From Alloascoidea hylecoeti (taxonomy: Eukaryota), in contig BCKZ01000007.1 of the NCBI GenBank assembly GCA_001600815.1, positions 916,059 to 980,058 on the forward strand: a stretch of 64,000 bases of DNA. Direction: 5' to 3'. Of this stretch, positions 1 through 64,000 are shown in pieces. The position numbers and the translations under genes are program-made. Numbering within the stretch: position 1 is the first letter of the stretch; each line of letters opens with the position of its first letter. The notes beneath the pieces are model-generated. The model did not search any database, was not told the DNA's origin, and saw only the letters and a list, made by a program, of their open reading frames with translations.

Positions 1-1974
1 TATCTGTACTCTGTACTATCTCTGTAGTTGGATTCGATCCAACGTACGGTATGTGCATCGTGAAATATCACGATCTATTTTATCACAGCATATGAAACAC
101 TTTAAACTGTTGTGAAATAATAGCAGTTATAATAATTCTAAATCCGATATATTGAGAATTTATAATGTGCATGTACACATATGTGTTAGAAATATACACT
201 GTATTTTTTTTTCACGTGTATTTCATAGTATACGCGTACTAATAACTATCCATTCGTTAATTATTAATGTGTTAATTGAAATGACAGATGTAGTATTCCT
301 CGCTATAGCTAAACTAACAATTGCAATTTGCAAATGCTAACATTGCAACATTAATTATAATAAATGTTGAAAATATGAAATTTAACTAAAAGATTAGTTG
401 ATCTTGCCATACTATAGCCAGATATAAGGCTTATATTAGTTCTTTGAGTTTGAGTGTATTATAATGGGTGCCCACTGCCTACCCATTTTTAATCCACAAA
501 TTACTTGTAATAACATATACTGTTGTGATGACTTTTAATTAAAGCCAAATGACCCAATCTTTTGTTCCTCAGAAATTAACTTATAATTTCCAAGATGCTG
601 AAAATACACACACCAAGGTGGCAAACCACCAATATGATAAATTTTCTTCAAATTATATCTTCAGATTCCTAGAATGGATCATAAATCCCATTTTTTAAAT
701 AATTTATCGCACAGTTTTCGAGAAACTTGCGTTTTAATATTTTTTTATTTGAGTGTTAACGTTAGTGTGATCATGATCAAAGGTTGACATTTACCTAGAT
801 AAAAGAATTCCTCCAACTATTATGGTATAGTTATTGTAGTAAAATTAATGTATATAAATTATTTTGCGCGAGGAAGTGAAGTAATATATCACCAATTTAT
901 TTCTTACTTGATTGAAGTCGGATCTAGGGTATAATTTCTGGAATCGTTAATTCCCGTATGTATTTTATCAACAAATAAACTTGTTTAGCTTTGTGTTAGT
1001 GTATAATTTCTTATTAGTAACATGACGCACTTGAATCTTTTATTATTAGTCTCTTTAATCTGATTTCAGGTTGTCTTTATCATTTGCATGTTATATAAAT
1101 AAAGATATAGATCTAGAAGTTACTAACATCGGTAGCTATATCATGTAGAGCCACAAGGGTAAATCTTGTACGACTTATTGAAAATCAAAGTAAACGTTTA
1201 CCAACCCCATATAAATATCCATAATTCCAGTTAGTTAAAAGATCAGATTATTGGTTATCATTTAATTTTACAATTAGTCATCATTATTAGTTCTAAGGAT
1301 TTTTAAATCTTTCCGGAATACTAATAAAATGAAGACATTAATTAATTTATTAATAAATGAATAAATAAATAAATTAATAGAGATGGACGTAGCAGTCACA
1401 TAAGATAGCTGATATTACAATAATCAGTAAAAACCAAATTACTCAAAAAAGAAGATTGAGATCCGTTATTGATGCATTGTAATTAACTTCATTTATGTAG
1501 GTTTCGTTAAATTTGTTAATATTTTCCCTGAAGTTTGAATAAATAAATCTCGGAAAAAAAGCTTAAATGGTATAATATGACATTGGTATATCATATAGTT
1601 TAAATACACTATTATTATTTTTCTCTGAAGCATATGGAGGTAGCTAATAATTAGCTATATAGTTTTGATATCGATGAACAGATCATAAAACGCCCATTGA
1701 TTAATTCATTTAGCTGATATTACTTGAAAATAACGATACATTTTCTTTTAACTATTAATTATAAACAAGTTATATATATAAATTTTATTAGTTACAAAAG
1801 TATATATTCTTAAACAATATATACTTTCTATTAAGATATATATATTTTGAATCATGTCGTTGAAAGTTATAATTATATGTATAAGGGAGAATTAATGATG
1901 AGTTAGTATTAGTGATCATGAATTTGTATTAGTATGAATATTAATGAATTTGTATAAGTATTATGTAGTGAATA

Positions 1975-2026
1975 AGTATTAGTGAATCAGTATTAGTGAA
2001 TCAATATTAGTGAACAGTGAATCAGT
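1975..2026. repeat. Degenerate tandem repeat, unit about AGTATTAGTGAATC, just 3' of the MFS gene
   Basis: agtattagtgaatc-agtattagtgaatc-aatattagtgaac-agtgaatc read directly; more diverged copies extend back to about 1905. Confidence 0.75.
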
Positions 2027-2049
2027 ATATATCTGATAATGCTATGCCA

Positions 2050-3816
2050 TTAAGTTAATTGAGAAATTGAATTCTCATTTTTTATTTGTTCATTATCATT
2101 TTCTTCAGATTTTTGAATAGATTTATTTGTGGTGAAAATCCCGCAAACAAAAGCAGCACAAGATAATCCAAGACAGAACAATAATTGAGCCTTAACGGAT
2201 CCAGTAACTTCTTCTAAAATTGCATTAGCAACAACAGTTGGGAAACTTCTAATTGTTTCTGGTTTATTTATAAGTAATTTGATGTCAATTTTATATATAT
2301 CATTATCACGTAATAAATTGGTTATTTTATTTGATGAAAGTCTATAACTTAGTGTTGAAGTGAAAATCGATTGACTAATTGAACTGCAAAGACATCCACC
2401 AAGAAATTTTAAGAATGCTAAAAATGTTGTAGCTAAGATCATACCATTTTTTATATCTTTGGGAACAGCAAGTTGACAACTTAAAATTAATAATGAAAAT
2501 GTCATACCAAGTCCAACACCTGGCAAAATAAGGTAACCAATTTTTTCAGAACTTGTTGAATCTTTTTTTAATAAAGTTATAACTGAAAATCCAACTAATG
2601 CACAAGTTGTTGATAATATTACTAGCGGTTTTACTTTTTTTAAAATTGTTGCTATAATTCCAGTTGTTACACCAGCTATCACAACAGCTAGAATTGTTGG
2701 TAACAGTGCAATTCCGGCTTCAATTGCAGTTTTATTTAAAACTATTTGAAAATATGAAATCATTGCAGGTAAATAAGCCATAAGATAACCGTTGGCAAGA
2801 CCAACAACAAGAGATGCAGCCAAAACCTGTGGAATTTTTAAAACTTCAATATGAAATAATGGTTGTTTTGAAATTTTAAAATTATAAAAGCAAAATACTA
2901 AAAGTGTTATACCACCAAGGACAAAACAAATTATAACGGGGGCTGATTTCCAAGGATAATCATTTCCTCCAAAGGTAATAGCGAGTAATAAGACAACAAA
3001 CCCCGAGGATACTAAAAATGTACCAATGTAATCAACGAGATATAATTTATCTTTAATTGAACCTTTTGGTTTTGTTGGATGGAAGCCAAAGAATAAAATT
3101 ATTGCAGCAATTCCACCAATAGGTAAATTTATATAGAAGCACCATCTCCAACTAACGTGGGAGGTAAAAGCGCCACCAATTAAAGGACCACAAATTGTTG
3201 AAACTGCAGTTGATACACTCAGTGCTGCAAACCAAATACCTCTCTTTTGCATCGGTAATATTTCAGAAGATACAATCATAATTAGGGCTTCAATACCACC
3301 ATCTCCAACACCGGCAATAGCCCTACCAACAATTAACATATCCATTGAAGTTGATACAGCACATATTAATGAACCAAATTCAAAAATTAATATTGCAATT
3401 AACATGATTGGTTTACGACCAAAAATAATTGATAATCTACCCCAAGTTGGAGTTAAAACGGCAACGGGTAGTAGAAAGGCAGAAATTATCCATCCAATTT
3501 TTGAATAACCATTAAATTTATTACCGACTTTTGTTAAGATAGTAAAACTTATTGTCTGATCAAGATCACATAAAAACATCGATAATACTAAGGCACATAA
3601 ACATAAAGCAAGTGGTATACCGTGAAGATAACGATCTTGATCTGCTACTTCTGTTTCGACACCTTCATTTATAATTGGAGACAGAGGATTATTGATTGAA
3701 TTGCTATAAGATCTAGAATCTGAAGAATTGTCCCTGGGAATTACAGCTACGTTTTTGCTTTTCTCTAAATCTGACTTATTCGCTTCGGGAACGTTTTGGG
3801 GAATCGTTGTTTTCAT
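2050..3816 (-). CDS. MFS drug:H+ antiporter, DHA2 (14-TM) family, Azr1/Sge1/Vba-like
   Basis: 588 aa ORF; motifs DLDQTI, WGRLSIIFGRK, GRAIAGVG, GPLIGGAFTSHVSWRWCFYINLP; many hydrophobic helices. Confidence 0.93.
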   Translation of the reverse strand: MKTTIPQNVPEANKSDLEKSKNVAVIPRDNSSDSRSYSNSINNPLSPIINEGVETEVADQDRYLHGIPLALCLCALVLSMFLCDLDQTISFTILTKVGNKFNGYSKIGWIISAFLLPVAVLTPTWGRLSIIFGRKPIMLIAILIFEFGSLICAVSTSMDMLIVGRAIAGVGDGGIEALIMIVSSEILPMQKRGIWFAALSVSTAVSTICGPLIGGAFTSHVSWRWCFYINLPIGGIAAIILFFGFHPTKPKGSIKDKLYLVDYIGTFLVSSGFVVLLLAITFGGNDYPWKSAPVIICFVLGGITLLVFCFYNFKISKQPLFHIEVLKIPQVLAASLVVGLANGYLMAYLPAMISYFQIVLNKTAIEAGIALLPTILAVVIAGVTTGIIATILKKVKPLVILSTTCALVGFSVITLLKKDSTSSEKIGYLILPGVGLGMTFSLLILSCQLAVPKDIKNGMILATTFLAFLKFLGGCLCSSISQSIFTSTLSYRLSSNKITNLLRDNDIYKIDIKLLINKPETIRSFPTVVANAILEEVTGSVKAQLLFCLGLSCAAFVCGIFTTNKSIQKSEENDNEQIKNENSISQLT

Positions 3817-4174
3817 ATCAATTTTAGTGAATATTAACTAAGCTTTTAAGGTAAATTTAAAGTAAAATACAGCGATAAATCCGGTACCTTTTCAACCCCG
3901 GATGAGAACAAGCAAAACTTCCGAAATATATTTTAATTTACAACCACATTTTGAGGGATTCTATAATTTTTTGGTCCGTGTCTATATAATCTACAGCATG
4001 TTACCATTGGAGCTAGAAATAAAGATCCTAAACATCCAAAAGTTACTGATTATTGTGTTTTCGATCCATCTAATTTCTTACCACAAGGACTTAATCTGCA
4101 AGATCTATAATGCAAGTGCCTGGTAAGCTTAAACACGATTATTATCATATTAACAGATCAACTAGGAAGCATTC

Positions 4175-4620
4175 AATGTTACCGTAATTATCAATGCCTT
4201 GGTTGACTCTGGATCCATCTTCAGGAAGTCTTACATTTAGTGGAGTTGACAGTAACTTATATATTGGAGAATTATATACTCTTCCATTGTCCGGACTTCT
4301 AAGTCCAGGTTCCAAACTAGACAACATTACTTTAAACTCGAATGTGTTACTATCAAAGTCAAACTTGCGGACCTCTTGCATATACAGACAAATAATAATG
4401 ATCGTTACTCACAATGCTATTTTGAAATACAGGAAGCTGCGGCTGGTGGTTCATCTATACTAGGTGATATCTTTTTATCAAATTCCTACATTGTCTTTGA
4501 TTTGGACAGTGAACAGGTTTCAATTGCCCCAACTAATACTTCAGCACTCGCAAGTTGATTCCAAGCTTCAGGCCATTCCTAAAGGAACAAATGTAGTTCC
4601 TGGTGCTAAAAAATGTCTTC
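4175..4620 (+). pseudogene. Fragment of a pepsin-family aspartic protease (yapsin/SAP-like), C-terminal lobe, frameshifted
   Basis: ALVDSGS (second catalytic Asp motif, GAC at 4205), then in other frames LYTLP, CVTIKVKLADLL and CYFEIQ...SILGDIFLSNSYIVFDLDSEQVSIA; stops and frameshifts; no N-terminal lobe. Confidence 0.85.
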
Positions 4621-5201
4621 TATAGTTCTTCCTTTAATGATCATATATATCTATTAATTAGATCTAAATTTATGTAGTTATAAGTCTATAAAATTTATGG
4701 CCTAATCTATTTATTAGAAACTTACTACGTCTATAATTAATCTGGTTTTTACTATCTAGTTTAATTTGGTCAATCGTTTAGTTTGACCATAAGTTAAGTC
4801 CCAGCCATAATTTTTTAATACTTGCGAAAAGTGATTGAAAGTTTTAATAGGTGTGTAGATATTTCGATATTCTCAATTGAAAAGGTAAACTAAGCAGCAT
4901 AGAGTCCATAAATTATTGTTAGCGTATTCGCTTATAATTAGTTCTTAATGAGATTGCGATGGTGTAAATGTATCACGTAGCTGATGTTTATTTACATTCC
5001 AAGCTAATTTAGGATGTTAATTAATATCGTAGGCAATCAACAGATAGTACGAAAATTGAATTAGAGTGAACTTCCTTTCAGATTAAAACTTTTTTTTACC
5101 AATGGCTATAAAATCTTTTACGTATTTATTTACACTTAACTGAATTTTCATAATATTTGTGGCTGATGCTATTGCAATTGTTTATTCTGTTGATCATTCA
5201 T

Positions 5202-6416
5202 TCATAACCTTGCTTCATTTGTGACTGGTAACGACTTCAAACCTGATTCATCTATCAATTTTGTAAAAATCTCAGACGCTGAAGAATTAATATTAATTTG
5301 ATGGTAATTTTGTCCAGCTAGATGAAATCCATAATCTAAAGTATCGCCTTTTAGTGACTTGAATTTCCGATGTCCTTGAACGAGAAATCCATAAGGTGGT
5401 AAATCATCTAATGATTTTATAATTTCATCGTTTTCAAAAGAAGATATGAGATTTGAAATAAATGGAGTTCTAAGGCATCTAGCAGGTTTACCCGATACCA
5501 ATGAAGTCATAACTGTATTATACTTATTTAAAGTTACTGGAGTATCTTGTAAATATGCTTTTATAAATGCATTTTTATTTGCTTCTGGAGTTGTTATAAA
5601 CGCTGTGCCTAATTGAACGGCAGAAGCGCCTAATCTTAAATAATTTGAAATTGATTGTCCTGTCATAATACCACCTGCTGGAATAATGAAAAATTCTTCA
5701 CCAAACTTATTAACCAGTAATTCAGTTAGAACTGTTGTTGATAAATTTTCATCATTATGTTGATCAAGCAAAAAATTTCCACGATGACCTCCAGCTTCAT
5801 AGCCTTGGGCAATAAACCCATCAACTCCCAATTTAGAAATTACCGATGCTTCCTGAAGCGAAGTCACTGTTACTAATACAACAATTCCATTCGACTTTAG
5901 TAGTTTAATTGTACTAGAATTTGGAGATCCAAAATGGAAAGATATAACTGATGGTTTATAATCCGATGACGTAATAAGATTCATCAATTGTGAATAATTT
6001 GATTTCAAAGCAGGTTCGACCTCCAATCTTTTGAATGATATTGTTTTTTTTGAAAATATTGGTGTTTTATTTAAACCATCAATTACAGAACTAGAATTAT
6101 CAACATTCGAATAAAGACGTTTCCAAGAATCGTGTTGTTGCAGTGTGTAATCGGGACCACCAACCTTTTCATCATGACAGAAAAAATTCAAGTTAACTTT
6201 TCTTTTAAAGGATTCATTTGATGTCTGGGATTGAAATTCATCAATAATAGTCTTGACGGCTTTGGAACTGGATATATCTGTTGCTCCTAAGGGCAAGGAA
6301 CCCAATCCGCCGGCATTTGTGATGGTTGCCGCTAGTTTTGGTGTGCTAAGGTTTGCCATTGGGGCTTGTATGATTGGGTAATCAATACCGATCCGCTTGA
6401 TAAACCTCTTATGCAT
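5202..6416 (-). CDS. Nitronate monooxygenase (2-nitropropane dioxygenase family), with C-terminal PTS1-like -ARL
   Basis: PIIQAPMA, VISFHFG, AQGYEAGGHRG, IPAGGIMTG, GASAVQLGTAF, SGKPARCL motifs. Confidence 0.93.
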   Translation of the reverse strand: MHKRFIKRIGIDYPIIQAPMANLSTPKLAATITNAGGLGSLPLGATDISSSKAVKTIIDEFQSQTSNESFKRKVNLNFFCHDEKVGGPDYTLQQHDSWKRLYSNVDNSSSVIDGLNKTPIFSKKTISFKRLEVEPALKSNYSQLMNLITSSDYKPSVISFHFGSPNSSTIKLLKSNGIVVLVTVTSLQEASVISKLGVDGFIAQGYEAGGHRGNFLLDQHNDENLSTTVLTELLVNKFGEEFFIIPAGGIMTGQSISNYLRLGASAVQLGTAFITTPEANKNAFIKAYLQDTPVTLNKYNTVMTSLVSGKPARCLRTPFISNLISSFENDEIIKSLDDLPPYGFLVQGHRKFKSLKGDTLDYGFHLAGQNYHQININSSASEIFTKLIDESGLKSLPVTNEARL

Positions 6417-6998
6417 TTTGAATAAAGCTCAAGAATATTTGCAATTGGATATCGAAATTATTAATAATGGTGGGGAAATAACTAGTAATCAAAATAGCAA
6501 TAAAAAAGAATGGGGATAGAGAGGTTTTATATATACCGATATTAATAATGTCCAGAGGAGAAGTTAAAGCATTAATCAAGGGAGCAATCGGATGAATGGA
6601 CGAATAAAAGATGAAGTCGGACAAAGCTCGGAGTTTCTTATAATTACTAGTGTGATTATTTGTCATGGTAAACTGTCTTAATATGCACAAACACAAATTG
6701 TACATTTCTACGCGAGTTATATATTTTATCGTTATTTTTGATATCACATTAAGCCACCAATAGGTCCTTGATTTAATTAATTGTTACAATAGTATAATTA
6801 ACACAGTACTACCAATAGGTCTACTGGCATATATCTTATAACAACTAATATATATTTTACTTTTATCCTTAAATTACAATTATAATATAAGACGTCGAAG
6901 AATCAAAATAATTATTTTGTTACATTTACAATTTTATTATTTTTACAATTTTATTATTTTAATAATAAAATTGTCATTCTACAACAACAACAACAACA

Positions 6999-9718
6999 AT
7001 GTAATCATCAGTATTATCAACCAAAAAGGATAATCTTGTAGTGTTGAAATCAAGATACAATAATCTGGTTAACAATATTGTCTCTAACACAACTTACTGT
7101 TATAATGAGATTGATAACTCAAAATCAAATGTTAATATCTTGAATGATAAAATTAAGTCTTTGGAGGATATAATTGAAAACTTGGCCAAGTTATTGGAAC
7201 CAGAAAATGCTTCGATCAACCAGTTATTGAATAAACAACGCCTCCTTCCAAACATTGAGGATTTCCCTATTCAGGAGAGACCAGGAGCTCCTTCTTTTTC
7301 TGGTGCTGAAACTATCATCAAAGAGGAAGAAAAGTTTGTACTTCCAAGGGATGTTAAAGAAAATATGATGGAATTGGAACTTCCATTTTATCCTGGTGAA
7401 AGAGAAAAGGAATTTTGTTGGACAGCTCTTATTATAGATTCTCCATTATCGGCTTCAGTTGAAAAACCGCCACCCTTTGACAATAAATTAGTTATAGACT
7501 GTCTTGATGAGAACATCTTTAATAAATTGGCTGATATACAAAACTTGCTCATACTACACCGTATCCGTTACGATTTGTGGGCCAGTATTGGTATAACTTA
7601 CTTAGAGAACAAACTAGAATATATCAAAAGATCTTTTTCAGGATCCGTTGAATGGTGTTTCTTTGTTAAGTCACTTCTAAATTCGTTAGCTACTCCAGGT
7701 TTGTTGTACAATAAATTATTTTCAAATCTTTTGGAAACAAAGCCTAAGTCAGACGAATCAATTGGTCAATTCTTGTCTCGTTTCCAACTTGCGGCCACCT
7801 CCACTCCAAATTTTGTTGTATCAAAACAGATAATTCGAGAACTGTTAATCTTCAATATGAAAGATATCGCCCCTCGTTTAGTTTTGAGGGAAACACAAAA
7901 CAGATCTCACACGTTAAATGATCTGTATTATAAGTTCCAATATGCGTATGGTGATAGCACAACTATTGGATCGATCCAACAATTAGAAACTGGCACAGGT
8001 ACTGTTGGTTCTGTTACTTCTATTACTACACCAGCTAATCCGTACTCATTGCATAGTTTGGATAATTTGAATGAGAAATGCTACCGATGTGAAGGTAGAG
8101 GACATAGGGCGAATCAGTGTCCTTCACCGCCTTCAGTTCAACGATCTCGTGTAAATTCTTCTTATAAACCTAATACCTTCGGTAAAGGTCAAAATTCTCA
8201 TCACTATCCATCATATGATAAAAATGTTAAACCACATTTCTCTACTAATAAAAATAAAATTAACAAATATAAACGTTTTTTAAATATATTAGAAAAGGCA
8301 TTTGAAGATGAGAATGATGTTGAATTTGAGGAAGAAGAAGAGACTTTTAATAAATCTGAGGAAAATGAAGGTTTTGTGAGTGCGTCCAATTATGACAATA
8401 TTTATTCTATAAGTTCTAATGTAGCTCCCGCCATTAACATTCAGGGAGAAATTAATGGAGTAAAAGTTGCTATTTTAATTGATTCAGGGGCCAATTCAAG
8501 CTACATCAATCGACACTGGATTGAAAATAATCCCATGGATTTGAATATTGAAAAGTGTAAGGATCCTAATACTTTAGTGGATGGAGCTTTTGGTTCTCAA
8601 GCAATAACTGAGATTTTGTTAACAACGTTATTTCTTTATGATATTGATAATCAAGTATTGAAATTTGATTTGGAACTTGGGATATTGGATTCCAAGATGA
8701 ATTATGACTTAATTCTAGGTCGTTATTTTGCTCTAAAGTATGGTTTATTAGAACAACAGGATGGTACTCTGTTGATAAAAAATGGTTTCATTATTAACCC
8801 TATTAATTTATCAGAAATTAATAAGAGTCGAAAGGAACTGATTAAGGGAAAACGATTGGTTTTCTCCATGGGAACTGTAGTTTCCGACAACTTCAGCATA
8901 GATTCTTATGATACATATATTCAAGAGATAGAGAAACTGGAAAATTACTTAAAATCAACTACCATGGATAACCGGGTACAATCATTAATTGGTAAGTTTC
9001 CAACTATTATGTCAGGTAACATACAAATTGAAGCTAAGTATCACCTTTAGGAACTAAATGGAGTGGTGAGGCCCATTGCCCATCAAGAGAAGGACGTAAA
9101 ATTTTTAATTTAATACCATCCTCAATATACTTGCTAACAAAATCTCTTTCCTTTGGTGACATCGGATATGGATTGGATGATATTGGATCATGAATACCAG
9201 GCCTTAAACGTAAACGAATTGGTTGATACTTTTCGACCTGTTATAAATTATAAGAACTTGAATAAAGTGCTGGTCCCTTTTCCTTATCCGTTACCAAGAA
9301 TTAATGATTTATTCTTAGAAGCAGGTAAGTATCAATATAATACCAAATTAGATTGTAAATCAGGTTTTTGGCAGATACCAATAACAAGTTCATCTTCGAA
9401 ATTAACAACGTTCACCTGTTTCCTTGGATTGTTTGAATACACACGTCTTCCTTTCGGTTTGACCTGTTCGAGTAGCTACTTTCAAAATTATATATCGACT
9501 TTGTTTCGTAGTCTTAAACATATTTTTATATTTATCGATGATATTTTAATTTGTTCTTTGGAAGAAGAAGGAGAAAGTGGACATTAAATATTCTGCAAAC
9601 AAATGGTCTAATTTTGAATTCAAAAAAATGCATCTTTATGAGAACAAACATTGAATTCTTGGGTTTTGTGTTGAGTCGTAATAGTTTACAAATTACGCCA
9701 GATAAAATTCAGAGCTAA
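6999..9718 (+). mobile_element. Defective Ty3/gypsy LTR retrotransposon internal region (Gag, Zn knuckle, protease, RT); truncated before RNase H and integrase
   Basis: CCHC knuckle CYRCEGRGHRANQC; protease ILIDSGANSSYI; RT motifs LDCKSGFWQI, RLPFGL, FIDDILI and, after a frameshift near 9584, KKCIF...IEFLGF; stop at codon 2; internal inversion 9044-9223; no LTR pair recognised. Confidence 0.93.
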
Positions 9719-9783
9719 ATAGTGAATTAACTAAGCTTAAGGGCTGAATCGGTACATATGACGGAGAACAATTCGATTATCTG

Positions 9784-9970
9784 GTAAAGCAATACACTGG
9801 GTCTACCGGTATAGATATAGGCGATAAACACTTCTTCTATTGGTTTTTTGCAACGCAGAACGATCCAGTAATATCATGGCTCTATATGGAGGTCGTGTTC
9901 TTCTTCGACAGGTTAGTTATATGAATTGGGATCAGCTTTAACCAAAGATTTGAAATCGGTTCGTAATTTA
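9784..9970 (+). pseudogene. Fragment of a serine carboxypeptidase (S10, carboxypeptidase Y/PRC1-like)
   Basis: VKQYTG...DKHFFYWFFATQNDPVISWL, then frameshifted GG..SSSTG*LYELGS..TKDLKSVRN. This follows the mature CPY N-terminus pattern [46 protein letters not shown]. Confidence 0.85.
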
Positions 9971-10442
9971 AATGAATTATATGGCCACTACATCCAAACA
10001 TTGCTAATGAATTTATTAAACACAAAGACAGATATCTCTTCGGTTATAATTAGTATACGGTACCGGTATAACGTCAACTCCTTTGTCTTTTCTGTTAAAA
10101 TCTGATATATTGTAATTTTTGTTACTCAATGAAATTTTTAGAGCACTTAAACTTGTAATTTTGGTGAACGCCTTCATAACTACGTTTTATCGTGGTCTAA
10201 CAAACTATAAGTTATATCAGGTAATTATATATAGAAAGAGAGATATATTTTATTAATTTTTATTATTTAATCTGTTTTCTATAATTATATTTAGATTTTA
10301 AATCATAATCGGAACGACCGAAGAGAAAAAATAGCAAAGTAAAAAAAAGAAACCATATATGGTATGTTGGAGTCAACGTTGATAGCAATGAGACTTAAGC
10401 TTGACAACGTGTTATAAAAGAGGTTTATATCTTTCCGAAATC

Positions 10443-11995
10443 TTAAAGGCAAAAAAGTAATTCCAAATTTGCAACCCCGAGGATATTATCTTTTAAGTTA
10501 CAAGCAACTTTAAATCTTTCCATTTCAGTCTGTATTGATTTATTTTCACTTAGAATCGGTTCGACTGTTTCCATAAAAGCATGATAAATATTATGTTTTC
10601 TATCAAGTTGAAATCCCATAACTATTGAAATACTACAGAATCCATAGATTAACAATAGTGCGAAAATTCCTTGTTGTCTTGCAATTGTAACCATTTCTTC
10701 TGGCATTGTTGATAGGAAAGAATGAAATGGTCCATAAATTTGATTATTATAGAATCGATTGGCAAAATGTGAAAGTTGAAGAATAGCTTCTCGATAAGTA
10801 TTTATTTTTGATTCTCCCATACCTACCAATTTTGAGTATTCATCAAGTAGTCTGTTTAATTTATCAATAAAAGGAAATGATATAATTGAAGATTTTGACC
10901 AAGAAGGGTACATTAATATCATACCTTTCATAACTGGTTTAACATTATCATCAACTTCATCAATACCCCTCAACGACATTTTTGACTTCATTTCAGGTGA
11001 TAGTAAAGAATAAACTGCATTCGCTCCACGAATTATTGCTAGAAAATCAATACAAGAACCATCGCTTGAGACTAATGGTACCATTGTAGGATGATGAGAA
11101 GCATATGCAACAAGTAAACAATTGCAGAGAAATAAAGACATGATATCAAAAGTCTTACTATCTTTGTCTACTCTTTTTAAATCTTCCATGAATAATTTTA
11201 AAGAGTTATTGTATAGTTTCTCTGATTCATATTGCAAAGGGTCAGGTGAAAAATCAGCCTTTCTTTGATTCCAATAATAAAGAGTTGATATAGCTTTTAA
11301 GGCGATTTTTATTGACATGGAATTCTTTGCATATGATGGTAAGACACTAGACCAAATATTCCACCAACTTACTGTATAGGTATTATCTATAATAACCCCA
11401 ACATTATAAATCAAACGATTTAGGTCAAATGAATCATTTTGGTATTCAAAAAGGTTAATTTTATTAGGGAAAACACAATCATATTGGATATTGATTTCTG
11501 GGTGAGTTTGACACAATCCCATATGGATGGCCACCTGATTAAAACTAGCTGTATCATCATAACTTTCATTATAATAGAGATGATCCATTGGAGAATTTAA
11601 ATGGCAAGGATAACCATACCAAACTTGCCTCCTCTTGGCCGGTTTTGGTGCAATCTTCACAACTTTATTACTAGTCTCGAGATATCTCTTTCTTTTGATC
11701 TTTTCGGGAGGAACATATATGCATTCCCTCTTTGAACCTAGACAATGTAGGCAAGACGGTTTGGCTTCATCGCACTATAATAATGAGTCTCAAAGGTTAG
11801 CAGATTAATTAAAATATATGCAATGCATACACAGTTAAAACTTAAGTTCAAGAAAAAATTATATGAACATACCTTAATTCTAATTCGTTTGCAGTTCAAG
11901 CAGCCTGTTCTTGATCTTTTATGAATTGGCCTATTTTTGACCTTTTTCGAATTCGTAACTAAAGAAGTGTGTGTAGAAGTTGAAGCTTTTTCCAT
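10443..11995 (-). CDS. Zn2Cys6 transcription factor (Upc2/Ecm22-like); 2 exons, intron 11872-11775
   Basis: Splicing GTATGT...GCTAAC...TAG joins HKRSRTGCLNCKRIRIK to CDEAKPSCLHCLGSKRECIY, in frame with the 10443-11660 ORF. Confidence 0.9.
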
Positions 11996-13089
11996 ATTCG
12001 TATTTTAATGGTGAAGTTCAATCACAATAGTTTCAGTTTTGGTGTAGGCTTAAGACAAAAAATAGAAAATTTAACGTTGTTGTTGTCGTTGTTGTTGTTC
12101 TGAATATACTTGAATAGTAACTATCAATTGCATTAATATAGCGAACTAATAGCTAACTAACATGGAATTTATTGATAAATTAAGAAGAAGATAAAGTAGG
12201 AAATTAAGGATTTATATAAGCAGGAGACTTTAAATAACATTAATTACATTTTCATATAAGAGAATTCTGGATTCAATAGATACACAATATTACACATACT
12301 TAATGGTGTTAAAAGAGCATATTAAGTATCAGTATAGATAAATTTTAATAAAAACTTAAGGATGAATATGTACTTAATTGAGTTTAAGATTCTATTTTCA
12401 CAAAGATATCTACTATTTCATACTAACATGATTCCCAGATTGAAACTTAGATGACTCCTACTCTTAAGGTCAAATATAGCTACAAGGAAATGGTTTCTAG
12501 TCTTAGGCTTAAATATACTATTTCTCGATAAAAGATTTGGCTATAGCCATATGTATACATCTTATTTCATAATTGGTTCTTGGAAGAAGAAGAAACGCCA
12601 GCAGCTATAGCTTTCATACAATTATCATTGATATTAATAGCAGTTAATTATATTCTGGAATCTAAATTAAAGTGTTTCTTGATCTAATAAAGTTTAGATG
12701 CGAAAAGAAATATACGGCGTCACAATAAACAACGTTCGCTCTTAAATTCTACGAATAAGATTGAGTATTCTTCCTCCGATCGACCAAAAGATACCAATTA
12801 TTATATAATATATATTATGATTGTTTCTAATCTGTGCCCAAAATTAATTATAATTATAAAAAACTCCATTACAGTTTTCTGTAATTAAAACATCACTCGG
12901 AGAGTCACTCCAACTGGTTGTTATCTCCATACATTTAATTATATGGCTAACTAAATAGTTATATCGTTAATATTAGCTTGTCCATTCTTATAAACCTACC
13001 AGAACACGGCACATAATGCAATATAAACAAAACTTCAACTTTCATATATTAAAAACATTAACTAAATGTCTATATATTATTCTAATAAC

Positions 13090-13989
13090 TTATAAACTTG
13101 TTTCTGAACTTTTATCACTCCAGTCATATTCTAAAGGTTCCTTTACAGGATCCCAACAAGTTAAATGATAAGCAAGGTGATCACCCAACTCTGTTATTTC
13201 CAATCTTGTCAAATCAAAATCAAAAACATCAAAATTTTCTTTAGCACGAACTGGACTGACAGTCTTCGGTAATGGAATAAAACCCTTTTGAATACTCCAT
13301 TTCACTAAAATTTGTGCAGGAGACTTATTATATTTTTCTGCTAATTTAACCAAGTCTGGGGCATCAAGTTTGGTACCTCTTGTTAATGGAGAGTAAGCTT
13401 CCAGAGCCAAACCATTGGCTTTACAGAAGTCAACAAGTTCAGTTCTTTGTAACCAAGGAGATAATTCAATCTGATTGATCACTGGCTTAATCTTTAAGCC
13501 TTTCCATCTAAAGAGTTCTTTTATATGATGAATACCATAGTTAGAAACACCAATGGATCGAACAGTACCCGCTTCAACGGCCTCTTGTAAAGCCTTATAT
13601 GTGCCCAATCGCTTTTCCTTGTCTGATAGTGGAGAATGAATTAAGATTAAATCAATATAACCCAATCCTTCAGCTTTTTCCAATGAACTCTTGATTTGGG
13701 CTACTGTTTTATCGTATCCATGTGCAGTGTTTGGTACCTTTGTAGTATAAAAGATGTCCTCTCTTTTATTATGTTCAGGATCTTCATTTAACCACTTCAA
13801 GATTCCTTGGACAGATTCTTCTTCGTTGTTGTAAACAACTGCAGAGTCGACGTGTCGATAGCCGATCTTCAGGGCTTGGTAGACGATGGTAGTTGCTGTT
13901 TTAGCAGGTGTCTGATAAACACCAAACCCAATAACGGGGATTTTATGACCTGAGGACAATTCTTTTAATGGGGCTAATTTAAGTGACAT
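13090..13989 (-). CDS. Aldo-keto reductase (YJR096W-like), copy 1
   Basis: IPVIGFGVY, GYRHVDSAVVYNNE, IFYTTK, YIDLILIHSP, SIGVSNY, NQIELSPW, YSPL, PLPKT; start placed at MSLKL by alignment with copy 2. Confidence 0.94.
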   Translation of the reverse strand: MSLKLAPLKELSSGHKIPVIGFGVYQTPAKTATTIVYQALKIGYRHVDSAVVYNNEEESVQGILKWLNEDPEHNKREDIFYTTKVPNTAHGYDKTVAQIKSSLEKAEGLGYIDLILIHSPLSDKEKRLGTYKALQEAVEAGTVRSIGVSNYGIHHIKELFRWKGLKIKPVINQIELSPWLQRTELVDFCKANGLALEAYSPLTRGTKLDAPDLVKLAEKYNKSPAQILVKWSIQKGFIPLPKTVSPVRAKENFDVFDFDLTRLEITELGDHLAYHLTCWDPVKEPLEYDWSDKSSETSL

Positions 13990-14236
13990 TATCAATATAA
14001 AATCAATTGATTGCTCAAAACAAGGAGGTTAGGATTTCTTTGGATATAAGCAACTTATATTAGTAAGGTGGATTTATCATGTGAGACATCGGACGTTGAA
14101 TGATATTACAACATCCGATCCGATTAAGAATAAATTGCGTAATCTTAGTCTTATTCTACATCATATAATTATAACTATTTAAATAGGTATTTAAATCGAT
14201 TTAATCTTACATCCAATATCAATTGTCTTTATAAAT

Positions 14237-15124
14237 ATGTCTAATTTGGCTCCCTTAAAAGAATTGCCTTCCGGTCATAAAATCCCCGTTATTGGTTTAG
14301 GAGTTTACTTAACTCCCACCGATGTCGCTTCAAGTATTGTCTACGAGGCCTTGAAATTGGGGTATAGACATATTGACTCTGCTGCTGCTTACAAAAACGA
14401 AGAAGAAGTTGCCCAAGGAATCTTGAAATGGCTAAATGAAGATCCTGAACACAATAAAAGAGAGGATATCTTTTATACTACAAAGATACCTAACGAGGCA
14501 CACGGTTACGCCGAAGCAAAAGAACAGATTGAAAAATCATTAAATAAAGCAAAGGGTCTTAAATATATTGATTTGATACTTATTCATTCACCACAATCAA
14601 ATCGTGAAAAAAGACTTGGAACATATAAAGCATTACAAGAAGCAGTCAATTCCGGGACTATAAAAACAATTGGTGTTTCAAATTATGGTATCCATCATTT
14701 AAAAGAATTATTAAAATGGGATGGATTGACAATTAAACCATCTATTAATCAAATAGAAATTTCTCCATGGTTACAAAGACAAGAACTAGTCAAATTTTCA
14801 CAAGATAATGGAATTGTATTAGAATCTTATTCACCTTTAACAAGAGGTCAAAGATTAACAAATCTTGACCCTGAATTAGGAGCATTAGCTAATAAATATG
14901 GGAAATCTCCTGCCCAGGTCTTAATTAAATGGAATATACAAAAAGGCTATATCGCATTACCTAAAACTATCAATCCAGCAAGAGCAGCAGAAAACTTTGA
15001 AGTCTTTGATTTTGAATTAACCAAGGAAGATTTGGAAGAATTTGGAGATCCAAAAGCTTATAGTGTTACTTCTACTACAGGTTGGGATCCTATTAGTGAA
15101 CCATTAGAGTATGAATTAAAATAG
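14237..15124 (+). CDS. Aldo-keto reductase (YJR096W-like), copy 2, divergent paralog
   Basis: Same AKR motifs; long stretches identical to copy 1 (QGILKWLNEDPEHNKREDIFYTTK). Confidence 0.94.
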   Translation: MSNLAPLKELPSGHKIPVIGLGVYLTPTDVASSIVYEALKLGYRHIDSAAAYKNEEEVAQGILKWLNEDPEHNKREDIFYTTKIPNEAHGYAEAKEQIEKSLNKAKGLKYIDLILIHSPQSNREKRLGTYKALQEAVNSGTIKTIGVSNYGIHHLKELLKWDGLTIKPSINQIEISPWLQRQELVKFSQDNGIVLESYSPLTRGQRLTNLDPELGALANKYGKSPAQVLIKWNIQKGYIALPKTINPARAAENFEVFDFELTKEDLEEFGDPKAYSVTSTTGWDPISEPLEYELK

Positions 15125-15195
15125 ATGATAAATTCTTAGACACTTAATATCATTCATAAATTTATAAATTATATCAATATTATAATATAGGTAGG

Positions 15196-16209
15196 TTAAC
15201 CTATAAAAATAGATAATATTTTAGTTCCTTTTTCGAAGAATGCCTTGAAATTTCCCTTTAAATTTGTGTTTACTGCTATTGAGGATATGTCAACTTCAAG
15301 TACCTGACCATGAATAAACAAGAGTAGTTTGTGGGTTTTATTATCGTAATCTAATGTGACAGTTTCAAAATCTTCTATATCCGCTGAGCTAACTCTAACA
15401 GCATGAGTGTACTCTTTTGGTTTATCAAGTTTTATTATTGATGTGTTTAATTGAATTTCCCTTTCTACTTCTAGATCTTTCCCGGTATTATTATCTGCTT
15501 CCCCGATGACTTCAATCAAGGGTTTCTTTGAGGGCTGTGACAGTAAAAAAGAATTAGCTTGACCAGGTCCAGGACTCAGTTGCCCATGTTGAGCTATAGT
15601 TTCTTTTTCATCATTGTTATTCTCATTTTTTTTCATATCCAATATCAATTTGGCCATCTCATCAATTTCAGTTGTTACATTTTTCTCTGGAAGTTTTAAC
15701 TGTGAAGCTTTGACAATAATATTCCCAACTTTCCCCTTGACTGGCAATTTTGGAAAGCTAACTTCATCAGAGAGTTCAAGTTTTGATTTAAATTCAACAG
15801 CATTAATACACCATTGAGCCATAACCGTCCTTAAATCTTTATCCTTTAAAACCCAAGTAAATGCTCTATCATTAATAACACAATCATAAACAAAGGATTT
15901 AACACCTTTTTTATCCTTATCTTCCCTTTCTTCAGAGCAGACAATCGGAATTTCCCATTTATCAGCTAAAATCAATGGAATAACTTCAGGGCTGAAGTCG
16001 GTATCAGGAGCTGGTACATGCTTTTCATGACATAAATTAATAAAAAATTTGGTTCCTTTATTTCTTACTGGTGAAATTGTAGATTTTTCCAAACGTGTTT
16101 TAATCACAAAACCAGGCTTTGGAGTAAGAGATATCTCCTCATCTGAATCACCTGGATCATCTATATCGATTTCATCTTGTATATTTTCAAGCTCTTCAAT
16201 AATTGCCAT
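15196..16209 (-). CDS. PIH1: PIH1 domain protein (R2TP complex)
   Basis: LTPKPGFVIKT, KFFINLC, WEIPIVCSEEREDKDKKG..SFVYDCVIN. Confidence 0.88.
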   Translation of the reverse strand: MAIIEELENIQDEIDIDDPGDSDEEISLTPKPGFVIKTRLEKSTISPVRNKGTKFFINLCHEKHVPAPDTDFSPEVIPLILADKWEIPIVCSEEREDKDKKGVKSFVYDCVINDRAFTWVLKDKDLRTVMAQWCINAVEFKSKLELSDEVSFPKLPVKGKVGNIIVKASQLKLPEKNVTTEIDEMAKLILDMKKNENNNDEKETIAQHGQLSPGPGQANSFLLSQPSKKPLIEVIGEADNNTGKDLEVEREIQLNTSIIKLDKPKEYTHAVRVSSADIEDFETVTLDYDNKTHKLLLFIHGQVLEVDISSIAVNTNLKGNFKAFFEKGTKILSIFIG

Positions 16210-16259
16210 TTTAGGATTGACCTTTTGTGTGATACCGTGTGATTATATAAGGTGGTGGA

Positions 16260-16266
16260 TCACGTG
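16260..16266. promoter_or_regulatory. Cbf1-type E-box TCACGTG in the PIH1/arylsulfatase divergent promoter
   Basis: tcacgtg at 16260-16266; Cbf1-Met4 controls sulfur genes in yeasts, but the target here is inferred. Confidence 0.4.
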
Positions 16267-16735
16267 TGAAGATTACCAGCCTATTATGTAAGGATTTCAT
16301 TAACTATACGGTCATTTCACTCATTCGGATACTGATTATCGGACACTCCCGCAACTAATTTGCGGACGGGTTTGGCATTTTTCAATTTTAAACCTTCTAC
16401 TAATTATAAACAGAAAATCCCAACAATAAACTGAATTAATTTATCTAATCTTCGGAAATAATCTAATCAATCGATATCTAATTGGGTAATACAATTATTA
16501 ATCCGAAGCTGAAGCCCCGAGGAGATTTTCTCAACAATTTGTGTACATGTATTATATAATCATAGATGACGAAGTTTAGAGTGACATGACGGAATACCAT
16601 TGATAACGTGGGTGCAACTAAACAATTGTAACTGCATATTAATGTTGATCTTGTAGTATCACCTCAACAAGTAAACTATAAAAGTTCTTACATTATGCTT
16701 GAAATATATTTCAATTTCACAAAACTAATCTAGAA

Positions 16736-18400
16736 ATGTCCAGACCAAATATTCTAATAATCGTAGCAGATGATTTGGGCTTTACTGATACTTCTCCATT
16801 TGGTGGAGAGATTAAGACCCCAAATCTTCAGGCTTTAGCATCTCAAGGTCTTCGTTTTACTAATTTTCATACTGCTTCAGCATGTTCTCCAACAAGATCA
16901 ATGCTATTGTCAGGGACTGATAATCATATTGCTGGCTTAGGGCAAATGGCTGAATTTGCTAGAGGCTACCCAGAGAAATTTGCCGGTAAAAAAGGTTATG
17001 AAGGAGTTTTAAATGACAGGGTTGCACCATTGCCTGCTATTTTAAAAGACGCCGGATACTATACATGGCTTGCTGGGAAATGGCATTTAGGACTAACCCC
17101 AGACTCAATTCCATCTCAACGTGGGTTTGAAAAGAGCTTTTCTTTATTGCCAGGTGCTGGAAATTACTATAAATATTTTCCAAAAGCTGAAATTGACGGT
17201 AAAAGAGTACCATTTATGGAACCAATTTATGTTGAAAATGATAGATATATTGATGCCGAAAAAGAATTGCCTGATGATTTTTATACTACAAATTATTTCA
17301 CTGATAAAGCAATTGAATTTTTAAAACATCCTGAAAGAAATGATAGGCCTTTCTTTGGATTCTTGACTTATACCGCACCTCACTGGCCTTTTCAAGCACC
17401 GAAAGAAAGAATAGCAAAATATAAAGGTGTTTATGATAAAGGTCCTGCTGTTCTAAGAGAAGCCCGTTTAGCAGCTGCTAAAGAATTAGGAATCATTCCT
17501 GATGATGTTGAACCACATCCTATTAGATCACTTCATGAAGAATGGTCTCAACTATCACCAGAAGAACAAAAAAGACAGGCAAGAATAATGGAAATTTATG
17601 CAGCCATGGTTGACATTCAAGATGAGCAAATAGGTCGGGTGATTCAAACATTAAAAGATCAAAATGAATTTGATAACACTGCAATATATTTCTTAAGTGA
17701 TAATGGTGCAGAGGGTTTCTTAATGGAAGCAATGCCAATGAAAAATTCATCAACAAAGAAATGTGTTGCAAAATATTTTGATAACTCTTATGAAAATCTA
17801 GGTAATAAGGATTCATGGGTTTATTATAACGATCAATGGGCACAAGCAGCTACTGCTCCTTCATATATGTATAAAATGTGGGCTTCGGAAGGTGGTATAC
17901 GAACTCCTTTAATTTTACGCTATCCTAAACTTACCTCATCACAACAAGCTGATGTTAAAGATGCTTTTGTTACTGTTATGGATATATTGCCCACTGTTTT
18001 GGAATTTGCTGGCGTAAAGCACCCAGGAAAGTCATTTCATGGCCGTGAAGTAGCAATACCTAGAGGTCAATCTTGGCTACCTTACCTTATTAAAGAACAA
18101 AATCATGTCCACGATTCCGAAACAGTAACTGGTTGGGAGTTATTTGGTCAACAAGCAGTTAGAAAAGGTGATTATAAAGCATTATTTATCCCCAAACCTT
18201 TTGGTTCTGGCGAATGGGAGTTATATAATATTACAAAAGATCAAGGTGAGATTCATAATCTAGCTACAAAAGAACCGGAAAAGCTTGAACAAATGCTAGA
18301 CTATTGGAGTTTGTATGTTGCGGAAACCGGATTGATTGAACTTGGAAATGAATTTGAAATACAAAACTTTTTATATGATGCAAAGATTTTTGATAATTAG
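16736..18400 (+). CDS. Formylglycine-type arylsulfatase (AtsA-like), no signal peptide
   Basis: RPNILIIVADDLG, CSPTRSMLLSG (CxPxR), GKWHLG, YTAPHWP, FLSDNG, EGGIRTP. Confidence 0.95.
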   Translation: MSRPNILIIVADDLGFTDTSPFGGEIKTPNLQALASQGLRFTNFHTASACSPTRSMLLSGTDNHIAGLGQMAEFARGYPEKFAGKKGYEGVLNDRVAPLPAILKDAGYYTWLAGKWHLGLTPDSIPSQRGFEKSFSLLPGAGNYYKYFPKAEIDGKRVPFMEPIYVENDRYIDAEKELPDDFYTTNYFTDKAIEFLKHPERNDRPFFGFLTYTAPHWPFQAPKERIAKYKGVYDKGPAVLREARLAAAKELGIIPDDVEPHPIRSLHEEWSQLSPEEQKRQARIMEIYAAMVDIQDEQIGRVIQTLKDQNEFDNTAIYFLSDNGAEGFLMEAMPMKNSSTKKCVAKYFDNSYENLGNKDSWVYYNDQWAQAATAPSYMYKMWASEGGIRTPLILRYPKLTSSQQADVKDAFVTVMDILPTVLEFAGVKHPGKSFHGREVAIPRGQSWLPYLIKEQNHVHDSETVTGWELFGQQAVRKGDYKALFIPKPFGSGEWELYNITKDQGEIHNLATKEPEKLEQMLDYWSLYVAETGLIELGNEFEIQNFLYDAKIFDN

Positions 18401-18440
18401 TTATATAAAATTATAGATATTAATAGGCAAAATGCACGAT

Positions 18441-21338
18441 TTATTCAATAACTAAATACTTTTCAACAATCCTTCTTGCTAAAAGCCCATTACCATTAAT
18501 GTTATAAATAAATTGTAAATTATAAGCAGCTTGTCTTTTTAGATCATAGGTTGGATCTAAATTTTCATACGTTAATACATTTTCATAATAGGGAATAGCT
18601 AGGTTTGCTAAGTTCAGCATATGATATACCCTTGCCATATTAAAATCGGCTTCTTGAGATTCATGGGGTCCCATTTTTCTTCGTATATCATAATAATCAC
18701 GTAAAACAGCTAGACCCTGTAATATTTGTAGATGCCGATTTGGGGCAAGTCGTTTTAGAGCACTGTGAACATGAGCCAAGCCAGCAGATAATAAGATTAA
18801 AGGATCTTTAGGTGCTAAATTTTGAGCACGTAAATAATAAAATAGACTTGGAGTATAACTCCGGCCAGCCATTAAAATATTACCATAGCCCTGTAATAAT
18901 TGTGGATCTTTTGGATCCGTTAACACTTCAACTTTTGCCATTCCAGTAATTGGTTTTTTTAAAATAATAGAATCATAGGCTTTTACCTGTCTCAAATAAA
19001 ACTTTTGTGTATTATTACTTATAAAAGTATAACTTGCTTGATTTCCACCATTTAAACCACATGAATATAATCGTAAAGATCTTGAGGAATCATGGCAATC
19101 ATTAATTATTAACCTTCCAGCTATATCAACCATTTTAAAATCTTTTGCAATATACGCAATCGATAAATGAACCAGGTTCATCCATCTAACTCTATCTGGG
19201 TGTTGATAAAAAACATTAACAGTTTTTGCTCTTTGAATTAAAGCATATGCATCCTGTGTATTCTCATATTTTACCAATGCTAATGCATAATGCATATAAA
19301 TATCGAACCAATCGTTAAAGCTGACACCTCTTAAATTCTCTGCATTTTTAACCTGTTCGGTTGTTTTTTCTTTTCCAATTTCATTATTTGCTTCTTGTAA
19401 TCGTACCAATTTTTTTATTTGTAAATCAACAGTCATTTCACTTTGTCTATGTCTTGTGACATTTAAACCGGTAAAACCTTGACGTTTCAGAGTAGGAAAC
19501 AATTCCTTTGTACCATTAAAGAAATCAATTAAATCCGACGCGATTTCGATCCATTTCTGAACATCTTCTGAAATTCCAACCATGAAACCTGGCGTATGTA
19601 CTTTTAAGGCAATATAATGACTACTAACGAAGAAATTTGCTTTCTTCTCTTGATTAATAAAATCCCGCTTCTGTTTATATTTTAAGGGCCGTTTATGTGG
19701 CGTAATCAGAGCTAGGGTTTGATTTTCATTAGTAGTCGTGGTGGTTAATTCGTCATCATCATTTTCCATGATTTCATTACTGATATTCAAGAGTTCTTCT
19801 GATTTACCCCATTTAAAATATAGTTTTGCAAGCTCAAGTTTTATGTCCTTATTATTAGGATCCCTTGATAAAGCTTCTTTAAAGGCTAATTCAGCTTCTT
19901 CATAATTTCCTAGTTCTGTGCTACACATAGCAATTCCAAGAGTAACTGAGTCATCAATATTAATTAAATGTGCGATTGGTGTAAAGCATTTTAATGCTTC
20001 AAGAAACATCCCAGCATTTTGGAATGTTTCACCAAGATCAGTGAGAGTATGGGGAAATGATTTAGGTGAATTTAATAATATTTGTTCTAATTGAATTAAT
20101 GCTTCTTTAGTTTCTTCTCTTATTAGTCTAAATTTTAAGAGTTGAGCTCTCAATTCAACAGGCAAAGTGAAATCATCGACAGATGAAAATTTTCCACTAA
20201 ATCTAGAAGTCCATTTTCTATCATCAAATTCCGAATCATCTACGATAATTTCATCCCAAAATGTTTGACTTGATCTTCCATTAATCCATCTTGCCACTTT
20301 TTTGATTGTTTTTAAACCCAATAAGTAAGCCCTTTGTTTATAGTATAACTCAGATAAAATGTTAAGTTCAGACCATCCAAATTTTGTAGGATATTTTTCT
20401 TTATCAAAGTCGTGTTCTTCAACTTCCATATTTCTTTTCATAATTTCTTCATATAAATCAATAGCCCTCAATGGTTGATCCATATTTACAAAACATTCTG
20501 CAATTTCTTTTATAACCTTTGTATCTTCGGGAATCCGCTTTCGTATTTTTTCTAAATATCTTAAAGCAAGTGGAAATTTGTCCAATTTCATATTAGTCCT
20601 AGCTCTTTCAAATAACGAGACTAGATCATTTGGATCAGCTAGTGAAGCCATTTTATAACAATGATCAGCCTGCTCTAAATGTCCTAATTCTTCGCTCATT
20701 TTCGCACACGTAATCCATAAATCATAGTCTTTTGTTCTTAATGATCCTGCACATATCCATAAGATACAACATCTTCCTTTATCCCTTTTTATATCATAAA
20801 TTTCTCCTAGCGTTTTATAAGCAGGATAACAAGTATCATTTATAGTAATGATTTTTTGGTATATTTCTTCAGCTTTATCAAAATCTTTCTTAACATAAGC
20901 TTCGTTAGCTTCACCAAGCATCCTCTGAACTTCGGGTTCCAATGGTTTTTCCTTCCGCGTTCTTCTGAAAATACCACTTTTATCGGCAAGTACTTTACGA
21001 CTTGAGCCAAACACTCGTTTCAAAGAGGACTTGAAAACATCAGCCCTCTTTTGTGCATCAAGCGAGTTATTCACTTCATCCTCATATTCAATGTCTGGAT
21101 CATCTGATGAAAATCCAAGAGATCCCTCATCTTCTGATTCATTATCATCATCATCTGAGTAATTGTTATCATTCATTTCTTCATCGCTTTCAGCTAAAAC
21201 ATCAGCAGCATATTTTTTCAATAAATCGTCACCGATATCATCTGAAGACTTGTTACAATCATCGCCGTTCATCTCCATTTCTTCATCTCCAATTTCTTCT
21301 TCGGCCCCGTTAGAGTTTCCCAGATTGTTTTTCTCCAT
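18441..21338 (-). CDS. TFC4: TFIIIC subunit tau131 (TPR protein)
   Basis: Acidic N-terminus, TPR repeats, C-terminal QKFYLRQVKAYD, RHLQILQGL, QEADFNMARVYH, LKRQAAYNLQFIY; start set at MEKNN because the longer ORF start overlaps UFD1 exon 1 and its intron. Confidence 0.92.
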   Translation of the reverse strand: MEKNNLGNSNGAEEEIGDEEMEMNGDDCNKSSDDIGDDLLKKYAADVLAESDEEMNDNNYSDDDDNESEDEGSLGFSSDDPDIEYEDEVNNSLDAQKRADVFKSSLKRVFGSSRKVLADKSGIFRRTRKEKPLEPEVQRMLGEANEAYVKKDFDKAEEIYQKIITINDTCYPAYKTLGEIYDIKRDKGRCCILWICAGSLRTKDYDLWITCAKMSEELGHLEQADHCYKMASLADPNDLVSLFERARTNMKLDKFPLALRYLEKIRKRIPEDTKVIKEIAECFVNMDQPLRAIDLYEEIMKRNMEVEEHDFDKEKYPTKFGWSELNILSELYYKQRAYLLGLKTIKKVARWINGRSSQTFWDEIIVDDSEFDDRKWTSRFSGKFSSVDDFTLPVELRAQLLKFRLIREETKEALIQLEQILLNSPKSFPHTLTDLGETFQNAGMFLEALKCFTPIAHLINIDDSVTLGIAMCSTELGNYEEAELAFKEALSRDPNNKDIKLELAKLYFKWGKSEELLNISNEIMENDDDELTTTTTNENQTLALITPHKRPLKYKQKRDFINQEKKANFFVSSHYIALKVHTPGFMVGISEDVQKWIEIASDLIDFFNGTKELFPTLKRQGFTGLNVTRHRQSEMTVDLQIKKLVRLQEANNEIGKEKTTEQVKNAENLRGVSFNDWFDIYMHYALALVKYENTQDAYALIQRAKTVNVFYQHPDRVRWMNLVHLSIAYIAKDFKMVDIAGRLIINDCHDSSRSLRLYSCGLNGGNQASYTFISNNTQKFYLRQVKAYDSIILKKPITGMAKVEVLTDPKDPQLLQGYGNILMAGRSYTPSLFYYLRAQNLAPKDPLILLSAGLAHVHSALKRLAPNRHLQILQGLAVLRDYYDIRRKMGPHESQEADFNMARVYHMLNLANLAIPYYENVLTYENLDPTYDLKRQAAYNLQFIYNINGNGLLARRIVEKYLVIE

Positions 21339-21459
21339 TGTTTTTCCCAATTGGTACACTACATAGTACCTTTTTTTATTTTGCTTATCTGTGTGTATGG
21401 ATGGACATCCTTCCTCACTTTTAAACCACCTTTCAAACTTCCCTAATAATCTAATTATA

Positions 21460-22634
21460 ATGGTAAGTGAGAATACACCTTTCACTTTATTCATTGATCT
21501 CTTTTTATTTCATTTCTAACAAACGTCCTTTAATAGTTCAGCTATAATAACTTTTCTGATAACTGGGGGTTTAACCCCAACTCTATTCAATCACATTTTG
21601 TAAATCCCAATGCCAAATTTGAAGAGTTCTACAGGGTATATCCAATTGCTATGATGCCCGATCATACCAGAAAAGACGAAGCAAACTTTGGAGGAAAAAT
21701 TTTCTTACCTTCGAGTGCCTTGGGTGCTCTGGTTAAACTAAATATTCAATATCCGATGCTTTTTTCGTTAACAAATGAATCCGAAGAAATAACAACTCAT
21801 TCAGGTGTTTTGGAATTTGTTGCTGAAGAAGGTAGAGCATATTTACCACAATGGATGATGAATGTTACAAAAGCTCAACCTGGTTCATTACTTAAAATAT
21901 CAAGTTGCGACTTGCCACTAGGATCGTTTGTAAAAATTGAACCACAATCAGTTGATTTTTTGGATATTTCTGATCCAAAAGCTGTCTTAGAAAATACACT
22001 CAGGAAATTTTCAACTTTAACAATTAATGATATAATTGAAATTTCATATAATGACAAAGTTTATGCTATTAGGGTTTTGGAAGCTAAACCTGAATCAGAA
22101 AATAATAGTATATGTGTTGTGGAAACTGATTTACAAACCGATTTTGCGCCTCCCGTTGGATACGTGGAGCCAGAGCCAATCACTAGGCCGTCATCTAGCT
22201 CTGTTACTGGCAGTGGTATTTCCAGGGGGTCTACTCCAGCTGTCTCAGGAACCATGGCACAGGCCATCAAATACCGTGAGTTAGCTAAATCAACTTCAAC
22301 TGTGAAGAATCAATTCACTGGAACAGGCAACAAGCTATCTGGACGTAAGGTGAAATTGGCCCCATCAACACCAGAAACAGAAGATGACGATGAACCCTTG
22401 ACGGATTTAGAAGGTCCTCCGGTACCATTGGTCTTGCCTTACGGCAAACTATTCTTTGGTTTCCCATTGGTACCTGCTAAGCACGAAGGCGAGGAAGAGG
22501 AGAAAGAAACATTTAATCCTTTTGCGGGTCAAGGCCAATCTTTACGAAAAAGTAAGAAGCGAAAAGATCATAATAAGGATAAGAAGAAGAAGAAAACGAG
22601 AAGCCCCAAGCAAGAAATTATTGAAATTGATTAA
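21460..22634 (+). CDS. UFD1: Ubiquitin fusion degradation protein 1; exon 1 is ATG only, intron 21463-21536
   Basis: ATG|GTAAGT...TTCTAAC...TAG|TTC gives MFSYNN...FEEFYRVYPIAMM, then NFGGKIFLPSSAL, THSGVLEFVAEEGRAYLPQWMM. Confidence 0.95.
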
Positions 22635-23007
22635 GTTCATTATTAATGACATATACCCATTTTTCTCTTTTTTTCATTCTTATTCTGATTCTTTTCCGAT
22701 GAAGCATCTTCTACTACGTTAGCATCGAAATGCATTCCATAATCATCATGATCAGTTAATTAAAACTAGTTATGAGCATACATAAGGTAGAGAAGTCATG
22801 ATATTAATATTCAGGTTCACCCATTTTTTAAGTCGGTATATTTTTTGTTTTATTTGAATTGCTGGTATTAATCAAATGTTAATTGTGGTTAAAATAATGA
22901 CTTATAAATATAATTAAGCTTCTTTACAAGATATTAGTCTGGTATATTTTAGTATATAAGTTTAGACTTTTAATTCAAGTAAAATATTATACAATTATTA
23001 ATACAGT

Positions 23008-23904
23008 TTACTCCATACTGTCAACTATTCTTAACTTCCTCCTTTCCATCCCAATTTTTTCCAGCCTTTTTAATGTCATATCCTTATATTCCAAAAATGG
23101 CATCTGATCGTATTTGGAGCATCTCCCATTGTTGGTAGAATGTCGAGAATGACTATTATTATCATATGCCCACTGAACACTCCGTAATATGAGAATAAAG
23201 AATTCGACTGATGAATTAACCCATCTATGTATATCTTTCTTATAGTTATGATGAACAGCTTTACTAGCTACAGAAGCTGTTTTAAATATCACTGTGCCAT
23301 AATTGTACCTTCTATGTCTTTCAGACGATGAGATCCTTGCTTTTTCAACCTCTCCAAATTCACTAAAAAATCTAAAAAGTTGTTTCTCTGTAACCTTCTC
23401 TTTCTTTATAGTCCATTTCACTCTAATCGTTCGATCATTCTCATTCTCCTTCGATACTTTTGGGGTCTGTTTGTGCTGCATTCCTAGAATTTCCTCTTCT
23501 CTATTCCTTCTCATTTGTAAACCTTGCTGCTTTAAAATTTCTAATCGTCTTTTAAAATCAGTGCCAATGTCTTTTTTAGCTTCCTGTTCGCTTTTCTCTA
23601 ATTCTTCTTTCATCTGTCTTCTGCTTATATCCATCTCCCGTATTTTGTTTGCCTTCTCAATCTCAAGTTGCCTCATGCCATCATATTTCTTTCTTAGTTC
23701 ATCATCAAGGAGTGTTTCCACTGCGATACCTAACAAATGAAACATTTCAGGAGCGGTTGATGATTTATTTTTATCAGGATGGTATTTTAGGGCCGTACGC
23801 CTATATGACTTTCGAATTTCTGATTCCGTAGCATCATAGGATATAGACAACAAATCATATATATCAATTTGGGGGGTTATTATAGGATCCAACTGTTTAG
23901 ACAT
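23008..23904 (-). CDS. CWC23: J-domain plus RRM spliceosome factor (Cwc23/DNAJC17)
   Basis: YRRTALKYHPDKN J-domain, coiled coil, RRM-like RTIRVKW...FFSEFGEV..YGTVIF. Confidence 0.8.
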   Translation of the reverse strand: MSKQLDPIITPQIDIYDLLSISYDATESEIRKSYRRTALKYHPDKNKSSTAPEMFHLLGIAVETLLDDELRKKYDGMRQLEIEKANKIREMDISRRQMKEELEKSEQEAKKDIGTDFKRRLEILKQQGLQMRRNREEEILGMQHKQTPKVSKENENDRTIRVKWTIKKEKVTEKQLFRFFSEFGEVEKARISSSERHRRYNYGTVIFKTASVASKAVHHNYKKDIHRWVNSSVEFFILILRSVQWAYDNNSHSRHSTNNGRCSKYDQMPFLEYKDMTLKRLEKIGMERRKLRIVDSME

Positions 23905-24013
23905 TCTTGAATGTTAATAATGATGTAGAATCAATTACTTATGCATGCTCTCTAGTCATATCCGGGTAAACTTTGTAATAATTGTCCATCAAAAATAATC
24001 TTTGAAATCCCAA

Positions 24014-24421
24014 ATGGAACTCGACAATATTTTAAATCCAGAACAGGAATACTACAATGAAGGATACCGAGATGGATTAAAGGATGGTGAAGCAGAGGCA
24101 TTAATAGAGGGCCGTGAATTTGGAGTACAAACTGCTTTTCAACGGTTTTTTGCCTTAGGGGTAATATCTGGCCAAGCAGTTATTTTTGAGAAATCCATTA
24201 AGAAAAAGAAAACAGCGGCTACACAGGTGGCTGGATTGGTACGGGAGGTTCCTATTGATAACTCAGATACTTCTGTTGAAATTTATGAAAAGAGTGTTAA
24301 GAAAATCAGGAATCGAGCTAGGATTATGGACAAAGATGTTGTAAAAGAAGCAGATGAAGCGAGCAATAAAATAGCTGGGAGATTGAATGTAGCAGCCCCC
24401 AATCAAGAGGATATGTGGTAA
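24014..24421 (+). CDS. LTO1: Lto1/ORAOV1 (Yae1_N, deca-GX3) CIA targeting factor
   Basis: MELDNILNPEQEYYNEGYRDG...EGREFGVQTAFQRF; C-terminal Trp (DMW*). Confidence 0.85.
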   Translation: MELDNILNPEQEYYNEGYRDGLKDGEAEALIEGREFGVQTAFQRFFALGVISGQAVIFEKSIKKKKTAATQVAGLVREVPIDNSDTSVEIYEKSVKKIRNRARIMDKDVVKEADEASNKIAGRLNVAAPNQEDMW

Positions 24422-25013
24422 TATATTCAATTGATGGCACTACTTTACAACCAATTATAAGATCCATGTGATATAAAACTTCATATTTAACCGTTCCATC
24501 TTTTACGTTATATTTATAGGTTTTCTTTTTATATTATGCATAATATTCATTTAATATTAGAATGATTCACATCGAAAAATTTAAAAGAGAAAGCCTACAG
24601 TTATAATTTATATCTTTAAAAGATGCCATGGTTAAGAAAAAGCGAATCATCTAGCAATGTAACTATAATCACTGACGAAGATGGGTTATGACTCTTATGA
24701 GTACCTGTCAACCCATACTATGACTTTTGCACGACTTCATTTGGCGAAATATACTTCTAAAATTCCACGAATAGAACTTTTCTGAACATATATATCAATG
24801 AGTTGTATTTGAAGATTCTATAAGTTATATTCTGTGTTTTATACGGATTATCCTCCCCATGAGGCTATTTAATTTTGTATTTTGAACGCTCTGCTTAGTT
24901 AATTCACTGTACCACAGCTATGACAAACACTGTAATGTTGACGAAATCAAGGCAGATATAACTAATTAACATATATTATAAATATAACTAAATTTTAGAC
25001 TAAAACATTATTT

Positions 25014-28000
25014 TCAAAAGATCTTTTCTTTCCCTATCAACTCTATTGACCTTATTTGCAGATCAACAAATAAGTCTATAAGTCTGCCAACCATTGTAAT
25101 GTTATCTTTCCCATCCAACAGCCCGGTAAAGTTGACTTTGTCAAGTCCATACTTTTGGGGGATTATTGTTAAATTAGTAACGTATTCATTTGGTAATTCG
25201 CCACTAAACTCAGGGGCAGTCAGGATCACAGAAGATAGCTTTTGGCATTGTTCAATCAAGGGTTGATTCACAGAGTGGTCCATAGTATGTAATACTTTTG
25301 GTAAATACAAAAATATCATACCAATTATTATTTCACGGAGTTCTGGTAAATCTGCGGAAGCGGCAAGAAAGGCGGAATTCCACAAAATACCTTTCTGAAA
25401 CAAACTGTCTTCAACATGTTTACTACTTAAAATCGTTGACAATGAGTGAAGAGAAACAATACTCTGATCAGATCCACAGCAAAAATAATCAGATAAATAT
25501 TGAGGGACGGAAACTCCATACCCTATATCAAGAGACTTATTTCCTTCTTTAAAGTGTGATAGAAACTTTTTTGATTCTGTAGATGATCTAGCGAACAAAA
25601 ATAAATAACATCCATAAATACAAAGGTTAAACATTTCCTGTTTGGACAATGGATTTTCAGAATTGTTAGCGTTGTAAAGTTCATCGCTTTTAATTCTAGC
25701 CTTTAAGAACACTTCCATAATGTTCAATGTGTGATATTGGGTAGCAGAAATGCACAATCCTCGACATAATAAGGAAGAAATATAGTTATCAAACATCTCA
25801 GGTGAATATTTTACACCCACGATATCATCAAATTCCTTGGAATAGGGTTCCAAAACACTTCTAGCTCTTGTGAGGACTCCAACTATGTCACCATCAAAGG
25901 AATCCGCCTCAGTTATTTTCCTTAGGGCGTTGGCTGACAAATTTGTGCATGTTATGAAGTAATCGGGGAATGGAAATTGACTACTACACATACCTTGCCA
26001 GAATAATATAGGTAAAGCAGTAGAAGAGGGTGGAAGTTTTAATGCCACTTTCCCGGCACAGAAAATGATACACAAATTCATATCAATAGCTCTAGGATCA
26101 TTATTCCGAACCATTCGAGACGTTACTTCCAGCAATGATTCCAATTCTATAATAACCTTTTCTGCTTGATATTCCTCGATTAGTATTCCCAATACACTAA
26201 TAGCTCTAGATCTTACAATTGAATGTTCCTTGAAGGATTCATCCATAACATAAGCTGTCCATTTACTTTTCCACTCTTTCTTTTTTGCCTCGTCATTTCC
26301 TGCTGCAATATCAAATATTGCAAGAAGACCACCGATTATTTCAGGAAATGTCTCCAACATTGTGGCTGTATGTATTAGGTTCTCGTCAGTATCAGTTTTC
26401 GAACTTACTCCGAATAGGTAATTTCCTCGAGTACTAGTGAACTGTTCAAGCAACATGTTTAGACCATTAGATGCTTGTATAGAGAGACCTTCTACAGAAC
26501 TGAAGGTGCTGAACGCACAAATTGCTAGTTGTTGTGTATTCAATTTGACTTCGTAAGGGCCATTGTTAGTGAACATTGAGCCAAGAAAACAAATTTCAGG
26601 AAGATAATTCCAAGCTAATTCTAATGCATCAAATAACAAAGAATTCATAGCTTTCAAATACACGATCACCTCATTCCAACTAATCGACGAATACACGGCT
26701 TTCTCGGCTTCATCTTCGGCATCCACTGGAACATGGGTAATGTTCATAGCTTTATCAATTACCCTTTTGAATACCTCATTTGGATTCCTAAGAAGGAGAA
26801 TTGATATAATATCATCACAAGATTCGCCCGATTCTTGTTTATCTATTGCTGCAGCAATGACAATGTCAACGACAACTGGTATAAGCTCCTTATCTTCAAA
26901 CAACTTATCCCAAATACAAATATTAAATATTCCGATGTATTTTGGGACCCCATTTATAATATTGACAAAATTTCTAATTAAAGTTTTTGCTTTGCTCCGG
27001 CCGTTTTTCTTATCTTCCTGGTGAACTACTTTATAAATATTTCTGGTCCAATATTCAACGATGAAAATAGCAGCACTTTGCATTTTGTAATCAACATCCA
27101 GAAAAATATCTGTAAAACATTTGCAATAAGGGTAGCACCATTCTGAAAGATTTTTACCCGCTTGATCCCAAATTCCAGAAAAATGATTAATACTATAAGG
27201 TGGAACATATATACCGTCTCTTGGTTGCCCAATCTCAAAATCCATATGAAAATACAAATGGACCAATGCTGCCATTATATTATAAGCACCATTTCTTGTT
27301 TCATTATCTTCAGCATTCAACCCAAACATTCCTATATTCCCAATTATACTGATAACATCTTGTAGATTAAGAGTAGGGCTATCGGAGAGAGATGTTGAGG
27401 ATGAATCTGTGTTGAATTGCGTAACTAAGTCGTTTACATTTCTAACAATTTCGTTTCTTTGGGGACTAGAATAAACTTGTAAATGAGAAGTATGATCATT
27501 AAAATTAATGACGAAGGCATCCTGACCTATTTTATGGGAAGTAACAGCTCCCTTGATAGCAGTTACATGGTAGGTATCATATAGCTTTATGTTAACTGTC
27601 TTTCCACCACACACTATTGGAACCGGAACAACTTTACAAACATGAACATATTCACGTCCAACTTTCATATCCACTGGAACAAAATCCTTTGCTGAGTTGT
27701 CAAACTGGAGAACATCCGAATAATTATTCTTTTCATCGTAAAAAATAGCCCTTGTTTTCTTTGATAAGCCATGGAGTCTCCTTGAAATTTGCTCATCAAA
27801 TGAGCAAATAAAGGTATACGGAATAAATGAAGGATTGAACAAGTTAGATCTTTCAGCCATACTTATTATTACGTCCAAATTGGGCAGGAACGCACTAGAA
27901 CAGTTGAAGAACATAAAACCTCCACAATTCTTTGAGGCTTTCAGAGGCGATAATGTAAATAAATTCTCAAAAATACTAACATCAACAAAGTTATTTTCAC

Positions 28001-31000
28001 TAAATCCAGTACAGTCAATAAAAAAGGAGTATGGAGAATTCCAAAGTTTACATAAAATTTGAAATATCCTGTAAGTGATTATATCTGGTTCTATGATTGT
28101 GTCTTTATCAAAAGATCCAAGCGACAAGATTATAAATGGTGCGCCATCAGTGGTTACACCTTCGTTGACCATCCTTTTCTCCAAAATAGAGCCAAAATCC
28201 CTAGTAGAATTTCTGGCCATGAAATTATATAATTGTGTTCCTTGCTCTGTATTATCAGATGAAATCTCCTCCGGTATTTGGTAACTCTTGTTCTGTTTTG
28301 GTTGGCCAATAACTTCAACCAATTCTTGCAACTTACCAAATGCCTTTAAAGTATGGGTATTATCAATGGTTGATGATGACAAAGATGGGAGAAGGAGAGA
28401 TTCCGAATCAGACCCCTTAAAAAACAGATCTTCATCCGGTGTAGCAGCATTCGCAATAATTATTTCAGAATAATTAAACACAAATTGATGGATAAATAAT
28501 GCTTGGCCTTTATCGAACATTTTAGAATTGTTGTCTGGTTTTGAATTTGAACCTTTAGAGACAATTGAAATCTTGGAAAGTTCAAGAGATAAATCATAAT
28601 TATTACCGGTTATAATAGCTGCATCAATCAGATACTGAGTTATTTGTGCATTGATAGCATTTAGATCACCCATTTTATCGCGCAACAAAGGTAACTTCAA
28701 TGAATAGAGAGAACCATTAGCCATATTTTGAATAATTTTGGCAACTAAGAGCAATGAACGACGAACATCGCGCCTCAGACGTTCCTTTGATAGACCATTA
28801 GATTCAGGAGCAACGATAGCTGGGCAAAAAAATCTCAAAAATAAGAAAGCGCCAACCGATGTAGCTGAAGCATCTGGAAATTTTTTATCAGCTTCTGTAC
28901 GAATTGTATAGCATATTTCTTTAAATGATGGAGGCATATTATTTAGAGATTGGATGAAGGCCGTAGAAAAAGATGATAAACATTTCATAAACTTTCTTAT
29001 ATTTTCGGAAACATTTTTCCCTTCAATCTTATCAGAACTGAGTTCAAATACGTGATTTGAGGGATCTTTGAGGAACAACTGAAGAACCGGTGCTAGAGTC
29101 GAAGAGAGATAATTTGTACCAACTTTCCTAGCATAAAGTGTTAACATTCGAGTAGCGACACTGTTACGTCTTAGAAGCTCTACTACTCTCGTTGTACCTT
29201 GAATTTCTCTTTTAACAGCTGCTTTAATTAGATCCAACTCCATTCCATCAGTCATGAACAAATTTAGTAATGCAGAAGCTAGACTATCAACTTCAGTTGC
29301 TGGACACGAATCGCATAATAGAACTGCAATAGATAAATTGGATTTCAAATAATTCACAAGAGCTTCAAGATTAAAGTCAGTACTTCCCTCATCCTTCGCT
29401 CCAGCGCTATCCTTCAAAATAGTTGCAAAAATATTAACGAATGCACTTCGAACTTTTTGATTTTTATGGTATCCAAGGGGTAAAGCAAACTTTAATCCGA
29501 CATCAGTGTTCATTGTCAAAATACTGGACAAAATATCAATAAAATATTTACATATGGTGTTGTTGTACTTTGCTATTGTTGACCTTAGTCCCTCAGACAA
29601 AATGTCCGAATTTTTAGAAGTTGAATTCATTGTTTTGGCGGCAATGCTATTTCTGCTCGAGCTAGCAAAGGAATCTCCGGCCGAACTATACTTCTCTAGT
29701 GCTCTAACACCAATAGAAAAGAAGTTGGCGCATACAGTAGATTTTGCCTGTAAATAATCTTCTTCTGATATAGCTGGAGGAGTATATATTACTAACCCTT
29801 TGGCCATATATGTCGCTCCTTTGGCTACTTCTAGTGCCAAGTCTGCTAGTAGGCGGTCAATTTCGTTCTCTTTCTTTTCTGAATATGGAAAACTAGTGGT
29901 GTCGTAATCATCATTTCTAAGAGCCGCCCAATCAAACCAATTTAACATCAAAGAGAGAAAGTTGTGCAGATCTCGTTGAGGAGGCTTAACATTAAAAAGC
30001 TTGTCATTACTTCTTATTTTGGTAGCAAGTTTAATACAACGTATTTTCAATCTCAAAGTATCACGCTCAGTATCAGTGAAAGTACCAAGATATTTCATTA
30101 TATAATAAAGGGTCGAAGGAACAACTCTTTCGATATTCATTTTTCCTTGGACACATCTGTTAATGACTCCATTTATAAGAGATATAAAAAGATCGGAAAT
30201 CCTTAGAATCTGTTCCTTATTTTTTGATTGGACTACTGTATTTATCAATTGATTTAACGAAAGAAATATGTCATGTGTCAAATGATTCCCAAACTCTGTT
30301 GAAAGAACTTCTTTCGCAGAGTTGCTAATAAGCATATTTGGCGATTCTAAAAGATATAAAGTATTTTGAGCAAGATCGTGGATCATTGGTGTCAACGTTG
30401 ATACTCTAACATTTGTCTCGTCATCTGTTGCTAAAATACACTCAGATAAACTTGCTAACATTCCCAGATAGTTTCTGCTCTCAACTACAAACGTTTTAGA
30501 TGTTTGTTGTTGTTTTGCTGCGGCTGAATATCGCTCGTAAATGATTTCCCATGCGTTCATAATACCATCAGTCGCAGTGGTAAACTGAGATGCTAATTCT
30601 CTAATCCTTTTTTGTAAAATGGCATTTCCAGTTATGGTAAATGAGTCTGGGTGGAACTCATTATATTGATGCCTATTATATAGTAAAGGACTATATTGAA
30701 TGTTTTCTGAAAATAGTTCACAGCCTTCTAAGGCATAAGAAATTGCTTGTATTGTTATTTTGAAGATTTCAATGTCTGGTGAGCAAAGAGCAATAAGAAT
30801 AGCCGTCTCAAAATTTGTGTACATCTTTTCTCCAGCTCCTTCCATTTCCATTTGATTTATAATATCATAGCATGTCTCTTTTAAATGAAATCTCTTCGCA
30901 ATCGTTACCCTCGCAAAGAGAGAGTTTTTAATTACTAATAATATTGCTTCAAACTTAGGATCATTAAGTTCCATCTCAGTAAGTCTTTCGGACATTGAAG

Positions 31001-32974
31001 CGATAGTATTAAAACCTGCCATATATATAGCAATGGCTGGATGTTTAGAGGTATTCACAATTGGGGGAAGTTGGGATATAGTTTTCTCCTCGACAAAAGA
31101 GAACAAGAAACCCGTAGCAGCATCTGATAACCCTTTATCGGAATCAAGAAGACAAGTTACAATCGGGTCTAAAATAGCACCGATTTGAGTCGCAAATTCT
31201 GTATCATCACACCCATTGAAATAGGAAAGAGGATTTGAAATAAAACATTGGAGAGTATTTGTAAGAATTGGTATGCTAACAGATTCTGTCTGGCTTGAAA
31301 GTGATTTTCTTAATGAATTTCCCGCTGCTCTTGCTTTCAAAAGTAGATGAGATTGTTTACAAATAATATCTCTCAGTTGAATACTAACTGAATCAATAAG
31401 AGATTGACAAATGCCGGCCGCTGAATCAATTTCAGCTAAAGCTCGTAAACCGGACGTAAAACAGCACGCCATATCACTAGTGACCTCGGGCTGATGGAAA
31501 ACCTCAAGATGTTGCATTGGATATTTTATATTTATAAGGGCAAATGAAACAAACAAATCGCAAGCTATTGTGATGAGAGACCCACGAGCATCACTGTTCA
31601 GGGAAAAGGTGCTACCGAAGCCTACTGTTATCTTTTCATGATTCAATACAGCATATTCAGAAATAGGATATTGGTTATCAATATTATAGCCTCCTGAAGC
31701 AGCAGAAATTATAATGCTAAAACAAAACAGAATATTATCTGAAGGACTTGGTGATTGTAGACTTGAATTTAAGAAGCTGAGGAACTTCAGTTTCTTTGAA
31801 TTGGTGGTGAATCGCTTGATACTGGATGTGAATGTTTTAAAAGTACTTGGGAAACAACAAAGCAATATTGTTAGGAATCTGATAGATCCATCTATATATT
31901 TAGAGCTCTCAATATTTGTGTGAATATAATCAAACAATGAGGATGATACTAATTGAATTGACGAACCATCTTTACCAGCTTCATAGAGCTCTCCTGGAAG
32001 AGCAAATATCCAATATTGTAAGCTTGATGATAAAAAGTACAATAGCAATGACTGATGCAAAGGGTTTCTAAGAGAAGAAATCCACCCCCACAAATCATGG
32101 AATAAAACTTCAATAGTATTTTTATCAAGATATATCATTTCAAAAATATCAATGCAAGGAATAACTTCATTTTCTTCGGCATTACAGGTTCTGATAGTAA
32201 GCATTTTCTTTTGCATAATTCGATAAGCAACCGTCCAGTTAGAGGCTGAAAGAAAACGGCAAATTGAAGTACAGTACTCATCGATCTCATCAATAAGACT
32301 TTTGTATGGATGGGCACCAATGCTGTTCTTTACTTGTACTTTACCATTTGATAAGGTTAAGATTTTCTCTGATATTTCTGAATCAGATTTTAAATTTACG
32401 AGATATTCCATTAAATTCTCTGCGATGTGCTCTTCTATTTTTGGAGGATGAACTGTATGATACTTTAAAAGGGGTTTGACGAATCCTGTCTCCCCAAGCG
32501 TTATTGGAATTCGGCCTCTTCTGACGGGGGCATGCTCGTATGTATCCCAATTTATTTCAGTACATTCTGCTAATAATTTTGTGACGACAACCAGAGATCT
32601 TAAAGAGTATAAGTTTTTAGCAGATAAAGGTTGGCCCTAAAGAATGGTGATGTTAGAATTTGAAGTATGAGGATTAACAACCAAACATACTTTTGAAATA
32701 TACTCTAATAAAGAATTGAAACTAGAGATAATGTCACCAATGCGCTTTGTTTCAGCCAGCTTTATTAAGGTTGATTTCGTGTATAAGTAAAGCTTTTCTG
32801 CCTCTGCGTCTTCAATAGTACTGCCTGTTTCGGATGGTAGCTAAGTTCGGATTAGTGTCGGAATCAAATGGATTTCCTTATAATGCTACTTACCACTTTA
32901 ATTAATCTTGACACAATGGTACTAATCAAATCATAGTCTGAATCAGTAGAGTTAAAGGTTTCGAAATTCCCCAT
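25014..32974 (-). CDS. IRA2: Neurofibromin-like RasGAP (Ira1/Ira2); 3 exons, introns 32893-32841 and 32690-32637
   Basis: RasGAP motifs LLRRNSVATRML, FLFLRFFCPAIVAP, AKIIQNMAN, followed by a Sec14/PH-like region; two GT-AG introns extend the ORF in frame to ATG 32974. Confidence 0.93.
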
Positions 32975-35900
32975 TGCTGTATGGCCCAATTATGAATTAA
33001 AAAAAAGAATTAAGAACGTAACTATCAAAATCACAGGTTTTCAAACATTGGAGGATTTCATATTGATTATAAATAAGTATATATAGGTTTTTAGATACGG
33101 ATACAAGACTGACACTTTCCTCAACAAGGATAATAATAATGTCGAGCTTCTGAGCTAAAATTAATGAAAAAAATAATAGATAAAAACAAATTATACGCCG
33201 ACTCTACATATTCATGTATAACATTTTAGATATGCAGCTACATGTTATTATGTTATTATTAAGTATTTATATCTAAACAAATGCCTAAAAATATATATAG
33301 ATCTAGGTAGATACTAGATAGTGTAGAGCTTGAAATCATTCTTTTTAAATATAGAATATAATATATATAGTTATAATCATCAATAACTTTTTCAAAACAA
33401 ATATATGTAAAGTGGCTTTAATTTATAAAAGCCTCTGCTGCTACACAGATATCAACACCTGCATACATAAATAATTAATATCTCGGTAAAAAACTCTTTA
33501 TGATTAATTAATTAATGATTGTAAAACTAATTTGTTTTGTTTGAGTATCATACAATGTTTCGAATTCTAGGTTCATATGTAGTTGAATGAATATTAATGA
33601 TTCATGAGCAGCGGATAATATAATACGATACTTACTGTTTACAGTTTAATTATGTAAACGGTATATCTTCGAATTCATTGTTATAACTCGCAATTTCATT
33701 TAATATATTGAGGACCATATATTCATTCTTATATAAGCACGTAAACGGATTAGCTAACAGGGCATGTATTATGATGGTAATTTTGATTGTAGGTTGTCTT
33801 GATCTTAGAATTCGAAAGGCCATGAAAAAACGGTTGCGATGGGACTTTATTACATTTCTTCACAAACATTTCAGGATTAAAAAGGTACTAATGGTATGCG
33901 TTTTTAAGTGCGTAAAACGATAAAAATCCAAGGTCATTTATACATTTACATTTTATAAACGATAATATTAATTATTTACAGAAGAATGTGCAATAAGAGG
34001 AATTTTTACGCACGCAGGTGTATGATACTACGATATCATTGCTTGATGACAAGTTGATGTGTATGTAATATGTAGGAATATTAATATTGATATTAAATTT
34101 TATATTCTTGATCAGTGGCCACCACGGTTGATATATGAGTTTTGCGAACCTATTATATCTACTTGCTGACAAGACTTAGTTACAAGTTGTTGTGTTGTAT
34201 TCAACCACTTAGCCAAATGAAAACATTCATGTATAAATTTTTTTATGCTTCTGTTTTCGATAATTTCTACAGATGGGTGGCATAGGACAATCCGTTTCTA
34301 TTATTCTTGTAATCTGTCTAATTATAAGATTAGACAAAGGTCGGAGCCCCAGTCTTAAGTTTCAAGATTGTATAATCAACTCGTGTGGAAATTTAAATAT
34401 CATAATATCTAGATTTACTAATTATAACATAGAATACACATATAAGCTTATAGGTAGCATTGGTAAATATGTATATATATTTCAAAATAAAGACAGAAGA
34501 GTTGGAACTATATTAATATAACTTATAACTGTAATATCATTAGATAAATAGTTTATAAGCTCTATATAATTAGGATATTTATAAAAAAGTGTATATAGTA
34601 AAATGTCTTGACAGATATAGTTAATATAACTTATATCTAGAGATACTATTCCTTCTTTATGGAATAATAGAAAGCATATATGGTGATTATTAATATGATA
34701 ATTATCCATATATGAAAATGAGAAATGTGCAATTTGCTTAAGCGCTTGGTTTCTTGCAATTACAAATAGGACATAACGGCAACTCAATTATAACCGCTCC
34801 TTTTATAAATTATATTTTACCAATATAGCCTATATTAATAATACTGAAGATACGATTGAACCAGTTGCAATGCTGAATCATTGCTGATATATTCGAACAG
34901 TGATCATGATCATATATTGATTCAGCAATATCAATATTCATAATATCTGTGTTATAGTAATAATTATAATTATAGCTACATGTGTGTTATTGGTATGTTA
35001 CGAGTAACAAGAATTTAAGAAGGTCCGCAGCTCAAAAAAAACAAAAAGGTCAATATATATATCATAGTATAATTATAGCCTAATTGTATAGGCCTATAGC
35101 TATAAGGACCTTATTATTACATGTATTAACTGCGATGGAGAGACACATTTTCCCTATATGTTATATTAAGGGACTTGCAGATCTGGTACCAGTTATATGC
35201 AATTGCAATATTAATTAATGTTGACGTATGGGTTGATCTTAGAATAATAATTAAATAAATCTAAATCTAAATCTAAAGGTTGCAATTGACATCTTCATTT
35301 GCAATTTAATTGGTGTAAAATTTCCCATCAGCTCGAGCTCGTTATTATTATCATGAACAATTATTGAATAAATGATTTAATTATGAAAAAGAGATTCTTA
35401 ACAATTAAAGTTATTAAATAAAAGGAACGAAGGGCTTAATCTTACATATTAACTTCAATATATCGTTGGAGAACTTGAGAAGACAAATCTTTGGAGATTG
35501 AACATTCGGATTATCCCATCTATGCAAGCGCACCATTGGAATAATTCACATACCAGTTGCAGGTATAATTGGTCTCATAATTAAGCTTATATAATTAGTA
35601 GGGAAATCATAATATTATAAACCAAAAATACAATAGTGTGCCGCTTAATTACAGTGTATATGATCCGCCAGCACAGTTTGGACCAAAATACAGTATACGT
35701 ACTTCTAATTACTATAATTTTATGGGGTTTTATTCCTATGATATATTTCTACACTATAATAATATATAATGTTATAGGCCTATAATGTTGTAATTACTTT
35801 ATTAGTTTTTTCAGACTAAAATTAAAAATGTTGTAGCCTTGTATAAGGTTTTAAATTGGAATTAATGCGTACCTGACAGTGTTGGGATCCAATTTTCGAG

Positions 35901-37151
35901 AGCTATTTAATCGGTTTAAATTTTGTTTTAGTTCTTACCTTCTCTTTTTAGATATACAGATTTTAATGTTTTGAAATAAAGAAAAGTACATTTTTGAATA
36001 CAGAAAAATGAGTGCTATTTTACCTAGTCGTATTCTTTTTTGATCGTTGACTGACGTTTTAAAGGCCTATATAATTAGTACTTAAGCTTATACTTAGTTT
36101 ATATTTGCTCATCGTTACTCTTACTCATCGATTGTCATTATTATTTGTCTACCCTGATTATTTCTTATATCTATAGCAGAGGAACTACAATACTCGCCGC
36201 ACTGAGGGAGTTACAAGATATAATGATTCCCGGTTCCACTTAATGTAAGAGATTCTGATTACCAATTATAGGCCTCTTAATTTCGGCCGCAATATAATGG
36301 AACATTAGAACCCGAAAATCAGTTATGGGCAGGGCCGATAATTAGTAAGCAGAATAGCCGAAATTAAGTGGAATCATTGTACCTTTTTTGCTAAAAATAA
36401 GCTAATACACTTATAAGATTTTAAATTTTTATATTCGTTTCGAGAGGGGAAATATTTAGCTTATATCTGATAACAAGAATGTATTTATATCGTATGATAT
36501 TGGGTGATCCTATTCAGTAGCTAGATAATTAAGAGGAAACCACTGAAATAACTAGGTAAGGCTTACCTCTTTCTACACTGATACTGGAGTATACCTTTCA
36601 AATGTGAGTATCCATAGAAATCTAGTCCGAATATTTTTTAAAGTCAGAAACAGCTAAAACTAATCATCAATTACCATATATCCCATTAATCTTTTTCTGC
36701 TGTATTTATCTCTCAATAAAATGGTAATAACAGTATATATATATTTGAAAGGCTAAGTGCTTTCAAGAGATCATAGTGATAAATAAATTAAGTTAAAATA
36801 ATAATGATTCATGCAAATATATAAGAATATATAGTTGTGAATTGAAAAATTAAGTGTCAAGATATAGCATATAAAACATAAATTGGGGATTAAAAAAACT
36901 AGAATATGCGAGAGTCAAAATAATTGAATTATTTTGATTTCGGAAAAAAAAATTAGTTAAAAGGAAAACAAGTAGTGAAATCTCAAAAAGATATATAATA
37001 ATAGTAGTCAATGTTAATAAGAATGATAATAAAGTATAATATTAAACGTTATGCATGAAAGAATGAAAGAGTAGTGTGAGAAAAGACAAATGTATATGAC
37101 ATATCAACTTTCTTTAATTATGTTGTGTATTTGTTTCTTCTTACAATTAAA

Positions 37152-38084
37152 TCAAGATTCTCTAGGATACAAATCATCATAACGAATCTTCAAATTCTTT
37201 AAAACATTTCTCATGTCAATATCGGTTATATCCCGACCCATTAATTCTAATTCAACCCTCAATTTTCTTAATAATTTTTCGGCTTCTCTTCGGCTTTTAA
37301 TTCTCCATTTCTTAACATCTGAATCAGAAATCCCACTATAATATTTAATATGAACAACAGAATATTTTAAGGATTCAATATCATTTTTAAAATCTGCCAT
37401 ATCTTTCCAATCTTCTGAATTATTATATGCATAATTTTGATTTTCAATAATTTCAAGATTTTCATCTTGTTCCGGGATTGATAAATTTGGTTTAGCATAC
37501 TGTTTTAAAGGGGATAATGACAACCGTTTTGTTGAGAATGATCCCATCCCCATTTCATATCTAGTTCTTCTTCGAACAGGTGAGCTGCTTCTCCTCGATA
37601 ATCCAGTATCTCTATCTCTATCTCTTTCTCTATGGACCATATAACTCTTAGATCTTCTGGGAGAAGAGAACCCCCACACATCGTCATCGGCAGGCGGCGA
37701 GGAAGAAAGCGTTGCATAGTTTCCAGAAATCGACGGCGGAGTCAAAGCCGGTATAGGAGTTTCTACCAAAGAGGGGGTACGACGGCCTTGGACAATAGGA
37801 GATGAGAAATTTCGATTCTTGACCGGAATCAAAGGAGTATGCTGTAAAACTGGAGTTGTAGGAGAATTCAAGGGAGACGAAGGCATCATACGACGTCTCT
37901 TGGGAATATCTAAAGTAACATGACCCAGAGGAGGGAGTTTAACTATTTTAGGTGATTTCATAGGAGTAATTGCCTCTATTTGTGAATGATGAGAATTTGA
38001 AGAGTTATCAGTTGACAAAAGTGGTGTTGCAGAGCCACCAAGGGTCTGGCTCTGAGATGGAGTTGAGAGCAAAGTGCGTTCCAT
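37152..38084 (-). CDS. Uncharacterised S/T-P-rich protein with a small folded C-terminal domain
   Basis: 310-codon ORF from ATG 38084 with coding-like GC; no family recognised. Confidence 0.75.
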   Translation of the reverse strand: MERTLLSTPSQSQTLGGSATPLLSTDNSSNSHHSQIEAITPMKSPKIVKLPPLGHVTLDIPKRRRMMPSSPLNSPTTPVLQHTPLIPVKNRNFSSPIVQGRRTPSLVETPIPALTPPSISGNYATLSSSPPADDDVWGFSSPRRSKSYMVHRERDRDRDTGLSRRSSSPVRRRTRYEMGMGSFSTKRLSLSPLKQYAKPNLSIPEQDENLEIIENQNYAYNNSEDWKDMADFKNDIESLKYSVVHIKYYSGISDSDVKKWRIKSRREAEKLLRKLRVELELMGRDITDIDMRNVLKNLKIRYDDLYPRES

Positions 38085-38176
38085 TTCCACGTTTCTATTG
38101 ACTTTCTTGGTGATGAAGAAGGTTTGAAAGATATTTACTGGTTCTCAAAGGTTTTTGTGTTGAATAATATTAAGAT

Positions 38177-38288
38177 ACGCGTCACATTTTTAGAAGGTGG
38201 ATGGGTGTATCCAGCCACAATAAAAAAGTTTAATTGCTTGCCCCTCCGTTGAATTATGAGACATTAGATTTAATGACTATAAACGCGT
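38177..38288. promoter_or_regulatory. Two MCB (ACGCGT) elements upstream of the uncharacterised gene
   Basis: acgcgt at 38177-38182 and 38283-38288, about 95 and 200 bp upstream of the ATG. Confidence 0.55.
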
Positions 38289-38498
38289 TTCTAGATCTCT
38301 GTACCATTTCAAGTTATTTTCTAAATTTTATAATAATAACCTCAACATTATAAAGTTATATAAATTCTACATTTTATTTTATTTTGTTGTGTTCTATTTT
38401 CTATTTTTTCAATATAATTAATACTGTGAATGATTAATATTCGTTTTGTGTTTTATAAAAAAAAAAAAAACCAATACATTTGATTTATGATCATAAGT

Positions 38499-39872
38499 CT
38501 AGTTTTTGCCAACAAATCTTAATTTGAAAACAACATCTCCGTCTTTGCCAGGACTGACGGGAACTTGTTTGATTCCTTTAGGGACATTACCCGAACTCCA
38601 CTCTATGTTTCCGCCATAAACAATAAAACTACCAGAGGTAGTGAATTGTCCTTTGCTAATTTTTTGCCCACAGATCAAAATGCCATCAATGACATCACAG
38701 TAGCCTTTATTAGACTTTAAATTATACCCTCCGAATTGGGCTTCGATGAGTTTAAATGTTGCACAAGAACCTGATGATACCGAATACCATTTTCCATTTG
38801 AAATCAAACAACCATTATGACCTGATATATAAATTGCGCCATGGGGTTCGGTGCCTGTCGGTCCAGGGGCTGGTGGTCCACCTGGATTTGTTGGATGTGG
38901 CGGAGCAAAATCCTTCGGCAAGAATTTAATCCCTTCTCTTGGGCAATTTCCTCTGCCCATTGCATCAATTGGGTGATATTTCCCAAACTGTACAGATCCT
39001 AAAATAGTATAATAATACCAAACTTCCTGTAATGCTTGAAATCTATTACAGGAAAAATGAACCTTTTTACCGAAGAAATGCTTCGATAGCGCAGAATCTA
39101 TTTGATCATACGTATAAGTCTTGGTTTTGGATGGTACGATTCCTTCATCCTTCAAAAACTCAAAGGTTGGCAATTTATAAAAGGCATTAACAGCCGTATG
39201 GAAGAAGTCAACCACCACCGTATCTAAAACATCTGTATATGAGGATGATGCTTCATTCAACTGAACCTTTTCAATAGTTTCTGTTGGCGAAGAGCTCAAG
39301 GTAGGCTTTTCTTGGTAACAACCGGGATCGAAGGTTGACATGCATGTTCCATGTTTATTAAATTCATGTAGCCATAAACTGTGGTCATCACCATTAAAAT
39401 TCTTCCAAATTCTTTCCATTTCAGACAATAGTTTCTGCTCATTCTTTTTCTCCAGTATACCAGTTACATTTTTTATAGCCATTTCTTTATTACAGAATTG
39501 TTGATATGTACCATCACAGTTATCTGACCAAAGACCGTGTAATGTAAATAGGTCACTAGGACCAACTGCGGGATAATAATCCCAAAACTGGGTTTGAAGA
39601 ATAATACCACCCGGATATTCAAAGCAACAAGTATTCTCAATAGATGTTGAGTTACCACAAGAAAGTGGTAAATCATTTGGACAATTGGGGAATTGGAATC
39701 TGATGTCGCCTTCTCCATTAGTTTTCTCGAGGACAGTTTGGGATCCTGATAAAACATCCAGAAGAGCTTCATTTGTATTATCGGTCCTGGAAGGGATCAG
39801 GTCTTGGAAAAAATGAAACAGAGTGGGATGTGCAAAGGCCGTAGAGGCCAAAAAGAGGTTTGAGAGCAGCAT
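38499..39872 (-). CDS. RNY1: Ribonuclease T2 with fungal C-terminal extension
   Basis: Signal peptide; CAS I FTLHGLWSDNCDG; CAS II LWLHEFNKHGTC. Confidence 0.95.
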   Translation of the reverse strand: MLLSNLFLASTAFAHPTLFHFFQDLIPSRTDNTNEALLDVLSGSQTVLEKTNGEGDIRFQFPNCPNDLPLSCGNSTSIENTCCFEYPGGIILQTQFWDYYPAVGPSDLFTLHGLWSDNCDGTYQQFCNKEMAIKNVTGILEKKNEQKLLSEMERIWKNFNGDDHSLWLHEFNKHGTCMSTFDPGCYQEKPTLSSSPTETIEKVQLNEASSSYTDVLDTVVVDFFHTAVNAFYKLPTFEFLKDEGIVPSKTKTYTYDQIDSALSKHFFGKKVHFSCNRFQALQEVWYYYTILGSVQFGKYHPIDAMGRGNCPREGIKFLPKDFAPPHPTNPGGPPAPGPTGTEPHGAIYISGHNGCLISNGKWYSVSSGSCATFKLIEAQFGGYNLKSNKGYCDVIDGILICGQKISKGQFTTSGSFIVYGGNIEWSSGNVPKGIKQVPVSPGKDGDVVFKLRFVGKN

Positions 39873-41023
39873 CGCTAATAGACGAAAATGAAGATATAAT
39901 TTCTTCCTCGGCGATAAGGATACCCATGCTCTGATATCATCACGTGCTTAGCTCGATTATCCGTAATATCAAGGAACATCTTCCGGGTATGATCTATTAA
40001 CAGTCAGGTAAATTTAATATTCCAAATATTAATATTAATGATTATCATTCTGACATGAAAACCTTAGATTTCATCGGTCAAATGGCTATAAAATAATAAA
40101 CTCTTATAAGAACTGATCAATTCGTTTGAAGCTGCCAAAATGAAATTTATACAACGTTAATAATGTAGCACTTCATGGTAGATACTAGATATATTGATAA
40201 GTAAAAAGGATATTTTATAATTACAGGTGACTCCGATAACTCGGTTCTGTGATCTCAATATGCCTTGCTACAATTTAATTCGTATTTTATGATAAGATTA
40301 AGCTTAAATTATCTGTGTCATGTAATTCTATTATGCCAAGGTTAAGGAAATATATAATTTTGTTCCTCTTCAAGTTTAAAGTATAAAAAATAATAATCTT
40401 TTCTATTTGTGCACGTAGGTAATAGGCTCGCAATTGGACCTTCGTGAGAGATTAAATTTAAGGACGCATGCTATAATGACTATTTAAATTAATTACATTA
40501 GTATATAATTACTGATTGTTTTGTAAAAGGATATTGATTTTAAATATGGAGAATATTTTTAGAAAAGTATAGATCTACCACTAATATTTGATGCATCATC
40601 AAATACGCTATCTCTTCTGTTGCTTAGCTAGTCTCGACTTCCCTCAAGCTTTCAAAATGAGGTAAAATTGCTGATTTTTCCGAATAATATAATTGGTGTT
40701 GAAGCGTCTAGAAGCCGATATATTTACTTACAACTATGCATGTAGTAATACACGCATAATATTTGCAATATTTTCTCATACTACAGATAAGGACTAAAAG
40801 GGTTTAATGATATTGATGTCGGTTTCGAATTTTATATTACACTAGAATCAGACCTTTTAGATTGATCAGCCCATAACTTTTCTTCTTGACATATAACATA
40901 CTATAAAATAGAGGGTGATACACCAAGAATTTCTCTTTTATCCTATAATTCGAAGATTAAACTTTTTCCAACAGGATTCTCAGATAAGGACTTATTGAGC
41001 TAACGTTCTACTTTTCATTCAAT

Positions 41024-42448
41024 ATGTCTGATATAAAATTCTCTAATCCAATTCTTCTTTGCTCTGCTGTGGTAGGGGTCGGTGCCTATCTTTATGTATG
41101 TAATTCTCTCCGGTTCAGACGAATGAAAGGGCATGACAAAATCTTCTACAATGAAAAAGACAATACACTCCTTTCAAATCTTTCACGTATGAATATTGAC
41201 CAGGCATGGGAGATTGTTAGGTCAATGGAATCATACGAATTTCCTTTTCTAACTGGAACATCTCTTCAATTTGCTCTATTTCGTACCTATGGGATTCCTT
41301 CCATCAGCTCCCTTTTGAAGCGAACAAACCAACTATCATCACTTAAATTGGCATCAAAGCGTTATGCAGACACAGAGGTGCTGATTTCAACAGTGCTCGA
41401 AAAACCACCCACCTCTGATCAAGCTTTGGGGGCGATATTGCGGATGAACCAGATTCATGGACACTACAAAAGTAAATTATCAAATGAAGATATGCTCTTC
41501 ACCTTGTGTTTATTCTTACTTGAACCACTTAGCTGGATTAGACGATTTGGGTATCGGGAACTTTCAGATGTGGAAATGTGCGCTTAGTAAGTGATCATAT
41601 ATTAGTAACGATGAGAATATTACTAACTTTTTTTTTCTCCCATGAATCATAGTGGAATGTTCTGGTATTTTGTCGGAAAGGCCATGGAGATTTCATTCGA
41701 TCCGCTTGTTCAAGATCAGGAGAGCATCAGGGTTTCAGATGGGCTTGAATTTTTCAAATACATGGAAAGATGGTCAAACAGTTACGAAGAGAAATACATG
41801 GTAAATGCTGAGTCTAACAATATGGTTGCAGAGAGGACAATTGATATTATTTTGAACAGAGTTCCTATTAAATTGCATCCAATTTTTCGTCAATTTGTAG
41901 GCGCTCTGATGGATGATCGACTTCGAAATTCTATTGGATACGAACCGGTTGCGGCATGGGCACATAACACAGTTCGAAATATCCAGCACACATTTCGATT
42001 TGTATATCGATATCTAGTGTTGCCCCGTTTCAAGCCTGCCCCGCTGTTATTGTCAAAAGATAGACATCCAGTTACAGGCCGATTATATAAAACAGAATAT
42101 GTCTCTGAGCCATGGTATGTAATTCCAACAATATGGAATCAATTCTTGAGTGTTCAGGCGATTGTGCGACGAATCAAGGGCCAACCACTTCCAGGACCGG
42201 GATTCCACCCTGAAGGGTATGAGCTTAGAATGGTAGGACCAATGGTAAGCAAAGATAGCACAGATGTGATACAAAAAAAGGTCGAAGAACTTCGGGATCG
42301 CATTTATAGCGATCTACAGTTTCCAATAATGATCACTTCAGCGAGACCAGCTCAATGTCCTTACAAAAGGACAACTACAAATGAAACGAATGTGGGGTCT
42401 AAGTGCATTGAACCAGTTGGTGGTGGAGGTTGTCCGTTTTCTTTTTAA
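41024..42448 (+). CDS. ER-bound oxygenase MpaB/DUF2236-like protein; intron 41587-41652
   Basis: SLQFALFRTYGIPSISSLL, KRYADTEVLI, RMNQIHGHY, SNEDMLFTL; GTAAGT...TACTAAC...TAG joins the two ORFs as EMCAYGMFW. Confidence 0.9.
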
Positions 42449-44953
42449 AGAAGTTAGAAGATTTTAGAAAAATAAAACCTCTAAAAATAATGCAAAATTT
42501 TGGATTTTAGCTGTAATAAGGCTATATTTTATTTTTTATATAGACAGCAATAATGGTATATAGTGATTGTTCACTATTGTAGAATTAAACGTAATTTTAG
42601 CTAGTGTATATGGCATCACAGTGTTACGCTATATCACTATTGTGTAAATGATAGTTAGTAATTACCATTATATAGTCGTTGAATTACAGATCTTGATATA
42701 ATATATTAGTATTAAATATATTCCACTTTCATTATATTACTGTATAAGTTACTGACTGTTAACCACTGACCAGATAATCCGCTGCAAATAGTTTTTCCAC
42801 CCTTTGTTAGTGCAAATTTTATCGATTAATTAGTAAATTCATTTGGCCTAAAGTGTGTTTATTTAAAATTAATTGAAGTTTATTTAAGACACTATATTGA
42901 CAATTCATCAACCCACTCATTTGATTATCAATTTGAATATCAATTTGAATATCAATTGGCCAAGAAACTCGAAATTAATTAGTGAAAAATACGATTTCAT
43001 TTATAAAACTTAATTTAAATATTTCCCACAACATTTTCTAGTCATGTCTCAAAGCAATTGTTATAAGCTTATATGCATAATTAGCGGTTTATGAATTAAG
43101 ATTCAGGAATGATCCGTCTCAAAATTAAATACCATTAATTTGTCAGCTAGGAACGGATATCGATTATTCATCAGTAATTAATAGTTATTATATTGTTGAT
43201 ATTAGCTAATTCAATTAATTAGTTGTAATTAGAAGTTATAAACCAATTATACATGAAATTATTAAGATATCCATATCATCTGAAATAATAATAAGTTTTG
43301 CATCGAAAAGAATCACATTCGGGATTTTAACCGTTAGAAATTCTTACTGGATAACGCGAACTTGAAAACATTGGGTTTCATTATTGTAAGGTTTATGAAG
43401 TACCTCTTATCATCTGATGATTATACCGGTATACAATTGCAAATTATTTCAAGCTCTTATATTACAGTTAAATATATAGCAAATTATTAGCAATTGAATA
43501 ACATGAATATAGATATTTGGATCCAAATTTAAATTTTTATTGCTTTAAAAATTTTAATTGAATGCATCTCTCTACAGCTATACCCAATTAACACATAGTA
43601 CTACTACATAGTAGAATGTCATATAAACCATAAATATTATGGTTAAATTTATATGCATATGCCATATATCTAAACTGTGATCAGATATGGCGGCTTCACG
43701 AATCTTGATAAATATGAAGATCAACTTTAGTTAAGCTTAAGAGACTAAACTGATCTACTAAAAAGATTTAGAAAATGAAAAGCTAAAAAGTTAAATCTTT
43801 TCTTGTTAGATATATTGAGTGATGAAACGTTTAACGGACGCGGCATGTTCATCCTTGAAAAATCCTAGCTTGAAACACCAAACCGTGAACAAATTATAAT
43901 AATGAGCTAATATGAGAACATTGAGAAGATCCATTTGCATTAACTAAGGAAGCTACTGCCATTTTGATAAAGGAAAGGCAACCTCCGAAAAACATGGAGA
44001 TGATTTTAAATCTTGAGATAGTATATTTCAATCCTTCATGAAGATTTTGTAAATTTGTGATCTCAAGGCGGATAAAGATTAGTTTATGTATTAAAACAGT
44101 TGGAAAGTGTTTTCATCTGGAAAGGTGCATTAATATATCATTATTAAAGTTATAAACGGTACTTCACAATTATAAATTTTTGCTGAAAGATAAAATATAG
44201 TAAAGTAGGAGTTTAATTAATTAATAAAATCAGCTTCTAATTGGTGGGTATTGTTAATTATATAGCTATATGTATATTATCCTAGAATTAAAAAAGCTTA
44301 CACATCAAGAACATAATTGCAATCCTTTAGAAATTACTAGGTATTTCTTTGACCCTTACACTTTTAATTTGTTGTTAAATGTAGAAAACATCGATATCGC
44401 TTAATTATAAATTTAATGTGAAAGCTTGAGAAATGTGATAAGCATAAATCTTCTTTTGTTGTGTAATTTTAGCTAATGTATGTGAGAGCGAAGGTCATAA
44501 TTATAATATACCAATATATACGAATTTATTTCTATTCTAAAGTATAATTTGTTCTATTTGTGCGCGTAAAATTGACAGGGAAGCACTTAAGTTTTCAGCT
44601 GAAGCACGAAAATAGATTTTCTTATCTACAGCTATTATAATATCTTAATGATATACATAAATTAATAAAGATGCATATATTATTTCTATGGCTAAACTAT
44701 AAAAAAAATAAATCTAGATCTATAATAAGTAACAATATTAATTAAATTTAAACAAAGTTTTCCAATAATTGATATTTTTCGGACTTTATTTATATGCTTT
44801 TTCAGTTATCCTTCGAGCTCGTTAACTGTACTGTACCTCATTCTCTATATATAAAAGATACTGTTTCCCCTTGATTTTCTATAGTTTTATAATTCTATAA
44901 TAATTATCAATAACATACATCTACAACCATCTAAAATCATCTATTATATCAAT

Positions 44954-45190
44954 ATGAGCAGTCAACAACCAGAAATGCAAGAAATTCCTCAACAAGTTCC
45001 TCCAATGGAAACTCAAACTGGATTCTATGGTGGTGGCTATCAAAATGGTTCCCAAGGAGGCTATGCCCCACAAGCTCAACCAGTTGTTATGCTGCCTGGC
45101 TCGGACTCAGATGTAAGTAGCGACAACGACGACTGTTGTTCTGGTATTTTGGCAAATCTATGTTGCTGTTTTTCTTGTGATAGTTGTTAA
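44954..45190 (+). CDS. CYSTM-type small protein (Q/P/G/Y-rich head, Cys-rich tail)
   Basis: 78 aa ending DDCCSGILANLCCCFSCDSC; TATAAAA near 44850. Confidence 0.8.
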   Translation: MSSQQPEMQEIPQQVPPMETQTGFYGGGYQNGSQGGYAPQAQPVVMLPGSDSDVSSDNDDCCSGILANLCCCFSCDSC

Positions 45191-46501
45191 ATTCATCGAT
45201 CATGAATTATAGGCTTAGCAATTAAGGGCTAGCTATAATATACTAGTATCAGTACTGGTATCTTTTTACGTTTAAAGCTTTCAAAGAATATTAATTCTGA
45301 CATGTACAACATATTCCAATATTTATAAATTCATTGGGTCCTTTAATATTGATGCTATTTAATTAATTGATTGTTTTATAACTGGAATTATAAACTTTCA
45401 ATTGATGTAATTGGTAGCGCTTTATAATTATATTTTAAACAAAATGACTTTATTGGCTAATCTAATATCTGGTTTTAGTAAATATTTTTATTCATTTTTG
45501 TACTTGAAGTTTTGAATTTTTATATTGAATTCAATTGATATTGTTTTACTATATTATTAATGTTATATTTTTAAATTTGTATATACAAGTCATTCTACAA
45601 CCGTAAAATTGGTATATTGTTAAATCTTAAGTAGCTATATGTAGTCTTGTTAGAATTAGACGTAGGAATAAACTTAGATCACATTGTTACTTCCCTGATT
45701 CTAATAATATCAGTATTAATCATAGATTTCTTACGTACATAAAACTTGTTAGTTAACCGTAGAGTCTATTGTATGTTGTAACCTCTAGATTGAGATACAA
45801 TACTATTAGTTCGATTGTACCACCGGTTACTGACAGTATCCGACTCAGTTGGACAATCTTACGATTCTATCTCAACAGCAGAAGATCTAGCTAGACAAAC
45901 GGATCGAAAGTCCTATTTTTCTCCCAAATACAGTTTTCCCACTCTGAATTCCCATTATTGAAGGGAATGTGTCTTCAGATGCCCGGGTGACACATAGTTC
46001 ACTATTTAGTTTGGTTTTTTTTCGTCATAAAATTGAATACGTTTCACCCCAATATTAGTCAAATGCATAAATATTCTTCTATCATTTTGTGGAGTGAATA
46101 GTTCGTTGTATGTGTGACAAAGGGTTCGTAATATTCTCTTTTATTTTGTCATTCGATTCTGCATATGTCTGAGTCTATTCTAACCGTTTTGTGTACAGTT
46201 ATTCCACCCTGAATTCGTTTATAGCCTGATACATATTTCGTTACTCCTCTTCAAACTATTTTGTCATTTGGAATCTACATGTAGACATATTGGAGCATTT
46301 TGTTTCAATTATTCCATCAGTACGTAATCCTAACAAACATTTTTAAATATTCCGGGTGAATGAGAGAATAGGGTTACTCCCCTTTCCTTGAGAAGTGATA
46401 AATTTTATCTAATTAGGGCTTTTGATTAACACGTGATATGAACGAAAAATTTTTGGACTATAAAAGGAGCGCAAACCTTCCAACTTCTCTTTTTTTTCTT
46501 C

Positions 46502-46848
46502 GTCGACGTACTTCAGTAAGTATCCACCCTATACATTTCAAACAATGGGGAAAATAATGGTTTAGACATATCTTTGACTAACAAATTCTATAGTAGGATC
46601 ATTTCTATAGTTTACGTCTCTCTTTGACTCTTCAAAAGAGCCATCGAATCCAACTTGGTTGATGATATATTTCCTTCATGCCCTAGAGTGAGAATTTTTT
46701 TTAGCTTGTCTAATCCTTTGTGGTTATGACATCTGAATTTTTCCTTTTTAGAACTTTGTTCTTTATAAAGGCGCGATGATCTCGGCCCTTTTCATGAGTC
46801 TCTTCGGAGGAGTTGATCTGGGTGGGTGTGAATGGTGGTCTGACAAGT
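46502..46848 (+). ncRNA. SNR17: U3 box C/D snoRNA with spliceosomal intron 46516-46593
   Basis: Exon 1 GTCGACGTACTTCA and exon 2 TAGGATCATTTCTATAG match the yeast U3 5' end; box C' TTGATGA, box B AGAGTGAG, box C CGATGATCT, box D GTCTGAC; terminal stem AACTTG/CAAGTT; TATAAAA at 46459. Confidence 0.96.
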
Positions 46849-47169
46849 TTCCTTCAATGGCTTTTTAAGATGTCTTAAGTGAGATGTTTATGTTAAAGTT
46901 GTGGTGGAATATTTATTTTTTCTATAGACAATAAATTAATTTGTTGAAATTTAAAAAATGTTTTAATTTCGTATCTCTTACGGTGTGTAATATAATGTGT
47001 GGCCGGCTTGCAAGTCGTAACAGCCGTGGTTGGCAGTCCTTGGCACGTAACTTGCCGTATTATCCGTATGTAATGCCATAGGAGATATAATATACGACAT
47101 TTACTCATACATTCTAGAGTACTTGTTGATCAGTAAAGAAACATAACATTAGATCATAATAGCTATAAG

Positions 47170-47556
47170 TCAAACCGCAACACCAATTCCAAAACTTATA
47201 ATGATAAACACTCCACAATAATAAAACCAACTTCCGGGGCGTGTTTCCATAAATGAAGGGCTAGAGCTAGTTTTATTTTTATGAGAACCGGCTGCTGCTG
47301 CTGCCCCTCCCTTTCTGCTTCTGTATCCAGATCTACTTTTCCCATGACCTCCTTTCCTTTCTTCTAAAAAAATAATTGTCATTGTAGTTCCTGAGTACGT
47401 TGCAGAGTATATTGCGGTATAATTGGATGTGGTCTTATCGGTTTTATTCACAATTTCGCTTGAATTAGATATCGATGTAGCAAGACATAATGAGTAGTGA
47501 AAACTCAATATCAATCCTAAGAGGTAGATATATTGCATTGGAGTTGATAATCTCAT
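47170..47556 (-). CDS. Small secreted, probably GPI- or tail-anchored protein
   Basis: Signal peptide, N-glycosylation sequons, basic Gly/Ala-rich segment, SSS then hydrophobic C-terminus. Confidence 0.7.
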   Translation of the reverse strand: MRLSTPMQYIYLLGLILSFHYSLCLATSISNSSEIVNKTDKTTSNYTAIYSATYSGTTMTIIFLEERKGGHGKSRSGYRSRKGGAAAAAGSHKNKTSSSPSFMETRPGSWFYYCGVFIIISFGIGVAV

Positions 47557-47839
47557 ATTATACCTAGATTTTTATTGTTTTCGAGTTTTAAATTTGTTGA
47601 TTAATACTAATTTGGATGGAAATTGGGGAGCTATATATATCAATAATTAATATGATTTATGTTCGTGATTAGAGATTTTAAGCATCATTTTGAGGCATGG
47701 AGGCAGTGGATCGTAAATGTCATGCCGGTCGCATTGAATTATAAATCTTACAACATAACATTTTTAACAGGACAAGAACAATTGCAAGACTTTATTATAT
47801 TCAGATTAATATTAATTAAGATTATATTGTAAAACGAGG

Positions 47840-49281
47840 ATGTGGTTCCAAACAGTTTTGTCTGCTGTTGTTTTATTGTCTCTTTTGACGTTTATCATTT
47901 TATTTGGCGGTCTTCCTGTGTTTCAGTAAGTAATCTATAGCTACGTGTACCATTATTTCCAATCTAAACACAATCAATTAACTTGATAACTAGGGGAACT
48001 TTCATTCACAAAGCAAGAAAACTACTATTACTTCTACCGAATAGGATAAACGAAGGATCTATATCGAATCCCGTAATTAGAGGTGTCGTGACTTTGGTGA
48101 AAGAATATGGACTTTGGGCAATTCCTGTACGTTATAATTACTACTTTCAACATCTCATGATCAAATTAAAAGAGTGATTATTAACTAATAATTATAAAAT
48201 TTGTCGATCAAGTGTATCTATTTATCCGTCGTTGCCTTTTGTCTAAAGCTGTTTAATATCCATTGTCTACCAAAACTTGAAACCCAATGGGGAAAGTATG
48301 TAAACTGCAATACTAATATAATGCTTTATCATCATACTAACTTATTCATTTAGAGACATCTTGATACCTTTTGTATCTATTCTTCCATTTATCTCAACTC
48401 TTTTAACCATCTTTACAGACCCAGGTGTCATTACAAAACAAAACTATCGTTCTGCATTACAATTATATGATTATGATAATATAATATTTTTTGAGGGCAA
48501 TGAATGTTCAACATGTCATATACCAAAACCCGCAAGAAGTAAACATTGTCGTGAAAAAAAAGTTTGTATAGCCGTTTTTGATCATTATTGTATATGGGTT
48601 AATAGTGCTGTTGGTCATTATAATTACAAATGGTTTTATTTATTTGTTTATTCAAATTGTCAAATGTTAATTTATGGATTTTATTTAACAAATAAATTAA
48701 TTAGACAACAAGTTGCTTTTTTAAAATCTAAAATTCCAATTGAAAAATGGGGTTTTTTAAGTCATAAAATTTGGGTAGTAAGTATTCTTCCTAATTACTT
48801 TTATATCGTATATCAATTAACACTTATAATCTTTAAGGAAGCAATATTGACAGATGATGATTATCGAAGTATAGGCGCACTTATGATAATATGTTTTTTA
48901 TTAGGACTTATATCAACTGCATTTCTCCTAGAGCATACGAAGTATTTTTATTTAGGTGTTACAACTAATGAAACAATGAAATGGTCGGATTTAAATACTG
49001 CAATTTATAATGAAGATTTATTTATTTATACAGAATCTGATCCTTTATTAAGAGAAAAAAATGTTAATAATTTCAAAAGTATCGTTATTGAAAAGGTTAT
49101 AGATAATAATAACAGCAATAATACTACTTGGAATAGAGATTTATCACAAGAAGAAAAGAAAGAAATTGAAGAAAGACATTTAATTTTTCAAAAAGTTGAA
49201 TCAACTAATATTTTAAATAATATTTATGATAAAGGTTTTATACAAAATGTTTATGAGAAATTTTTCCCAAAAACTTTCTAA
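47840..49281 (+). CDS. SWF1: DHHC palmitoyltransferase Swf1 (DHYC variant); introns 47926-47993, 48127-48212, 48296-48353 and probably 48778-48837
   Basis: Spliced N-terminus MWFQTVLSAVVLLSLLTFIILFGGLPVFQGTFIHK; CSTCHIPKPARSKHC...FDHYCIWVN; GVTTNETMKW; NIYDKGF. Confidence 0.9.
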
Positions 49282-49329
49282 ACATTTTCATTTAAATTAA
49301 TCTTTTTTATATAGAATTTAAAATAATAA

Positions 49330-50307
49330 TTATGCATCATCGTTACCAAAAACCATACTAAATAAATCAGCTGGAGCCTTTTCAGATTCGAGTGCTTCAT
49401 TTATTTCTGATTTATTATCTTGAATTGTTATAAAGTCATCTTTATCATTACCTATAACATTCTTCTTATGTGAAGTTAATGGTGCTTCGCTACTATTTAC
49501 ATTTGTATTTGAATTTTCATAATCAAACTTAATCCCCAATCTTTTACAAAGTAATGGTTCAGGAACAAAACTTGTAACTACCCGTGTAAGTGGTCCATAC
49601 ATACCAGCATTTGCAGCTTCTTCTGAACTATTTGTATTTCCTAAAACATGTGTTGTTGTTGAAATTGAATCAATATCATTTGAACTTTCAAATATACTTG
49701 CTAAAATATCACTTGGTTTTTTTGAAAATAATGCAATTTTTTCAAATTCTTTTAATTCATCAATCCAATGGTTTCTATCAGGATGATTTGACTTTAACAA
49801 TAAAATTTTTTCAAAATCATTTGATATTTGTGATTTTAAATATTCAATATATCTTGATTGTTTTGAAATATTTGAAGAATATAATGTCTTTGAATTATTA
49901 ATTGCAATTTTTGCTATATTTGAATCAATTATTGGTATAAATTTAATATCATTTTGATTTATAATTGAATTAGTATTAGATTTTATTAATTTACCTAATG
50001 GTATATTATTATTACCTGTAATTGATGAAATACGATCACGTTGTTCAGTTGATATATAATCAAATATTGATTTCCCTGGTAATTTTTTTTCATTAAGTAG
50101 TTCTGTTCTTTTTAATATTGATAATTGTGAATTTGATTCATAATTATCTTTTTGATTTAATGATGATTTAAAATTTAGATAAATTCCAGGAATATAATTT
50201 GATGGAATTGAAATTAAAGGAAATTGATTTTGTTTTGAAAGATCAAGTGATTCAGAAATTATAAATCCTGGTAACGGAGGTCTTCCATCATTACAAAATT
50301 TAATTTG

Positions 50308-50338
<31 letters not shown>

Positions 50339-51210
50339 GTATTTGAAAATTTTGATTTTCTTGAAATGAAAACTGGTGTTTCTGAAGATAACATTTTTTG
50401 TTTCATTCCAATTACTTGTTCTTTTAATGTTGATTTAATTGGTTTTATAGAATAGTTCCATTCTTCATCTTCATCTTCGCCATAATCAACAACTCTAGGC
50501 TTTAATTTTTTCTTTATCGTATTGGTTGAAGTACTAGTGTTTCGTTGTATAACAGTTGAAATACTACCAGGGATAGTATTATCATTTTTATTTTGAATAT
50601 TGTTTAATCCATATCCTAAACCACTTTTATCAACTCTGGGAATAAGTTCTATTTTTGGTTGTAATTTGGGTGCTATGCTTATTTCTTTTTTTGTTTCTGC
50701 TTCATCTCCCATATTAATTATCTCCTGAGTTTTCGGTCCTAATGCTTGACCTGATTTCCAGCCCATTTTTCTTAATAGTTTGTAACCAATTCCTTCTTCA
50801 GTTTTATCCTTACTTTTAAATAAATTGATGATCGAATCATTCTCAACATCAGAATCACTGCTTATATCAATTGTATATTTTTCATTTTGTATCTTCTCAT
50901 AATCATCTTTTTCTCTAAAATCTTCTTCATCCATAAAATCTTCAGGTTTCATTGCTTTTATTTTAACACGATTATCCCTTGAAGTTTTTATATCACTTGG
51001 TGTCCAACCTTCTTTTGATCCAACCGTATTGTAATATCCTGCACTCCATCCTCCAGTGAAAGCTCCATGAAGTCGTTTACGCCCTTGTTCATCTCGAACT
51101 TCCTGATTCCAAATTGGTTTAAAAGAGGTTGAACGTGTAATTGGGGTTCCATAGAATATATCTGAATCCGATTTTTCTAATGGATCAAGTTTCTGCCGCT
51201 TATGACTCAT
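49330..51210 (-). CDS. G-patch domain protein 1 (GPATCH1/Gpl1-like, DUF1604)
   Basis: QEVRDEQGRKRLHGAFTGGWSAGYYNTVGSKEGWTPS; G-patch IGYKLLRKMGWKSGQALG; MYGPLTR...FVPEPLLCKRLG; (AAT)n poly-Asn near 50307-50338. Confidence 0.92.
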
Positions 51211-51720
51211 TATTGATCAAAAAATAAGAGTGTTTTAACCATTAGAAATATCGTTACTCCAGTTAAAAGATAAGTGTCAAATATTATGGTAAAGTGAGAT
51301 ATGTTAGTGCTGATTTATACGCATGTTCTCACATGTACTTAAGATAAACAACTTTACATCATGACTCGTTCGTTTAAATGAAGGATCATTCACAGTATGT
51401 ATTTCCAATGAATTTTGTCCTTGAACATGAAATCGCTGAGCATGCTGCAATTGTAGTATTGTACCCAAAACTAAATAAATCTGATCTCGAAATAACATCT
51501 GCTATAACGTTAAAATGTAAAACCATTTTGGGTACGGTATTGATGTTTTTTTTTTTGTTGGGCCATGCAACAACAGACATTCGTACGCCACGTTCGAAGG
51601 ATTTCGCAAAGCCGGTAGGTAAAGTTGGTAGCCCTTTTTTTTTCTTTCTTCCCGCTAGTTATTAATATCGGAAGAAGCCACAAGATCATTGACAACCATT
51701 GTAACAGCCAGTGCTGCTAA

Positions 51721-53028
51721 ATGTCCTCACAAAAAAGTATTGAGACGAAAATTAATTTTGTTTACGATCTTCCTTATGAGATATCTGAAAAAATCTTCTC
51801 TAATTTGCTACCAGTAACAACTTTACTCAATTGTAAAAGAGTATCTAAATCATGGAAACAAATAGTTGAAAATGATAATATATGGAGATCAATGTTTCAA
51901 GATCAAAAGTCTTGGAAATACTGTAATGATACAGAAACTGATTCATGGTATGAATTGTATAAAGACCGATTTCTTTTAGAATCAAATTGGAAAAATGGTA
52001 TATTTACACAACATAAATTAGTTGATCATTCTTCCAAAACATCTTGTATTATATTTTATAAAAATTGGATTTTAACTGGTTCAAATGATGGTACAATAAA
52101 AATTTGGGATGTTGAAACTTTTCAATGTTTGAGAGTTTTTGGTGAACCAAATCTTGTGATTTTAAAACAATTAGGTATACCAAATATTAAATTTTTAGAA
52201 GAATTTTTAACAGAAATAGAAGTATCTGAATTAGTTAAAAATGCTAATATTAAATTTCATTTGGATGAAGTTAGTTCTATAGATATTAATGACAAATATT
52301 TGGTTTCTGGTTCATTTGATGGTTCTTGTATAATTTGGAAATTACCAGATTTTAAACCAATAGATCGTTTGATAATACCAAGAGAAATATCTGCTGGTTT
52401 ATATATAAGTAATGTTCTTATATACAATGATTATATTGTATATGGTGGTCAAGACGGTTTAATTGGGGTTTGGAAATCAAGTCTTGATAATTTCGAACGA
52501 CTACAGTTTAATTTACAACACTGTTTAAAAGCAGAAAGTTGCATCTATGGTATTTGCATTCAAAATGGTGCTATATATAGTAGAGAATTTTCAACTGTAA
52601 AATCATGGAATATTGAAACTGGTCAAGCAATCCAAGAATTTCAATTTCATGATCATACTGTATCTATAAATTGCTTTGCAGTAAAGGATCAATTCTTATT
52701 TATTAGTGAACACTGCCAACTAACAGTTTGGGATTTACAATCAAATAAATCCATAAATATTTTATCAGATAAAAAAGGACCAGAGGCATTATTTATAATT
52801 AATAATAAAATCATTTCTGTTGATGATGATTGTACTATTAAGATTTGGAATTTAAATGATCTAAAACTATTTAAAGAATTTAAAATTTTAGATCATGAAC
52901 AATCAACTTTACGTGCTTTATCAATTGGTGGTGATTCGAAAAGATTAGCTGCTTTTACTATGGATGATGATGTTGTTTTTTATGATTTTACTGAAAATTT
53001 AAGGAAAAAATATTTAAAATATTTATAA
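51721..53028 (+). CDS. F-box/WD40-repeat protein, intronless
   Basis: N-terminal F-box LPYEISEKIFSNL...LLNCKRVSKSWKQIVENDNIWR; WD repeats ILTGSNDGTIKIWD, LVSGSFDGSCIIWK, VKSWN, LTVWD, TIKIWN. Confidence 0.92.
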   Translation: MSSQKSIETKINFVYDLPYEISEKIFSNLLPVTTLLNCKRVSKSWKQIVENDNIWRSMFQDQKSWKYCNDTETDSWYELYKDRFLLESNWKNGIFTQHKLVDHSSKTSCIIFYKNWILTGSNDGTIKIWDVETFQCLRVFGEPNLVILKQLGIPNIKFLEEFLTEIEVSELVKNANIKFHLDEVSSIDINDKYLVSGSFDGSCIIWKLPDFKPIDRLIIPREISAGLYISNVLIYNDYIVYGGQDGLIGVWKSSLDNFERLQFNLQHCLKAESCIYGICIQNGAIYSREFSTVKSWNIETGQAIQEFQFHDHTVSINCFAVKDQFLFISEHCQLTVWDLQSNKSINILSDKKGPEALFIINNKIISVDDDCTIKIWNLNDLKLFKEFKILDHEQSTLRALSIGGDSKRLAAFTMDDDVVFYDFTENLRKKYLKYL

Positions 53029-53285
53029 TTTATTGAAAATTGGATATAATAATGATTAAGATGAGAGTATTTTATGTAAAATGGTTATCCTTATGTGGAC
53101 GAAGGAATTGGTTAGGAAATGTGCTATTAAACCTCTTAAGCTTGTTGAAGTTGGATATTTTGATAATTTAATTGAGCATATGGATGGTTTGAAGAAGTAC
53201 TGATTAATAAGGAAATAATCAAAATTATAAATTTCTGTGATCTCATTATAAGCCTTATACCATGTAAAAATTAAAATATGGTAAT

Positions 53286-53606
53286 TTAAAATGCTTTACC
53301 AATGACTAAAAGACAGAGCAAAACGGTACAACAATACCAAATAGGAGTAGATTTCAAACCTGAGGTACCATTCGAACTCGAACTTCCCCTTCCTTCACTC
53401 TTAGGATAAGGTCGAGTAGCTGGTTTCACTGGTACGATAGCACGTCCACTTAATCCTTTGATTTCCTGATTGTTCGATTTCCAAGACCCTTCGGTGTTCT
53501 CTTCATTAACACTTTCCAAAGATAAGACTGGCAACGAAGCTGCGAAACAGACTGAGATGTAAAAAGCACAAATTAATATAAACACCCCTTGTAATGGAAT
53601 CATCAT
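53286..53606 (-). CDS. Small secreted, probably GPI- or tail-anchored protein, similar in layout to 47170-47556
   Basis: Signal peptide, basic segment, SSSS then P.WY.C plus hydrophobic tail. Confidence 0.7.
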   Translation of the reverse strand: MMIPLQGVFILICAFYISVCFAASLPVLSLESVNEENTEGSWKSNNQEIKGLSGRAIVPVKPATRPYPKSEGRGSSSSNGTSGLKSTPIWYCCTVLLCLLVIGKAF

Positions 53607-53831
53607 TTTTTGATGTTGATATGAGTACTAATGTTGACTTTAATGTTTGATAACTGGTGAATGAGTAGACCCCGGCATCTTTTAAATAGATTTCATTGTT
53701 TAAAGTGAGTGTTGATGGGCAAAAAAAGTGGAGGAGGAAATCAATTTAATCTATGCGAGTGTACGGATGTTACGCGTTTTTATGACTTTCCACCTCCACT
53801 CAAATCTATCACAACCATCAGAATCAGAATC

Positions 53832-56120
53832 ATGGCTCCTCAAGTGAACAGTAACCAAGGCTCGTCTGGGGGCGGACAGGCTCCATCATCGGGAAGTCAG
53901 AGTAGCGGCCAGACTAACGGTACAGGACATTCACAGCCTGCTCAAAAGCAACAATTTTCACAAGCAGACCTTAATCGTATAGTGTTAGAATATCTTAACA
54001 AAAAAGGCTATGTTAAAACAGAAGCTACACTGCGAATGGAATCGTCACATACAACAACCCCTCAGCACTCCACGCCTACGCCAAGCAATTCTTCATATCC
54101 AACACACCCAAATTCAGCAAACAATTCTAATAATAGCAATAGCGTCGGCTCTAGGTCATCATACTTGGAATCACCAGAGGTTTATAATAGAGGCTACACA
54201 TTATTAAAAGATTGGGTTCAAACATCACTTGAATTATATCGCTCACAATTACAAAAGTTGCTCTATCCAATATTTGTTCATTGTTATTTGGATATGATTA
54301 AGAATGGGTCTTCTTCACAAGCACGTGTATTTTTCAATAAGTTCTCAAAAGAACATTTATTATTTCATCAAAGTGAAATTGATAAATTATCTGGAATCAA
54401 TTTAATTGATCATTTAAAAGAAAATGAATTAGCAAAAGCTTTTAAAAATAATAAATACAGAGTTACAATATCAAGAACTGCTTTAAATTTATTACTTTAT
54501 TTCTTACATGAAAATGATGGTGTTGGAGGTAATGTTATAATAAGATTATTAAATCAATATATTGATTCAAAAGTTTCTGATTCTGTTTCAATTAATAATT
54601 TTATAGCAGGAAATGGTTCTGAATCAGGACCAGCTGAAATATTAGATGAAGAAGATGGTATTCCAGGTTATAATGCTAAACTTTCTAATTTCAATAATAC
54701 AAAAGTTTTATTGGGTCCATTACCAAAAGATCCTGATTTAACGAAGGAAGTAGAAGCTGAATTAAAACAATTAGATCAAGAAACTGGAGAACACACAAAC
54801 GGTTTACTAATAGACACGTTCAATAAAATAAAACAAGAAGAAGATGCAATTGAAGATAAACCATTAAGAGATACAATACCTTTCCCACCATCAACGGCTT
54901 TTGACGTTGAGAGAGAAATTGAAGCAATAAAAGATGCAAGAGCTAAAATTCATCTAGGTCCTTATGATTCAAATACAACTACTAATGGATTACAAACTAG
55001 TTTGCCTAGTGTAGTAATGTACACATTTCATAATACACATGACCAAATGAATTGTATTGAATTTGATGATTCTGTGAAATTGGTAGCTGGTGGGTTTCAA
55101 GATTCATTTGTTAAACTATGGAGTCTTGATGGATCACCATTAGAAAGTATACTTCAAAATACACCAAGTACAAACTCCAACATTAATGTTAGTCCAGATC
55201 CAAATGATTTAAGTATGAGACGATTGGTTGGACATAGTGATTCAATTTATGGTTTATCGTTTAGTCCTGATTCTCAATATCTTTTATCGGCATCTGGTGA
55301 TCATACAACTCGTCTTTGGTCATTAGCTACATATACAGCGTTAGTTTCATATAAATCACATACTGCACCTGTTTGGGATGTTTCATTTTCCCCATTTGGT
55401 CATTATTTCGCAACTGGTTCTCATGATCAAACTGCTCGATTATGGAGTTGTGATCATATTTATCCTTTAAGGATTTTTGCTGGCCATTTAAATGATGTTG
55501 ATGTTGTTAAATTTCATCCAAATTCTCAATATGTTGTAACGGGTAGTGCAGATAAATCATGTAGATTATGGGATATAAATACGGGTAATTCGGTTCGTGT
55601 TTTTATAGAACAACAAGGAAGCATCAATTGCGTTGAATTTTCACCAGATGGTAGATGGATAGCAACAGCAGGTGAAGATTCATGTATTAATGTATGGGAT
55701 ATTGGATCTGGTAAAAAATTAAAATCTATGAGAGGGCATGGTAAATGCTCTATCTATGGTCTTAGTTGGAGTCAAGATGGTACTGTTTTAGTTAGTTGTG
55801 GTTCCGATTATTCCGTTCGATGTTGGGATATTAGAAAAGGAACACAAGATAGTGGACCTGAACCAGAACAGTATCAATACGCACTGGATCCAAGTGAAAC
55901 TATTAACTTAACTCCTGGAAATAGTAGCATCAATAATGTCAATGGGAGTAGTACTTCTGGTAATGCTGATGGAAAGAAAGGTAATGATCGAAGACAAAAA
56001 GAGGTAACTGCTTCACACGATCATATGGCTGCGTGGTTCACTAAAAAGACGGCGGTTTATAATGTTAAATTTACAAGAAGGAATCTATGTCTAGCGGCTG
56101 GTGCTTATATTCAATCATAG
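53832..56120 (+). CDS. TAF5: TFIID/SAGA subunit Taf5
   Basis: LisH DLNRIVLEYLNKKGY, NTD2 LLYPIFVHCYL, six WD40 repeats (WSCDHIYPLRIFAGH), FTRRNLCLAAG; first ATG in good context at 53832. Confidence 0.96.
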   Translation: MAPQVNSNQGSSGGGQAPSSGSQSSGQTNGTGHSQPAQKQQFSQADLNRIVLEYLNKKGYVKTEATLRMESSHTTTPQHSTPTPSNSSYPTHPNSANNSNNSNSVGSRSSYLESPEVYNRGYTLLKDWVQTSLELYRSQLQKLLYPIFVHCYLDMIKNGSSSQARVFFNKFSKEHLLFHQSEIDKLSGINLIDHLKENELAKAFKNNKYRVTISRTALNLLLYFLHENDGVGGNVIIRLLNQYIDSKVSDSVSINNFIAGNGSESGPAEILDEEDGIPGYNAKLSNFNNTKVLLGPLPKDPDLTKEVEAELKQLDQETGEHTNGLLIDTFNKIKQEEDAIEDKPLRDTIPFPPSTAFDVEREIEAIKDARAKIHLGPYDSNTTTNGLQTSLPSVVMYTFHNTHDQMNCIEFDDSVKLVAGGFQDSFVKLWSLDGSPLESILQNTPSTNSNINVSPDPNDLSMRRLVGHSDSIYGLSFSPDSQYLLSASGDHTTRLWSLATYTALVSYKSHTAPVWDVSFSPFGHYFATGSHDQTARLWSCDHIYPLRIFAGHLNDVDVVKFHPNSQYVVTGSADKSCRLWDINTGNSVRVFIEQQGSINCVEFSPDGRWIATAGEDSCINVWDIGSGKKLKSMRGHGKCSIYGLSWSQDGTVLVSCGSDYSVRCWDIRKGTQDSGPEPEQYQYALDPSETINLTPGNSSINNVNGSSTSGNADGKKGNDRRQKEVTASHDHMAAWFTKKTAVYNVKFTRRNLCLAAGAYIQS

Positions 56121-56541
56121 AGTTATAACTATTAATTATTGTGTATTGAGTATGATGTAGTCAAAAAAACGTCCCCCTTCAATTACAATTGCTTAAAAAT
56201 CTATTCAGCTTTTGGGATTGAAATTGTTATATTATATTATGTTATAGTTGAATGATTTTCATATGACCCTTTGGTATATTTTAAATTTAATTATTTTTAA
56301 GTCTACTCTATTAAATTATAATTGATCCTCAAATCAAATTATATTAGTAAAAATTAAAGACGTTGTTGCTTAGTACTGATAGCCGATACGTCCACTGTGA
56401 AACTTCCGGGGTGGCTTCCTATACGTGTTTGCGCATCTGCTGATGACAAATTATAAAAGGCCTTGTCCCCCCATTTGTCTTAACAATTGTTTTTTAAATC
56501 CCGTATTCCTTTCCTCAATTATCTTCTTTACGTTCAATTGA

Positions 56542-58218
<1,677 letters not shown>

Positions 58219-59148
58219 GATAGAAATATGGAATAGTATATTTTATAGGAATTATTTAAATGATGTGTCAAATGATATTGTGTTTTAATGACTGTAGTAT
58301 TCACGTCTTCCTAGCTAGTAGTAAATGCAGAAAATAATATATATTCTGTCTAAACTTGATTATTGAATAGTTGTAGCGTTTTTGGATGTGTATTAGGAAA
58401 TCCTAAACCTATGGATAAGTCCTATAATATATATTCTTCCATGTGTGTGTGTTGGTAAGTTAAACCCCACTTTCCAATTTAAAGTTGAAACTTTAGGCCT
58501 GAGGCTACTAACTTGTGCAATTAATGTTAGTTTAGAATTATCTATTATTTCTACCCTACCGGTATGGATATGGGATACTTCAGTTTGGTAAAGTTTCCTA
58601 TGGCAAGAGTTAAGCTTAGAGCTCCATTGCCTATGATCTTATAATCATAGTGCATGATCTTTCATTGCTATGTCTCAATTGCAACTTGCAAAATATATAA
58701 AGAACTATAATTGCAATTGCAATCAAATTCCAATTTAAAGTGTAAACAAACTTGTCATCATGACAGGGATATTTAAACAATGGAGATGGATCAGATTCAA
58801 TTTATATGTAATTATAATATTGCTTGGGATCTTATCTCGAGGGTAAACAAACAAAGATCTAGAATGTGAATGTTTACCATGAAATGATTTAACTAATATC
58901 CCTCTTATCAATACTAGTAGGATATCAGATAACAAGATTGATAAATAAACACTTTCGATGTGATTAAGGGATATGGAAAATATGGAAAATATGACGTTGC
59001 TAAATTTGGAGTGTGCAGATATGCATTATTTTAGTTTTTGTATGCTCTTTTCAATTCCTACGTATTTTTTTAACCTCCAACTAATGTTCATTATAATTAT
59101 ATTGAACATCAACACTTAACAACCTTTAATATAAACAGTAGATAAAAT

Positions 59149-61580
59149 ATGAATTTTATTAGACGAAGGAACCAGACTCAGTTGGGGAATCTTCAAGAGA
59201 TTTATAAAATGGCCTTTGATCAATCCATCAATTGTATGCAAATCGAACAACAGGAACATAAACCTGCTGAAGCTCTTCAAGGTTGGAAATCTTTACATAC
59301 TGCCATTTTATATCAATTGGAGGCTGTGGAAAGATCTTTTCAAGCATATGGTTCTAAATTCGAAAAATCAGTAGATGAAATCGGGGTTATTGAAAGTGTA
59401 TGTGAACTCAATAATCAAGCCAAGTTTCACATTGATCGGTTAACAAAGCAATTAGAAGCAAGAAAACAACATCGCTTACCACCACCTCCACCACCACATA
59501 GGCCAAGACCACCTTCAAACTCATCCAGTTCAGTCTCAAGTCTAACTTCTGCTTCAGTCAAATCTTTAAGACCCAGTACAATGACAAGTTTGAGAAATGG
59601 AACCTCCAGCTCTCCTCAGATACCAGTCAGAAAGCCAATACTAAGAAGTCTTAGGCCAAATGGTCACCAACAAAGATTAAATAGCATAGCCTCTACTTCT
59701 GCCTCTATAGCTGCCACTCAGGTTTGGGATTCTCCTTCAACTTCACTTTCCACTAATTCTGGTCGACGAAGCACTGGGTCAAAATCAGCATCGCCAAGAC
59801 TCGAAAACAAAGGATCATTTCAGGAAAATAAAGAAAGAAAAAGCCAAGATTTAGATGAACGAGGATCAGAATATGATCTATTGAATTTATTTGAAGATGA
59901 AATTGCTGTCAAAAGCATCAATTTAAAATCGCCTTTGATCCCAGTTGGATTAGAATCCATAAATGTTAAGCCAACTCCAGTAAGAAAACCACCTCCTCCT
60001 TTGATACCCTCATCAATAACCCCTCCTCAGAATAAGATTCCAAAACATACCAGAAGAAACCCTTCTATGACTTCCATAAGTCAAAAACAACAAATTTCAA
60101 GTCAAAGAACTTCATCTCAAAAGTCGACATCTGATCGAAGTATTAAACCAACACAACAGAAACCTGCTATAATACAATCAAGAAAAAAAAATACAGCTGC
60201 ACCAGTGATTTCAACTCAAAAGAAGTTAAAGCCTAAAGCAACGGTTCCTAAATCAAAGGTACCATTATCATCGGTTCCAAGACGTGATTTGGCTCCTCGA
60301 TCAAAACCCTTGTCACAAACGACAAAATCGAAACCAAAGCTAAATAATACGAAACAAACAGTATCATCTCGACCACCTTCTAAAATAATCCCGAAGCCAA
60401 AATTACTTACAAGTACAAGTAAAAATACAATTACAAATACAATTACAAATAGGGAATCCTCCGGTACAATGACCAGCAATGGAAGTGGTTCTGAAAGTGG
60501 ATCTAAAGATACAGAATCGTTAACGACAATTGATGCAGCTGAGAGTGAAGAAAGTTTAGAAGCTAAAAGATTACAAGACTTAGTAGAAAGTATCAAGGGA
60601 ATAGATCAAGAAGCTGCAAAACAAATCATGAATGAAATTGTAGTGAAAGGTGATGAGGTTCATTGGGATGATATTGCTGGTTTAGATACAGCTAAGAATT
60701 CATTAAAAGAAACTGTAGTTTATCCATTCTTAAGACCAGATTTATTTTCCGGATTAAGGGAACCAGCAAGAGGGATGTTATTGTTTGGTCCTCCTGGAAC
60801 TGGGAAGACGATGTTGGCTAGGGCTGTTGCTACTGAGTCTCACTCAACATTTTTCTCTATTTCAGCATCCTCTCTAACCTCCAAATTTGTAAGTAGAATT
60901 TTTTTTTTTTTGGTTTTAAATTTGATTAATTACTGACAATTGTTTAGCTTGGTGAGTCGGAAAAACTAGTCAGAGCATTATTTAAAATAGCTAAAAAACT
61001 TGCACCATCAATTATATTTGTTGATGAAATCGATTCTCTTCTTTCATCCCGTGGTGACAATGAAAATGAAGCTTCCCGTCGTATAAAGACTGAATTCCTA
61101 GTTCAATGGAATGATCTATCTCATGCAGCAGCAAGTAGAGAACATGATGATGATGAAGATGCTCAAAGAGTTTTAGTTCTAGCAGCTACTAATCTACCTT
61201 GGGCAGTTGATGAAGCAGCAAGAAGAAGATTCGTTAGACGACAATATATTCCATTACCTGAAGCTCCAACGCGTAAAGCACACGTTGAAAAATTATTATC
61301 AAATCAAAAAAAGGGATTATCATCAGCCGAAATGGAAAAATTAATAGAATTAACAGATGGGTTTTCAGGATCTGATTTAACTGCATTGGCTAAAGATGCA
61401 GCAATGGGTCCTTTAAGAGAATTGGGAGAAAAATTATTATTTACCGCTCGTGAGGATATCCGACCAATAAATTTACATGACTTTATTGCTAGTCTTACAT
61501 ATATAAGGCCTAGTGTATCTAAGAATGGATTGATCAAATTTGAAGAATGGGCATCTAAGTATGGTAGTTCTGGGGCTTAA
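59149..61580 (+). CDS. Meiotic-clade AAA ATPase (Sap1/Yta6, spastin/fidgetin-like); intron 60889-60947
   Basis: Walker [15 protein letters not shown]...TACTGAC...TAG restores TSKFLGESEK; Walker [25 protein letters not shown]; Vps4_C-like end. Confidence 0.94.
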
Positions 61581-63917
61581 ATTATTAATATTGAAAAGGC
61601 ATTTTTACACACTACTATTTTATTTTATTTTATTTTTCTCTTTCTGTAATTCTATACGTATATATTGCTTTAATCAAATTTGGACTAATAATGCGGCTAC
61701 AATATTCTTTAAATTGTTTTTTCTATTATGATCATCACAATAACAATCGTGTATGTTTTCAGGGCATTATAGATGTCTATCATATTTTATTTAACGTATA
61801 AATATAATAAAAAATATTAGCATGATTTTCTTAAATGATGAAAAGTTGAGTACCACAACAAATGGTAAGTGTTACCTAGTACTTATATTGTAGTTGAATG
61901 TTCGTATATTAGAATTAGGAGTATACTATTGTATATTATGCCTATACGGGTGTGACACTATGTGGCATCAATATAATGGACGAAGATGGGAATATCTGGC
62001 ATAGCTTAAAATCTGTACTTATTTTTGGATGATACCCAACCTATACCAAGCACTGATATTGAAAAAAGTGTGAAATGTCTGGGATGATTTTGCGACTCTT
62101 TTACAAAATATATTGACAAATTTATTTAGAGAAAGAGTAGGAGACATATACCAATTCAATGATAATCGGCGCTTTGACCGTGCCCGCAATTACAAATTTA
62201 TACAATGATTGAAAAGCTTCAATATTTCGAGCTGTATAAAACTAGTATTTTAACTCTTTTAGACGAAACTGATACGTACACTGTTTTTCACGTATTCTTC
62301 CTGAGCTCTCTCCATATTTGCTGATTGTATTCTGGCAATGTTTTTCTTGTACTACATATATGTTGATACTCAATTCGAAATCGCTAAATGGTACGAACAA
62401 GCCAAACTATTTTCTTGGTGAGTTGATTAGAGCGCTTACTAAAGCTAGAGATGAAGTTGGTTCCATACTTAACGAGTATGAGGATGTAACTGTTATAAGA
62501 TTTTCATCTGTGATGTTAAATTTGATAATAATGTGGTGGCTATGTTATCTAGACAATTATATATTTAACTAAATATGATTAGAATTTTGTTTTAAGTGGA
62601 GCAATATTATCCAATTGGAATTGTATATGCTCGGGGTTTATATTTTTTTAGAAGAGCATCAAAAGAAACCGAGAGAATTCGGAGATGACTTTATATCCAA
62701 TTGTAACGAATTCGAAGGATGTCTTCTGATGGAATTGATTATTATACAAGGGTAAAGATTACATTAGAGAGATTTTAGACATTAATCCTGTTTGCAATTG
62801 ATAATCAAAACTGGATCTAGATATATACCAATGTGGCATGTCGAATGATATCTGCTAGGAAATTCAAATAAAAGTATTGAAAGTCGCTGGAGAAAGCGAA
62901 TTCTATGATTAGAATTGATATATCATATCTAAGTTGTATATATTTCTAACGTTAACTGCTCTTAAAAACTTATCTTTATATAAAAATATACCATTAATTG
63001 TAATCCTCCACGTTGCTTCACAAGTTCATATTCTATTCCCCACAATTACATCTCAAATATAAGATAAATATTAAAGCAGTTGCGATCACGGAATTTGTTT
63101 TAAATACCGAATAAAATGCTTCATCTAAATTTGTTATCCAAACCCCGCGGCGTCTAGCCGTTTAGCCGTTCTGTGCGGCGTTTAACCTCTAAGCTGCAGG
63201 GTTTGTATTAAATCGATGCATTGCATATGCATAAAATGATAGAAGCTCATTGCTAGTTTTATAGATAGAATGGAGCAGAGGTTAGTTTTCCCATATAAAT
63301 ATATACTATATACTACATAGTAATAGTGTACTTGTTTTCAATTTTTTTTATGTTAATGACCGACAATAATATACTCATTTTATATATTATACATTTTCTC
63401 GGGCATTCAGTGCTTTACTAGTTGAAAGACTGAAAGTGTAGATATTTCACGTTTACAAACTTAAAATGGAGCTCTATTCTATTTTATTTTAAGTTATATA
63501 CTATATATGGCAATAGTACTACTATTGGTATATAAATGTCATATATATTTGTAATTATTTAAATTTGATTTGTCTCGAAGTTATCAGTCTAATGAAATAA
63601 GTATACGGTGTGTAATAGAATCATAAAGAATATACGATAACACTATCAATATTGAATAACTTTGATTAAACTTACTTCATTAACTAATAGATACCATAAT
63701 TTGATATAATTGAACTAATTGTATATAAGAAGTGTTGAAGATTATATTTTGTGTTTGTTGCACACGGACTTCAGAAGTTCAGATTGTTAAGCCATTGTCG
63801 TTCAACCAATATTGCAATTATCACAAGGATCGTTATTATTATTATCATTTATGCAGCTACAACCACTCTAAATCTATATTCGGTATATACTAGAACTAAT
63901 TAATTGTAAACTTGGCA

Positions 63918-63955
63918 CTGATAAGTTCTGATAAGTTCTGATAAGTTCTGATAAC
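63918..63955 (+). repeat. 10-bp tandem repeat (CTGATAAGTT)x3.8 containing four GATAA sites
   Basis: ctgataagtt ctgataagtt ctgataagtt ctgataac read directly. Confidence 0.9.
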
Positions 63956-64000
63956 TGCTTTCTTCAAAACCCAAAATATAATAATAAATCTAAAGTTAGT

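Follow-up and report, generated by a model that had tools for sequence, protein, structure and literature searches.

The window analysed here, a stretch of 64,000 nucleotides from Alloascoidea hylecoeti, carries the remains of a retrotransposon whose coding pieces follow one another on the plus strand, save for one segment that lies in the opposite orientation. An ATG directly followed by a TAA (6999–7004, plus strand) precedes the long reading frame of Gag and protease (PR), with which, read from the sequence, it is in frame; gag probably began at this ATG, whose reading now stops at codon 2, and the next in-frame ATG lies at 7365, 120 codons in. The Gag-PR frame as given runs on the plus strand from 7005 to 9050, with 681 open codons followed by a TAG (9048–9050), and its final two codons and the stop fall within the inverted segment. 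Gag bears a CCHC zinc knuckle (C-x2-C-x4-H-x4-C; 8076–8126, plus strand; residues 346–362 of the frame read from 7041), matched by PF00098 (zf-CCHC) at E 4.3e-4 and 20.7 bits, just short of the cut-off of 20.8, while no capsid-domain family of Pfam was matched in Gag. A retropepsin-type aspartyl protease with the motif D-S-G-A follows at 8439–8720 (plus strand, residues 467–560); its matches to PF13975 (E 3.4e-5), PF13650 (E 2e-4) and PF08284 (E 1.3e-3) each lie slightly below the Pfam cut-off. The reverse transcriptase (RT) core, with the catalytic I-D-D box, occupies 9225–9584 on the plus strand in the Gag-PR frame, and matches both RVT_1 (E 5.6e-22, profile positions 8–164 of 205) and the RT of Ty3 (4ol8_A, E 8e-23, chain residues 112–224).

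The RT frame is then interrupted by a frameshift (9582–9590, plus strand), where it meets a TAA at 9585–9587 and RT resumes in another frame; this last piece (9584–9718, plus strand; RVT_1 profile 175–204, E 0.0033) ends at a stop. RT homology ends at 9718, and neither RNase H nor integrase is found downstream of it. The stretch 9719–9774 is a truncation junction between the relic and a fragment of a carboxypeptidase-Y-like pseudogene, whose homology starts at about 9775. Genes for a nitronate monooxygenase and a zinc-cluster factor flank the locus. The seven ORFs between 9730 and 10485 match no Pfam family and hold no further retroelement pieces, flipped ones included. The carboxypeptidase piece has decayed much further than the element and so differs from it in age, for which reason a chimeric cDNA of the retroelement and a carboxypeptidase mRNA was rejected. 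Direct repeats as long as an LTR were not detected in 6000–12000 or in the rest of the window, and there is no 3' LTR; a 44-base piece at 6784–6827, which also matches contigs of higher listed depth with four mismatches, may belong to a 5' LTR family. Self-BLAST of 6700–10450 returned no second copy in the window, within which the element is apparently single-copy, and no Gag-PR homologues were found among proteins of near or longer length or in metagenome contigs; neither the protein nor the metagenome searches revealed a close relative of the element. Few point lesions are seen in the 2.7 kb of the element, which is a dead, truncated relic rather than an intact member of its family.

Its affiliation is indicated by the combination of a CCHC zinc knuckle in Gag, a retropepsin and an RT of the Ty3/gypsy (Metaviridae) type. 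Moreover, RT comes directly after the protease, whereas in Ty1/copia integrase lies between the two: the protease ends at about residue 560, and a profile of related proteins aligns from residue 640 through RT once the inverted segment is flipped. In relatives of P0001, the peptide encoded by that segment, the domains follow one another as PR, RT, RNase H and integrase (e.g., P0008 and P0014). Two further features of the group, RNase H/integrase and a pair of LTRs, were not found at the locus, and the loss of RNase H and integrase fits a truncated relic. Among solved structures the RT core is closest to that of Ty3 of Saccharomyces cerevisiae (4ol8_A), and Ty3 Gag-Pol (7q5b_A) is matched over residues 645–757. 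The element shares with Ty3 the CCHC Gag, the retropepsin and the protease running straight into RT, but, by eye in the alignment, its RT resembles that of Ty3 only remotely. In Ty3, GAG3 and POL3 are linked by a +1 frameshift, whereas the element studied here would have Gag, PR and RT in one frame once the inverted segment is flipped. Ty3 also inserts at tRNA genes; in contrast, no tRNA gene lies within 1–20000 of the window, and the present relic lacks LTRs as well as RNase H and integrase.

The inverted segment

Between the protease and the RT core, two exact inverted repeats of 8 bp, AAGTATCA at 9036–9043 and TGATACTT at 9224–9231 (both given on the plus strand), enclose 180 bp (9044–9223). 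The left breakpoint lies somewhere inside the left arm and the right breakpoint inside the right arm, and the complementarity of the arms stops at 8 bp, with no further pairing inward or outward. The coding strand of the enclosed segment is the minus strand, on which 9043–9225 (the segment plus one or two bases of each arm) forms 61 stop-free codons. This peptide of 61 residues, P0001, occupies the sole stop-free frame among the six of the segment. Both flanks of the segment share one common frame, which, as given, runs from 7041 until it is closed by the TAG inside the segment; when 9044–9223 is reverse-complemented, the frame is stop-free from 7041 to 9584 (848 codons) and ends at the TAA described above. 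A sequence-only reading of this DNA had described the same arrangement. Its repeats around 180 bp are exact in coordinates and letters, and the TAG with which it ended the Gag-protease ORF is borne out by frame reading; the restored Gag-PR-RT frame that it predicted is recovered by the in-silico flip, and the frameshift near 9584 and the truncation that it noted are seen in the shifted continuation of RT and in the end of homology.

The flipped segment is homologous to the stretch directly before RVT_1 in Ty3/gypsy polyproteins, in agreement with the claim that it represents the N-terminus of a Ty3/gypsy RT. Searched against a library of 1.84 billion proteins, P0001 gave 13 non-self matches (E 8.1e-15 to 9.3e-4), with reverse-transcriptase polyproteins among them; 12 of the 13 contain RVT_1, and in 8 of the 13 the match stops no more than three residues from the start of the best RVT_1 stretch. 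By itself, P0001 matched no Pfam family, and at E up to 1 the PDB gave no RT for it. When a profile was made from 11 of these relatives, it aligned without a break to the flipped frame (profile 36–234 on residues 640–839, 143.0 bits), and to the sequence as given over profile positions 123–234 only (76.9 bits). As this profile was built from proteins found with P0001, a match to the P0001 part is expected, and the informative feature is the unbroken span across the junctions: 199 profile positions face 200 residues in a single block over both of them, from which it follows that no bases were gained or lost at either. At the protein level the segment is thus an in-place reverse complement, with the arms abutting both breakpoints. 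Taken together, the profile, Pfam and PDB matches support the earlier description of a Ty3/gypsy-type element with a 180-bp inversion at the PR/RT junction.

Metagenome contigs offered weak evidence on the position of P0001. A scan with the RT core found 59 loci, all with at most 47% identity and therefore no sister copies among them. Strict tblastn with P0001 (E up to 0.01) gave no matches near RT in the 57 of the 59 loci with at least 200 bases upstream; with E up to 10, a match near the RT start appeared in 21 of the 59, one of them under E 0.01. All 21 lie on the RT strand, 18 of them directly upstream with a corrected gap of 12–16 bases.

An 8-bp pair is uninformative on its own, because such pairs are common in this AT-rich window, where 186 inverted 8-bp pairs occur at a spacing of 150–210 bases. 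An open frame of 61 codons has a probability of about 0.008 at the local composition. That two breakpoints fixed by homology, independently of the arms, should coincide exactly with a complementary run of 8 bases has a probability of about 4e-5. Taken jointly, the open frame, the matches to RT polyproteins and the arms at the breakpoints are far beyond chance.

The inversion as real DNA

The inversion is real DNA. In three runs from three studies, both junctions are found in single contigs with no differences, the zero-difference spans being 6700–10340 in run X1, 6700–9819 in X3 and 8779–9407 in X4, a separate wood-decay metagenome from another study; X4 is without contig cover at 8683–8778 and 9408–9471. 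A further run, X5, covers 10454–10500 only and is hence uninformative on the inversion site. The present assembly may itself derive from X1 and X3, and, as the X4 sequence is identical over the compared pieces, the three samples may be one lineage. The contigs of the runs covering the site list no strand-changing joint, and the inverted orientation is the only one in all three; these are contig-level data, from which rare variants are dropped, so that a low-frequency second orientation would be lost.

An assembly artefact, with the true DNA in the RT-coding orientation, is barely credible, as separate contig sets each join both junctions in one contig and an 8-bp repeat, far below the 31-letter index words, should not mislead such an assembly. 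No evidence in favour of an artefact was found.

Discussion

We propose that the inversion arose in a one-off event, by a template switch or microhomology priming at a pre-existing 8-bp inverted repeat, and that it is a functionless scar; we give this reading a probability of about 60%. A Ty3/gypsy-type element with Gag, PR and RT in one frame would by chance have carried the 8-bp arms, 180 bp apart, at its PR/RT junction. Once, and most likely after integration, while the host was replicating its DNA or repairing a break, a nascent strand would have annealed through eight bases to the complementary strand, copied 180 bases in the opposite sense and then switched back at the second arm, either as a double template switch or as its microhomology-primed BIR variant. 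The outcome would be a balanced, length-preserving inversion in which both arms are kept, a TAG is placed two codons into the segment and the N-terminus of RT is shifted to the other strand. It is the junction signature that suggests a copying mechanism: the arms retained in full at the two junctions are what copying should leave behind and would misfit the resection-based joining of two breaks, for which each arm would be needed twice. Since no non-inverted ancestral allele or sister copy was found, the polarity of the event, with the flipped state as the probable ancestral one, is taken from protein homology alone. The relic is presumably without function: with a TAA after its ATG, a frameshift and a truncation before RNase H and integrase, it could not regain a functional Pol even if the segment were flipped back. 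The sequence-only reading had likewise preferred a single template-switch inversion in a copy undergoing decay, which, given the single orientation and the other lesions, is the best-supported account.

The same balanced inversion could instead have been made in the virus-like particle, during reverse transcription, so that the copy was dead on arrival at integration. Along this route the minus strand would switch at one arm to a second minus-strand cDNA, copy 180 bases in the plus sense and return to the RNA at the other arm. RT is prone to template switching, and perfect short arms with no base lost fit any copy-choice polymerase. The few point lesions, in addition, point to a young copy, whose defects could therefore date from its birth. 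However, the particle would have to contain another minus-strand cDNA, completed beforehand, to serve as template, whereas at a replication fork both strands are at hand simultaneously; and the available text of the literature consulted held nothing pertinent on LTR elements or retroviruses in which reverse transcription had produced an inversion. Although the sequence would fit a replication-stage and a reverse-transcription-stage origin equally well, we consider the latter possible but rather unlikely. A comparable case is the 5' inversion of LINE-1, which arises by twin priming during the target-primed reverse transcription of non-LTR elements, inverts the whole 5' part and is usually accompanied by a small deletion or duplication. 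Both are internal inversions of a retroelement attributed to an error of polymerase priming or switching, with microhomology at the junctions; unlike the products of twin priming, the one described here is a balanced internal flip between inverted repeats.

Two double-strand breaks, with the fragment rejoined backwards by end joining and the repeat a coincidence, are the classical route to inversions, and the segment, at 180 bp, has about the length of one nucleosome repeat. Against this stand the 8-base complementary run exactly at both breakpoints, with the low probability given above, and the junctions without a base lost or added, which is unusual for end joining; we regard this origin as improbable. 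Similarly improbable is that the host keeps the Gag-protease frame as a gene, with the inversion serving as its terminator. The frame does remain open for 681 codons in DNA that should hold a stop about once in 13 codons, but a young dead copy accounts for this equally well. Furthermore, the only upstream ATG is closed directly by TAA and the next lies 120 codons in, and conservation of Gag-PR is not demonstrable because the searches described above found no homologue.

The sequence-only reading had offered as its alternative a reversible or recurrent DNA switch at the 8-bp arms, toggling between Gag-PR-only and Gag-PR-RT products. Systems such as Hin, Gin, Fim and the FLP/FRT of the yeast 2-micron plasmid depend on a recombinase of their own and on longer specific sites, and their two orientations coexist and are functional. 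The present locus resembles them in that a segment lies between inverted repeats and its orientation decides which protein is made, but long sites, coexisting functional orientations and, among the neighbouring ORFs scanned, a dedicated recombinase are not seen here. The arms are perfect in both states, contigs could miss a rare second orientation, and in SPO75 of S. cerevisiae a spacer between short inverted repeats has flipped repeatedly, and back again, in the course of evolution, according to the available text of one survey (PMC8604942). Nevertheless, the covering runs hold one orientation only; the arms have no extension, and single-stranded DNA of 9016–9251 folds no better than shuffled sequences (z −0.02), which leaves a hairpin or cruciform unsupported. 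The neighbouring ORFs scanned encode a nitronate monooxygenase or match no family, with no recombinase-type domain among them, and the element itself is without integrase. The flipped state would still meet the frameshift at 9584 and would be without the RT thumb, RNase H and integrase; the product being broken either way, there is nothing useful to toggle. The switch is therefore unsupported and highly improbable, and recurrent low-frequency flipping by template switching, with an intact ancestor toggling between the two products, appears just as remote.

As for the one-off copying event that we favour, comparable inversions have been described. Abraham and Hazkani-Covo (2021, PMC8604942) document inversions between inverted repeats in genes of S. 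cerevisiae, with template switching or MM-BIR as the attributed cause; in the available text of that study, these spacer inversions changed 2–5 bases, had arms of more than 9 bp and were surveyed for spacers of up to 70 bp. The case described here resembles them in the perfect short arms that are kept, the exact reverse complement, the absence of base loss and the location in coding DNA of a budding yeast, but differs in its 180-bp spacer, its 8-bp arms and its host, a dead retroelement. Microinversions between human and chimpanzee, for which template-switch and MM-BIR models are likewise invoked, are pure inversions of 17–33 nt, directly bordered by inverted repeats, perfect or nearly so, that measure 3–75 nt, about half of them with 4–8 nt per flank (PMC8755829, available text). 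The arms found here belong to the class of that half, whereas the ancestral state, known there from an outgroup, is taken here from protein homology, and 180 bp stands against 17–33 nt. In the short-range template-switch model of Loytynoja and Goldman (2017, PMC5453318), and likewise in the orientation-reversing switches reported for yeast, as far as the available text describes them, a replication strand briefly copies its complement and returns, which gives an in-place inverted copy of the kind proposed here. Orientation-reversing template switches are reported to be frequent in yeast and mostly shorter than 50 bases, those of at least 50 bases forming a 'long-range' class treated as mechanistically distinct (bioRxiv 10.1101/2020.03.06.980458, available text); at 180 bp, the present inversion falls in that class.

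A 180-bp spacer with 8-bp arms is thus outside the documented ranges of comparable events, and the inversion is unusually long, exceeding both the 2–5 changed bases and the 17–33 nt of the catalogued cases, as far as the available texts of these catalogues go (PMC8604942, PMC8755829). The probable explanation of this length is that a dead retroelement, unlike a live gene, can tolerate it, long inversions being under no negative selection in such a host.

All together, the inversion looks like an ordinary one-off copying accident, of a kind of mutation already known, and it is of little significance for biology at large. Both orientations in raw reads, if true, would make the case far more interesting, and nothing here suggests so. 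What the relic offers is a clean natural case in which very short inverted repeats, 180 bp apart, border a balanced inversion. From the point of view of annotation, it also serves as a warning: such a flip can split one domain between the two strands, and the RT of a retroelement may therefore look N-terminally truncated when it is not.

Results

The retrotransposon reading frame is interrupted by a 180-bp segment (9044-9223) bounded by two 8-bp inverted repeats, AAGTATCA at 9036-9043 (left arm) and its reverse complement TGATACTT at 9224-9231 (right arm), both read directly on the plus strand, whose match extends neither inward nor outward. As the arms are symmetrical, the breakpoint can be placed anywhere inside the 8 bases. 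The plus-strand Gag-protease frame, starting at 7041 in the ORF list, is closed by a TAG at 9048-9050, two codons inside the segment. On the minus strand, 9043-9225 reads as 61 stop-free codons (the peptide P0001), the sole open frame among the six of the segment. Reverse-complementing 9044-9223 in place by script yields a single stop-free frame of 848 codons (7041-9584), followed by a TAA at 9585-9587. The arms, coordinates, spacing and stop codon of the sequence-only reading thus match to the letter, and the in-silico flip bears out the frame restoration that it had claimed.

Pairs of 8-bp inverted repeats 150-210 bases apart number 186 in the window (32% G+C), where the 8-mer AAGTATCA occurs 10 times against 4.4 expected; taken alone, the inverted repeat is no more than chance. 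An open frame of 61 codons has P of about 0.008 at window composition, and an 8-base complementary run falling exactly on two breakpoints fixed independently by homology has P of about 4e-5. The open frame, the homology of P0001 and the position of the arms, combined, are beyond chance. A third copy of AAGTATCA, in left-arm orientation and again in K-Y-Q codons, is found at 9327-9334, 96 bases 3' of the right arm, so that three of the ten copies fall inside 300 bases; it may be due to chance (roughly 5%) or be a further substrate for template switching.

Searched against 1.84 billion representative proteins (E up to 0.001), P0001 retrieved 14, one of them a 42-residue entry from the same locus, 100% identical (P0002). 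This entry is a minus-strand ORF of the inverted segment (9044-9172) read from an internal Met, that is, a flipped RT fragment called as a tiny gene by a gene caller. The other 13 relatives (E 8.1e-15 to 9.3e-4) carry the Pfam domain RVT_1 in all cases but one (P0011, with no family at all), and in eight of the 13 (P0004, P0005, P0007, P0008, P0009, P0013, P0014 and P0015) the matching stretch ends at most 3 residues from the start of the best RVT_1 match. P0003 has a tripled copy of the matching region, ending 11 residues ahead of RVT_1, and in P0006, P0010 and P0012 the best listed RVT_1 stretch is located elsewhere in the protein. P0001 alone matched no Pfam family, as expected with RVT_1 beginning at the junction, where residue 2 of the downstream piece already corresponds to profile position 8; nor did it match any RT chain in the PDB (E up to 1).

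A profile was built from 11 of the 13 relatives, leaving out P0003 (triplication) and P0011 (short partial match), each sequence being trimmed to the P0001 match with some 60 residues ahead of it and 220 behind. The flipped frame aligns to it in one block, profile positions 36-234 on residues 640-839 (143.0 bits, E 1.5e-45), spanning both junctions (residues 668 and 728), whereas the unflipped frame matches positions 123-234 only, on residues 730-839 (76.9 bits). As the relatives were found with P0001, that this part matches is no surprise; what is informative is the single unbroken alignment of 199 profile positions to 200 residues, which indicates that neither junction has gained or lost sequence. 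On the minus strand, the segment encodes the stretch that immediately precedes the RVT_1 domain.

Ten sequencing runs are listed for 5200-11700, and contigs of four were placed on 6700-10500. A single 6749-base contig of run X1 covers 6700-10340 with no differences and no gaps, a single 7112-base contig of X3 covers 6700-9819 with no differences, and a 629-base contig of X4, a wood-decay metagenome from a different study, covers 8779-9407, also with no differences, reaching 257 and 176 bases past the two arms; X5 covers 10454-10500 only. The present assembly may derive from X1 and X3, which leaves X4 as the independent evidence, possibly from the same lineage since it is identical over the pieces compared. 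The X1 contig extends about 3.1 kb past 6700, into the adjoining nitronate monooxygenase gene, which speaks against another, nearly identical copy. With both junctions carried in single contigs of X1, X3 and X4 and with this reach of X1, an assembly artefact is very unlikely. The contigs of the four placed runs, which drop rare variants, list no strand-changing joint; the sole joint listed is a 76-base skip in X4, from 10348 to 10425.

The 7041 frame contains a CCHC knuckle (residues 346-362) and a retropepsin with D-S-G-A (residues 467-560), both on the plus strand and supported between them by several Pfam families, each slightly under its curated cut-off, followed on the same strand by RVT_1 at 9225-9584 (Pfam E 5.6e-22). 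The best solved relative of the RT core is the Ty3 RT (4ol8_A, E 8e-23; Ty3 Gag-Pol 7q5b_A, residues 645-757). Since the protease leads directly into RT and the P0001 relatives are ordered PR, RT, RNase H, integrase, the element belongs to Ty3/gypsy. It is a relic. The single upstream ATG of the gag frame directly precedes a TAA (6999-7004), with 681 open codons beyond it and the next in-frame ATG at 7365; either codon 2 suffered a nonsense mutation or the actual start is at another position. The frameshift and truncation previously proposed were also found: near 9584 RT passes to another frame, which continues to 9718 (RVT_1 positions 175-204), and Pfam scans of seven ORFs downstream gave no family and nothing retroelement-like. 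The window holds no LTR-sized direct repeat and, on the suggested check for other copies, no second copy of the element; protein and metagenome-contig searches returned no close relative. Just 5' of gag, a 44-base piece (6784-6827) matches, with 4 mismatches, short contigs that in each of three runs are listed at greater depth than the locus contig (103/22, 38.5/8.75 and 23.9/9.2); it could be a piece of a diverged LTR or of another repeat family elsewhere in the genome.

Directly 3' of the truncated RT, on its strand, lies a decayed carboxypeptidase-Y-like (Peptidase_S10) fragment (9748-10105), with homology from about 9775, beginning close to mature-enzyme residue 11 (1wpx_A/1ysc residues 11-42, E 1.3e-5; Pfam E 0.0083, under cut-off) and extending, by eye, through frameshifts to about 10100, although the second piece of it gave no significant match. 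A single deletion may have taken both the element's 3' half and the 5' end of the carboxypeptidase-like gene. Further on, the minus-strand gene at 10443-11995 may encode a fungal zinc-cluster transcription factor, judging from its Cys-rich N-terminal pattern; its 443-residue main frame matched no Pfam family, and the N-terminal part is found in a separate ORF (11738-11995), which could reflect an intron or a frameshift. In the spacer ahead of it, 10311-10500 is covered by several alternative short contigs, including the X4 contig with the 76-base skip and variants with 2-6 differences, and may represent a polymorphic or repeated region.

Discussion

Our results support a one-off template-switch inversion in a decaying copy, the interpretation favored by the sequence-only reading: the inversion is balanced, keeps both arms in full and appears in one orientation in the contigs. 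In a double template switch, a growing strand would have annealed via one arm to the complementary strand, copied the spacer in the reverse sense and returned at the other arm, so that each junction retains its 8-bp arm in full; a microhomology-primed BIR variant would give the identical product. Single-strand folding revealed no special structure (z -0.02). We consider that the switch probably arose during host replication or repair (probability about 0.6). The sequence itself fits an origin by reverse transcriptase before integration equally well, yet we rate this as rather unlikely, as this less simple route would need a second minus-strand cDNA as template; literature searches for such inversions in LTR elements listed none.

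The alternative of a reversible switch presupposes that the segment occurs in both orientations, that a recombinase or at any rate longer sites exist, and that the two products are useful. A minor opposite orientation could escape contigs; however, these show one orientation only, the arms are bare 8-bp sequences, the neighboring ORFs scanned contain no recombinase domain and the flipped product is still frameshifted and truncated. The length over which Gag-PR stays open might suggest a retained gene, but the frame has no usable start and no homologue detectable in protein or metagenome-contig searches, and a young dead copy accounts for it equally well. Other routes to the inversion fit less well than template switching: resection-based joining of two breaks would call for two copies of each arm, blunt rejoining makes the arms a 4e-5 coincidence, and a crossover would act on 8-bp repeats, far under the length used by homologous recombination.

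Inversions of this kind have been described in several settings. In Saccharomyces cerevisiae genes, ten spacer inversions with perfect arms of >9 bp changed 2-5 bases, in a survey restricted to spacers <=70 bp in which one site showed repeated flipping (PMC8604942). In a human-chimpanzee comparison, all 59 microinversions (17-33 nt) have flanking inverted repeats of 3-75 nt, and an MM-BIR model was proposed (PMC8755829). In yeast, template switches that reverse orientation occur frequently, most of them spanning less than 50 bases (bioRxiv 10.1101/2020.03.06.980458), and a four-point template-switch model has been formulated (PMC5453318). The present inversion shares the signature of this class but has a much longer spacer, which is plausible in sequence under no selection. 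It adds one more case to a known kind of mutation and stands out only for the length of its spacer and the clarity with which it can be read.
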